From Tubulanus polymorphus (Eukaryota; Animalia; Nemertea): DNA of 64,000 nucleotides. The notes beneath the pieces are model-generated. The model had not been told where the DNA came from. It was given only the letters and a program-made list of their open reading frames with translations, and made no database searches. The stretch covers positions 13,948,050-14,012,049 of the forward strand of contig NC_134026.1 of the NCBI RefSeq assembly GCF_964204645.1, in the 5' to 3' direction. Of this stretch, positions 1-64,000 are shown piece by piece; positions within the stretch are counted from its first letter, which is position 1; every line of letters starts with the position of its first letter. A program made the translations under genes and the position numbers.

Positions 1-808
1 ATGTAAATGATCGGGTTCAATGCGTAGAGAATTATATAAAATTAAAAAGGATCGAACCTGCAACACTCAACGGGATCCAATTAGCTAAGAACAGAAAAAA
101 AAAGGAGCAACAACAGCATGTCAAGAAGAAGAGTGGAACCCAACTACAGCATGGATGTGTACCGGAACAGAACAATATATCAAAAACGACACTATTTATA
201 ATATTCATGCTATATCTAAATATTGATATCACATTTTTTATCAATGTGGAAATAACTGAGAAAAACTTATTTAGATAACTTGAGTATTGATAACTATCTC
301 AAAAGTCTTTCTCTAAAAAACTATTAGAACTTATTAACTATATATAGATAACTTTATTATTCTTTAAAATCTAAACTCGAAATGATACCGATAGATTATT
401 GATATCAATATTTTTAACTAGTCATGTAATGTTACAATAATTCTAACCATTCTAACTGATCTAAAGAACATTTAACACGCATCTTTAAGATGGGCTAGGT
501 GCAGATCAAACTATGAGCATCGAGAAATATCTTAAATATCACCTAAATTTATGTAAATTACCAAACGAGCCGGACATCAAAAGGCCTCAACATGATGATG
601 ATGATGATGATGATGATGAAGTTATTGTATTATTCAACGCCCCCTGGTGGCCATATACAAAAACCAATTGACCTTGAAACACACCAAAATCATAGAACAC
701 ATTATGAGCTGCAACTTTCCCATTGATTGTGGCTACGAGCAATTATCTAACATGAGGAAGCTCGCCCTATATCTCTGTACACAAGATCAGTAACGCTGTC
801 AATCAAAC

Positions 809-3800
809 TGTCTACGACCATACAAACTACACACGCTGGGGTATATCTGGCTCAGATGAAAGACGTGGAAGAAACAGCACCAACTGTTTATCGGTAGGTA
901 ATACAGAAATATTGCAGCCATTATGTCCAACAAAATATTTCTTTAAAGTGGCTAGATGTGGCCGCATACACATCTACTATTGAGAATTCCTCTGTAATAA
1001 TACGTAGAGATATTAATACAGGATCTATACTCCTACTTTTTGTAAAATGCACTTCAATTTTTCATCTTTTCTTCAGAGAATTTGTCATGGGAAATTTTGT
1101 TGCAAAGAGGAGTGCCACCAGCTTCAATCAAGTCTCGTTTGATCCAGCGACGGAATGGATGAACAGGATCTGTAAATTGGCGAATGGAATTATCGGGGTT
1201 TCTACAGGTTGGTTGAAAACTAGGAATTTTTGCACACTCAGTTGCAATGGGGGTCACATTCTTCTAAATGTTTGTTTACATTTTTAGTAAGATACTTTTC
1301 AGATCCCGTTAAGTCTGGGGAAAGTGGTTTAATAAACTAATTTCAGTGACAGGCTCTCAACCACCATACATTATCATTCTAGATGAAAAAGCAAGAAATC
1401 GATTCTGCATCACGTGGGCGACTAAATCACAAATAATGCAAGAGACAAAGATGTTGTTAGGTTTGGCAGATGCAGATTCAGACAGTAATATTACTACACG
1501 AAAGGAGGCATTGCCTCGTAGAGTATCCAGCGACAAAGCAGCAATCGAAAAACTCAGTCTCCTTAATAGTTTTAGAGTAAGTATACTACCGATTTCAATG
1601 TGAGATTTCTAATTCGATACGCTCGTACATGATGTGCTCAATTATGATCACATTTTATTTTTTTTGAAGGTCTTTGAAAGTGCTCCATCGGGACTTCCTA
1701 GATCTATCGTAACCAACGAAGTTGCCACAGTTAAGATAACGAAGGATCTTCTTTCCGCATCACAGTTGGGTAGAAAACATGTCGAGGCAGTGATAACTAA
1801 TCGACTTATGGACAAATCAACTGATTTCTTTCATCCAATCCCACAACAGAAGGCACAGACATTCAAAAATCTATACGATGCTCCTGTAGAAAAGCCAAAG
1901 ACTACCAAAAAGTACAAATTAGATTCTGATTCTGCTAAGTTCTTGCGGAAACTATTTATCGCTTCACAGAATGGTCGTGACGTAGACATGGCATATATTC
2001 TCAAGCATGAATTGGCAGAATTTCCACCTGCACTAACCACCCACTGTGGGGATATAAGACAGACGTCAAAAAGTATGATTGTTAATATCCTGGCGAAGGA
2101 AGGCTCTGTTGATGTGTATGATAGATCATGACTAAATGAAAGCTGACTGGAAAATCAGTAGTGATAATTGATGGATGTGCAATGATTCAAAAAATTGGCA
2201 GTCCATCGAAACTGTGTACCACATTTGGAGATTATGCAGAATTATTCCGTCAAAAGGTAACACCGATGGATAGTCAGTTTTCATTTTATGAAATGAGATA
2301 TCGTGGGGTCACCTCACTTAGAGACCAGACGAGAGTGTCTATTCACCTATTGCCCTAACCACAAAGCTCCCTTTCTAAATGCGTACTTCTTATCATATTC
2401 AGGTTTACCGTCAGAAGCTTGATGATACATTCCAGATCGATGTTGTTTGATAGATATTATGGAGAAACATCAATGAAGAGAGTTACTAGAGAGAAGAGGT
2501 CTAAAAAGATAAACACACCTGGAGTACGACAATTAATAACAGAGAAAACACCTTTTACAAAAGTAGAATATCATTAATAAATTTCATTTTCGAAATTTCA
2601 ATTTTGATTAATTGCATTTCTATCAAGATAGTACTGGTAATCTTCAATGTAAATTTTTAGGTCTGGAAAGCTTTCATCAAATGCGAGGAAAACAAGGCAG
2701 ACTTGGTAGATTTCCTTCGTCAGCATATGATTAAATCGGAACACGAAGTAAATATAATTACCAGTGGAGGAAGAAGGAACCCCACCTCGTCATTCGCCGG
2801 GGAAATGGCTGCGTTGGAATGCTTACATGAGGAAGCTGACACCAGGATCATATTTCACATGTTTCATGCAGTGAAAAATGGCAAGTAAAATATCATTGCT
2901 TTTTTCGATAATCAACAACCTATCCCAACTTCCTGGCTTGAAATTGCATATACCTCAGCATCAATATTTTGATTTTTCACATTTGTAAAGCTGCTTACAT
3001 GTATCATGTTATGTCGATATTTATCTGTCTATTTTTATTTATAGATGCAACTAGAGTGGTGGTATTGGCTGATGATATGGATGTTCTGCTTCTCTTGCTA
3101 CATTTTGCTAAAGACATCGATGCGGTAATGATCAGTCGAAACAAAGTTTATGTGATTGAGAAACTAAGAGCATCAATCAATGATAACATCCTGACCAATA
3201 TCCTCGGATGGCATGCCCTTACCAGTACCGACACAACAAGTTCGCTGACAGGAATAGGCAAGAAAACTGCTTGGGATATCTTCAAGGCCTCATCGCAGCT
3301 TCTTGAAGGCGTTGGTAGGGACGGTAATTTACCGTAAAAACCGGTGTATACGTCGAGTTTTTAACCCCTGATTTTACCACTAAATTATTGACCTCGACTT
3401 ATACGCCGAGTACAGTTTTCTACGAAGTATTTTCAGGTCACAAGAAATATTGATTCTACCAGACAAAAAAGACAGTGTTCATCTTCTTACTGCTATAACA
3501 GTTTGAATAATTATTCATGATAAATAAAGTTATTTAATGAAAAAAACTTCTTTCATTTTGACACAGCTTCATTTAAAACCATGTATTCATATATGCGCGC
3601 TCATAGCAGCGCTTAATACATTAGGCTATATATAGCGTGTGACTCACACTACTGTATCACTGTATGGTAGTGTATTATACCTGAGTGTGTGTAACAGTCT
3701 ATTGATTAACACACAGCAGCAATCAGGCTGACGCGTGGCGGCGTGCGTGAAGGCACACATCCTTATCAAAACAAACTATTCAATACAATGATACTAGTAA

Positions 3801-4304
3801 TTATTCTTCTAAGAGAAGGGACTCGACTTATAAGCCGGATATATGTTAAAATCATGAAATGTAGGTCTAAAAATCGACCTCGACTTATACGCCGTGTAGA
3901 CTTATACGCCGGTTTTTACGGTAGATGAAATTGAGAGATTTATCTGTAGATTGTACGGAAGTGAATGCAGCATGTGTTGAACTGTACAGAGAAAATCGAA
4001 GGAACTAACGGCACTATCACCTACAAGAGATGCACTGAACCTTCACTACTTGAGAGCAAATTATCAATGTAAAGTTTGGTTATCAGCTGATAGAGTAAAT
4101 CCTATTGGAGAGCCTAAAGATTCAGGTGGTTGGGCGCTTGATAATGGGCGACTGACTATTGTTCACAGATTCATCGAGGCTATACCAACAAATTATGATG
4201 AGATAGTCACTTGTAAATGCACAAAGGGTTGTAAAAAATTGTGTAAATGTAAGAAATTGGGAAAAAGGTGCATCAAATTATGTCTTTGTCACGGTTTGTG
4301 CTAA
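809..4304 (+). pseudogene. Academ-type (AcademX) transposase, 3' half: transposase C-terminus, XPG/FEN-like nuclease and Cys-rich zinc finger; intron-containing, degenerate
   Basis: Successive exon fragments DHTNYTRWG/VYLAQM, GNFVAKRSATSFNQV, HELAEFPPAL, IIDGCAMIQ, HEEADTRIIFH, DDMDVLLLLLHF, HALTSTDTTS..GIGKKTAW, IERFICRLY, RANYQCKVW and CKCTKGCKKLCKCKK..CIKLCLC, separated by GT-AG introns, stops and frameshifts. Confidence 0.8.
3332..3921. mobile_element. Tc1/pogo-type MITE inserted in the Academ coding sequence
   Basis: TIRs CCGTAAAAACCGG(T/C)GTATA, with TA at 3330-3331 and 3922-3923. Removing it restores the frame GRDGNL-DEIERFICRLY. Confidence 0.9.
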
Positions 4305-5179
4305 ACGATTTAGATATTATGCAATATAAAAACATGAATTTATTCTGACCGACTTAAGATATTTTATCCTTTTTTTCCCATGCAGAAATGAATATTTTAG
4401 ATTACTTGATTATCTAGATTTAAAAACCTGGTGATAAGTTGATTGTAGCTTTTTTCTCTACCCAAAAACGGGTAGAGCGACCCCAAAAACATAGGAATCG
4501 ATACCAGTATCACTTTTCTGTGACAACTCAAGATCGGACCGTAACCAAAATCATTTCATAGGCATTTTCATGCATTTGCCGCCTTGGTTACCATGGAGAC
4601 AGTCAACAATGTTGGAGTACAACCTTTAACAGTATGTGCTTCCATGGTAACGGAGTTTGTTTGATGTTGATGTCTCACAGCAACAGGAGTGTCGGTTATC
4701 CATTTATCCATTAATTGAAAGGATGGAGACATCCAAATCTATGGTGTCATAGCAACGGCGTTTCAACAATGATGGTCATTATGATTCGTCATATGGAACA
4801 CGGGCAGTCTCTATAAATGAATTATGGTATTATTTGGTTAACTAAAACTGATAAATATAATTCCCGTGTCTTTGCATTAACAGAAACTTAACTTTCAGCC
4901 CTGTGAACAGCGCAAAAATTAGGTCGCTAGGCAACAGCCAACAATATATGATTTTAAACGTTGGATTCCTGGGTTTGACAAAACATATCGTGAACGATTC
5001 ATGCGTATATATATGAAACCATACTCTGCTGACGTGTAAAAGGTCAACAACTTTTTAACTCTTCAGTTGGCGTCGTCACGCCTCACGTAAATTTGCAATA
5101 TATTTGACGATTTTCCTTCTTAACGAATACCCCGTATTTAGCGCCCCCTATAGGCCGAAAGTGAAAAATCACAGAGCGG

Positions 5180-5281
5180 CAGACAGCTGTTTCAGGGTGA
5201 GGGGAGTCTCACCTTTCATTTAAGCCTGGGTGCCAAGCTCTACCCAAAAATGCCGAAAGATTGGTCTTGGATGGCTGACTA
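5180..5281 (+). mobile_element. Probable 3' terminus of the Academ element (...TTGGTCTTGGATGGCTGACTA)
   Basis: Lies about 1 kb downstream of the transposase and ends in CTA, consistent with TAG...CTA Academ termini. The matching 5' end is absent. Confidence 0.5.
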
Positions 5282-6399
5282 GTCGGGGCAGGGCTAATTG
5301 ATGAGCCTATTGTTCGGATTTTTGGGTGTGATGTATTCACCTCAACAGACATGGATAAAATGAGCCAGACTATAGAATATCAAAACTCAGTATATGTACA
5401 AATTACAAAATAAAGTATTTCATGGTCCAAGAAGTAATTTTCATCTTTTATAAAGGTATAATAGAGGTAACTACTCTTTCATATTTTTAATCTAATATTT
5501 CCATGTTGTGTACATGTATTGCATCAAGACAATTTTCAGTATATTTCTGTTTTAATTTTCGAGATAACTTATATTTGTTTAGTACACCAACAAAACATTC
5601 AATGACATCATGTGAAATTGGAAAGAACGACAATGTTTCATACAACTTTGTCGATGAAAAACTGTGGAGTTGGTTGTCCGTGATTGATGTATTCTAAGGA
5701 TATATTTTTCTGAATTTCTGTAGTAAATAAACAGTGTCCATGCAGTTTCTAATCAATTTCTGTTAAGAAGATACACCAACTATTTACCTATGTGATCACC
5801 ATTTCTAGAAAAAAATCAGTCGAAATGATGATCGGCCATATTTGAGGTGAATGTATTGTATTTTTGTAAGATTTTGCAGCATTTTACCCTAATTCCGCAT
5901 TCATCGGAATGTCATCCCAGCATTCATCAACACTTCATACTTAAAACTGCATACTTCATTCACAGGAACTGTCAGGAACATATAAAATATGTGATTTATA
6001 AAATATATTTATTGCAGAACTTACTAAAAATCTCTGGAGATCCAATAATATCGTAAAAATCTTAATTATCAACCGATTTTCAAAATGTTTTCACTGAGCT
6101 GTGGATTTCGTAAGCGCGGTCATTCTGGTGCAAAATACGCATGCGTCAGTTGGCTACGTCATCTTAAAACTACCTCAATGGATTGCTTTTAGAATCAACG
6201 CGCAGCACTGCTGTCCAGCGATGTCGAATCCCAAACACCCCTGACTGTATGATTGACAGCGTTACTGATCGTACCAGTGTGTAGTACACTGATATAGGGC
6301 GAGCTTCCTCCAGTGAGATAATTGCTCGTAGATTGTGGTAACACAATATGCTTAGGTATCAATATAATGTGGAAAAACTTTTTCCCACCTACGAATCAG

Positions 6400-7560
6400 T
6401 ACTGATGACACCAAAATGGCCGCAAATTGTGTCATAATTGGCTGATCAAAAAAACCTGTCTCATGTATAAAATTTCCATTTCCAAAGAATACCCATCACA
6501 AATTGCAATGAGAAATGGCAAACCAGTAGGAAGCTACAGAACTCAGAATTCGACCAAAATTGAGATTTTGGGCACGAAAAAGGTCATAGGACGGCCATCT
6601 TGATCTTGATCTTGATCCGATCGACCCAATTTTTCTTAAGCTGATGGACCCTTGGGGGAATCAAATACATACGACACATCAAGGTAATTGATCAAAGCGT
6701 CTTCAAAATTTTCCTCAAAAAGTTCAAAAATGTGTAAAAAGTGATTTTGGCAAACAACAATGGCTGCCAGTTGGCCATCTTGAATCTGACAGGGCCAGTT
6801 CTTGGGCTGAAGATGCGTCTTGGGTAGATGCATTTGTAACCCAAATACCAAGACATTACATTGAGGCGTCTTCAAAACTTCCCAAAAGTAACTGGATTCC
6901 GTCCACTAGACGTACGAACGAACGAATGGACGGACGAAAAGTCAACGGACGAAAAGTGAACGCAAGTGAGTCCCAAGTGGGCTAAAAAATCAGTCAACAA
7001 TTGCGGCCTCTATGCTGTTAATGTCATTTTTCATGTCGGCCCCCTGGTGGCAATAATTTGAGTTGAATCAACCCTATCTTAAATAGGCTTTTGTCCCAAG
7101 TGATATCCGACTTGTGTACCTAGTTTGAAATGATTCAGTCATTAATTGCAGCCTCTAGGCCGTTAACGTCATTGTTCATGTTGGCCACCTGGTGGCCATA
7201 ATTTGAATCGAATCATAATTTGAATCGAATCAACCGAATTTTAAATAAGGTTCTGGCCCAAGTGATATCCTACTTGTGTACCAAGTTTGAAATTATTCGG
7301 TCAATAATTGCGGCCTTTAGGCTGTTAACGTCGTTTTTCATGTTGGCCCCTGGTGGCCATTATTTGAATCGAATCAACCTAATTTTAAATGGGGTTCTGG
7401 CCGAAATGATAGCCTACTTGTGAACTAAGTTTGAAAACAATCGGTCAACAATTGCGGCCTCTAGGCTGTTTACGTCAATTGCGGCGGCGGCAGCGGTGTA
7501 TTCAGACAGGGGTAAATCTATATGCCCCCTCTCAACTAGAGTTGAGCTGGGGGCATAAAA
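6400..7560 (+). repeat. Two adjacent Helentron/HINE-like non-autonomous elements; the second contains ~145-bp tandem repeats
   Basis: (ACGA/ACGG)n microsatellite near 6910, then GTCCCAAGTGGGCT plus an A-run. About 3.3 units sharing ATTGCGGCCTCTAGGC and CCCTGGTGGCCAT at 6990-7480. Terminal hairpin TATGCCCCC..CTCAACTAGAGTTGAG..GGGGGCATA at 7521-7557. Confidence 0.6.
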
Positions 7561-8063
7561 ATCAAGCAAACTGCCGTTTGCTATTAGGATTTAAAGGTTA
7601 CTTGTTATCACAAGCAAAGTATAAGATTTGGAATTTTAACTTGTACAACTTACTTATTGTCACAAAAAGAATTGAACCATCACTTTTTTCGAGATTTGAA
7701 ATGAATATAATTGCAATGGCCATATTGAATACGTGATTAAATCAAGATTGATGTGTGTTAAATTCGAAAAGGTATGCTATAATAAATAAATATTACTCAT
7801 TAGAAAATGAGATTTGTACTGTTTTTGCTTCTATGGATTTCCATGATGGGTTTTGGCCTATTAAATTTTTTAATAGGCCAAAACAGCAGAAGTATGAAAG
7901 TAACTTTGGTTTTTATTTACTATATAATATAAAATATTCATTCTTTCCTGTAATTAAATTGTAGGTATCATAACAATTTTTCTTTTTAGGCAAAGCAAAC
8001 TACACATACGAGGAACTTCAACTTGAGGCTAAAGATTTATTATTATATTTAGTAGAGATTTAG

Positions 8064-8384
8064 TGGAACGGTGTGGCCGAGTGGTTAGAGCGTTCGACTC
8101 TGGGAAGCCAGGTCGTGGGTTCGAACCCCGTACATTGCCGTAGTGGCCTCGGGCAAGACGCTTATCCTCATTGCCTCTCTCCACCCAGGAGTAAATGGGT
8201 ACCTGACCTGATAGATGACTCCTGAGCATTTGTTAGCAGCTCGGTGTTACTTCTCCCCAGGGAGAGATGACTGATACATGTTAGAGTATAAAATTGGCCG
8301 GGGTAATAATATCGAAAAATGTAAAGCGCTCTGAGCAGCCTGGCTGGATTTAGCACTATATAAGACACATATTATTATTATTAT
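8064..8384 (+). mobile_element. tRNA-derived SINE with conserved central domain (Deu/Nin-like) and L2-like tail
   Basis: A box TGGCCGAGTGG; B box GGTTCGAACCC; central CTCTCCACCCAGGAGTAAATGGGTACC; tail TGTAAAGCGCTCTGAG..AGCACTATATAAG followed by (TTA)n. Confidence 0.85.
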
Positions 8385-8436
8385 AGTAGCAGAATATATA
8401 TGGCGATTATATCTCCTTGATGTGTCCCTTTTGTGA

Positions 8437-8520
8437 TTATCTGGTTCTTTCTCTCTCTGCGATAAAATGCGCAATCCACCCCACATATCCAGCAAAGCCT
8501 GATCCTACAAGAGTGTTCAC
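8437..8520 (-). CDS. Putative terminal coding exon of an unidentified membrane protein (VNTLVGSGFAGYVGWIAHFIAERERTR*)
   Basis: TTTTAG acceptor (AG at 8522-8521). Open 27-codon frame with a hydrophobic Gly-rich segment, ending in TAA. Joins in phase 0 with the exon at 11873-11938. Confidence 0.5.
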   Translation of the reverse strand: MNTLVGSGFAGYVGWIAHFIAERERTR

Positions 8521-10019
8521 CTAAAAGCCAAAATAAAAAATATTCATTAGCAAAACATTTTTGAAATATTGTATTTCCAGTATGAAAGATAATTTTGTTT
8601 AAAGTGTACTAACCATCCATAATATTCACTTCCAGGCTGTTAATATTTGCGTCGCTTCTACGTTTTTCAAAAAAATCAATAGATTCTGATTAAACGAAAA
8701 AAAAAATACACAATATATCTTTTGAAAAAGAAAACAAGTCAGTCCAATACTACTACTTACAGGCTAAGATACATATTGCTTAAAAATTAACAATAGCATG
8801 ATAGTTCTTCAATAAAGTAAAGACACTCTGCACTTATGCATTATCTAGGTGGTATATAAGCATTTTTAAGTGCTCGAAATTTTTTTGCGACGCAATGCAA
8901 CACGTAACAAATCGTAGGTTTGAATAGCACAAATGAACGACTTTAAGATGGTATATTCGTCATTGACCGCAACGTCCGGCTTTTTCACTTATGCTTATTT
9001 AAATGAACTTACCAATTAACAGCACTGATATGAGTGATAATTTAATCAATCGTCGATAAATCTGGTAATTTTCGGTCGATTTTCACAAAATTTGTACCAA
9101 ATTGCGAAGAAATTTGACGAAAAATTAGCTCACTGCGTATGTCTAAACTAGGGCATATTCAATGGGACCACGCATATCGGATCGCTCCAAAAAGGCACTT
9201 CCACTAAAAAGGCGCTATCTATGAAGCGAAGGCGTTGCTTACCAAATCGCACTCGATGATTGATACAGCGCATTCCATGCATTTGAATAGCGCGAGCGAC
9301 CTCCATTCAAATGATTACTCCCAGGTTTCATTTCCCTCATATCATTTTTAATACATCAAATTCATTATTTCACAAAATCTGTTACTTTCCGGACACTAAA
9401 GTCCTTGGTTCGTACTGGTTGGCCGGTGTTTTGATAACCATGGGTTTTACAATTCTCCACAGAAAAATAAAACAAGAAATGTCTTAAATCAATGTCTTAA
9501 ATGGGAGCTGGTCATTAAACATTAAATGTACCCAAAGGAACAATCATTCTATATTTCTTTTTTGGTGCAAGTCCACTATCAGAGCCATTCAAAATCACGG
9601 CAGTGCTCAGCCATGCATGGCGTGCGTATCAATGCATTCTGAAGGAAACAACCAGATCTACCAACCTTACACCCACAAAGATTAATTTCAAATATAGCTG
9701 CAAAGCAGCGATAACAGGTTTTCTGCACAACCATGTTTGTATTCTTGTTAGTGTCAGGACACCTTCGAACACGATTGCGTGTATCCTGACGCAAGCACAC
9801 CATCCTATTGAAAATGAAGGCAATATAGAATCTTGTTCAACAGTAAACACGGTTTTATAAAAGGAAGGTCTACAGTCAATAAGGCCTACTTAAAAGGGTA
9901 TGATATGGATGACTGTAGTGAACTGATATAAATCTCAGTGTAGAGTTAACTAATAATGAGGTTTAGTCTTAACTACAAAACTGATAGGAAATAAACTGTT
10001 TCTACAGAAATAATGTGTG

Positions 10020-10690
10020 TTTTTCGATTTTCGTTTGTAAATAAATATTTGATCAAATAAAACGTTATGTAATTGTTCGAAAGAAAAACTTTTTGTCCCC
10101 AACAAAAAATTTGATAGAAAACATTATTGTTCTAACAAATTTTTCGAATGAGAACAATTCTGTTTGATTTAACAACATACTTTTTGTTCGAACAAAAATC
10201 TTTTCGTTCTGACAAAAAAATAGTTTCGAAAAAAAGCTATGTTATAGTTCGCACAAAAAATGTACGTCACGACAAAATGGATTTGTTGAGCGAAAACAAT
10301 TTTTTATACTAATGTTAAAAAAAACAATTCTGTTTGATCGAACAATAATCTTTTTCTTCAGCGAAAAAATTGTTGAGCGAAAACAATTTTGTTCGAATGA
10401 AAACAATTCTGTTCATTCGTCAATATCTTTTTTGTTCATACGAAAAACCTTTCGCCCCAATTCTGAAAATAAAATTGGTTCGAATAAAAAGCTATGTAAT
10501 ATTTATACTGTGAGCGAAAACAATTTTTTTCAAATTTTTCAAAAAAAAGTTTTATTTGAACGAAATCAATTTTGTTTCGATCGAACAAAATATTTTTGGT
10601 TCGAACGAAAAACGTTTTGTTCTGACAAAAAATTTGTTCAAACAAAAAGAAATTCAAACGCAAAAAGATCTTTTTATCCGGGGCTCCGTA
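10020..10690. repeat. Degenerate AT-rich short-unit repeat tract (TTTTGTTCGAACGAAAA-like motifs), probably the interior of a non-autonomous DNA transposon
   Basis: Many imperfect copies of TTGTTCGAA/AAAACAATT; the tract ends at GGGCTCCGTA. Confidence 0.55.
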
Positions 10691-11872
10691 GTAACTTAAC
10701 TCATCAGGAATTAGTACAAGGGCAGTTCTATTAATGATGAAAAAACTCAAACTGAAATCTAGTTTATAAAGCTGCCTACTCAGATGAAATTTCCATGAAA
10801 TATTCATCTTTGCCAATCAAATATCGTTGATAATTGTGATTGATCATTGCAAGTCAGAACCAGTTAATCACTAATAGCCCAAATGTATTCTAATAAATCT
10901 GATTCCTCGTTTACAGGGAATATAGTTTAACCTAGTAGAGGCTACTAGTCTACCGGACAGAAGCTTAGGCCTATTGAACTTCAACCCTCCTAAACATTGT
11001 ATTCCTACACCTTATTTAACAGGGTAGGTCTCTGGGGTATTCAGTCAGTAAAATCAAGTTTATTTTCGGATTATGAAGAAACAAATTTTTTGTAGGCCTA
11101 CTTCGCGTCGCAGCAATGTCGCCAAATTTCTTATTGCAAATTCCGTAAATAATCACAACAATTATACTATGGTTGCTTGAAACAGTCAAGCTCAGTAGGC
11201 CTAAAGGTCGCGTACAACTCAATGAACACCTCAAGCGACCTAGAAACCATCTCCTATCCACCGCGGCATCCAAGACGCTCACTCCGAATATCAAGCTTGA
11301 GTCCAGCTTACGGATAAGAATGTGTAATATAGAGGTTTTTAGTAAATATCCCGTGGATTTGGTAAAGATCATTATGTACTGTAGGAAAAATACAATATTC
11401 ATAAATGGATGAAACCCGCTGTCGAATCACTGGTAGTGTAACAAATCCATTTATGATACCTCTTCACCACAACAGCTCTTCTCTGCTGCATCAGTGCGGC
11501 TCGTTTAGTTTAGGCCTATACCACTGGCCGGTACTCCAATGATTTATTGTAGTTAATATGCGATAAAGGAACTGACTGTTTGAAGCCCGCAGCTAAGAGT
11601 AATAAATTTATTAGTACTTGATTTGATTCTCATGGAGAGGAGAACAGTGGATCCGCCGAACGACGATGTTAAAACACACTTTGATTCATCGATCTTTACA
11701 GCATGACAGTGCTTATAATATTTAGAGTAGTAAATATCCTGTGGATCGTTAGAGTGTACTGATGAAGAAAATGGGTAATTGTTAAAAATTGTTACTTACA
11801 ACCCTAATTATGACTAATGAATAACTAATCTGAAAGCTTGGTAACAAACTTTATGAGAAACCCATACTATAC

Positions 11873-11938
11873 CCAGTTCCTGGTTAACCTTTGAGATACA
11901 AAATAGGTAAGACACCTAAAGCTGATATCCCTCCATAC
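11873..11938 (-). CDS. Putative penultimate coding exon of the same unidentified gene (VWRDISFRCLTYFVSQRLTRNW)
   Basis: TTTTTGCAG acceptor; 66-nt open phase 0-0 exon; GTATAG donor (weak). Confidence 0.45.
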
Positions 11939-14019
11939 CTGCAAAAATACATGAGGTAGTGTAATTTCCCCTGGCCATTTGATATGGGTGAGATCAACAA
12001 GACAGAAGAATGGATGTCCTTCACTTCAGACATCAGACCATGCCATGTCCCTCAACATCATCAGAGACGATGCGATGCAACACAGCGCGGATGTTACCGG
12101 AAAGTAAAAATTGGGATATTTTAGGAAAATTGGCAAAAAGGCTAAAATTTTAGGGAATTTTAGGGAGGCACTAAAAAAATTGGAGTTTTAGGGCTGTTTG
12201 CATGCGTGAGGTAAATCTGCCCCTCTCGACTTATTTTGAGCCGGGGGCATGAAAAAGCTTACGTGTCTGTGTAGTGTATGTATACACGGTTATTGTAAGT
12301 ACTTAGTACAACCGGAAGATATAGAGGAAATAAACCAGCGAGGTAATTATATGGGAACATAAGGCTTTGGTCCTGTACTTCGGTCACTACAGTCTCCAAT
12401 AAAACCTAACCAAACAATTTTCATCAAAATCCTACAATTGAGATAGATCTTAACCTCGTTATAATACCCCTCATATTACTGCCTTTCTCATCTACCGCCA
12501 TCATATCACTGTGGCACCGTTCAGCCTTATCTAATATAGTGTTAAATGCTGCCATCATAACACCCCCACGCTTTTTGCCCAGAGCCACACTATTTACACT
12601 ACACTCTTTGGGGGGGGTTTGGGGGCCCTCCCCCAAGAGAAATTTTAGAATTTAGAAGCGTTTTCCGTGCAATCTTGAACCCATGAACAACTATTATATT
12701 TTGGAAGGTAATGGCTCTTTCCAATGTTCCAATGTGGGTTCGGAACGCTTAGTTAGCAAGAAAATGTTTAAAAATAATTGCTACTGACACTGTCTGTCAC
12801 ACGACACTGCTCTCGCAGCGGGGTTTTGGTCCGAAATTTCGTAAATAATAAATTTATCTGTAAATATTAAGCATCAATTTGTTCAGTAAGGAATTTGCAT
12901 TCACAAATAACTCATGAATTGGCATAAAGTTGCGTTTTTCTTTATAACGCCATTCTCGTTATTACGCCAAAGTTAGCCAGGTCCCATTGGTGGCCTTATA
13001 ACGAAGTTTAACTGTGTCTCAGAATTGCATGTAATAATCACACAACTGCATGATTCTCTGGGATAAATGCGCAATTACGAACACGGTGTATGAAGTTTGA
13101 AGAAAATCTATCAATTAATAAATTGAACAATAATTCATTACACCCCTTCCCAATTTCACTGCTCTCCTATATAAAGGACCAATGATCCATGCATACGCTA
13201 CTTGTACGCACAAATTCATTTCATTGAAAATTAGAAAAGAGAAGATATACATGTATCAAAAAGGACTTAATTTTGGTCAGTGATAACTGACTTTTTACCG
13301 AGAATGAAATCTTTGAAAAATTGATTTCGGGAATTTTCGTCTCAACAAATTAATATTCATAATTTTTATACATTCATAGAATGACATATAAAACAACTAG
13401 GACTATGAGTGACCCGGCAAAGTGAAAACCTGGGTTTCATCAGCGGTTTATCATTATCATACGCCCAAATTAGGACAGAAGCTGCCAGGTATGCAAATTT
13501 GAGGCCAGTGCCGGTTAATGACACAATTAAGTTTATCCACTGACATGGTTTCACGATAGGATTTTAAGTAGGCGGGCAAGCTTACATCTTCACTCAAGAT
13601 CGTTGTTACGCACGACCTGCGCTGCACGTTATCTTTAACTGATACATACACGCAGTCAACACAAGAGTATGAGGCAATATTGCCTAGGCCACTGTGCACA
13701 ACTGTTTTCAACGCAAACGCTCATCACTATACCGCGATTAACAAACAAATACAAATAATCAGGCTCCAAAACGGATCATTAATGCGAACGTCAATAAAAT
13801 GACTTCAATTAATGATGATAAAACAATTATTCCAGTCATGTAAATATCTGACTCATCTTAAAAAATTCAATGCTATCAGCCGATCAGTATCATCAGTGAA
13901 TCAGCCGTGTGCCAAAAACAGAAGTAAATTTCCGCAATTTGAAACCAGAATTTCGTAAGATATCTTGATGCAATGATACCTTGTGCACAGGATTTCAAAA
14001 CTAGATGAATCATTGAACA

Positions 14020-14942
14020 CAGGGCTGCCAACCTTGTCCTTACGCATATAGGGACAGAAGGATATCTTAGAAGGAACTTTGGGGGGTCAAATAGGAACCT
14101 ACTAAGATGAAGCAATTTCTCAGCGAGAGCGCCAACTATGTGTGAAGTTTTAGTACGCCCGCAATGATAGTTCATTGAATTATAATGACCGGGAAACATT
14201 TTTTTGAATAGTTCTCTCGCGTGATCAGCTGCAGCCAGGGGCAGATTGTGTTCAACTAGGAAAAATGTAAACAAGGTTTCAGCCCTAAATACCTCCAGTT
14301 CCTTCGAGTCCGGACGAAAAAAAGAAGATATTTTCCCTATCTTCAATGTGCTTTTATTTTTTCCAAAATCGCAATGTTTTTTACGTCGTTCAGGCCGCCG
14401 TGAGAGATGCTGAAATCAGCGCCACAAGACGAACAGAACGCAAAGTTAACTCCCCGTTTACTTTCGGCTACGCAAGGAAATGTCAACTTATAGTCTTTTC
14501 GGAATTTTTGCATTCGCTTCGTTTTTTTGTTGTTGGGCCAGATTCATCGGCGGATCCCGAATCGCTGTGCGACGACGGCCCAGCGTCTGCCATCTTGTTG
14601 ATGGTTGAGCTAATTACCGACCGAAACCAATTTTACCCAATTCAATTCAAATCAAAAGTGAATACGGCTGATGTTGAACGAAGGTCAATTCAATTCACTC
14701 CTTTACTTTCACGCTTTTTCCGTAACAATTTTTTTCCATCAAATTTATTTGATTTAGTGTATTTCATAGACATTATGAGGAAATGAAGAAGTTTTATAAT
14801 AAAAATCGTATTTTTGAAATTATTTCCGGGACATCAGGACATTTGCGATGGAATTCATATTTTTTTAACCCTGTCGGAATGGCGTATTTTCATTGGCCGA
14901 ATCGGAACGATTCCGCCAAAATTGAAACACTTGGCAGCCCTG
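14020..14942 (-). mobile_element. Internally deleted hAT-type element with 6-bp TSD, retaining the transposase N-terminus
   Basis: TIRs CAGGGCTGCCAA...TTGGCAGCCCTG; TSD TGAACA (14014-14019, 14943-14948). The minus strand encodes FAFCSSCGADFSISHGGLNDVK (BED-like finger) and AETLFTFFLVEHNLPLAAADH..CGRTKT. Confidence 0.85.
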
Positions 14943-16126
14943 TGAACACACAATAAATCGTTATATCATACGCCTTGAGTATCAGTTTTCACGCTAGAAA
15001 TGATAAGAACCTCTTCAATTGTGCCGCCATCTTGTTTAGCACCTGCTGATCCACATCATTTACATATTCAACAAATGCTATGACGTCATGATGGAGTTCA
15101 AACCGGGTCAACAGAAATTATACATAACCGAGAGGTGGGGGTTTCGTCTTTGAAAGCCCATAACTACCGAACAAAGCGTTGGATCTTGAGGAGATAAAGT
15201 TCTTCCGACGCAAATAGCATTGAATTTTCATATGTGTAATTTTGGACGATTAAAGATGCTGCATAAAAGAACGTGCTCAGATAAATCAAATTTTTGGTTA
15301 ACTTGGTTAACTAAAAAAATATGAAACCCACGGCTTTCAACTTTGCGCACCATAAAGAAAAACAAATTACAAAATATGTTTTTGCTTAATCCGTTCTACT
15401 CGCCCATTAGTAGTGACATTACAGGCTAATGAAATTGCTAAAGAGTGTGCTAAAAATAGCTTTGAGCGTAGTGTATTCAGCATACAAATGATTATCGATC
15501 GGCCAGACCGATGACATAAGCTCGCTAATGCGAGCCAAAACTTCACTGCTAATCACAACTCTGTAATTATTTTGTGGACCATCACGTCGCAGTCGTTTCA
15601 TTTTCAAAGAATGTTGCAGGCTCAAGACATTGCTGAAATAAATCAAAGTCAGAATTCTATCAGCCGAAGTCCCAACATGGGCACACTCAAAAACTGAGTA
15701 TATCAAATTAGCTAATTCAATCATATTCGGCAAGAGACAAAATGCTTACCTACTTACCTACTTGAGATCAAAGTGCGCCATTGAAGAGCAGTGAGTAGCT
15801 GGGGGAGCCCATGTGATCGCCGCAGATCGTCGCAAAGGTTCAAAAGGTCAGGTCAAGCCAAATCAACAAAATTAGGATATGGGGAGTTTCAAATTCAAAA
15901 CCCAACAGCTTCAAAACTTCAATTAGGATTTTGATTGGACGAACAGTGAATGATCCGCATAAGATTAAATTTGTATACTTAAAATTCATTACCAGACGAA
16001 AAAAGCATACCTCTACACTATAATTCACCTCTACAGTCAAACAATATTACTAAATGCAAATCATGTTGGAGCAATGAAAAATAAGCTCACTCATATTGGA
16101 TGAAAAGATTCATTCAATTCACTTAC

Positions 16127-16273
16127 CTAGCAACACATTTAACACCAAATTTATCAAGTTTATTTGTAGCTTCCTCGACAAAAATTGTAGGAGTCATTTT
16201 ATTCGCAGGAACATCAGTCAGTCTTCTTGCAAAATTCTGACCTTCTGCTAAAACCGTGCCACGATGCCATTTA
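16127..16273 (-). CDS. LAP3: Leucyl aminopeptidase (M17) coding exon 5: KWHRGTVLAEGQNFARRLTDVPANKMTPTIFVEE...VAR
   Basis: Aligns to LAP3 WQKGVLFASGQNLARQLMETPANEMTPTRF. CTGCAG acceptor, GTAAGT donor; phase-compatible with the previous exon. Confidence 0.92.
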
Positions 16274-16649
16274 CTGCAGAGGAAGAATTGAATCTACAAT
16301 ATATTGTCTTAAAGCTAGATACATTTTTCATATGCCCTTAAATAATCCAGAAAATCAAAATTTTCAATTACCCCTAAAACATATCAAACGTTTTCTTATC
16401 CATTTTGGACTAATAGTGCAGCACACCTGATCTATTTCTAGTTGCAAGTGATGAACCGAGGTCACCCTCCAACATTCACCAGTATAGTGAACCAGCTCAC
16501 CAGTATAGCTGAACTGCAAGCTGAATATTGTGAAGTATATTTTCTAAAATGTTGATTTAAGAGTCTGGTTTAATATTTTGATCAAGTATGGTTTACAAGA
16601 AGCACTTTCGTCATGCAGGTATCAAGTTAGGAAGAATATGAAAGGTGTT

Positions 16650-17350
16650 ACTTTCGTTTAGTTTCCTAAACCCTGCAGAAGTGTTGGGGTAGCGCATTGG
16701 GGCCCCCATATGGGGCCCCAATCTGGGGTACCATCATTAATATTAAATCCAGGTTTTTCAATACCAGGTGTTGCCGTCGATAAGCGTGGACGTGGACTAA
16801 ATCAACTGATTTAGAAAAGCCGGCTTAATAATCGCTTTAAATTCTGAAATATCGGTAACTAAAGTTTTGAAGCGGGCAACTGGATCTCACCGGGAAACAG
16901 TGAAACGGAAAACCGAAAACATGGCATCGGCTGTTTATTATCACCAGACATTTACATCAAACTTTACAGATACGAACCATCAACTACACCCTTTGTACGA
17001 ATACATATATATATATGGTAAAGTGAAAAGCTGTCTTCACTTTTCTATTATGTTGAACTTCATAAGTAAACATAATCACTTTCTATACACATGTTTCTGA
17101 TAAAAACAACATACAGCCGATTCCGTTGATCTGGCGGCCCACTTAAAAACTTCAGTTACTAATATCTCAGAATCTTTTAAGCCTAATTTCTTTTATAGCC
17201 GGCTCTTCCAAATCAATTTATAAAAATAAGTCCACGTTTATCGCCGTCAATATCTGATATCAAAACCCCCCTGGTTTAATATATATGATGGTACCCCATG
17301 CGGTGCTCCCAATCTGCTACCCCACGTTTCACAGAAACCCGAAAAGTGAA
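16650..17350. mobile_element. Degenerate fold-back MITE in a LAP intron
   Basis: Long imperfect inverted arms: GGGGTACCATCAT/ATGATGGTACCCC, AAGCCGGCTT/AGCCGGCT, CGTGGACT/AGTCCACG. Confidence 0.6.
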
Positions 17351-17398
17351 CACTGCAACCCACTGGGGGTACACTACTAGTGGTCAAAGAATACTCAC

Positions 17399-17579
17399 CA
17401 TTTATTTGCTCCATCATGGAAACATTTTACAAAAAGTGGTTTTGAATGACTTTCACTTGACTTCAAATCCTCATATTTATATATAGCTAAATTAGCTCCC
17501 TCTGCCGCTGCTTCAACATCACCACACGAATCTACATCAATATCCGTTACGCCAATATCTCTAAGCTGGTTGATTCCAA
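17399..17579 (-). CDS. LAP3: Leucyl aminopeptidase coding exon 4: GINQLRDIGVTDIDVDSCGDVEAAAEGANLAIYKYEDLKS...
   Basis: Aligns to LAP3 GCRQIQDLELSSVEVDPCGDAQAAAEGAVLGLYEYDDLK. TTTAG acceptor, GTGAG donor, phases 1-2. Confidence 0.92.
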
Positions 17580-18060
17580 CTAAATGTATGAAGATAAATG
17601 AGACAAGTTTGAAAACTGATAATCAAATAAGACATCCAGTCATTTATCGTAGGTTATTCATTCAAGAAACATTTCATGAATCAAAAAATGTCTAAAACAA
17701 GAGGCCCATGGGTTTTATACATTGAGACATATTTGTAGTAGAATTATTGCGTATTCACAGTTAACAGAATGATTTGCATCATAACATTGTAACAAGTTTT
17801 AAATCACTTAACGGTCAAATGCCCTCTGGTTCCTACTTTTTGACATTTACTATTGAAATAATACCTTTGTGTATAAGTGACCACCTGGGATCAGCCTTTT
17901 CGAAAACAAGAGGCCCATGGGCTATGAAGTTTTGGTTATGATGTTACGATATAACCAGGTGATATCACAAATATCGGGAAAAATAATTTTCACATTAAGA
18001 ACCAAATGTTTCGAAACAGTAATTTTTATCTGTATAGGACTGCAATGACATTTTGCAATG

Positions 18061-21000
18061 GCATAATAAAGTTGTTGATCAAATATGGAAGCAGGCGTTA
18101 AGAGTCAGATAAATTAGTTTCCCTGATTCAAGGGCCAGTTTATAGTTTATACGCCAGGACCCGAGGATAAACAAGAATATAAAATGGTGCCGAAACCCGG
18201 GAACACAAGAAAACTGTAAAGCTGACTCATGAAATAGAAATAGAACATCAGAAACAGCAAGTATAAACATCAGAAAATTAGACTTCAGTAACTGCTGACA
18301 ATATTTCGCAATCATGGCTAATGTTGATGCAACAGTAAGTACTTCAAAACCGTGGTTTAGGTGAGCTGAAAAAACTTAAGAAAATAGAAAAAAGCACTTT
18401 GACCAGACTCCTAACAATAGCAAAGGTCTTAGAAAGTAAAGAAGATACTGATTAGTAGTCAAGTACTAGAGATAATAGAACCAGCAGCTAATAAAATGCT
18501 ACGGTTGATGAACTCGTTGAAAGGAAAAGCTATTGATACGATAAAGGGTTTCGGTTATAGCTTAGAGGAATACAAAGCGGCAAAAAAATTACTTGTTCAG
18601 AAGTTCAGTGGTAATCGTAGGAAACTACAGGGATATTTAGATGAATTGGAAAAGTCAGAAAAGCCGTCAGTTTATGATATTGACAAATTAGAAATATTGT
18701 CAGATAATCTCGTCATTGCAGTTACAAAATTGAAAGCTGGAGGAAAAGGTGATGATCTCGGTGATGGTGCTTGGTATAGCATTGTATCTCGAAAGATTCC
18801 TGAGATATTGCTCGTACAGTACTATGACTGGTTAAGCTCGAGATCATGTGACGAAGGTCTAGCTTCCTTAAGTGAATGTTTTTCAGAAGTTGTTGTGCGA
18901 AAGGTGAAAGCTCGTGAAGCAGTTAAGGGTCTTCATGGAATATCGAATGATTCGAAGACTGTTGATAGAAAATTACCGAATAAACGTAGTGGTACCTTCG
19001 TGGGTAATTCAGTAAAATATAGCATGTGTGGAATGGAACACACTGAAGTAAAATGCAACCGTTTCCGAAAGATGAAAATCGATGAACGTTGGACTACTGC
19101 AAAAAGGCTTGGTTTATGTTTTCGATGTTTACGTCCGTATCATCGTGGGTCGAATTGTAATAGTAGACGACAGTGAGGAGTATCTGGCTGTACTCTAACA
19201 CACAGTTCGATGTTGCATCATGTCAAACGATTTTCGCTAATCGTGAAAATCCGAATGAAGAAGAAATTTTGTTAGATTCTACCCTAAAAGCGTTTTGGGA
19301 GATAGAAAAATCGGGTCTCGATGTATCAAGATCCAAATTATCGGTTGACGAAGAAATAGCTCAGAAAAAGCTGGAGCAATCGTTGAAGTTCAACGGCAAG
19401 CGTTATGAAATTGGCGTTCCTTGGAAGGATGAAAGTCCCTATCTGGAAAATAATCAGTCAGTAGCGTTGAACAGACTTCAAATTATTAATGAAGAAAATT
19501 GATTCCAATCCGGACATCAAAAAATCGTATGAAGAAACAATCGCAGAATACCTGACCAAAGATTATATCGAATTCAAAGGTCCGTTAAAATTGTTCAAAA
19601 ATGTTGATGCATGGTATTTACCTCATTTTCCGATTTTGATGGATCGTCGAAGTACAATGAAAAAAGTCCGAACTCTGAAGCATATGCAGGACCGAAACTT
19701 CAAGCTGATTTATTTGAAGTTTTGATTCCATTCAGAAGTGGACTCATGGCTATGGGTGCAGATCTTTCACGGATCTTTCTTTTGTATTTGCAAATAGAAA
19801 TGAAGCCAGAAGATCGAAAGTATCATAGATTTCTCTGGAAAAATCAGACATCCGGTGAAATTGAAGTCTATGAATTTAAAAGGCATGTATTCGGTGGAAC
19901 ATACTCTCCTTGCTGTGCTCAGTATGTATGGCAGACTCATGCGAAAATGAAGAAAGAAGTTTATCCGCTTGCAGCTGATGAAGTTGATTCGAAAAAACAT
20001 ACATGGATGACACCATTTGTTCAATGGATGACCCAGATGTTTCCATAGCCGCCAGACAACAGTTAACGGCTTTGGCTACAGATGGAGGATTTCATTATAG
20101 AAAATGTATTTCAAATAACAGGTCTGTCTTAGAAGATATTCCGGAATCCGATAGATTGAAGATTCAAGACGATGTATTGCCAAAAACCAAAGTTCTGGGT
20201 GTCTACTGGAAAGCAGAATCAGACACATTTGAATATCAAGTTAACATACCAGAATACCACGACAGTATAACGAAACGTGAAGTTCTCAGTCATATTGCTT
20301 GGATATTTGACCCGATGGGACTTATAACACCTTAAGTCCTTGAAGCGAAAATCATTCTGCAAGAAACCTGGCTGAAAGGACTAGAATGCGATGAGATTCT
20401 TACGTCAAAATTACGTCAGAAATGGAAATCGTGGTGTGAAGATTTGTCATCGATCTCATGTCTCCACATACCAAGATGTTTGAAGACTCAAAAAGATGTA
20501 AAATCAGTGACTTTACATACATTCGGTGATGCTTCGATTAGAGCTTACTCCACAGCAGTGTATCAGTTAACTACATATGAAGATGGTTCAGTTACTGTCA
20601 GACTAGTTACTGCAAAATCGAAGTTGGCTCCAACAAAGAGTATTTCAATTCCAAAGCTCAAGTTAATGGCTGCGGAAATTGGTATGCAGTTGACAAGATG
20701 AGTATGTAAAGTGCTGAAATTACCAATAGAAGCTACTTTCTGGAGCGACTCTTATGATGTTTTGTTCTGGTTAAGAGGAGAAAGTCGAAGTTACAAGACT
20801 TTCGTTTCAAATCGTGTTGCTAAAATTCATGAAGTTACCTCTCCGTCTCAGTGGAGATACATACCAACAAGCTGTAATCCGGCAGATGTCGCGTCAAGAG
20901 GCTGCAGTATAGTTCCGTTGAAAGATGAACAGTTATGGTGGCACCTACTGGGTTTATGATTCGTGCGTTGGATTTAAACATCGAAAATACAGAAAATCGC

Positions 21001-23270
21001 AAAGAAAATGATGATTCGATGACAAATATTCCACTCGATGAATTTGTGTGGAGTTTGAAGCCTAGTCGATGGTCTAGATGGTTACCCGTACAAAACGGTG
21101 GTACATCCTCAACAGGAAAGTTTTCGCTGGTTCAAATTTATGCGTGGGTTAAGCGATTTGTATTGAACTGTAAAACGTGTAACTCAAGCATAAATTATGA
21201 TCGTGTATTGTCTCCTGATGAACTGAAAGCAGGGGAAGTAGAGTTAGTGAAAGTAGGTCAAAGAGAAGCTTTCAGTGAAAAAAAAGTAGCATTAGAAAAG
21301 AAGAAAAATGTATTACTCAGTAGTAAAATCGCATGGTTGAACCCATACCTGGACGGAGTTCTTCGATCGCAAACGAGAGTCGAAAGATGCAAATTATTAC
21401 CAGAAGAACAAAATTTCCGATAATTCTGTCGAAATCGAGGGACATTACAAGACTTTTGATAGTACAGGCACATGATGATACTGCACATAGTGTAGGGCCA
21501 GTACAAATTCTTAACACTCTTCGTAGAAAATATCTGATTTTACAAGGGTTGACTGCGGTTAAGAAAATCGTGAACAACTGTGCGTATTGTCTTACATGGT
21601 TACGAAAGAAGCATCTCAGTCAACAGATGGCTCCTCTGCCTAGTATTCGAGTAAACCCATCATGGAATGTGTTTTCAGACATCGGTCTGGATTTCGCGGG
21701 TCCATTTTCAGTTAAGATAGGCAGAGTTTGGGCGAAAAATTACCTCCTTTTGATGGTCAATCTGCAAGTCAGAGCGGTACATCTCGAAGCTACTGATAGC
21801 CTGGATACAGATTCGTTCCTTTGCGCATTCTCAAGATTTGCGGCAAGGCGTGGTTGGCCTAAAAGATGCTTATCAGATAACGGTGGAAGTTTTGTTTCAG
21901 GAGAATCAGAGTTGAAGGAGCTCGTTGATTGTCTTGATAGTCTTGATCAAGATAAGATATCGAATAACTTAGCAAATAACGGAGTAAACTGGATTTGGAA
22001 TCCACCTGTTAGTCCACATTTCGGTGGTGTATTTGAAACAAATACTTAAGCCACAAAGCGTTCAATAAAAGCAATAATCGGAGGTAGTGAATTAAACGAT
22101 GAGCAGTTTCGTACAGTCGTTACATTATTTGAAGGAATAATGAACTCGAGACCGTTGGTAGAGATAAATGAACCTATGTTGACACCAAATCATTTTATCA
22201 TGGGACGAGTCAGCGGAGATACTGCACCGAGTAGTGTAGACTGCATTCCGTACAATTTGCGTAACAAGTGGCGACATAGTCAAGAAGTCGTTCGTCCGTT
22301 TTGGTGTAGGTGGATCCAAGAGATTCTACCTCAGTTGAGCGCGAGAAAGAAATGGTTGTCTCCATTGCAAACGGAGATATTGTACTAGTTATCGATAAGG
22401 ATCTTCCTAGGCGGCAGTGGAAATTGGGAGAAATCAAATCGGTCTATCCAGGAAAAGATGGATTAATTCGTGTCGTTGATGTTGAAACCTCGAAAAAGGT
22501 TTATAAGCGTTCCATAGGCAACATCTGTCCTCTGGAATTTAATTCGAATAATTTCAGTTGTGCGTTGTATAAACAGTGAAACAATCATTCGGAAGGAAAA
22601 ACCGAATTTGAAGCGTAATTCATTCATTGGTCGGAATTAGAAATCAGCAAACATATATTGTCGCATGAATATGTTTGATTACTCACCGAAGAGTAATTTG
22701 TGTTAAAAGTCAATTTTGAGATTATCTAGTCTCAATAATTCGTTTTCGGTTCGCGTGTTGCGTTGAAAGTTGAACATTAGATTTGTATGACTACATTGTA
22801 TTTAGATAGTTGTTTTAAGTGTATGCACATATAGAAATAGATTTAGATATAATTCATATACAAATCTTGGTAAAATTACAAAGAATCATTCCAATTAATG
22901 TATATTACAAGTGTTAAGTTTAGTAATTTCTTCAGAAAATTTATAGAAATAGTTTAGCTCTTAAAAGTTTAATGTTAAGCTATAGTTAATTTAGATTTTG
23001 TTTAATTTAGTGGATATTGACTTAAGAATGATTAAAGAGACAGGATGTCACTTTAGAGGGAAGGATGAAGATTCGGACCTGTGACCTTATATTGAAAATT
23101 GTTACATCTGTTACATATCAAATTTTTGAGTTGATTTTTTTGTATAGCTGTTGCATAATAAAGTTGTTGATCAAATATGGAAGCAGGCGTTAGAGTCAGA
23201 TAGATTAGTTTCCCTGATTCAAGGGCCAGTTTATAGTTTATACGCCAGGACCCGAGGATAAACAAGAACA
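18061..23270 (+). mobile_element. Decayed BEL/Pao LTR retrotransposon in a LAP intron, antisense to the gene
   Basis: Fragmented gag (CFRCLRPYHRGSNC), RT (WYLPHF, YMDD), RNase H (FGDAS..AY, FWSDS, NPADVASRG) and integrase (GLDFAGPF, SDNG, GGVFE). PPT AGAGGGAAGGA. 3' LTR 23066-23270 (TG..CA); only the 3' part of the 5' LTR (18061-18179) is recognisable. Confidence 0.92.
18185..18202 (+). promoter_or_regulatory. Primer-binding site complementary to the tRNA-Phe 3' end
   Basis: TGGTGCCGAAACCCGGGA, 5 nt after the LTR end, is the reverse complement of the eukaryotic tRNA-Phe end TCCCGGGTTTCGGCACCA. Confidence 0.88.
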
Positions 23271-23665
23271 AGATGTAACCAAATTTTACCAGCATTTGTT
23301 TTTCTTTCCTTGTTGAAGGGCAAACATAGTAAGACTTAATTATTTCGACCAAGACAGAAAACAAATAAAGTCCCAAATACTTTTTCCAAGGCTTTGAGAA
23401 TTTTCCGCTAGAACTCTCTGGCTAACTATTCCTTTAGGTTTATTTTTAATGCTCTATCCGATCATTCCATTTTCTAAGTTCACATCACTGAAAGCCTCTT
23501 AAAGATAACAGCAATGGCAATAACTTCTCTAAAGGTAAAAAGTTAAATAATTCATTGAAACGTAATTGGAAATTTGAATTATACAGACAATGTACAGACA
23601 GCAGATTGACAGCTGCATAAGGATCAACACAATCAATCCTAAAAAGTAATAAAAGTATATCATAC

Positions 23666-23826
23666 CACCTATAGCCGATCGTATATGTTCTCGCCCTTCA
23701 TCAAGTTGCTCTTCCTCATTGTATCCTTTGCCTTTTTCCCCTAAACACACAACTGCTATGCTAGGAAAGTTATCGTCCAAACCATAAAAAATCCTGCTCT
23801 TTCCCTTTTTCAATGGAACCCCGGAT
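23666..23826 (-). CDS. LAP3: Leucyl aminopeptidase coding exon 3: SGVPLKKGKSRIFYGLDDNFPSIAVVCLG...EGREHIRSAIG
   Basis: Aligns to LAP3 SGPPLKAGKTRTFYGLHQDFPSVVLVGLG..EGKENIRAAV. CAACAG acceptor, GTATGA donor. Confidence 0.93.
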
Positions 23827-23912
23827 CTGTTGGAAAAAAAGTTAAGAAATCAGGGTTTGTGCATTTGATACCTTTTTTCAGGGCCAAGTACAAAATAAGT
23901 ATTGTTGAGACA

Positions 23913-24522
23913 GGGCCAAGTTTCACGAAAAAGTGTAAACATTTAAACCGAATTAGTTAATTTTTGGTGTAAATCAAGTTTCACAAAGTAGTGTAACTAG
24001 CGAATTAACTAAACTGGTTAAGTGACGTCACCGCATATAATAAGTGTAATTAGTATTATAATTAAAATGGCGTCACGTCAAAGTTCAGCAAGCGCTACAC
24101 TTGTCAAAAACAAGCGAAAGAATTTTACTTTGGCAGAGGCACTGCTCTTGACGCAGCTGGTTCAAGAAAACCAGAATGTACTATTCAATTAATTCAGCGT
24201 GTCGATAACTAAAGTGGCAAAACAGAAAGCGTGAGGTGAAATTGCCGATCAAATCACAGCATTAGGAGAGGCTGTCAGGACACCAGATGAATGTCGATCA
24301 AAATTCAAAAACGATCAACAAAACGCAACAAGAATCGCTACCAAGGAACGGCAAAGCCTGTCAAAGACTGGTGGTGGACCACCTGCTATAAACATATCGG
24401 AAAGAACGAACATCATCATCGATATGTTCAAAGATTCAAGCTCGTTTCACAGCATCCATGGCGGCTGTGAATTGCAGTTTCAAATATTGATCATGCCCTC
24501 GATAATGTTGAAATTGTCAATG
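23913..24522 (+). mobile_element. PIF/Harbinger 5' fragment with Myb/SANT-like (NAIF1-type) DNA-binding pseudogene
   Basis: Terminus GGGCCAAGTTTCACGAAA. ORF from 24067 reads KRKNFTLAEALLLTQLV..K*GEIADQI..RTPDECRSKF..KTGGGPP, with two stops. Confidence 0.75.
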
Positions 24523-25260
24523 GTAAGCTTCTAATTGATAATCTAAATTACAAGGTCAAAAGGGAATTGGGTGAAAAATCTTGTTCAGGATTTTTCAGGG
24601 CCCCGGGATTTTTCGTCTGTCAACATCACTTCCCTCTGCGAAGTCTGTTTACATCGGTTGGTAAATGGGTGGAAAAATACATTTTTCAGTTGTTCTATTG
24701 CTTTGAAATTTTTACTACATAAAGGAAGGATATATGGCATACAATTTCAGTTGGAATTGAATAGATCAGTGCATTTTGCTGGGAGACAGAGCAGTTTATC
24801 TGAAAATTTTTCATGAATTTTTTTCATGGGGGCCATCTTGGAGTATGTGACCTTGACCTCAAGTTCACTTATATCCAAATTATTTATGTCTACATTGTTG
24901 GCCCAAAAGTTATCAACAACATGCTATATAAATTTTGTGTCAGATACTTTGGTAACTATTCTATGAAGTTTCAAATATACCCCCTATAATCCCCTAAATT
25001 CCCTCCGGTACAACAGCCGAGACACTATGTGGTATCGAAAGGGTTAAGGTTGATAAAGAGAAGGGTTGGAGAGTTCACCAGCGACTGTTCATAAATCTGC
25101 TGTTACTCCAAGGTCGTATGTTGTTCAGTTACTTATTGAAAGGTAAGCGTTAATTCCAGGACGAATGAGTTACCTTTTTTCAGGTAGGGTTTATTCCAAC
25201 TGAAGTGACGTTGCTAAATACGCATGTGCAGAATTGTTGGAAAATCCTAAGTATAAATGA

Positions 25261-26360
25261 GAAAACAAGAGCCCCAAGGGGCACTATGGCCAGCCTGTCA
25301 GCTTTTCATAAAATGGCAAATGACGCATTATGTGGATCATATTTGTCAAAATACACCCCAGCTCAGCACAGTCATTACCATTAATTTACACAATGCAATT
25401 GTGTTTAGCTCAGACAGCAACTGGAGCTTGCAGGAACAAATACCTCAAATAAATCTTTTCGCTTGGTCTAGCCTAGCGTACATCGACACTGCGATAGGAG
25501 ACAACTAGACAGCAACAGTTTTCGGTGAATGCGAGGAACTGGCTGGATACAATCAGTTACTCAAATTTGTTGATGCGATCAAGCTAACGACTGTAGCTAA
25601 TGACTGGTTAGCGTCCATCTATCTCCAGTTCCAGCCAGTTGCCCATGTTTCACTTTTGAGCAACTAGTTGTACTCAGTTACTGTCATATCCGTAGATGTG
25701 AACGCTCCATAATCAGATGCCCTCAAGGATATTTGCTAGTTAACACATCTCAGTTGCTATTGATGTACGCGCTATGATGTACGTGCTACCAGCATGAACC
25801 AGCATGAGTTGCTGGCTTTTACTAGATTTTCGATGTGCACGAGGTATTCACTCACGAGCAACAAGTTGTCTCCAGTCGCTTTGTCAATGTACGCTTAGCT
25901 TTATTGATTTGAATGCGGAATTGAATTTTCTGAAAATTGCTCTATAAAACTAGAAATTGATTTGGATTTGTTTTATTTGTTCAATGGAAGTAAAATTGAA
26001 TTGAATTTATTTTGCTGAATAAGCATATGGCTAATAAGCATATTAAACTCCTCCTGGTGTCCAGGGTCTTAACCAGGAATGAATATGTACCTGCACAAAA
26101 TTGGAACATCTGAAATTATCAGCCAGTCCAACATATATGGCGCCACAGGTGACACACAAGGTCACCGAGCCAGTTTTTGGGCTGAAGATGTCCCTAGGGT
26201 TGATACAAGTGTAAACCAAATATCAAGACATTACATTGAAGCATCTTTAAAATTCCCAAAATAACTGGATTCGGCTTACGGATGAATGGATGGACGACGG
26301 ATGAAAAGTGAACGCAATAGCCCATTGGGACTTAAGTCCCAAGTGGACTAGAAAAAAAAA
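25261..26360 (+). mobile_element. Helentron/HINE-like non-autonomous element with a nested MITE (25470-25900)
   Basis: Starts AAACAAGAGCCCCAAGGGGCACT (also at ~28448); (GGAT/GGAC)n; 3' hairpin CCATTGGGACTTAAGTCCCAAGTGG plus A-run; similar to 6780-6990. Nested TIRs AGCCTAGCGTACATCGACA / TGTCAATGTACGCTTAGCT. Confidence 0.6.
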
Positions 26361-26683
26361 ACGAAAAAATTCCTGTCCTTTAAGTGCGTGCTTGGTGCAG
26401 AGCCCGGCTTGTACCCCATATCTATACATATGCAGCATGCCTGCACAACGGATGATGAGAATTTTATACTCTTCTCACCCTCAAAAGACACGCAGCATTT
26501 TGTGAGCAAGGTATTTCTGGATAGGTCTTTAAAGCCATTATGAAGAAGTCAAAAAATATTCAAGACTCAACGGTTAACCAACAGGAATTATACCTAGGAG
26601 CTTAAACCCAACACTTAAGCATTAGAAAATGAGATGATCACTGTAATAGGCCTATGATATACTGTAAATAAATAAAAACATAC

Positions 26684-26808
26684 ATGTTTAATAAGTGTTC
26701 GATTTTTCCTGCAACTCTTTCTTCATTATATTTTTCTCCACATTTAGTAAACAACACATTTCTATCTTCATTTTTCTCTTCGAAAACTCCTAATACCAAA
26801 CCTCGTCC
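26684..26808 (-). CDS. LAP3: Leucyl aminopeptidase coding exon 2: GRGLVLGVFEEKNEDRNVLFTKCGEKYNEERVAGKIEHLLN
   Basis: Aligns to LAP3 TKGLVLGIYSKEKEDDVPQFTSAGENFDKLLAGKLRETLN. TTCTAG acceptor, GTATGT donor, phases 0-2. Confidence 0.9.
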
Positions 26809-28192
26809 CTAGAAGAAAAGAATCATAGAAATTTCAACAGAGATTTCATATTAGTAGTATATGTATATTAAAAACCAACCAGAACTGTAAGAAAGTCCAA
26901 GTGTGCTAGTTTTCTTTTCAAACATCTCATTCATTTCTACACATCATTGTCATCATCAGCAGTTCCCCTTAACCCTTTCGCTGCGCATGACATTATGGAA
27001 ACATATGAGTGACAGATACTGCCCATATGACGTTTATGAAACGTCATTCACTTATCCACTATCAGCGTGAAGGCGCACAAAACTAGCACGTATGTAATAC
27101 ACAGGGTTTGGTAAATTTTCTTTCGTTTTATTTGCTTATTCCATTCATTTACAATAAATGTCACAGTTTGGATGAATGAGATTATCATAGGCCTAACATG
27201 ATTATTACAATAATATCATAACTAATATCGCAAAGAACTATTCATTATAATAGCTTTTGCAATAAACAATGCTTTTTTGTTGTTCATTTTATTTGATTGC
27301 AGAATAACCACTCATAACACAGCTACATTATCAATAACTCTGGGAACTGTACCCAAAGCCCATCGAGGAGTGCCTGTGGTCGGTCATTGATACTGGTTTT
27401 ATTCATTCACTATCATTAGTTACAGGTCCATGCGTCAGTGATTTAGGCCGAATTAGACATAGTGAATATTTAGCTGTATACGGCAAAGTATTTATCTCTG
27501 CTATTTGATCGTATAGGGCCTATATTATTCATAAAAGTAACAATAAAATCATTATATTAGATATATATCTGTTGATTGTCACAACGTACAAACAGCTTGT
27601 CAGTTAGTATGTTGCGAAAGATCACCGGATAATCTGTGTCCACATTAAACGCACTAAATATGCATCAAACTACCTAAAAATAAGCATTTTAGATTTTTAT
27701 GACGAGCCTCGCTGTTTTTCGTGAAGGCATATCCCATAGCCCTTTTGATGCAATTTACTTTGATTCAGGATGTCATTCAGATGAAGATAATCAATTCGAC
27801 AAAACTGATTTGCGAGTCATAGATTATTTTTCATCAATTAAAATGATAATTTGATAGCAGAATTGTTAAACATGGAGGACTTGAAAGGCTGAATTCAAGA
27901 AAATGTCTATCGCACTTTTGAGCCCAAACGTCTACTTTTACTTAGTAGCCACTTGAGAACAATAAGCAATTAACGATATCGGCTTCTTTTCCAGAAGTAT
28001 ACATTTCAAAACAGTCACTCTGAAATAGTATTCCTTTCAATTCGGTTGGTTTTCTATAGTGGCTGTTTCAAAGAGTCTACTATTGAAAAGTGACCATTTT
28101 GAAACATCTGGTTTTGATAGTGCACACTAGCAGTAGAGGTGACTGTAAAACCACCCGCCTGTTAACAGTGACTTTGTGATAGTAACTCCTAC

Positions 28193-28207
28193 CATAGCAG
28201 CTAGCAT
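28193..28207 (-). CDS. LAP3: Probable first coding exon of the aminopeptidase (MLAAM)
   Basis: ATG CTA GCT GCT ATG followed by a GTAGGA donor. Phase 0 gives M-GRGLVLG, matching LAP3 M-TKGLVLG. Short, so tentative. Confidence 0.5.
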
Positions 28208-28214
28208 AGCAGAT

Positions 28215-28320
28215 ACGAGTAAAATCCCACAATAAAAGAATTAGATGATAAAATGTTTATTAAAACATATAAGAAATATTTCGGGTGGTTACTACCTCCC
28301 TTCTTCAGTCTAAAATGAGT
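28215..28320 (-). mobile_element. 106-bp Penelope-like retroelement remnant with a hammerhead-ribozyme-like core and 14-bp TSD
   Basis: CTAGCATAGCAGAT is duplicated at 28201-28214 and 28321-28334. Minus strand reads AGA-CTGAAGA-A-GGGAGGT-AGTA-ACCACCC-GAAA-TATT-TCT. Confidence 0.65.
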
Positions 28321-29086
28321 CTAGCATAGCAGATGATTAATCAGCCTCTTCAAAATTTCACTTGAAAACAAATGTGTAAACATGGCTAATTATGACGAAC
28401 AACAATTGTCGCCACTTAGCCATATCGAATATTTACGGGTCAGATAAAAACAAGAGCCCCAAGGGGCACTCAGACTAGTCAATACCTAATAATTAACACA
28501 ATAGCATATCAAGGTCATCCATCTGATTTGAGAAAAAGCTATTTTTCCCGGACTTTGCCAATTGTCAGTGATATTTTCTGTGGTTCAATTAAAAATATCC
28601 CTCCCAAAAATCAAATCAAATAAAGATTTCACAGAAATCTATATTGAAATACAATTTTAGATCTTAAAATAAAACCCAAAAGTAAAACAGTAGACGATAC
28701 CGCGGGTTCACGTGAACACCTGCTTATCTCTGCGGCGAAACCAATCATAGAGGAGTCTTTGCTTTCTGATTGGCTTTTTAAAACAGATATTATTGCGATC
28801 GGATTTTCGTGAAAAAGCTCATATAAATTTTAACGAGGCCCTCTTTCAAAATTCAGCTTCGTAGAATTTGGATAATGGATAATGCTTTAATGAGTGATTT
28901 GTATGAATATATGCTCAGTTGCTCTGTCAAAGAGCCCTTGCTCTGGAAACCATGTCATTTAAATTCGCTCCATTTGTATAGGGTTGACTACTTAACGAAA
29001 TTAACCAGTTTAGATCGTATATACATGTACATCAAATGATTGAAGTAAATGAATTTCTTAGACATGATTAGATATGATAAGATAAT

Positions 29087-29785
29087 TTACGGTTCCAAAA
29101 AATACATTGATTTGCATAGAATATCTTCACATCTTTTGCATTTAAAATTTTCTGAATCATGATTAGTTAAACAAGAAACATGGAACCAGCGATCACACAT
29201 ACTACAAGCTACCCATTCAACCAGCTGATCATCTCCTCAATCCTCCTTCTCTCCACACACTGCACAAACCTCATTCTCGCTCTCAGCTCCCTCACTAGAC
29301 TCATTTCCTTCATTCTCACTGTCATCTTCCGCACCCTGATTCTCTTCCTTATTTTCTCTCTCATCCTCGCTCTCATCACTAACATTCAGATTCATAACAA
29401 CATAAGTTTCAAATTTTTTTACTAGATTGTCTGATAATTTGTCCTTAATCCATAATTCGTTTTCGATTTTCTTCATGTGATCATCGTAATTACTCCAATT
29501 TTCCGCTGTGACTTGTTCTCTGCCTTCAATGATTAACTTTCCTACATCCTTCAGTTTATTTGTAGTGTTTCTTTTCTTTGCATATGCTTTCATCTGGTGC
29601 CAAACCATTTCAATTGAGTTGAGCTCGCAATGTTTGACTGGTAATATCAGTAGCTCTTGTCCAGAATCGAGAATCAGCTGCTCTGATTTGTAAACTTTAT
29701 TTGGTTATTAAGTTTGACATAGTTTTACAAGTTGTTGTTTGTTTAAATTTTGGTCGTATATCACTTTTTTCTTTTCCAACCATCT
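29087..29785 (-). pseudogene. Tc1/IS630-superfamily transposase C-terminus (DD82E/Sailor-like) followed by an acidic linker and PHD finger
   Basis: LILPVKHCELNSIEMVWHQMK catalytic-E motif, VTAENW, then CAVC...WVACSMCDRWFHVSC...FKCKRC. Internal stops; splice acceptor at the start. Confidence 0.75.
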
Positions 29786-29867
29786 CTGAAAAGGAAAATT
29801 TAATGTTATTAGCATCGTAAGCATACCAAATAGATTCTTCATTCCTTGAGCCTGTAAGGCTCTATAA

Positions 29868-30030
29868 GGGGTCATTCATTTATTCTGTATGCATTAGGGG
29901 AGGGGATGGGTCAGTGCAATTGCGTACTGTAATGCTTAATGTATAATGAAAAAATGGCCGATTTTGCGTACAAAGGGGAGAGGGATTTAAAAATTAAAAT
30001 TTTATGCGTACGTAATAAATGAATGATCCC
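29868..30030. mobile_element. Small Harbinger-like MITE
   Basis: Imperfect TIRs GGGGTCATTCATTTATT..GTA.GCAT / ATGCGTACGTAATAAATGAATGATCCC; TAA at the left flank. Confidence 0.6.
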
Positions 30031-30675
30031 AAAATGGGTGGGTAGGTAGGTAGGACATTTTTTTTTCTTTTTATAGAAAAAAAAATATCGGTTATTCTTC
30101 TAACAGTGGGTCGCCGTAAATAATTTTTAATGGACTAAATTTTTAGTCAGGGATATGATAATAATGTTTTATTCTGAAAATGATTATTTGAATTGATGAA
30201 ATATTGGGTCAGTCGGGCCCAAGAAGCAGGGTTTTCTTTTGGTGTGGCCTAGTGCAATGTTTTTCTGAGATGTTTTCTGACACATGGGTTTTTCCCTTGG
30301 TTCGAGTTTTAAGTAAACAAAAACAGGGTAAACAAACATTTGACAGTGAGAACATTACTTTTTCTCAAACAACCTTTTTCTATCTATGGATGAGGGTTGA
30401 TTACACTTAGATGGATGACTAATTGAAAATTGTACGATATGCTTCTGAGATACCTCCCAAAAGTATACCTGTCATTTCAATAAAAACATTTTCATTGAAT
30501 TGACGTGGATACTTTGGGCTTACCATCTTTGGTGTGCATACACTGTATATATTTGAAGAAGTCCAACGATTCAAATCTTATATGATGAAATTTATTATTT
30601 TGAAACCAGTTTTGAAAAGTGATTTCATAAAATCTGATGAGCGTTTTAGCGTTTTAGCCCACCAGACATATGTTT

Positions 30676-31345
30676 CCCTCCCTCCCTCCCTCCCTCCCTC
30701 CCTCCCTCCCTCGCTCTCCTAGGTACCAATATAATAAGGAAATACTAAGTAATTCCATTATTCAACGCCCCCTGGTGACCATATAGAATAACAAATGACC
30801 TTGAAACTTACCACAACCATAGACCATGTCCTGAGCTACAACTTTCCAGTTGGTTGTGGAAACAAAATATGCATAGGTACGAATATAATGTAGAAATACT
30901 AAGTTGTTGTATTGTTCAATGCCCCCTGGTGGCCATATTCAAAAACCAATGAAGTTGAAACTCACCACAATCATAGAACATGTCAGCAGCTATGATTATT
31001 TAATTGATTGTGGTAACAAAAAATGACTAGTTACCAATATAATATGGAAATACTAGGTTTTTCTAGTATTCAACACCCCCTGCTGACCATATGCAAAGCC
31101 CAATGACCTTGAGACTCACCTTAATCACAGAATATATCATGAGCTACAACTTTGCAATTGATCATCGTAACAAAGTATGCCTACGTACCAAATAATAAGG
31201 AAATACTTAGTTATTCTTCTATGACCATATAGAACAACTAATGACCTTGAAACTCACCACAATCATAGACAATGGGCTACACTTTGCAATTGATCATGGA
31301 AACAAAATATGCTTAGGTATCAATATAGGCCTAATGTGAAAAACT
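30676..31345. repeat. (CCCT)n microsatellite followed by ~4 copies of a ~150-bp satellite unit (Helentron-associated; same family as 620-732 and 6332-6380)
   Basis: Recurring TTCAACGCCCCCTGGTG(G/A)CCATAT..TGACCTTGAAACTCACC..GAGCTACAACTTT..TAGGTACCAATATAA. Confidence 0.8.
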
Positions 31346-33070
31346 TATATATATATATATATCACCCCGTATATACCGCCACCCCTGTTATTGTTCTGCA
31401 TCTATATATATGAGTCAAAATATGGTGTCCTAAAATTCCTGTTACGTCCGGGAAATGCCAAAATTACAAATTTAATCATGAACAAAATTGAATCCAACAG
31501 TATTATTCTGTAGTTAAGAGTATACCTAAGTATAAGTAAAATGGAAAAGATAGTTCATCAGTCCTAACAACCTTAATTATGTAATTAATGAAAATTCCTG
31601 GACGTAACTTGGGACACAAAATGTAAATCAAAAATTTGATTTATCGGCATGATGTTCTATTCTTTTCATAATTTTATCAATGTCACTGTAAAAATTAATA
31701 ATCATTAGACGTCCCTTCACATGAAACTATGAAGTTGAAACATTATTTTCAGAGATTATCTCCAAAAATATTACTGGATGTAACAGGACGCGATAAGGAT
31801 ATTCCAAAGTGTTACATTTTTCAAATTTTCGCAGGTTTAGTTTGTGCAAACGAGTTAAATAAGTTAAATATCATTTAATAAGACTTTTGGGAGACATTTG
31901 GAACTCCCTAATTTTCCAGAGAATAGGATTGGCAAGAAATTTAAATGCAAGATGTAAGAATGTTGAAAAAATATTGCAGCCGGAATTAAATTAATTTTTT
32001 CTAGTTTAATTGCATTTTATTTATTTGTTTACTAACACTTTGTATTCAAGTTTATTGTTGTGAGTATCCGAGTTAACCTGTACTGATGAACATGTTGTAT
32101 ATGCTTTCCATTTTGCTTTAGCATGTACAGCAGGCCCACGGCTCGGTGATGCACCTTAACAACTAACCCAAGAAACATGGAACAATAAATATTATCATCA
32201 AATCTAATAAAAAATTAGGTATAATGAAATGAAACAGTCAAGGAAGATTTTGTTCCATCTTTCTTAATAAAGGGCCGAAACACAGAGGCTGGAATTGACA
32301 ATTACGCTTTGAATATTTGTTGTCAATATGTCTTTGACATATTTGATCGAGAAAAGTCCATGTTGATATAAATTTCCAAAATTCGACGCTATGTATGTTA
32401 CATCGTTTTCATATTGTCCCTCTAAGCCTTTGTGTCTGCAGGTTTCTGCTATCATCAAACCAACGGAATTGTTCAGTTGCTCAGAAGCAGGATGGAGTTA
32501 ACCAGTGGATAGTTGACATAGTGACAATTAAAAGTTCAATGTTACTATGGTATTTATCCACTGGTTATCTTTAACGAACTTTTGAGCAACTGACTCCTGA
32601 ACTACACACAGAAGCTGATATCAGGAAGAATATGTTGTCCATTGGAGGCAACCAGCACATTATACTAACAACAAAACTTGCTTACTCCGGATCTCTTATA
32701 ATCAGTTTTTCATTTTATCTGGACAGATATTCTAGCACAGTTAGATTAATTGCATTCAAATTACATGTATTTTACTCAAAATAATCCGGTTTTGGGCAGT
32801 CCCGAATTAAGCAAGTTCTACTGTTTCAAACACCACGATGGATAGTGTAATGGTTTTACTTTCACTAGGGTAATATCATTATGCGCATGATAGCATTTTC
32901 GCAGTTGCTCAAAATTACTCTGAAATCTCACTCATAACAACTTACACAGATTATTTTTAAAAGTTTATTAAGAATAATAAGAAATAACAAAAAAACTTAA
33001 CAAAAATTGCCACATCAATAACTACAAACCCTGGTCCAGATTGCACTATTCATTATTTCATTAAAGTAAA

Positions 33071-34762
33071 TCAGATTAAGTAGTAAAAGTTAACGAGTAA
33101 GTAGGCTATCCGACAGGCTACCCGGCTATCCGAGAATTGATTGTAATGATAGAGCATGAATGAGAATTCTGACATTAAGTAGAATAGGTTTTTCCCTTTA
33201 TATTGATTCGCACATCCATCTGAAAAATGGACTTCGTGTTCTATTTTAACACCACGTGTTTTTAGATGATCATGTACCTTTCTTTTAAACCAATCAACGG
33301 CATATTCATCATGTTTCAAGTCATCTGATACAAAGAAAATATTTTCTTCTACAAGATCTTGGCAGTTTGGACACCTATAGACAGCAACAGTTGGATGCAG
33401 CGTTGCCTGTTTATATTGGTAATACACTGATTGTATTTCATCTTGGTATGTTGTCCTATAGTTTTGGCTGAAATCCTGCACAGTCAACACCCATCCTGGT
33501 GGTAGGTTTTCTTTCAACAATTTATACTGATCGTTTTGCCATCTGGCATTGAACAGATGTTCAGCGAATGGTACCAATTCCACCAACAATTCTTCAATGC
33601 ACTCATTCAATGATCCATTTTTCTCCATCAAAACCTTCACCTTCTTATCTTTATCATCCTTGGTTTTTTCATTACCATCCACCCATTTTTTCCATTGAAG
33701 GGGCAGCTTTCCATCCAGTTTTCTTTCATTCAAGATACTTCTTGTAAGCTTAGGACCGCACTTATTACAGGTCCGCTTAATGCATGCAGGTTCATGATAT
33801 GCCGAGGTCCTTATTTTAGGACACATACTGGTATTGACCAATTGAAACTTGTTACCAACATCAGCTGTTTTTACTCCTTTTCTGTGAGCTAAATTATTGA
33901 TGGCATCTAATTTGAACTCAATGTTGATGCAGTATTCACACAAACAGCGATTATATTTGTTCCTATCCATAGTCAGGCATTCTTTAGGACGAAGCTTCGC
34001 GAATGTTGACAATCCTACTTTAAAATCCCCGAATTCTGAATGGATCATCTTAATCGGGGCACTCAGAACACATTTCTGAATACCATTTCGGGAGACGGTT
34101 CTCTTAGTTGGCAAAATCGTCGATTTTTCTAAGTAGTACTTTCTGATCAAATTTCGTCTTTCTTCGGACAATTTGTCACATCGATAAGGTTTCTCTTCTA
34201 ATAGTGAGGCATACTTCCAGTGCTGATATGATATGTCAAGTTTGGCTCTAGCTGCGCGACTGTTTTTATACTTTCCACACACAAGTGTTACTAATGTTCT
34301 GTATTTGCTGTACTTCTTTGATACCTTATGTGCTCTTAAATTTTTCTTGATATTATTGACAATTTCTTTTTCAGTGTCAACTGTGGAACTTGATTCAGAC
34401 TTAACAGGTTCTTTTTTCGATTCATTTTGTGTTTTCTTCAATTGGTAATTCATTCTTCTTTTTTCGAGTTCACGTCGTTTCGATTGCGGAGTTTGTTTCT
34501 CTCGAAGTCTTTTTTTGGACTCCCGCCAAGATTTTCTCAAATTCTCACGAGCCATTCTTGTTGTAACTGGCCGCCCATTATTTTCTTTCAATCTTTGCCG
34601 ATAATCTTGCATTCTTAATTTGCTCTTTTCTGCGAGCTCTTTTTTTTTCTCACTGGAAATTTGTTGGCGGTAATGGCGTTTACGTTCGGCATCTTTTCGT
34701 AAAAATTCTTCATAAGCCTCCTTATCTCCTTTTCGTCTTTCTTTCTCTAAGTGGTAGTACAT
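33071..34762 (-). pseudogene. Sola2-like DDD transposase, 5' part interrupted by pogo and C-terminus missing
   Basis: CLCEYC and CIKRTCNKCG; DFSQNY..QDEIQSVYY..QATLHP; SDDLKHD; FSDGCANQYKG. The expected HGK..CDG motif with the third catalytic Asp is not present. Confidence 0.8.
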
Positions 34763-34818
34763 CTGTCTCTTCTCTTGACGGCTCTTCGGTCTTTCAGGGC
34801 TGAATTGACGAACTCTTA

Positions 34819-37800
34819 GGGTAACTCCACGTAATTTCGGAAGACCACATAAATTCGGAAGTTTTTTTTCTACAGCATCTCCACGGTCGCGGAGAGGGAA
34901 TACCTACGTGGATTAGGCCAAATTAGATATAGGGGAGGTAGGTTGGTATTTCCCGGGAATTCCACGGGATTCCGCGCCATTTTGATGACGTAGTACGCAT
35001 TTCTTTCTGGCACACGAAATCAGCGCGGCAGGGCGAAAAAGTCAGTCATGTAAGTAAATTATTGATTCGCCCCGCTTTTACGGAATTTCGTGGCAGCCGA
35101 TACGTAAACACTGCCAAGAAGTTGGCCTATTGATAGGAAGTCGATAGTTTGTTTATAAACATTCATTTTCTATCGGAATACGCTCATCGTAAAAAAAAAC
35201 GGCGATTTTCAAGAACTCGCTCGCCTACACAATTTCGGAAATCCCACACCCAGCTTTCACGGCTCTTCCACATAATTTCGGAAGTTCCGAAATTATGTTA
35301 GATTAGTTACGCGTATGTTTACACAGCTGTTATCCACATTAAATAAGACTGTGATGCTGATTAGTTAGGCCTATCAAAGAAAGAAAGTCAGGTTTAGAAC
35401 TATTTTCTCTAGGCTCATTCATTCATGAATTCAGGTAGGGCTACTACCATCCAGATTCAGTCAAAATAAGATCTTGGTCTAGGCTGTCATAACAAATTAC
35501 AGAAACAATCTATCCAGGCCTAACGAAATATTTTTTTTAAATTTTCTTTCACCTCGGTTCATAATAAAGAAGGTCATGTTTTCATTTCTTTTTTATAGAA
35601 TGCCAAAAGTGTATCGAAAGTGGACGGAAGCTCAGATGCGTGAAGCCATTGAGTCCCTCAGAAATGGCTCATCAGTTTTATCGGCGGCTAAGAATTTTGC
35701 AGTTCCAAAATCAACTCTGCACGACGGTGTTAGTGGCAAAATACCGGCAGATTCAAAACTAGGCCGGCCGACACATTTAACGGAGGCAGATGAGAAAAAG
35801 CTCGCCGATTTTGCCAAAAACAGGGCTGATTTGGGATACGGATTCTCAAAGAATAATTTCCTGAAATATGCTGGAGATCTTGCGTTGAAACGTGGAAAAC
35901 CGTTCAAGGAGGTGCTTGTCAATTAGCCAACATCATTAGGATTTGTTATTTGAAAGCATGAATTTAATAATGCAGTCTTTTCTTTTAGATTGTCCCAAGT
36001 GATCAGTTTTGGGCTGGGTTTAAATCCAGAAATCCGTCAGTAACACTGCGCAAGCCCGAAGGCACTGCTGCCATCAGGCATCAGTGTATAAATGTAAAAA
36101 AAGTGGGGATGTTTTTTGGAGCAGCAAAATTTGCATTGGCAGGACTTCAACCAATGCACATCTGGAACATGGATGAAACCGGCCTGCAGTTTTCCCATGT
36201 CCCTGGGAAAATAGTTGCTAGGTATGAAAATTGAACATTAGCTCAATGATAATTCTAGACATTGTGTCAATAGATAGGTAGGCTAATATTCCTCAGTGCA
36301 ATATGTAGATATATACCTATACATACCCGTACATTTTTTCACTATCATGCATGATTTTTAACCAATTTTTTAGTCAAAATCTCGAACTTTCAGCAAATAA
36401 ACTAACATATTGTATCAATTGTGGCATTTATTATCATAGTTTAATGGAATCAATGACCCTTTGAATCAAATACAACTGTAAATTTGTCATAAAATGCACA
36501 CCAAGTCCTCTGAAAATATAAAACAGATATCTCATAAAGGTTTGATAATAAGACTAAGAATTGTGTTTCATTCACAGAAAGGGAAGCAGATATGTGCAGG
36601 CACGCATTAGTGGCAATCGTGAAACTATTACCATCATGGCTTGTGGTAATGCGGCAGGGCAGATGCTAGCACCGAATGTAATTTTTAAAGGGAAAACGGC
36701 AGCATCACTGCAGTCTGTTGATTCCAATCGAGCACCTCCCGGAACTACAGTGTCTGTTTCTGAAAGTGGATGGACAAAGCAGGTTACAAATAATAGGCCT
36801 ATACATAACCAGGAATCAACAACTTACTTTTAATCTATCTAACTTTCCATAATTTTTATCATAATAGGGAATCGCAACACTGTGGTTTAAGAAGAGCTTT
36901 TTACCAGCAATCGGCCGAGTTCGCCCGCAAGTTTTGATATCAGATGGTCATAATAGCCACAATTTCTTAGAATTGGTGGAACTGGCTCGCGAAAATAACA
37001 TCAAATTAGTTGAACTCCCAGAGCACACATCACACTGGCTACAGCCTCTAGATCGGTAGGTCTTTTTGCCCTTATTGATTTATACAATCTAATTTAATGT
37101 TTACCGCGGCGGTATGTGTTCTTTTTTAGATCGTGTTTTAAGACATTAAAGTCCTCATGGAATCGCCTCTGTCAAAACTTCTCAAATCAAAATCCAGGTC
37201 GGATCATCAACAAGAGTTGTTTTTTTGAAATCTTTACACCTACTTGGCAGAGTATCTCGCCTGAACACTTAATTAATGGATTCAGGTCGTGCGGGATTTA
37301 TCCATTCGATCCTTCTATAATTCCACCAGAGGCATTTCTTCCATCTACAACTACAATTGCAACAGTCATTGCTGATGTGAGTTATTTTCTATCCGGGTCA
37401 TATGATCTCACCAAGTTGTTATTTGAATACAATGATGTGTATTGGTATTCTAGATCGCCGATCCTACACCATGTAGTGATGTTCCGTTGTCGGAATCAAA
37501 TAAGGTATGACTTTTCACACTAAAACATACAAAACGTAAATATAGACAAAATCATTTAAAATATCTTGCAATGACCTGTAACCTTAATTACTATCTAGAA
37601 TCAATCAACGAGTGAAAATCCATCTCAGGTGTGAAACAAAAAACTTTATTAATTATAGGTTCATTGTTTGTTAATTAGTATTATTATTTTACCTGTGTTG
37701 GAATAACAGATTCAGATTGGTTCTATTGTGTTCTTTGTTGTTACTTACACCTAATGATTTTACATTTCAGTTTTCAAGTGCTGACGAACAATCAACAAAT

Positions 37801-39875
37801 ATCCTTTTATTTTTCATGATTTGTTTTCCTCACATTACATTCACATCTAAATGGAGTATTCACATATGTTTATGAAATATATCTTTCAGTTTTTAACAGC
37901 GGAGACAGAAGCGCCACCTATATTTCCTTTTGATAACAACTCGTCCCCAGGTAACAGAGAATTTAGAATGAATTAAATACAAATATTTTTCCATATGAGA
38001 TATCTCATTTCGATTCTCAAAACATTATCAGCTGATCCAGATCACGATGTTTTGGATTACCCTGTGGTCACACTAGCAAAAAAGAAGAGAAAATGTGAAG
38101 AGAAAAGATACTTCATACTTACTGCTGACGATGCCTATGCGAATGCGGTTGCTAAGCAAAATCTAAAAGAAAAAAAAGAACAAGAGAGAATTGAAAAGAG
38201 GCAAAAAAGACTCACTACAACTGTAAGTTAAAATAGTGCTGCAAATAGGTTATGGTTTTAATGTACCATTTATTTACATTTTTCCTGTCACGCTCTTTTT
38301 GCAGATTTCATCGAGACCAGAGGAATCAAATATTCCAGTAAGTAGATAACAAAACCATTTGAGAATGTTAATTCAATGATTCATTATTTGTCAATGAAAA
38401 ACATGCATTTCAGGGCCATGATGATCAAACTCAAGATGATGATCAAATTCCTGAAGCAAGTATGCCTAAAGTACAAGAAATAAATATTAGGTAGGCTTGT
38501 AGAATTGTAGTTTAGATCTTGTTTGTATACTGACTTGAAAATGGTCGTTTTCTTTTAACAGTGAGGGTGTCTACATAGCGCTATACCAAGAGGGCAATCG
38601 TGGACGAAAACATCTTTATTTTGGAGTGGTACGATTCCTTGAAATTAGTTCTGAGAACAAATGCATTCAATGGCTTACCCAATTCATGAAATCTGTTTTC
38701 AGATCTTAGAGATTCTTGCCTTTGGAGACGTAGTGATGGTACAGTTTCTTAACCAACCATGTGAAACTAAAAATTCATTTATATGGCCGGATGTAGACAT
38801 CATCGAGGAGCACCCCACAGAAAACATCATCTATGATTTAAGCCCTCCAAAAGTCATCAACAACAGGATGCAGCTAGAGTTTCCAAAAGAAGAATTCCAA
38901 AATACGATGGACGTGTTCGCTACATTCTAAAATCAAAATATTTTTGTCAACTTAATCAGTGGAATATATGTTTTATTTTTAATTTATGGATGTAAATGTT
39001 AGGTTTTTGGTAAGTTTTTAGTTTTATAGGTACAAATCTTATTTTTTTATGAGCCTGATATTTTATTAATCAGGTAGGCATATAAGTTATTTTTTCAAAA
39101 TACATAACAGCAATAATATATGGGTTGTGCAATACGAATATGTTATGAAATATAAAAGTTTGAAATACTTAACTTCTGCTTCTGTTTATTTGTTTACCCT
39201 CAATCAGCTGATCGGCTAAAATTGCGCGAATTAAAATAGTTTAATTATTGGATTCGAACATCAATCACCTGCTAACACCCCTACTTTACCCAAATGGCAT
39301 TGTCCAACTAGCGTTGCCATATTGCTATGAAGCATCAGTATTTTTTAATCTCATCAACTTTATATAAAAAGAATTTCTTTTATATAAAAACATTGTATGA
39401 AATGACATATACATTGATTAATCGTCGTAAAATTTGCGCGAAATTAAAATAGTTTAATAATGGGATTCGAACCTCAATGACATTGCTACCACCCCTACTT
39501 AACCAAAATGGCATTGTCCAACTACCGTTCATATAGCTACCTCCCCTACTTTACCAACATGACATTGTCCAAGAACGACGCGTTGTGAGTACATATAAAT
39601 GATAGCAAATATTTTCGTTATTTCGTTTCCGAAATTATGTGGAGTGCTTCCGAATTTACGTAACCAGGTATTCCGAAATTATGTTATCTCTTAAAATGAC
39701 ATAAATTGACATATCTTTTAAAGGGAACTCGTTTTAAACGATTCCTTAATGATATTAGACCGCAGAAATATGCGGCTATGAAAAAAAGTGCTATTGGCAA
39801 TTCCTATAGTCGAAGATTAATGCCCGTGAAATTAGTTGATTAAAAAACGGCTTCCGAAATTACGTGGAGTTACCC
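34819..39875 (+). mobile_element. pogo (Fot-like, DD35D) transposon nested in the Sola2 transposase exon
   Basis: Perfect 25-bp TIRs GGGTAACTCCACGTAATTTCGGAAG; TA TSD at 34817-34818 and 39876-39877. Confidence 0.92.
35600..38930 (+). CDS. Multi-exon pogo transposase (pipsqueak-type HTH, CENP-B HTH, DDE_1, long C-terminal tail)
   Basis: Exons ~35600-35911, 35989-36221, 36577-36782, 36868-37055 and 37130-37375 splice in frame via GT-AG to give WNMDETG, SESGWT, DGHNSH and HWLQPLD (DD35D). Further small exons continue to the stop at 38930 (boundaries less certain). Confidence 0.85.
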
Positions 39876-39978
39876 TAATTTATATCGTACGGATCTCTTA
39901 TTTTCTCTGAAAAAGTTAAGACACATTGAGTCAATGAGATGAAAAGAGATATGGTTCCATTGCAGCATATATTATATC

Positions 39979-40622
39979 CTAGTTGTCTACCAAGTTTGGA
40001 AAAAATTGGCCATCAATTGCGGCCTCTAGGCCGTTAACGTCCATTTTCATATCGGCCCCCCTGGTGGCCATAATTTGAATCGAAGCGACCCAATTTTAAA
40101 TAGGGTTCTGCCCCATGTGATACCCTAGTTGTCTACCAAGTTTGAAAAAAATCGGCCATGAATTGCGGCCTCTAGACCGTTAACGTCCATTTTCATATCG
40201 GCCCCCTGGTGGCCATAATTTGAATCGAATCGACCCAATTTTAAATAGGGTTCTGCCCCATGTGATACCCTAGTTGTCTACCAAGTTTGAAAAAAATGGT
40301 CAACAATTGCGGCCTCTAGGCCGTTAACGTCCATTTTCATATCGGCCCAATGGTGGCCATAATTTGAATCGAAGCGACCCAATTTTAAATAGGGTTCTGC
40401 CCCATGTGATACCCTAGTTGTCTACCAAGTTTGAAAAAAATCGGCCATCAATTGCGGCCTCTAGGCCGTTAACGTCCATTTTCATGTCGGCCCCCCTGGT
40501 GGCCATAATTTGAATCGAATCGACCCAATTTTAAATAGGGTTCTGCCCCAGGTGATACCCTAGTTGTCTACCAAGTTTGAAAAAAATCGGCCATCAATTG
40601 CGGCCTCTAGGCCGTTAACGTC
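39979..40622. repeat. Homogeneous tandem array, 144-146-bp unit, ~4.4 copies
   Basis: CTAGTTGTCTACCAAG recurs at 39979, 40125, 40270, 40414 and 40560; same family as 6990-7480. Confidence 0.95.
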
Positions 40623-43600
40623 ACTTGCTTCTATACCGCAAATCAGTAAATTGGTTCGTTACAGATTTGGTTCGTTACAGATTATTCTTTATAAGTTCAG
40701 GATGCACGAAGACACAAAAATTTAGCGTCTTTGTTACATCCTTGCTATTGTTGCCATAAAATCACCTAAAAAAATATCTAGGTCTGTTGTGACGAGTATA
40801 ATGCCATGCAGATTCTCATTTATGGTCTAAATCAAAGGTCTAAATAGCATTCTCTGGGCGAATCTTATAGTTTCCAACAAGGACGTAACAGTGACTCTAA
40901 ATTTTGAAAAGGAATTTCTTCATTATTAGTGTCTTTGTTACATCCAATGCATTGAGAATTAGGCCTAGGCAATGCAAATATGGAAATATGTTCCAAATTG
41001 AAATTGAGCAACTCATTAGTGATTTTCTTCAAATCAAAGGCAGTAACCTGTAAAAATACCTTCCAGTTGTAAGCAGAAGTTATTTTTACAACTGGACGTA
41101 AATAGGACACGACCCGAAATAACAGTAAAAGCAGCACCGTCTCATTTCAAGCGCTTGTTGCTGACGCTAGTTGACGTGAAATAACTCAATTTATTTGCCC
41201 CCTGCTACTTTATGAGAGAAAGTTTCATGGTACGAGTCATTTCTAGGTATGCAGGCAATAATAAATATTCATTTCAATACTAAACGAACCATACATACAA
41301 TTTGTCAAGGACGTAACAAAAGTTTTTTTTATACGTACTTTCCATCGACCGCGACATCGTCTGCCATCTTGAAACAAACTTAGTTTGGGGTGGCGCTACT
41401 GTACGGATACATTGTAGAGGCTAATCTTGCGCGGTGTAAGGTATCGTCTGCCGGCTTATAGCTCCATACGTAAACAACTTTTTTATTTCGGGACGCACGT
41501 TTTTTGACACCAAAATAATTCTTCAACGATTTATATGCAGAATAAAGAAAGATCCTCTGAACAATGCAAATATTATCTACGATTGATGATTCTGGAAGGT
41601 CAAGCTTATTTTAGCGGCAAAATTTTAAGTACTATCCGGAATCGTTCTTATTTATAGGAATTTTCCTGGACGTAACAAATAGGACTCCATATGTTACGTC
41701 CGGATCAAATTTGTTTCGCCATCAATTCCACATTTTATTATTTTAACAATTGTACTACATACGTCTTAATAAAAAGCAAAAGTTATAGCAATTTTCAATG
41801 GAGTAAAGATATCAGTCTTGTGTGCAACCCAAAGTATGAAAAAATATCGATGATTTTATCTGCTAAAAAAAGACACCAAAAATTTTTGAAATGAAATTAG
41901 GACAAACTACTTTTAAAAAGTGTTCATTTAATTGTATTCAGTAGTCATCACTTCAAATTCTTGCTGTTGTATGGCCATTCCTCGCACCTTCTCTTGAGAT
42001 ATTTTACAAGAGTGATCCCACAATATAAATGGGTTGAATTTAGAATTGTTCAGGACGTAACGAAATTTTAGGACATCATATTTTGACTCATATATATATA
42101 TAGTTTTATAAACGCCAACTTATCGGGACATGCGTGATTCTGAGACTCGGAGTATTGGGTCCTCTCTGTCGTATTGGGTCATTTTCTATTTATTGGGACT
42201 AGGACCCAATAATTTTGGCCCCAATTATTTAGCTGACGTGGTTAGCACCCATACATTATTATATCGTATGTGGTAGAAATGCATATTGGGTCGTTGAGTA
42301 GCGACACAACACCCCTCTGGTGGTGAACTCCGGAAACGGTATGTATGATTCGACCAATCAGATTTGATATATATCTATCGACCAATCAGATTGATTCGTA
42401 TGACTCGACCAATCAGATTCAAGGATCACATCAACGTGGCGGCCATTATCGTTGTTTCGATTCGGAATTATGTTTAGCGTTTATGCACGGCTTGTTGGGT
42501 AAGTACTATTGATAAATGAAATCTTTTTGCTCGTATCAACTGAGTTAGTTACCTAATCGTCGGTGGTAAGCTTTTTATAATCGGATGGGCTTATACCAAC
42601 GTGTGGTTTGTGAAAATATCCGATCGTGAAACTAAACCACTGACAGGTTAGGCTATCAACTAGACTAACAATAGACTCATTGAATGTTCTTTGAATAATT
42701 CAATTCAGTAGGCCAATTCTATGTCACTGAACAGTTGCCGAACAATACACCCATGGACCGTAGGTAGGCCTAAACAAACCGGACATATTCGGGGCGACTT
42801 TTACTCTTGATTTCGTTCGTTTGGCATGATATTTTAATCCAGGCTTTTAGGCCTACCGCAGGTGAAGTGTAATCAGGTCGGCACCGGTAGTCCTACACAG
42901 TCACAGCCAATTCATTTTGGGGGTGCGAAGAGATAGGCCTAGGTCTATGGTGGAACTTTTAGGCTTATTGGATGGCATAACTAAGGATTCACATCAGAGT
43001 GCTCCGTAGTTAGGAGTGCTCCCTAAGCCGGCTTTTGGCAGTAGTTAGCACAACTGTGGAGTCGGAGAAACCAATATGGCATCTCATTCAAAGAGCGGCT
43101 GTAATTCAAGCCCAAACTATTGACATTTTGACCAAAAGAAAGTAAGTTTTTAGGCCAAAAGTTACTGATTTTTGTTTCCCAAAAAATTTTTTTTTCAATA
43201 TTTTCCAACTTTTTCAGTATGGGCCATTTTCATCCCTGATCATGTGTATATTTTAACTACTACTCAATTGCTTTAGGCCTATAAAGCAATTCGATAAGCC
43301 TACAAGTCGTGTGGAAGATTCCAATCAATCCGCAGTTGAACCACATGGAGAGTCTTATGACAGATATGAGTCAGCTTGCCGCAACCGATGGTAAATCAGT
43401 TTAGTTATTTCATATCTTTTAAGCCCACTTGGAACTGGTCTAGTACCTAGCCGTTGGTTGTAGGGAACCGGTATTCGGTAACAACGACTGGTATTCAGAC
43501 TAACTTGGGACTTAAGACCTTAAGTTGATTTTATTGGGAAATATAAGACCAAGATCAAGTAACGTGTCGTATACGGCTGAGTGTTTATGTGGTAGTGTAA

Positions 43601-43854
43601 CTTGTACAGTCGGGTATTGGATGGTGCTGCCATCTTGGGTCCGGGTGGTAGTCCGCAGGCAGAGGGAGTCGTCTTCCAGAGTTGTTTAGCCAGTCGAAAA
43701 CTGGTTGTTCGGGGAGACGGTTGTAATAAAACTACTGGCATATTCTATCAGTCTATGCTTTTTATTTTAATCTCTAGTTCTCAGGAGCAGGAGTTGGAGT
43801 TTTCCTAAGCGGAGTGTGCTGGCGTGTCCACCGTACACGTCCGCTGAAGTAGTC

Positions 43855-44830
43855 GCTACCGTTCGTTCCTCAACGAGAGGACCGACATCCCTCGATATCG
43901 ATCGTGCGAGAAGCTCGCTAAGGGGGCGCTGCTGTTCGACCCTCAACGAGAGGATCGACATCGATCGTGCGAGAAGCTCGCTAAGGGGCGCTGCTGTTCG
44001 ACCCTCAACGAGAGGATCGACATCACTCGACATCGGTCGTGCGAGAAGCTCGCTAAGGTTGCGCTGCTGTTCGACCCTCAACGAGAGGACCGACATTGCT
44101 CCAAATTAATCGTGCGAGAAGCTCGCTAAGGGGGCGCTGCTGTTTGACCCTCAACGAGAGGACCGACATCGCTCGACATCGGTCGTGCGAGAAGCTCGCT
44201 AAGTGCGCGCTACTGTTCGTTCCTCAACGAGAGGACCCACATCGCTCGACATCGATCGTGCGAGAAGCTCGCTAAGGGGGCGCTGCGGTTCGACCCTCAA
44301 CGAGAGGATCGACATCGATCGTGCGAGAAGCTCGCTAAGGGGCGCTGCTGTGCGACCCTCAACGAGAGGACCGACATCGCTCGACATCCGTCGTGCGAGA
44401 AGCTCGCTAAGGGCGCGCTGCTGTTCGTTCCTCAACGGGAGGACCGACGTTGCTCCAAATTGATCGTGCGAGAAGCTCGCTAAGGAGACGCTGCTGTTCG
44501 ATCCTCAACGGGAGGACCAACATCGATCGTGTGAAAGGCTCGCTAAAGAGGCGCCGCTGTTCGATCCTCAACGGGAGGACCGTTACGATCGTGCGAGAAG
44601 CTCGCTAAGGGTGCGCTGCTGTTCGACCCTCAACGAGAGGACCGACGTTGCTCCAAATTGATCGTGCGAGAAGCTCGCTAAGGGGGCGCTGCTGTTTGAC
44701 CCTCAACGAGAGGACCGACGTTGCTCCAAATTGATCGTGCGAGAAGCTCGCTAAGGGGGCGCTGCTGTTTGACCCTCAACGAGAGGACCGACGTTGCTCC
44801 AAATTGATTGTGCGAGAAGCTCGCTAAGGA
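43855..44830. repeat. GC-rich minisatellite, 14 copies, units of 62-63 or 72-73 bp, each with two hairpins
   Basis: GCGAGAAGCTCGC at 43906, 43969, 44041, 44114, 44187, 44260, 44323, 44395, 44468, 44531 (variant), 44593, 44666, 44739 and 44812. Confidence 0.95.
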
Positions 44831-44958
44831 GACGCACATAGACAAATATACATACATACACATATACGTATACATCCACATACACACATATACACACACA
44901 TACATGTGTATCTATATAGTCCACTCAACCCAGAGTAAAGCGGTATCTGTGTCCGTGT

Positions 44959-45645
44959 TTAATTAGAGTTGTGACGAAAGGTAGCTAGATCATTTACCAG
45001 GTTACATACAACTTTGCCTATTTCAGAACCATTGTTATAATTAGAGAAGAGGAGGGCGAATTGTTCATCAGGGTTTTGGGTTGAGAAGGAAGGGATAATA
45101 TCATTGATGTTGGTGAGATGTTTAGCACGGATTGTTGAGAGAGCAGTGCAGTCGAGAAGGAAATGGTTTTCGTCCTCAATTTGATTTGAGTTGCAGAGCT
45201 TACAGGTCCTGTTTTCAATGGGGGTAATTGGGCGGATGTGACGACCAGTCTCTATGTGAAGTGAGTGGTTAGAAACTCTTAATTTTGTGAATTGCCGTCT
45301 AATGTAGAGGGGCTGGGACATAATGTAATTTTCCGTGTAGAATGCAGTTTTGAAAAGTTTATAACTACGGAGTTTAGAATTGGAGGGATCGTTGATGAAT
45401 TGGAGCCATTTGTCTGAGTAAAGGCGTTGTGACTGTAGTTTTATAGTTCTTATTGTGCTCGGTCGGAGACTAAAGCCTTGGTTCAGCCAGGTATTCTCAA
45501 GATTGAGGCAGTCAAGTATGGATTTGATGCCCGAGCACCAGTTAACAGTTGAGTTACTCAGGCAGTCAATATATGCTTTCCTAATGAGTGGAGGGGGAGA
45601 GTTTGCATATACGGAACCAATAATTAATAAGCTGAGGGATGACAG
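44959..45645 (-). mobile_element. 5'-truncated non-LTR retrotransposon ORF2 C-terminus (RTE-X-like)
   Basis: SKLRSYKLFK..ENYI..FTKLRVSNHSLHIETGRH..ENRTCKLC..IEDENHFLLDC zinc-knuckle region typical of LINE ORF2 ends. Confidence 0.8.
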
Positions 45646-45734
45646 ACAGGAGAATGGGAAACCGGCCAAGTTCTCCTCTGGTTGCTGCATTTGAGGTTTT
45701 CCTGTTTACACCTAGAATGAATTTGTAGAAGTTT

Positions 45735-46628
45735 CAGTGTTGCCAGCACCTAGCTTTGCTATATCCGGAAGTATTTATTGACATACACAAACTTGCGAGC
45801 GCCGTAGGCGCGAAGCCATTTCGGGGGGTTTGGGGGTCCCCCCCAAGAAAATTTCAGAAATTAGAAGCGTTTTCCGAGCACTTAGAGCGATCGTGAACCC
45901 ATGAACAACTTATTATATTCTGGAAGGTAATGGCTATTTCCAATGTGGCACATCCTCATTCGTTGACGATCAGCATCTTCTCACGCATTACGGGTCGAGT
46001 CCTGAATTATTGCAGTTCAAATGCGCCGATGAACGCTCACAAATTCAAGATCGTAGCGCTTGAGCGCTTAGTTGGCAAGGAAATATTTAAAATTTCGTTA
46101 ATAATCAATTTATCCGTGAATATTATGCAACTCATTTTCCGGGGAACTATTGCATACGGGCCTATTGAAAATAAAAAAAATGGAACATTCAAAAAAGGAC
46201 GGATCATAGATAGTTTAGGTCTAAGCCTATATAGATGATCATAGATGTGTAACTTGAAGGGACGTACCTATGAATGCTCTGATAAAGATGATCTAATACA
46301 AGCGCGGCGCATCAGCAAGTCAAGTCGTGGTTACAGTACAGAAGTTTATTGAACTCCAAAATTTTACAATACACATTCGAGTATAAAATCAATAAAGTTA
46401 TAAGCACTACTCTGTATACTTACACAAAAGCCTCTCGACCGCGGAGCTGCGCGGCGTCGTCATGACGATGAGTGGTGGTGCAATCATCACAGCGAATGCG
46501 TATCGGTGGCCGTTCTAATAAAAATTAACGGCATTTTCGCGCAGTACGGAGAAGAAAATTTCCGGATTTTTTTTTGAAAGTTTCGATTCCAGGAACTCCG
46601 GAAATTTCCGGAAGTCTGGCAACACTGA
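45735..46628. mobile_element. Non-autonomous hAT-like element with 6-bp TSD
   Basis: TIRs CAGTGTTGCCAG...CTGGCAACACTG flanked by AAGTTT on both sides. The internal module ~45820-46110 is shared with ~12610-12890. Confidence 0.8.
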
Positions 46629-48105
46629 AGTTTAGGGCTGTTTTTTCTGCAGGGAGGGAATGACATATAGCGAGAACTATCACTAATAGACGGACGCCGG
46701 GCGCCGAAGGCGCCTGGAGGACGTCCCTTTGGTAAACGCGTATATGTGGATACTACGAAGTGTCTTCTTAACCGATTCTGACTAGCTGACAAAGTCAGAA
46801 AAAAATGACGTCACTTGACGTCCGGTTTGAAGTTCATGGGGAAATCGGAAGTAGAATTACGTCACGCTAAAATCCGGCATTCCACTAACTAAAATACGGT
46901 AACTTATGGATCGGGTTATTTTAGAATGTATTTATTTCATGAAATTTCGAACAAGATTGGGTTGATGAATAGTTTAACAATGAACCGCGTTGATTGATCG
47001 AGTTGAAATTAGCTGAAATTCCCTTAGCAACAGGGGCGAATTCATAATAACAAAACGCGGCCGCGGCCCGGTGCCACGCGGTTCGGCACGCAGGTTCGAA
47101 TCCCGGAGAATTACGCTCTCGCGCGCGCAGCTGTCATTCTCAGCGGCAGCACTGAAATACACTTTTTTAATCAAAAGTAACGACCCTAAAAACTGCGGTG
47201 AGTCGCGTTAGTCGTAAAATTCCTCGGCCAGCGCGGCGGCGGATCGGCACGGCGTAGTCTCGCTCTCGAGCAGCAACATCATCGCGGTCGGCAAAAACAT
47301 TAGTCTCCGCCCCTTCTTCACCAAATAAGGAATTCGGAACCGCTGGCCGCGTGCACTGCTTATTTTGAACCGTATTCCAGGCGGATTAGAAAGAAATGTA
47401 TATTTTTCGCAAGAGAAATCAATTTTTGTACTGACATTCGCATTTCCTGCTAATTCGAGTTTTTTCTAGCAGAAAATAATTTTCCGATTTGTGCGTTTCA
47501 ACGCGTATTCGATTTTTTTTCTTTTTGAAGGTAATTAAGAAATGCGTTGTACTCTTCTCGTCTTCCTTTTATTTCCAAATGGAGCTAATTTCTAAATTAA
47601 CTACCATGTCAAAATTCTTCAATATTGCAAAAACCCCTCTCAGTTCCCACCATAGAAATGTCATTGGTTACATTATGGTTTCACAAAGAGTTTTAAACCA
47701 TTAAAAAATGACACTTTATCTAAATCGAAAGAATAATCTTTTTAGCAGACAGTGGTACCGAGACCTGATTTATAAGAAATTTTTCAAGTTTTTTCTCGCA
47801 AAAATTAAAATATTAAATTTCATTTGATCTTATAATATAAGATTCAAGAATTATGAGGTTTGATTCATTTCTGAAATTTGGGCTTATAATATATCAAGCT
47901 CAAATTTCAGAAATGAATCAAATTTACAGTTACAGAGTTACAGTTTCATCTTCTTTCTTCCCACCCCTTAACTCGAGCATTAATTTTAAATTTTCCAAGT
48001 TTTGACTAAGTTGATTTAATTTCTTCATTAATTCATTGCTGTGGGTTCAACTACAGTACAATTTCAATATGAAATATTGGAGTTGATTCTCTTTCCAGTT
48101 TCATT

Positions 48106-48862
48106 CACAGGGGTTTGGCGATGGGCTTGGATTTTATTTCCGGGTTGTTGATAATCTCGCGAGAATGGCGCTAAATATGAACTACGAATAAATTCAAAAT
48201 ATCACGGAAATACCTTGTGTTTATATTGTTTATTTATCCGCTATAAAGTTTCGATAAACAATTGGTCGTTAAGAATCATTATCAGACGGTCGTCACACTA
48301 CTATATAAAAGAACAAGGGATGAAACGCAGTTCAATTCATGCCAGCCAGAAAGTTGGGACAGTCACGTGACATTCTGATGATGTCATCACATTTAAAACT
48401 TTAACATGAAAAGTTAACATATTCACAGACCGGTATCAATTGTCAGATTATGATTCATATGAAATTAATAATTTATAAAGAATTGTGATCAAATATATAA
48501 TTCATAGACAAAAAATGCATTTGAATGTGAATTAATCTCAAATATTTTTCGTATCATAGTTTCCATCTTAGATGCTTCGGGTTTGCATTCATTCAAATAA
48601 GAAGCGCGACTGTCACGTGACTGGCTGGCACAACTCTGAACTGCGTTTCATCCCTTGTTATTTTACATAGTAGCGTGACGACCGTCTGATAATGATCCTT
48701 AACGACCAATTGTTTATCGGAACTTAATGGCGGATAAATAAACAATATAAACACAAGGTATTTCTATATTTTGAATTTATTTTCAGTTCATATTTAGCGC
48801 CATTCTCGCGAGATTATCAACAACCCGGAAATAAAATCCAAGCCCATCGCCAAACCCCTGTG
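48106..48862. mobile_element. P-element-like fold-back MITE with ~260-bp TIRs and 8-bp TSD
   Basis: CACAGGGGTTTGGCGATGGGC...GCCCATCGCCAAACCCCTGTG; GTTTCATT at 48098-48105 and 48863-48870. Confidence 0.88.
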
Positions 48863-49629
48863 GTTTCATTAACAACATTTAAGTGTGCTCCTTGTCACTG
48901 ACAATATTTTGAGTGTTTTCGACTTCGTTACCCCGTACTTGAGGTTGTTTTCCCCAATCGCTATCATTTCTTACTATGAAAAATTGAATCAAGCTGTGAC
49001 GAGGCGTCCGTCACTTAGATTTCATCTATTACATATCATTAGGGCCTACCGTATTAGACGATGCTGTTATAGAATACCACTTGCAAATTGAAAAAGGCTT
49101 CGGATGCTCTAATCCAGATTTTACTTTAATAAGCCTCGTTGACAGAACATTTCGAAACGTTCCATGCCTAACCGCCGTCGCCAGCGACGCCATCATCATC
49201 GTAATTCCAACTGATAAGAAAAGGATGGCTCCGATAGCGGTACTGGTAGAGTCGAGTCGCGTGAAGACTGGTAGCCGGTCTGAATGCCGGTTTGCTAGCG
49301 TATCTATTTAACACCCGTATTGCTCGGGTTAGTTTTACCACCAACGGATGGCGCTGTATGTAAATTTCACATAAATCAACGACTTTCGGCTATTAGGGGT
49401 ACTTAAGACCACTTGAAAACATCATAGTCAATTACGGTAGTAGTGAAAATAAAAAGAATTAGATACAGTAAGCACTATAGCACCCAGACCAGAGACATTT
49501 TATTCACACTAAGGACTATTAGTTAAACACTGATCTTCATTTCCATTAATTAATGATCTGTTGAATTGATTAGTAATACAGTCTTTCGGTGTTCGAGATA
49601 AAATGCCCGCAAAATAAGAACCTAACGAA

Positions 49630-50210
49630 CCAGGGCTGACCACAAATTGCCAAACAGATAAATTTTCCGAAACGACACAATCCAATCATGTTTGGTATCA
49701 AATAACGCGTGGCGTGGACCTTGGTCTATTAACTGACCAATGCATGACCAGTACCATACAGTAAATTATTTGTTTTGCAAACAATTAAGTTGTTTGGTGT
49801 CAAATAACTAGATATGACGTGGGCATTAATCTAAAAATTGTTTAACTGACCAATGCTTGACCAGTACTGACCAGTTACCAGTGCTAACCAGAGCCCACCA
49901 TAAGTAATTTATATTTACTTTAGTAAAGCAATAAAATCGTGTTTGGACGTCGAGCGACTAAATATGGCGCGGGCTATGAATTAACAACTAATTAACTGAC
50001 CAATTTTGACCAATACTGACCCTAAAGTAATTTTTCTATTTTAGAAGCAACACAGTCGTGTGTGGTGTCAAATAATTAGATATGGTGTGGTATCTAACAA
50101 CTATTCAACTGACCAAATCTTGACCAATACTGACCACATAGATATATTTATCTGTTTCGGTAACAACTTTGTCGTGTCTGGTATCAAATAATTTCATTTG
50201 GCCTAAACGT
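49630..50210. repeat. Degenerate ~100-130-bp tandem repeats with recurring ACTGACCA motifs
   Basis: About five imperfect units GT(G/T)TGGT(A/G)TCAAATAAC..AACTGACCAA..TGACCA.TAC. Confidence 0.6.
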
Positions 50211-52162
50211 AAATATAACAAGATCTTTTACCTGTACAAGCTACACAAGTCCTGTCTAATTTCCGGTTAAATGTTTTTAGAAATGACACGGTGTATTGCC
50301 TGAATCCTTCGTTAGTACTACTAGCTCTTACATTTAAATTTGTCGCTTGAAAAGTCTTGTCAGAATTGTTTTTATTGTAGGTAGCGAGCTAACTTCCCCG
50401 AGCGAAATCGTCCACTAAATGCAAAAGATTTTCACGTGGGGTTTTGAACGATCAACGTTTCGATTTGTAATTGTAACGTGCGCATTTGAGCCTGTAACGT
50501 GCACATTTCACTCGCGTGAACGTGCGTATCGGTACCAACATGCGAAACTTGTCAAACGTTTGCGTTCAAGACGTTTAAACTGAACATAAGAAGATATCAT
50601 ATCATATATATATGAATATAGATGGAATGATAATGTAGTAGTTTTAAATGTTTCGTAGCTGCTGTCCACTGACCACAGATCAAAGTTAATCCCCTGATAT
50701 GAAATATATATATTGGTTATAGTGATGTAGTAGTTCAGTGAGAATTCAAACTTATGGTTAATTTTGAGTGATCACAACACTGACCAATAGAGAAAGCTGT
50801 AAGGCCTAAGAAAAGATGCATTAAGTATAACATATCGTTCAATATAATGAAGAAGTATTCAACTGGCCATCTGATAGTTGGACTTATCTTATTGAAAAAT
50901 ATCGGAGAGTTAATGGGAGATCCCTGAATTCGAAACAATTCCACACTCAATCGATATTTTGAAAACACAATTTGCAATTTGTGGTCATGCATTTTTTGCA
51001 CCAAAAGCATGAAGTATATTATCTTTGCTTGTAAAAATTTGAAATTTTGGGGAAGATTTTTGGCCCGTTAACCTGTGAACACGTCTTTCATATATTTTCT
51101 TCATATAAGACCGACCCTTGAAATAATGCTGAGAGTTGCGAGGAAAATTATGGTAGGATGTCTTCTTAGGCTGCTTCGTATCAGTGGAAGGTTGCTAATT
51201 ATTGATTTTATACACAATAATCATAAGTACCAAGAGACTCCATAGAATATCGTTTTTCAATCATATGTACACGAATTATCGCGATATAAAGATAAATAGT
51301 ACTTCTATATTTCTATATTCTATACTTTTTACGTCTTATACTGTATATTTATTTAGCAGTGTAAGTAAAGGGTGGATCAGCAGGCCACCTGAGACCATTC
51401 CACGATCTAAGGTCAGTTGCCAAAAGTTAGTAAGTTTACCAGTGGATAGCGAAAATTTATAATGACAATTAAAACTTGCTAAACATTGCTAAAATAACTT
51501 TATACTTGTAGAATAGTCACACTCAAATGCGGAGAATTACGATAATGCGATAATACGATACGAAAATACGATACCAAAACTCACTGTACAAATTCAAAAA
51601 GATGATCTCTAGTGAGAAATCGAACGTTGTGTCGTAATTTTCTGATGATAAATATTGGTTTGAAATTTGAAATGTGTACATAGTGGATCTTTTTCATATT
51701 AATTGTGTATTTGGTCATGTATAATGGTGAATGGTTAATTTAAACTAACTTTTGAGCAGCTGTATCCTTTATTCCTGTAATAGAGGACGCAATCTGTTTG
51801 CGGCAAACAGAACAAATAGCTAGAAAAGGTAACAATAGTCCATTGGCAAACTTAAAGCAAGCGTACACGTTGTTTAGGTTTTTCGAAGGGGAGAATTTTT
51901 GGGAAAATTAATGTTTAATCATCATTGAGATATAGTTGAGCTGTACACAAGGAGTTTGTTTGTAGTCCGATATCCGTGATTACCTCCCGCGTGGAGAGAT
52001 ACAATCTAAAACCAACCGTAGATTCAAATATTTTACTACAATTTTTCATGATCAATAAAAAGATTAATAGACATTGAACAAGATGGCGGATTACTAGTAG
52101 ACACGTTAATTTGGACCTCCGCAAATATTGTTGATTAATAGTGGATTAGAGGAGATATTACC

Positions 52163-52920
52163 ATGGAAAGTAAACAAAAATCAAGTATTACCAGGGAGAA
52201 TTCAGTTAAATTTGATTTGAGACAGTTTGGTAAAGGAAAATTGTCTCATTTGAATGTTGTAGGTGGTCTCAAGTCGAAAGTCGATGTGAGTAAGATTCTT
52301 TCAGTTCAACTTACTGACTCTTATTGTATAGTGACTGCTACAGATAATGATACGAAATCTACACTGTCCAACGGGACCTTCCAGGTGCTGAAAACTAACG
52401 TTAGATTTACTGACGTTGATGTGAATGTGATTAATATTAAAGTCGTAGACGCTCCTATCGAAATGGATGATAGAACAATCGTAGCTTTTATATCTCAGTT
52501 CGGAGACTATGTTAGCGGTTCTATAAAAATGGTGTCATCAAAGGAACTTCTATATTCACTGGACCTAGATATTTGCAGTTAAATAACATTAAAACCGTGA
52601 TGCCCAACTACACGAAAATTGGGGATTTTTCATGCGCTTGTTCTGTGACAGTCACTGCCAGCGTTGTATGTCTATGGGCATGAACAGTGATCATAAATTG
52701 TTTGACTGTCCAAACCGTTTTAATAACCGATTGTGCCATGAATGTAAATCACCGGATCATATAAGGCGTGATTGTCCGTTAGTCAAGCAGCGTGATATTG
52801 AACCTGGAAAAACCGAAACCAATGATGCGAAGAAGCCCGAAGAAGCGCCTACAACCGAAATTGTCGTAATCGGGGACCCAAACCTTCGGGAATGTGATAT
52901 TCCAACAGGTGTTGTTATTT
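52163..52920 (+). pseudogene. ORF1/gag-like protein of a non-LTR retrotransposon (Tx1/L1-like; RRM-like region and CCHC knuckles), frameshifted and 3'-truncated
   Basis: IKVVDAPIEMDDRTIVAFISQFG, then CQRC..H..FDCP and CHECKSPDHIRRDCP; cut by a MITE at ~52921. Confidence 0.7.
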
Positions 52921-53470
52921 GCCCCAGTGAAGTTCATTACTTGTTCCTTGTTCCTTATTCCGTTACTTATTCAGAATTCTTCTCCCAATAAGGAACAAGT
53001 AACATGTTACTTGTATTGGGAGATGAATTCTGAATAAGTAATAAGGAATAAGGAACAAGTAATGAACTTCACTGGGGGCTCGAGCCGAACCAGTAGCCGG
53101 TTCCCGATTCCCGGTTCGGCTCCCGATTGAAATGATTTTGGACCGGGAGCCGGGAACCAGTAGCCGGCTCCCGGTTCCCGGTTCGGCTCCCGATTGAAAA
53201 TGATTTTGAATCGGGAGGAAATCGTCACACGCATGGTGTTAATTCAGACGTCTCGATTAGCCTGGTGGCCGAAGTCAAGGTTGCACTCATTTCAGCAGAC
53301 ATAGTTATGTAATTATGTTTACCTGCTGTCCGCAATAGAGTCGAATCGAATGAGTATCCAGCTTCACATTTTGAATCGGGAGCCGAACCGGTAGCCGGCT
53401 ACCGGTTCCCGATTCGGCTCCCGATTCAAAATGGTTTTGAACCGGGAACCGGTAGCCAGCTTCACAGGGG
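52921..53470. mobile_element. Palindromic MITE (52921-53079) and an adjacent related element with GGTTCCCG/GGCTCCCG repeats
   Basis: CCCCAGTGAAGTTCATTACTTGTTCCTT / AAGGAACAAGTAATGAACTTCACTGGGG around a central GTAACATGTTAC. The downstream tract ends in the related AGCTTCACAGGGG. Confidence 0.65.
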
Positions 53471-54399
53471 TAGTTGGCACAGTCACGTGACATTCTGATG
53501 ATGTCATCACATTTAAAACTTTGACATGAAAAGTTAACATATTCACAGACCGATATCAATTGTCAGATTATGATTCATATGAAATTAATAACTAATAAAG
53601 AATAATTTATGATCAAATATATAATTCATAGACAAAAAATGCATTTGAATGTATAAGTTATTCTCAAATATTTTTCGTATCATAGTTTCCATCTTAGATG
53701 CTTCAGGTTTGCATTCTGTCAAATAAGAAGCGTTAAGTCACGTGACTGTCTCAACTTCCGTTTCATCCCTTGTGATTTTATATAGAGCGTCACGACCGTC
53801 TGATAATGATCCTTAACGACCAATCTTTTATCGGAACTTTATAGCGGATAAATAAACAATATTGTGAAGATCAACCGATACGTAAGATTCATGTTCCGTG
53901 GCAAAAAATCATTAGGACATTTATTTTCAGACGTCACAAACACGGATGCACGATTAACTACAAACAAATAGAAAATTACCATAAATAAATTTGTATAATT
54001 ATTGACATAAGAGAATATCTTTATATTAGCAATTTACCGTAATATTTGGCTGTCTAAACCTTCAATTTAAATCTTCACCCTTTACTCAAATACAGCAACA
54101 CAACCTTACAGGTCTAAATCCATATAACAAGTGACCAAAAATCTCAATATCTGATATATCTATTGAACTATACAAATTCTCAGGCTATAGAATTACCATG
54201 ACCAGAAACCATGAAATAACAACCATAGAAATATATCAAATACAGTATACAGAATACAATAAAGCAGAATTTCAGGAATTATTCCTTACATACCCGCCCC
54301 CTAATTGAGAAACTCAATTAACATAATAACGATAATGTCCAAAAACAAAAACCTATTCTTGACTGTTAAGCACGATGAATCTAAAGTAACAAAGAGAAT

Positions 54400-57300
54400 C
54401 TAAAGTTTAATTTCATTTTCGACGAGAACGCACAGCTTATCAATAGGACGCTGAAAAATAGTACCCTTTGCCGTTCTTACTGAAGCCGAACGAACAAAAC
54501 CTTTTCGATCACGATGGACTTCTGAAATACGCGATAGAGTCCACGAGTTACGGATGGATCCATCGACGATGAAGACAATATCTCCAACACATAAGTTTCG
54601 TTTCGCAGTATTCCATTTACTGCGAATCTGCAGGAGATGCAAATACTCAGATGTCCACCGCTTCCAGAAAACATTCGCAATATGCTGAACTTGCCTCCAA
54701 CGACGTCGAGTATATAAATCGGATTTGTCAAATAGTCCGGGAGGAAAAGTAGATCCTTTGTGTAACAGTAATAGGTGATTCGGGGTTAAAGGTTGTAGAT
54801 CATTTGGATCATTTGATAACGTAGATATAGGTCGACTATTCAAAATCGACTCGACCTCACAGAACAATGTGGATAAATTATCATCATTTAGATTTGAACC
54901 TTGTTCTTTCATCAATGAAAACAAGATTTTACGGACGGAACGAATGAGGCGTTCCCATACACCTCCAAAGTGACTCGCACCTGGAGGATTAAAAATCCAC
55001 TTGACATTGTTCTGCAATAAGAAATCATGGATTTGGTCCTTATTCCAACAATCAATATTCCTCTGTAGCTCTCGATTGGTTCCAACAAAATTGGTTCCAT
55101 TATCAGATCGAATTAGACGTACATTTCCACGTCGTGCGATAAATCTGCGATAAGCGTTAATACAACCAGATGTGTCCAGAGTAGGCGAGACCTCCAAATG
55201 AACAGCCCTAGTTACCAGGCAGGTGAAGATAACACCATAACGCTTCTCAATACAACGACCCCGTTTTACCTCACACGGGCCAAAGTAATCTGTTCCCGTA
55301 TTAGTAAATGGCGGATTGTCAGGCAACAATCGCTCTTGAGGAAGATCTGCCATCTTCTGATTACAAACTTGACCACGGTACTTTTTACATAAAACACATT
55401 TCCTCGTTATATCCTTAACCAGTTGATTAGCCCTTAAAATCCAGTAACGCTCGCGCAATCGGGCTAACATTGAGCTTTTACCAAGATGCCCGACCGATGC
55501 ATGAACACTCAACAATATCAATTTCGACACATGAGAACATCTAGGCAATACAACCGGATGTCGTTGTTCATATTCAAGAAAATATGCTTTTCTCAGCCGA
55601 CCACCAACACGGATTATATCGTCTTCTAAAACAGGATCTAGTTGATACAATTGACTACCTCTGGGAATCAACTTTCTATCATTTGAACGGAGAATCACTA
55701 ATTCTTTCCTGAAATAATCTTCCTGTACGCATTTAATAATTGCCAGCTCGGCTCTTTGAAGATCATCAGTACTCAGCTTATTGGTATTCAATCGTTCAGC
55801 ATTAGCGTTTTCACCAGAAAGACGTTTACTTACTCTCAACAGCAAACAATCTTTCAACCTTAAAAACCATGCAACGGCACGTTTGAGTCTATGCCAGCTT
55901 GAGTAGTAGTTAAATAGATGTTTTATAGGATCATCATCAGAAACCGAAAGTACAGCATTAGAAGTCTTCTTCAACTCAACATCATCATCACTCAGGGACC
56001 GTAAAACACCGTGTTGACATGGCCACTCAGATATTGGCTTCCAAAGGAACTCCGGGCCGTGTAACCATACTACTGAGTTTTGTTCTATACAATCCAGTGA
56101 CAAACCCCTAGACGCATAATCTGCTGGGTTCAGATGACCATCTACAAACTTCCACTGCTGAATAGTTGAACCATCTCTAATTAAATTCACTCTATTCGCT
56201 ACGAAAGTGTGATAACGAGCAGTCTCATTAGCAATATATTTCAGTACTGCAGTGCTGTCGCTCCAAAAATATACATTTGAAACACTGTACTCCAATTCTT
56301 CCAACATCATCTTATTCATCTTAATCAGTAATGCAGCTGCAGCTAATTCCATCCTAGGAACTGTCATTTTCTTCAAAGGAGCTACTCTGCTTTTAGCAAA
56401 TATAAAACAACAATGTACTTGACCATTTTCATCTTCAAGGCGCAAATATGATACAGTGCCGTACCCAACATCACTTGCGTCCGCAAAATGATGCAGCTGA
56501 CAAGATTTCGAAGAACCATGAAACCATTGAGGTTTGAAGCATCGTGATATAGCCAACTCTTCAAGGCCAGGTAAACCTTCCTGCCATTTCTCCCAAACTT
56601 TCAGATATTTTTCAGGAATTTCTTCATCCCATGAAAGCTTCTCTCTACATAAGTCCTGTAGCAGAATTTTCACCGGCAGTACATATGGGGCAGCAATACC
56701 CAAAGGATCATAGACTGTGCTGACCGTTGACAAAATCCCTCTGCGTGTATTTGGTTGATGCTTAGAAGTTATCCTGAAGCCATAAGTGTCGTTCTCTATA
56801 TTCCAGTGGACGCCCAATGCTCTTTCTGTTGGCGAACCAAAATCTAGACTCTTCAACTCCTTGCAAGATTTAGCAAGCTCTTCTTCTGGCAAACTTTCAA
56901 TTACAGAACGATCATTACTTACAAACTTGGTGAGTCGAAAGCCCCCTTCTTTACACAGAGATATCAGTTTCATCACAAATTCTGGATTTTGACCATCTTG
57001 TACACGAGACTTCAAACAGTCATCAACATAGAAGTTTTTCAAGACTGTATTGGTAACTTCTACTTCATACTTGCTAACGTTGTCAGTGGCTGTCCGGCGT
57101 AAAGCCCAGTTAGAACAACTCGGGGATGAGATTGCCCCAAATAAGTGAACTAACATACGGAATGGTATGGCTTTCTTGTTCAAATCACCATCCGGCCACC
57201 ATAAGAATCTCAAGCAGTCTTTATCATCCGGTGCAACCCTTACTCTATAAAACATAGATTCTATATCTGCCATTATTGCGGTTCTTTCTTGTCTGAAACG

Positions 57301-60250
57301 TATCAACACACCAACCAAAGTGTTAGTCAAATCTGGCCCTTGTAACAATTGAGAATTCAAAGACACTCCACCATAAAGTGCAGGACAATCGAAAACGACA
57401 CGGACTTTTTCAGGTTTTTTGGGGTGATATACCCCGTGATGAGGTATATACCATATACGACCATTTTCCAAACGCAAATCTTCATTAGGAACCTGTTCCG
57501 CGTAGCCTTTAGCCAATATATTGTCCATAAAGACATTATAGTCATGTCGAAACTTGTCATTTTTCAACAGCTTATTTTTCAGATTTGACAGTCGTTTCTC
57601 AGCATGCCGAATATTATTGGGAAACCTCAAATTCTTGTCACGCCATGGCATTGGTAATTGGTACTGTCCATTCTCTATTTTTACATTGGACTCCATCATC
57701 GTCATAAATTTATGATCTTCAACTGACCATTGTTTTTTATCTTCAGCAATTCGCTCAGGAAAGTCAAAATCTATAGCTTCCTGAACCAATTGATCAAGAG
57801 AACTCACAGCACAGCTGATTTTGTCAACAGTGTCGGTAACTATATCATCGTCTTCATCACCAGATCTAAAAACATTCCAGGCGACCCATCCTAGTCTAGT
57901 TCTGGAAGCATGTGGTGATCCAGCAGGGCCTGTCCGTAACTCGAACGGTGTGTATGCGTAACTCGAACGGTGTGTATGCATCCGCAATATTATTGCCAAT
58001 CAACAGACCAATTTCTGCATCTATCTTAGGCAATTTAACATCACTCATGTGCGACCATTTACGGATGTCATCTTCTGTTGGCACATGCAGTGGTGAAACT
58101 GGCATCTGCTCTGTAGTATAAACAGCAGGCATGAAAACTACGTCTTCAGTTTCCAAACCTCTGACTTCTAAACAATGAACAATCTGAGTATCAAGCATTG
58201 TAGACCTCGCCATAGTGTCGAGATTCAATCTCACTTTCTTGCCAATACCGCCGATCTGCTTCAACAACGACGAAGTACAAAAAGAAATACTACTTCCAGG
58301 ATCTAGGAAGGCGAAAGTTATCACTTCTGGAATTCTTCCCTTCACTTTCACTCTAACTGGAAGTATAGCCATAGTACAGAATCCATCTGTCTTCTTTTCA
58401 CCATCATTTATGGCGCCACAGGGAATTCCATCTTTTACATCTGATATCGTGTTCTGATTCTGATCTCTTCGTGTCATAATTGCTGGGTTTTCAGGAAGTG
58501 ACCTAGAATCATCATGCAGTACACTTGGATGCAACCGTTTACATATATCACAGTTCATCTTCAATCTACAATTTCTCTTCTGATGTCCAGATCGGAGACA
58601 ACCCCAACAGAGGCCTTTTCTTTTAAGAAAAGATATTTTTTCTTCAAAGACCACATTAGACAGGTCTTTACAATCATTTAATACATGATCGCCAGCGCAG
58701 TATATACATGGTTTCTTCAATGCAAGATTAAATGAGTTTTGTTGATTCGTATGAGAAATGCTCCCCGTCTGTGCAGCAACAGTATTTCGGCTACCCTGTG
58801 ATATTCGCAGAGACTTTTTGTCTTTCTTCTGATCTAACGCAGCAGCCATCATATCTTTACCAAAAATCGGGTCGTTCACCTTTTTTGACTCCTTCCGTAC
58901 AAAACTCACTAAGGTATTCAGATTTATAGTATTACCAGCAGAGCGCGTTGTCTGTACTATAGTTCTCCATCTATCTTGAAGCGACCATGGTAATTTACCC
59001 ACCAACTTCCTCAGATTGTCAGGGTACTCAAGAAGTTTCAATGCATCTATATCTTTCACAGCATTCTCTACTTCTAACAAGAAAATCGAGAATTCGTCCA
59101 AGCCTTTACTGTTGTCTGACTTAATCATAGGCCAGTTTATAGCTTTCTTTAACAAAGCATTTGCAATGATCGCCGAGTCACCGTATCGTTCTTCAAACTC
59201 TGTAAGAACAGCTTGATATCCTCGTGTTGAACCAATATAGCTAAGACCTGTTACAATTCTATTTGCCTCACCAATTGTGAATTGTTCGAGAAAGTTTAGC
59301 CGTTCATCGTCGTCGTCCGTATTCTCAGCAATTCTAGAATTGAACTGACGGATGAAACGCCGGTATTCAAGAGGATTTCCGTCAAATTTTTTTATTTCAA
59401 CAAACGGCTTTTTGATATGCTTCACAATCGAATCTAGACCTCTTGGTTCCGCATTAACAACGCTTCCGACATCAGATGGCATGAACGTAGTAGCACGTGG
59501 ATTCAAAGGTCTGTAAGAACCATCATTTTCAGCTATTTCATTTTTCAGAAATGTAGGAAATGGTTCAGGAAGGAACGATTTATCATCAATCATTGACTTA
59601 TTCGATTCCCTATCTAAAAGTGTTTCAATCACGTTACTCTTCGCTTCACTAACTTCCAGCTGCGTATTCAAATCTAAAAACTCTTCTTGTTGTTTCAGCC
59701 GCAATTTCTCAAGCTCAAGAGTCTGTTTTTTCTTCATACTATTCAGCAAGACATTAAGCTCTGCTTTTCTCTGTTCTTCTTTCAAACGAGCAGATATTAT
59801 GGAGCTACCCTTACTCAAATCAGAGCGTACTGAACTAGCTTTTGATCTAACAGACTTCCTGGATTCAGCAGACCGTTTCGATCTTGCGAGTACCGACAAA
59901 GTATTTTCAGCCGCCATTTTGACTTGGTTGAAGTATGTATTCATCTCGTTACTTTCGACCGACAAATTCTCTTTTTCTTTAGAACTGAGTAGAAGACAGT
60001 ACTCATCTGAAACTTGCAAGAAATTCTCGTACGTCTTGATCCAGTCTTTGTATGAATTCTGGACAACATCATAGTCACTGTGCTCAATAACTGACAGAAG
60101 AGTACTAGACAGGTTGTTCAGCTTCTTCAGGAGACTTTTTCTATCTTTCAGTTTATTCTCCTTCTGGTATTCGACACCTTTTTCGGTCAGCGACCTATTT
60201 CTTGTTTCTTTTGGCCTAACATCTTGTTGGCCAGTTGCTGCTGTAGCCAT
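54400..60250 (-). CDS. BEL/Pao gag-pol polyprotein (gag with three Cys/His knuckles, protease, RT, RNase H, integrase), ~1942 aa, broken by one 22-bp duplication
   Basis: FDGNPLEY, CWGCLRSGHQKRNC, FLDPGSS, FYVDD, HHFADAS, NPADYASRG, GTDYFGP, SDNGTNF, GGVWER. The two track ORFs join once the duplicate at 57935-57978 is collapsed. Confidence 0.95.
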
Positions 60251-60361
60251 TATTACGTTAATAAAATGTGAAGATCAACCGATACGTAAGATTCATGTTC
60301 CGTGGCAAAAAATCATTAGGACATTTATTTTCAGACGTCACAAACACGGATGCACGATTAA

Positions 60362-60441
60362 CTACAAACAAATAGAAAATTATCATAAATAAATTTGTAT
60401 AATTATTGACATAAGAGAATATCTTTATATTAGCAATTTAC
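60362..60441 (-). other. Predicted 80-nt spliceosomal intron within the BEL 5' LTR (copy in the 3' LTR at 53958-54037)
   Basis: Minus strand ACG|GTAAAT...AT-rich...TTTTCTATTTGTTTGTAG|TTAATC; lies between a TATA-like ATTTAAAT (60469-60476) and a downstream AATAAA. Confidence 0.65.
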
Positions 60442-62990
60442 CGTAATATTTGGCTGTCTAAACCTTCAATTTAAATCTTCACCCTTTACTCAAATACAGC
60501 AACACAACCTTACAGGTCTAAATCCATATAACAAGTGACCAAAAATCTCAATATCTGATATATCTATTGAACTATACAAATTCTCAGGCTATAGAATTAC
60601 CATGACCAGAAACCATGAAATAACAACCATAGAAATATATCAAATACAGTATACAGAATACAATAAAGCAGAATTTCAGGAATTATTCCTTACAAATATA
60701 AACACAAGGTATTTCCGTGATATTTTGAATTTATTCGCAGTTCATATTTAGCGCCATTCTCGCGAGATTATCAATAACCCGGAAATTAAATCCAAGCCCA
60801 TCGCCAAACCCCTGTGGCAACATGCATAAAAAATGATACTATCAGACGTATTTTTTATTCTGAAGAAATCTTGTTTAAAAGTATTAGTTAAATATTAATC
60901 TACCCTGTGTTAAAAGTATCAGATGGAGAGGCCCGTGTACTTTTTCACAAAAATAGCATTTGGACCTTTCAAGGAGATCGGTGTGCAGCAAAGATATACG
61001 CGTTACCTCCGCTATGAGATTTTCAGGCAGGTGGGGAATTCGGGTCACCCGGGTCTATAGTCATGAACACTGTACTATACCATCCAGACATCCATCTAAA
61101 AGAGACCATGCACGTAGGTACCAGGTACATCGTAGCCAGGCAGCAGGCGAATAATTTGTGTCACCTGCAATGTACTGTAACCATAGAAATTTAGCACTGA
61201 GCTATGCCTTAACCAACCAACAGCTGATAGAGTTCATCAGAGCATCCAAACTTTAAATCTCCAGAAATCTATCTACTGTTTTATATGTAGTGGATGCCAT
61301 GTGTCCCTCTAATCGCCTTCATCAACACAAACATTTAACACATGTGATGATTTAGTTAGTTACCTAATCGTTGGTGGTAAGCTTTTTATAATCGGATGGG
61401 CTTATACCAACGTTAGGGATGACAAGGACCAAAACACGGTTGAAAAAAGTAACACTTCAAAAATATACTTTCTATTCACTTCAGTTCACAATGAATGGCT
61501 TAATTCACAAACTAACACAGGTACATTTCGAAATAATCCAATTCTATGTATGTTTCGAATGATTAATCAACATTATTTTGAGAAATTAATTAATTTCTCC
61601 ACAAATTTCGCCATTGGCCGCCATTTCTGTGTATTGCATACATGTGGCATGATAGACAAGGTGACCTACAAGGATTTATTTAAAACTTCCATGACGAAAC
61701 GACAATTTTTATTTTTGATGGTTTTCAAACATGTATTTCAAATCTTCGTGCTTTTGTAGCGTTTCTCTCCTGGGTAGCGTATCTTTATGTGTTTATGTAT
61801 ATAATAAATGAAATAGGCGTTTGCTACTAGGGTTCGCCCTGAGACAATATAATCGGGTTATACGAAAATTTTGAGGGAAGTAATTCCTCCTCAGGGAAAA
61901 GATATTAGTTCTCGTCGAAATTATAATCAAATAAAAATATTCAGTCTTCTCATTCCATGATCAGGGCTCGGCGTCCTCGTAGCGACTACCTGGCCAGGAT
62001 TTCGCACGGGTTCGAACGTAGTTCTCCCAACATCTACCGTTCTCTCACGTATATGACACTTTGTCATGACTACCCACGGATAAAGGCCGTCAGTCGATAA
62101 AAAGATTGAGGGTTCGAATCCTCGATTGATGGTCTTCGTCTAACTACTGCCGATACGTCCCCGATCGAACTGGTCCTCTCGTTAAGACGAATGATAATAA
62201 TTGGCACTGAGACAGAAAATAGCGGTGGAACTCCTCTCCTCGTTCAGAAAAGAAGAAAATGTAAGACTTGTATAAAATTTATCATGTCAAGAGTTGAACT
62301 CCTGAATTTAATCATTTCTCCAGTTCATAAAGTTTACACCTCGGACGCGTCTCGGTACGGTCTCGCGTCGGGAACGTCAAATTATACGAAGTCACGAAAT
62401 TACTTTAAAGTCACCTTACTCGGGCGTAGGCCTACGGTGAGAGATGAATAGAAAATTATAGCGACGATCTCAAATCATTATTCAATCGCGATCAAATGTA
62501 GAAATATATACATTTTATATACAATCGAAGCGAAATCGCTCAACCGAGAGCGAATCAATACAGTCGTAGTTGAAAATGATGTGACGATCGATACGCCCGG
62601 CAAATGATTTTACGTATGTACAAAAGTCTGCTCGACTAAACAAAACAAAATTGATTATGACTGTCCATCGTAGTGACGCTCTCGGTCGGTTGGTTTCGCT
62701 AGGATAAGAGACCGGAAAAATCAAACTCGGTCGAAATCAAACTGGGCCGGAATCAAACTCGGCCAGACAAAATCAAACTTGGTCAAGAAACGCCTCTCTA
62801 TCCTGCCTTTGGATATGGTCGTCTTGTCCAACCCGAAGGAAGAGATATATTCACTTTTTGATCGTCTGGCCAAGTTTGATGTTGACCAAGTTTGATTTTG
62901 TCTGGCCGAGTTTGATTTGTTTGGAAGTAAACAGCCACAAATTATTAATATTACAAATAACGCTGGTGTTATAAATATCTATCATAAGAT

Positions 62991-63560
62991 ATGTTGAATT
63001 GTGAATTAAATAAACAATCTTCAGAATATTATAAACAAAGGATTTACAAAGATGGTTTACGAAATATTTGTAAAACATGTTGGAAACAAAATAATGCACA
63101 ATATCGAGAAAATAACCCAGAATACATGAGAGATTGGATAAAAGATAACCGCGAACATATCAATAATTACCAAAAAGTAAAATGTAATTCAGATCAATTA
63201 TTCAAATTAAAGCATACTAACAGAACTAGTTTGAACAGAGTTTTCAGAAATTATATAAAATCTGATAGATCAATTGGTTATTTAGGGTGTTCTATAGAAT
63301 TTTTTAAATCATGGATAGAATATCAGTTCGATAATAACATGAAATTTGAGAATCATGGAGAATATTGGGAGTTGAATCATGTTATCCCATTATCATCAAT
63401 AGAAGATGAATCTGAAATAAAAACAATATGTAATTGGATGAATATTCAACCTTTATCCAAAATAGAAAATAGAATTAAACGTGATAAAATTGATAATGAA
63501 TTATATAATAATCAAATAATTAAAGCTGAAAGATTTATACAATTATGGAATATAATTTAA
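62991..63560 (+). CDS. Intronless HNH/endonuclease-VII-like protein of the type seen in large DNA viruses and Polinton-like elements
   Basis: DGLRNICKTC; YLGCSIEFFKSWIEYQF..MKFENHGEYWELNHVIP..CNWMNIQPL..EN..K. The N-terminal CxxC appears frameshifted and the usual DH is NH. Confidence 0.7.
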   Translation: MLNCELNKQSSEYYKQRIYKDGLRNICKTCWKQNNAQYRENNPEYMRDWIKDNREHINNYQKVKCNSDQLFKLKHTNRTSLNRVFRNYIKSDRSIGYLGCSIEFFKSWIEYQFDNNMKFENHGEYWELNHVIPLSSIEDESEIKTICNWMNIQPLSKIENRIKRDKIDNELYNNQIIKAERFIQLWNII

Positions 63561-63919
63561 TATCGAGAATCCGAAATGACTTATCTGGACAGTTATTTTA
63601 ACTGCTCCTATAGATAGACAAAAGTAGTGAGGTATTGAATCCTAATTCAAATAAAAAATATTTAAAAAACAATATCTTCAACTAGCCATTATTTTTATTT
63701 TTATTTCATTAGAATTCTAATAGTTCTTTTCAAAAAGAGAATACTTTATATTTTGATAAGATTTGAATGAAAATTACATATCTTCAAATAGCTATTCAAA
63801 TCTAGTTAATACTAGTACTACTAATACTACTTTTAACTTAACTAAGCTAGTATTAACTAAAGAGTTACTAGTATCATTTGAAGGTATAATATTTTTTTTC
63901 GCTTTTTTCCCTAATATAA

Positions 63920-64000
63920 ATGTCAAAGAAATTGAATAAGAATAGTATTGATATTGAAAAGACAATTGAGGATTTGGGCATTACTGGCAATAATGATACA
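63920..64000 (+). CDS. Start of a possible further AT-rich ORF running off the window (MSKKLNKNSIDIEKTIEDLGITGNNDT...)
   Basis: TAATATAAATG start context; open to the window end; only 27 codons visible. Confidence 0.35.
   Translation, partial: MSKKLNKNSIDIEKTIEDLGITGNNDT

Follow-up and report, generated by a model that had tools for sequence, protein, structure and literature searches.

The 64-kb window analysed here, a stretch of contig NC_134026.1 from the nemertean Tubulanus polymorphus, carries on its minus strand a young BEL/Pao retrotransposon. Its two long terminal repeats (LTRs) are 428 bp each and differ by one substitution; the 5′ LTR, with TG...CA ends, lies at 60267–60694 and the 3′ LTR at 53863–54290, and the element is flanked by the 5-bp target-site duplication ATATT (left copy 60695–60699, right copy 53862–53858). 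The gag-protease frame (57896–60250), with DUF1759, Cys-His boxes and a DPGS protease motif, is broken in this copy near 57,900–58,000. It is followed by reverse transcriptase (YVDD), RNase H (DAS; Pfam Peptidase_A17), integrase and DUF5641 (together at 54400–57999) and by a polypurine tract (54291–54304). Pfam profiles PF03564, PF05380, PF17921 and PF18701 score above cut-off, and the order DPGS, YVDD, DAS, integrase corresponds to PR-RT-RH-IN after a gag with Cys-His boxes. The LTR ends, target-site duplication, polypurine tract, gag and Pao-type domains are those of BEL/Pao rather than of the Tf1/sushi lineage of Ty3/gypsy chromoviruses. The 18-nt host-tRNA primer-binding site (PBS) of Belpaoviridae is absent, and the protein-based assignment stands despite this.

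A putative primer site that matches a predicted splice junction

Past the 5′ LTR end (...CTTCACA) come a 4-nt spacer, TTTT (60266–60263), a 12-mer (60262–60251) and the gag ATG at 60250. The original prediction held that this 12-mer replaces a tRNA-type PBS and is complementary to a splice junction within the element's own LTR, and on recheck all of its coordinates agree. No TGG occurs within 9 nt of the LTR end. Removing a GT-AG intron of 80 nt (60441–60362; GTAAAT donor, pyrimidine tract and TAG acceptor, GTAAAT...TTTGTAG) joins 60442 to 60361. The 12 nt across the joint, seven from exon 1 (60448–60442) and five from exon 2 (60361–60357, with the predicted cut after 60357), are the exact complement of the predicted PBS. 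The 3′ LTR holds the same intron at 54037–53958. Among 201 GT-AG pairs at least 40 nt apart in this LTR the runner-up gives a 7-nt match, and so does the unspliced LTR. When the post-LTR 25-mer was shuffled and any GT-AG pair allowed, 9 of 1500 shuffles reached at least 12 nt, so that the window by itself corresponds to p ~0.006. A short outer helix noted earlier is also present: AGCCA at 60455–60451 pairs with 60249–60245 across a small internal loop.

A second BEL element in the window does have, as claimed, a TGG 5 nt past its LTR end, in a site presumably primed by tRNA-Phe; ARAGORN found no tRNA genes in the 64 kb. Of four sequencing runs, three have contigs that span the element and its flanks and contain no 60361–60442 joint, and the fourth gave none; this is uninformative on splicing.

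The start of the transcript was reconsidered. TTTAAA is present at 60475–60470, and had been taken as a TATA-like signal placing the primer at the 5′ terminus of the transcript. Its promoter role, and a start near it as the start of the primer, are unsupported by the relatives: of 22 families, one has a TATAWA no more than 60 nt from the donor, five have one 103–277 nt upstream, and 16, the window's among them, have none. The outer helix reaches past the core on its 5′ side. Downstream, AATAAA at 60329–60324 is a likely poly(A) signal that would set R from the cut to about 60305. AATAAA or ATTAAA occurs in exon 2 of 15 of the 22 families, a count that has no chance control.

Covariation, splice sites and folding across relatives

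The comparison set comprised 38 related families from public contigs, with Pol identity of 42–53%. A spliced junction matches the post-LTR site, with differing sequences, in 21 of them and an intron-free contiguous complement in seven. The other ten, without a match of at least 10 nt, mostly have incomplete LTRs; one with a complete LTR, L010, shows 9 nt by eye. Loose searches returned chance hairpins of 10–15 nt with poor splice sites and away from LTR ends, and for this reason an anchored swap test was used, in which the identical search was run on each LTR-PBS pair, own and exchanged. Own pairs matched over 10–16 nt in 27 of 27 cases (most often 11 nt, in 15), and swapped pairs reached at least 10 nt in 38 of 702. 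In this test 18 of the 27 LTR ends had been set after the match had been seen; for the nine sets with ends fixed by comparison of two LTRs, the observed sum was reached by 1 of 200000 permutations.

Counting the window, the 22 families with a spliced match contain 21 distinct 11-mers, which differ on average at 5.9 of 11 positions, and the covariation that the original prediction called for is found: the post-LTR site tracks the spliced LTR junction far above swapped controls. In all 22 families the helix lies 0–5 nt past the LTR end and is oriented with its 3′ end toward U5, and TGG within 9 nt of the LTR end is absent from all 28 elements or families checked. Across a wide clade, then, there is no tRNA-type site, and the post-LTR site is, in differing letters, the exact complement of a predicted exon-exon joint. 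After in-silico splicing this is the Tf1-type arrangement, a PBS that complements 5′ LTR RNA of the same element, with the 3′ end facing U5. In viral contigs, 87 pattern matches yielded none that was confirmed, and three 12-mers had no match in the supplement of PMC13524379, where a tRNA-type positive control also gave none, so that the search is uninformative.

Every GT and every AG counted as a candidate splice site, and the choice was made by base pairing alone. Even so, donors read GTRAG in 17 of 22 families (15 without the tie rule) against 57 of 1423 in the background, acceptors read YAG in 21 of 22 against 403 of 751, and the pyrimidine tract scores 0.72 against 0.54. With consensus donor, tract and YAG, the predicted introns conform to the spliceosomal GT-AG type and would be removed from the RNA. 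Homologous introns of the 21 relatives measure 71–625 nt, and exon 2 measures 30–241 nt across families; the window donor, GTAAAT, is weaker than those of most relatives. The predicted primer ends in A[CT] in 22 of 22 families (388 of 2593 in the background), followed by C or G in 20, and this helix-end signature is conserved apart from the pairing. The caveat that unspliced RNA already pairs at 10 of 12 positions holds for the window element but not for families generally: the intron start gives 36 of 133 pairs in the 3′ half, and supplies the terminal primer base in one of 22.

The outer helix is likewise enriched across families (own −6.1 versus swapped −4.2 kcal/mol, reached in 21 of 100000 permutations). 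In whole-leader folding, helix probability exceeds 0.5 in only 15/22, 14/22, 11/21 and 12/21 families with 16, 30, 60 and 100 nt of exon 1, respectively. In the window, the two short versions of exon 1 give 0.93 and 0.86, whereas 60 or 100 nt give 0.00. The unspliced RNA of this element retains the 5′ half and the outer helix (−14.2 versus −18.5 kcal/mol when spliced), and both exon halves are paired in none of 13 unspliced folds.

Pol trees were built with FastTree and a quick IQ-TREE. The intron-free families require at least six changes on the tree, forced by starred branches, and its two deepest rows are intron-bearing. One family, L060, has the acceptor tract in the 5′ copy and, in one contig, a 3′ LTR with exon 1 joined at the PBS-pairing junction, which may be read as an indirect DNA trace of the spliced form. 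For L029, intron loss is suggested by an exon-2 start shared with L040 and L050 in the search output, and the LTR alignment of these families is too divergent for placing the loss. None of the families' 8+8 junctions is contiguous at any other locus.

A proposed primer completed by splicing, and its alternatives

Taken together, the covariation against swapped controls supports the core idea of the original prediction, and we think it likely that this BEL/Pao element self-primes in the manner of Tf1, using part of its own RNA, which splicing of the 5′ LTR intron would complete. In this model, the intron would be spliced out of the LTR copy near the cap, at the RNA 5′ end, and the joint would fold onto the site 0–5 nt past the LTR, forming a 10–16-bp helix together with a short outer helix and a small loop. 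The helix end would then be cut 4–7 nt into exon 2 by a nuclease, probably RNase H encoded by the element, the enzyme that acts in Tf1; the cut, after A-C or A-U, would leave a 3′ OH aimed into U5. Because of its position, strong-stop DNA would contain exon 2 only before jumping to the RNA 3′ end. The 3′ LTR copy must remain unspliced there, so that both new LTRs regain the intron; were this copy to lose its intron as well, the new LTR would be intron-free and its primer contiguous, the state seen in eight families. The model requires that one RNA be spliced unequally at its two identical LTRs, which counts against it, as does the position of the 3′ LTR acceptor just upstream of the poly(A) signal. 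A poly(A) signal close downstream of an acceptor usually favours splicing.

The demand for unequal splicing is avoided if the junction primer acts in trans, with a spliced short transcript ending at the LTR poly(A) site, or a co-packaged spliced genome, priming unspliced genomic RNA. Priming in trans accounts for the same covariation and explains intron retention directly; the poly(A) hexamers in exon 2 and the failure of cis folding in several families also fit it. On the other hand, only a short loop, given the length of exon 2, separates the primer end from the PBS, most families do fold in cis, and the intron-free families share the primer geometry of the intron-bearing ones, which is the plain Tf1 cis layout. 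We regard trans priming as unlikely. Pairing of junction and site might instead serve packaging, translation control, or the guiding or blocking of splicing or polyadenylation, with something else as primer. In keeping with this, the outer helix of the window element takes in part of the gag start codon. Yet gag starts at widely differing distances among families, while the position and orientation of the helix at the LTR end and its A[CT] signature are fixed and tRNA-type sites are missing throughout, which makes such a role improbable.

For the window element alone, the unspliced RNA could self-prime, the intron-like stretch being no longer spliced: it retains 7 + 5 pairs, including three of the last five positions, and its donor is GTAAAT. 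We give this very little credence, as the terminal base would lack a pair, unspliced folds do not pair both exon halves, and it is the spliced form that matches perfectly, in a copy whose LTRs are almost identical and whose family shows no variant of the 12-mer or splice dinucleotides in contigs of three runs. Binding of a small host RNA such as a tRNA half, as in copia-type priming, would make the junction match incidental. Half-tRNA priming exists in Ty1/copia lineages, according to the portion of PMC6317226 consulted, but the sites are nearly all distinct and each fits its own LTR and rarely another's; this explanation is hardly tenable.

Returning to the splice-completed primer, we consider it probable, if a shade less firmly, that it characterizes a widespread animal BEL/Pao lineage. 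Here host splicing would be an obligatory licensing of DNA synthesis, with the 3′ LTR intron retained and inherited, an ancestral state that would have collapsed at least six times to a Tf1-like primer. If true, self-priming would be present in a third superfamily of LTR elements, and the spliceosome, by making the primer, would link RNA processing to cDNA synthesis, for which we found no printed precedent. It would also raise two puzzles: how splicing picks out one of the two identical LTR introns within a transcript, and why the intron has persisted although intron-free versions exist. In practice, PBS finders overlook the entire clade, and the match of junction and PBS offers a rule for annotating LTR ends and introns.

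Comparison with known systems

Belpaoviridae, as defined by the ICTV, share LTRs, polypurine tract, Cys-His gag, PR-RT-RH-IN order and Pao-type Pfam domains with the window clade, which differs in lacking their 18-nt PBS for host tRNA-Arg or tRNA-Gly; their replication, according to the same description, is primed by tRNA and little understood (PMC8742986). Our literature search found no report of a splice-built self-primer in BEL/Pao. On host range alone, which is no clade test, the relatives fit the marine BEL/Pao clades Sinbad, Sparrow, Surcouf and Suzu.

Foamy virus, in the excerpt available of PMC3694450, has a splice signal in both LTR copies that is used unequally, as in the proposed model. 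Its R-region donor controls poly(A) choice and, unlike in the window clade, no whole intron builds a primer. Foamy viruses are tRNA-primed.

Self-priming through LTR-PBS complementarity has likewise been predicted for the TAR lineage (Houba, Osr-1) of plant Ty1/copia elements, for which, unlike the window clade, the sections seen of PMC6317226 mention no intron. The closest likeness is to the Tf1/sushi group (Tf1 and Tf2 of Schizosaccharomyces pombe, Tj1) and Tcn1, which, in the passages seen of PMC7175516 and PMC4600332, have no tRNA site, a PBS complementary over about 11 bp to their own 5′ LTR RNA, and a need for a cut at the duplex end, as proposed here; in Tf1 it is RNase H that cuts the 11-bp self-duplex (PMC7175516, same passages), and 11 nt is likewise the commonest match length among the families compared here. 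The superfamily differs, being Ty3/gypsy in their case and BEL/Pao in ours.

The young BEL/Pao element and its surroundings

A BEL/Pao LTR retrotransposon occupies 60694-53863 on the minus strand, and the site under study is in its 5' end. The two LTRs (428 bp each) differ by one base and a 5-bp duplication flanks the element, so the insertion is young. Pfam recognizes DUF1759, Peptidase_A17, an integrase zinc finger and DUF5641, the motif succession DPGS, YVDD, DAS follows the BEL order, and the coding region of this copy has a frame break near 57,900-58,000. An NCBI protein from the ribbon worm Tubulanus polymorphus matches the Pol part at 100% identity; the next matches, at 46-52%, are in molluscs, another nemertean, fish, amphioxus, a crinoid and a hemichordate.

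The 5' LTR is followed by 4 nt, a 12-mer (60262-60251, here termed the PBS) and the gag ATG. The original prediction held that no TGG-type site is present there and that the 12-mer is the exact complement of the LTR once 60441-60362 is taken out; both statements were borne out. Among the 201 GT-AG pairs of this LTR the runner-up match is 7 nt, as is the best match in the unspliced LTR, and shuffled controls reached 12 nt in 9 of 1500 cases. Taken by itself, the match in the window is suggestive, not decisive.

Both flanks, 53,472-53,862 and 60,695-60,817, match parts of an inverted-repeat (MITE-like) copy at 48,106-48,863, which suggests that the element inserted into another member of this family. 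The flank at 60,675-60,888 has very high contig depth in sequencing-run contigs. Over 60,335-60,499, related-subfamily contigs from run X1 agree with the element in exon 2 and U3 and differ in the donor/exon-1 region. None of the sequencing-run contigs has the exons joined at the intron, a result that speaks neither for nor against splicing. Another BEL/Pao element, decayed and with short LTRs, occupies 18,061-23,270 (plus strand) and carries a TGG-type PBS 5 nt behind its LTR. It is 35% identical in Pol to the young element and served as tree outgroup and negative control, in which the best spliced match was just 6 nt. Elsewhere, an open frame of 610 codons at 33,071-34,903 (minus strand) has Cys/His motifs but no Pfam match and may be a transposase-like remnant, and tandem arrays (unit lengths about 145, 154 and 73-280 bp) occupy 6,952-7,482, 30,719-31,327, 39,969-40,628 and 43,847-44,844.

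Covariation of the PBS with the predicted spliced LTR junction in relatives

In a search built on an alignment of 43 polyproteins, metagenome contigs contributed 80 loci, the best 80 of 539 confirmed, and genome bins another 12. Of these 92 loci, 41 with a gag start and upstream DNA were analysed and one (L088) was added afterwards; the remaining 50 were excluded, judged to be without a 5' end. Four of the 42 (L005, L021, L026, L055) are copies of another family, leaving 38 families, and those on the tree are 42-53% identical in Pol to the window element. Several loci (L081, L083, L085-L090) are BEL/Pao elements on contigs filed as bacterial genome bins, likely host DNA carried in.

In 21 of the 38 families, a stretch of 10-16 nt lying 0-5 nt behind the LTR end is exactly complementary to a predicted spliced junction of the LTR, with introns of 71-625 nt. 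Another seven have the complement contiguous in the LTR (11-12 nt). The other ten gave no match of at least 10 nt at any plausible LTR end: a contig end cuts the LTR in seven, two have no clear LTR before gag, and the tenth (L010) has a whole LTR and a contiguous match of 9 nt, resembling its sister L016. Some 130 nt ahead of gag, the sister families L007, L009 and L010 have in common a conserved leader motif that begins TGGCCA; it does not coincide with the inferred LTR end of L009 or L010.

The covariation of post-LTR site and spliced junction that the original prediction proposed to look for in families lacking a conventional PBS is present. One and the same search (any GT with any AG, or contiguous) was applied to all LTR-PBS combinations of 27 sets, made up of the window and 26 families with a match; L088 and L016 were added later and lie outside it. 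Own pairs scored 10-16 nt in 27/27, and swapped pairs reached at least 10 nt in 38/702. Since the LTR end was placed only once the match was seen in 18 sets, the clean test is the nine with ends from LTR-copy comparison (in one, L056, whose 3' copy runs off the contig, a sister contig set the LTR end); all nine score 10-15 nt, a sum reached in 1 of 200000 permutations. Nor are the sites a conserved word, judging from the PBS 11-mers, of which 21 of 22 are distinct, with differences averaging 5.9. The window element and its tree neighbour L081 have a common exon-2 start and different exons 1, and each PBS tracks its own exon 1. In the general retroviral mechanism every cycle copies the primer into plus-strand DNA, which would by itself hold PBS and junction in step.

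Predicted splicing, proposed priming and inheritance of the intron

Although the junction search imposed no splice-site quality, donors read GTRAG in 17/22 families (GTAAGT in 13) against 57/1423 GTs of the same LTRs, or in 15/22 if L001 and L040 are counted without favouring a canonical donor that scores within 1 nt of the best. Acceptors are YAG in 21/22 (background 403/751), with a pyrimidine tract richer than background. In one family, L060, the LTR copies align through exon 2 and diverge exactly at the predicted junction, where the 5' copy has the acceptor tract and the 3' copy exon 1; the joined sequence of the 3' LTR is an 11-nt complement of the PBS. Such a precise DNA joint is what reverse-transcribed spliced RNA would leave, with the caveats that the contig may be a two-subfamily chimera and that the donor lies off it. 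On the Pol tree the intron-free state requires at least six changes and the intron is present in the two deepest rows; loss rather than gain is only inferred, because the root is a single long outgroup, and some intron-free contigs lacking host flanks could be RNA assemblies.

In every family the site is placed and oriented like a PBS, and TGG stands at the LTR end in 0/28. The helix terminates 4-7 nt inside exon 2, at A-C or A-T in 22/22 families against a background of 388/2593, and the next base is C or G in 20/22, a signature to be expected of a defined cut site. Unspliced RNA would pair the terminal base in just 1/22. A second short helix, on the far side of a small loop, is enriched too (21 of 100000 permutations), though it reaches the top five of 22 in just 11 families. 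Folding counts against a primer role: whole-leader folds back the helix in only 11-15 of 21-22 families, varying with the assumed 5' end, and in the window it is unsupported with an exon 1 of at least 60 nt. In L014 and L038 a poly(A)-type hexamer falls within the predicted primer; exon 2 of L038 is 30 nt only, and R and U5 would be very short.

The window fold favours a short exon 1. The TATA-like TTTAAA, from which the original prediction suggested that the transcript could start nearby, is there, but a promoter role for it finds no support in relatives, where TATAWA lies near the donor in 1/22 families and 103-277 nt upstream in 5/22. The primer may be an internal segment of a longer capped RNA.

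The core of the original prediction, a match of the PBS to the predicted spliced junction, is real and clade-wide, and neither chance nor a tRNA accounts for it. That the spliced junction is the primer, whether in cis or in trans, is very probable. If a separate spliced RNA primed the unspliced genome, unequal splicing of the 5' and 3' LTR copies would be unnecessary. Priming by the element's own spliced 5' LTR, with an unspliced 3' copy, is our favoured reading and a fairly likely one. In this cis model, a cut within exon 2 would keep the junction out of strong-stop DNA, exon 1 and the intron would be copied after transfer from the RNA 3' end, and the 3' LTR copy would have to be unspliced in most productive molecules. 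Splicing is efficient for introns near the cap, and after a 6-kb exon a donor may be poorly read. As guesses, the intron may persist despite intron-free forms because it aids expression or export, or stops the 3' copy competing for the PBS.

Comparison with known self-priming elements

Belpaoviridae are described by the ICTV as tRNA-primed, with an 18-nt PBS (PMC8742986). The term 'PBS' was absent from the searched text of four papers on BEL/Pao or related elements (PMC554778, PMC3118150, PMC6238403, PMC12440569), and passages of PMC8220671, PMC3286476, PMC13524379 and PMC12451622 do not touch on it. A literature search, with Repbase Reports, GyDB pages, most subscription journals and the supplements of these papers outside its scope, gave no report of BEL/Pao self-priming or a splice-built primer among the matches listed. 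Passages of other papers record self-priming for Tf1, Tf2, Tj1, Tcn1 and the TAR copia lineage (PMC7175516, PMC4600332, PMC6317226, PMC3601003). The BEL/Pao clade would share its mode of working with Tf1 while falling outside the Tf1 group, and an internal primer on a longer RNA would be unlike Tf1.
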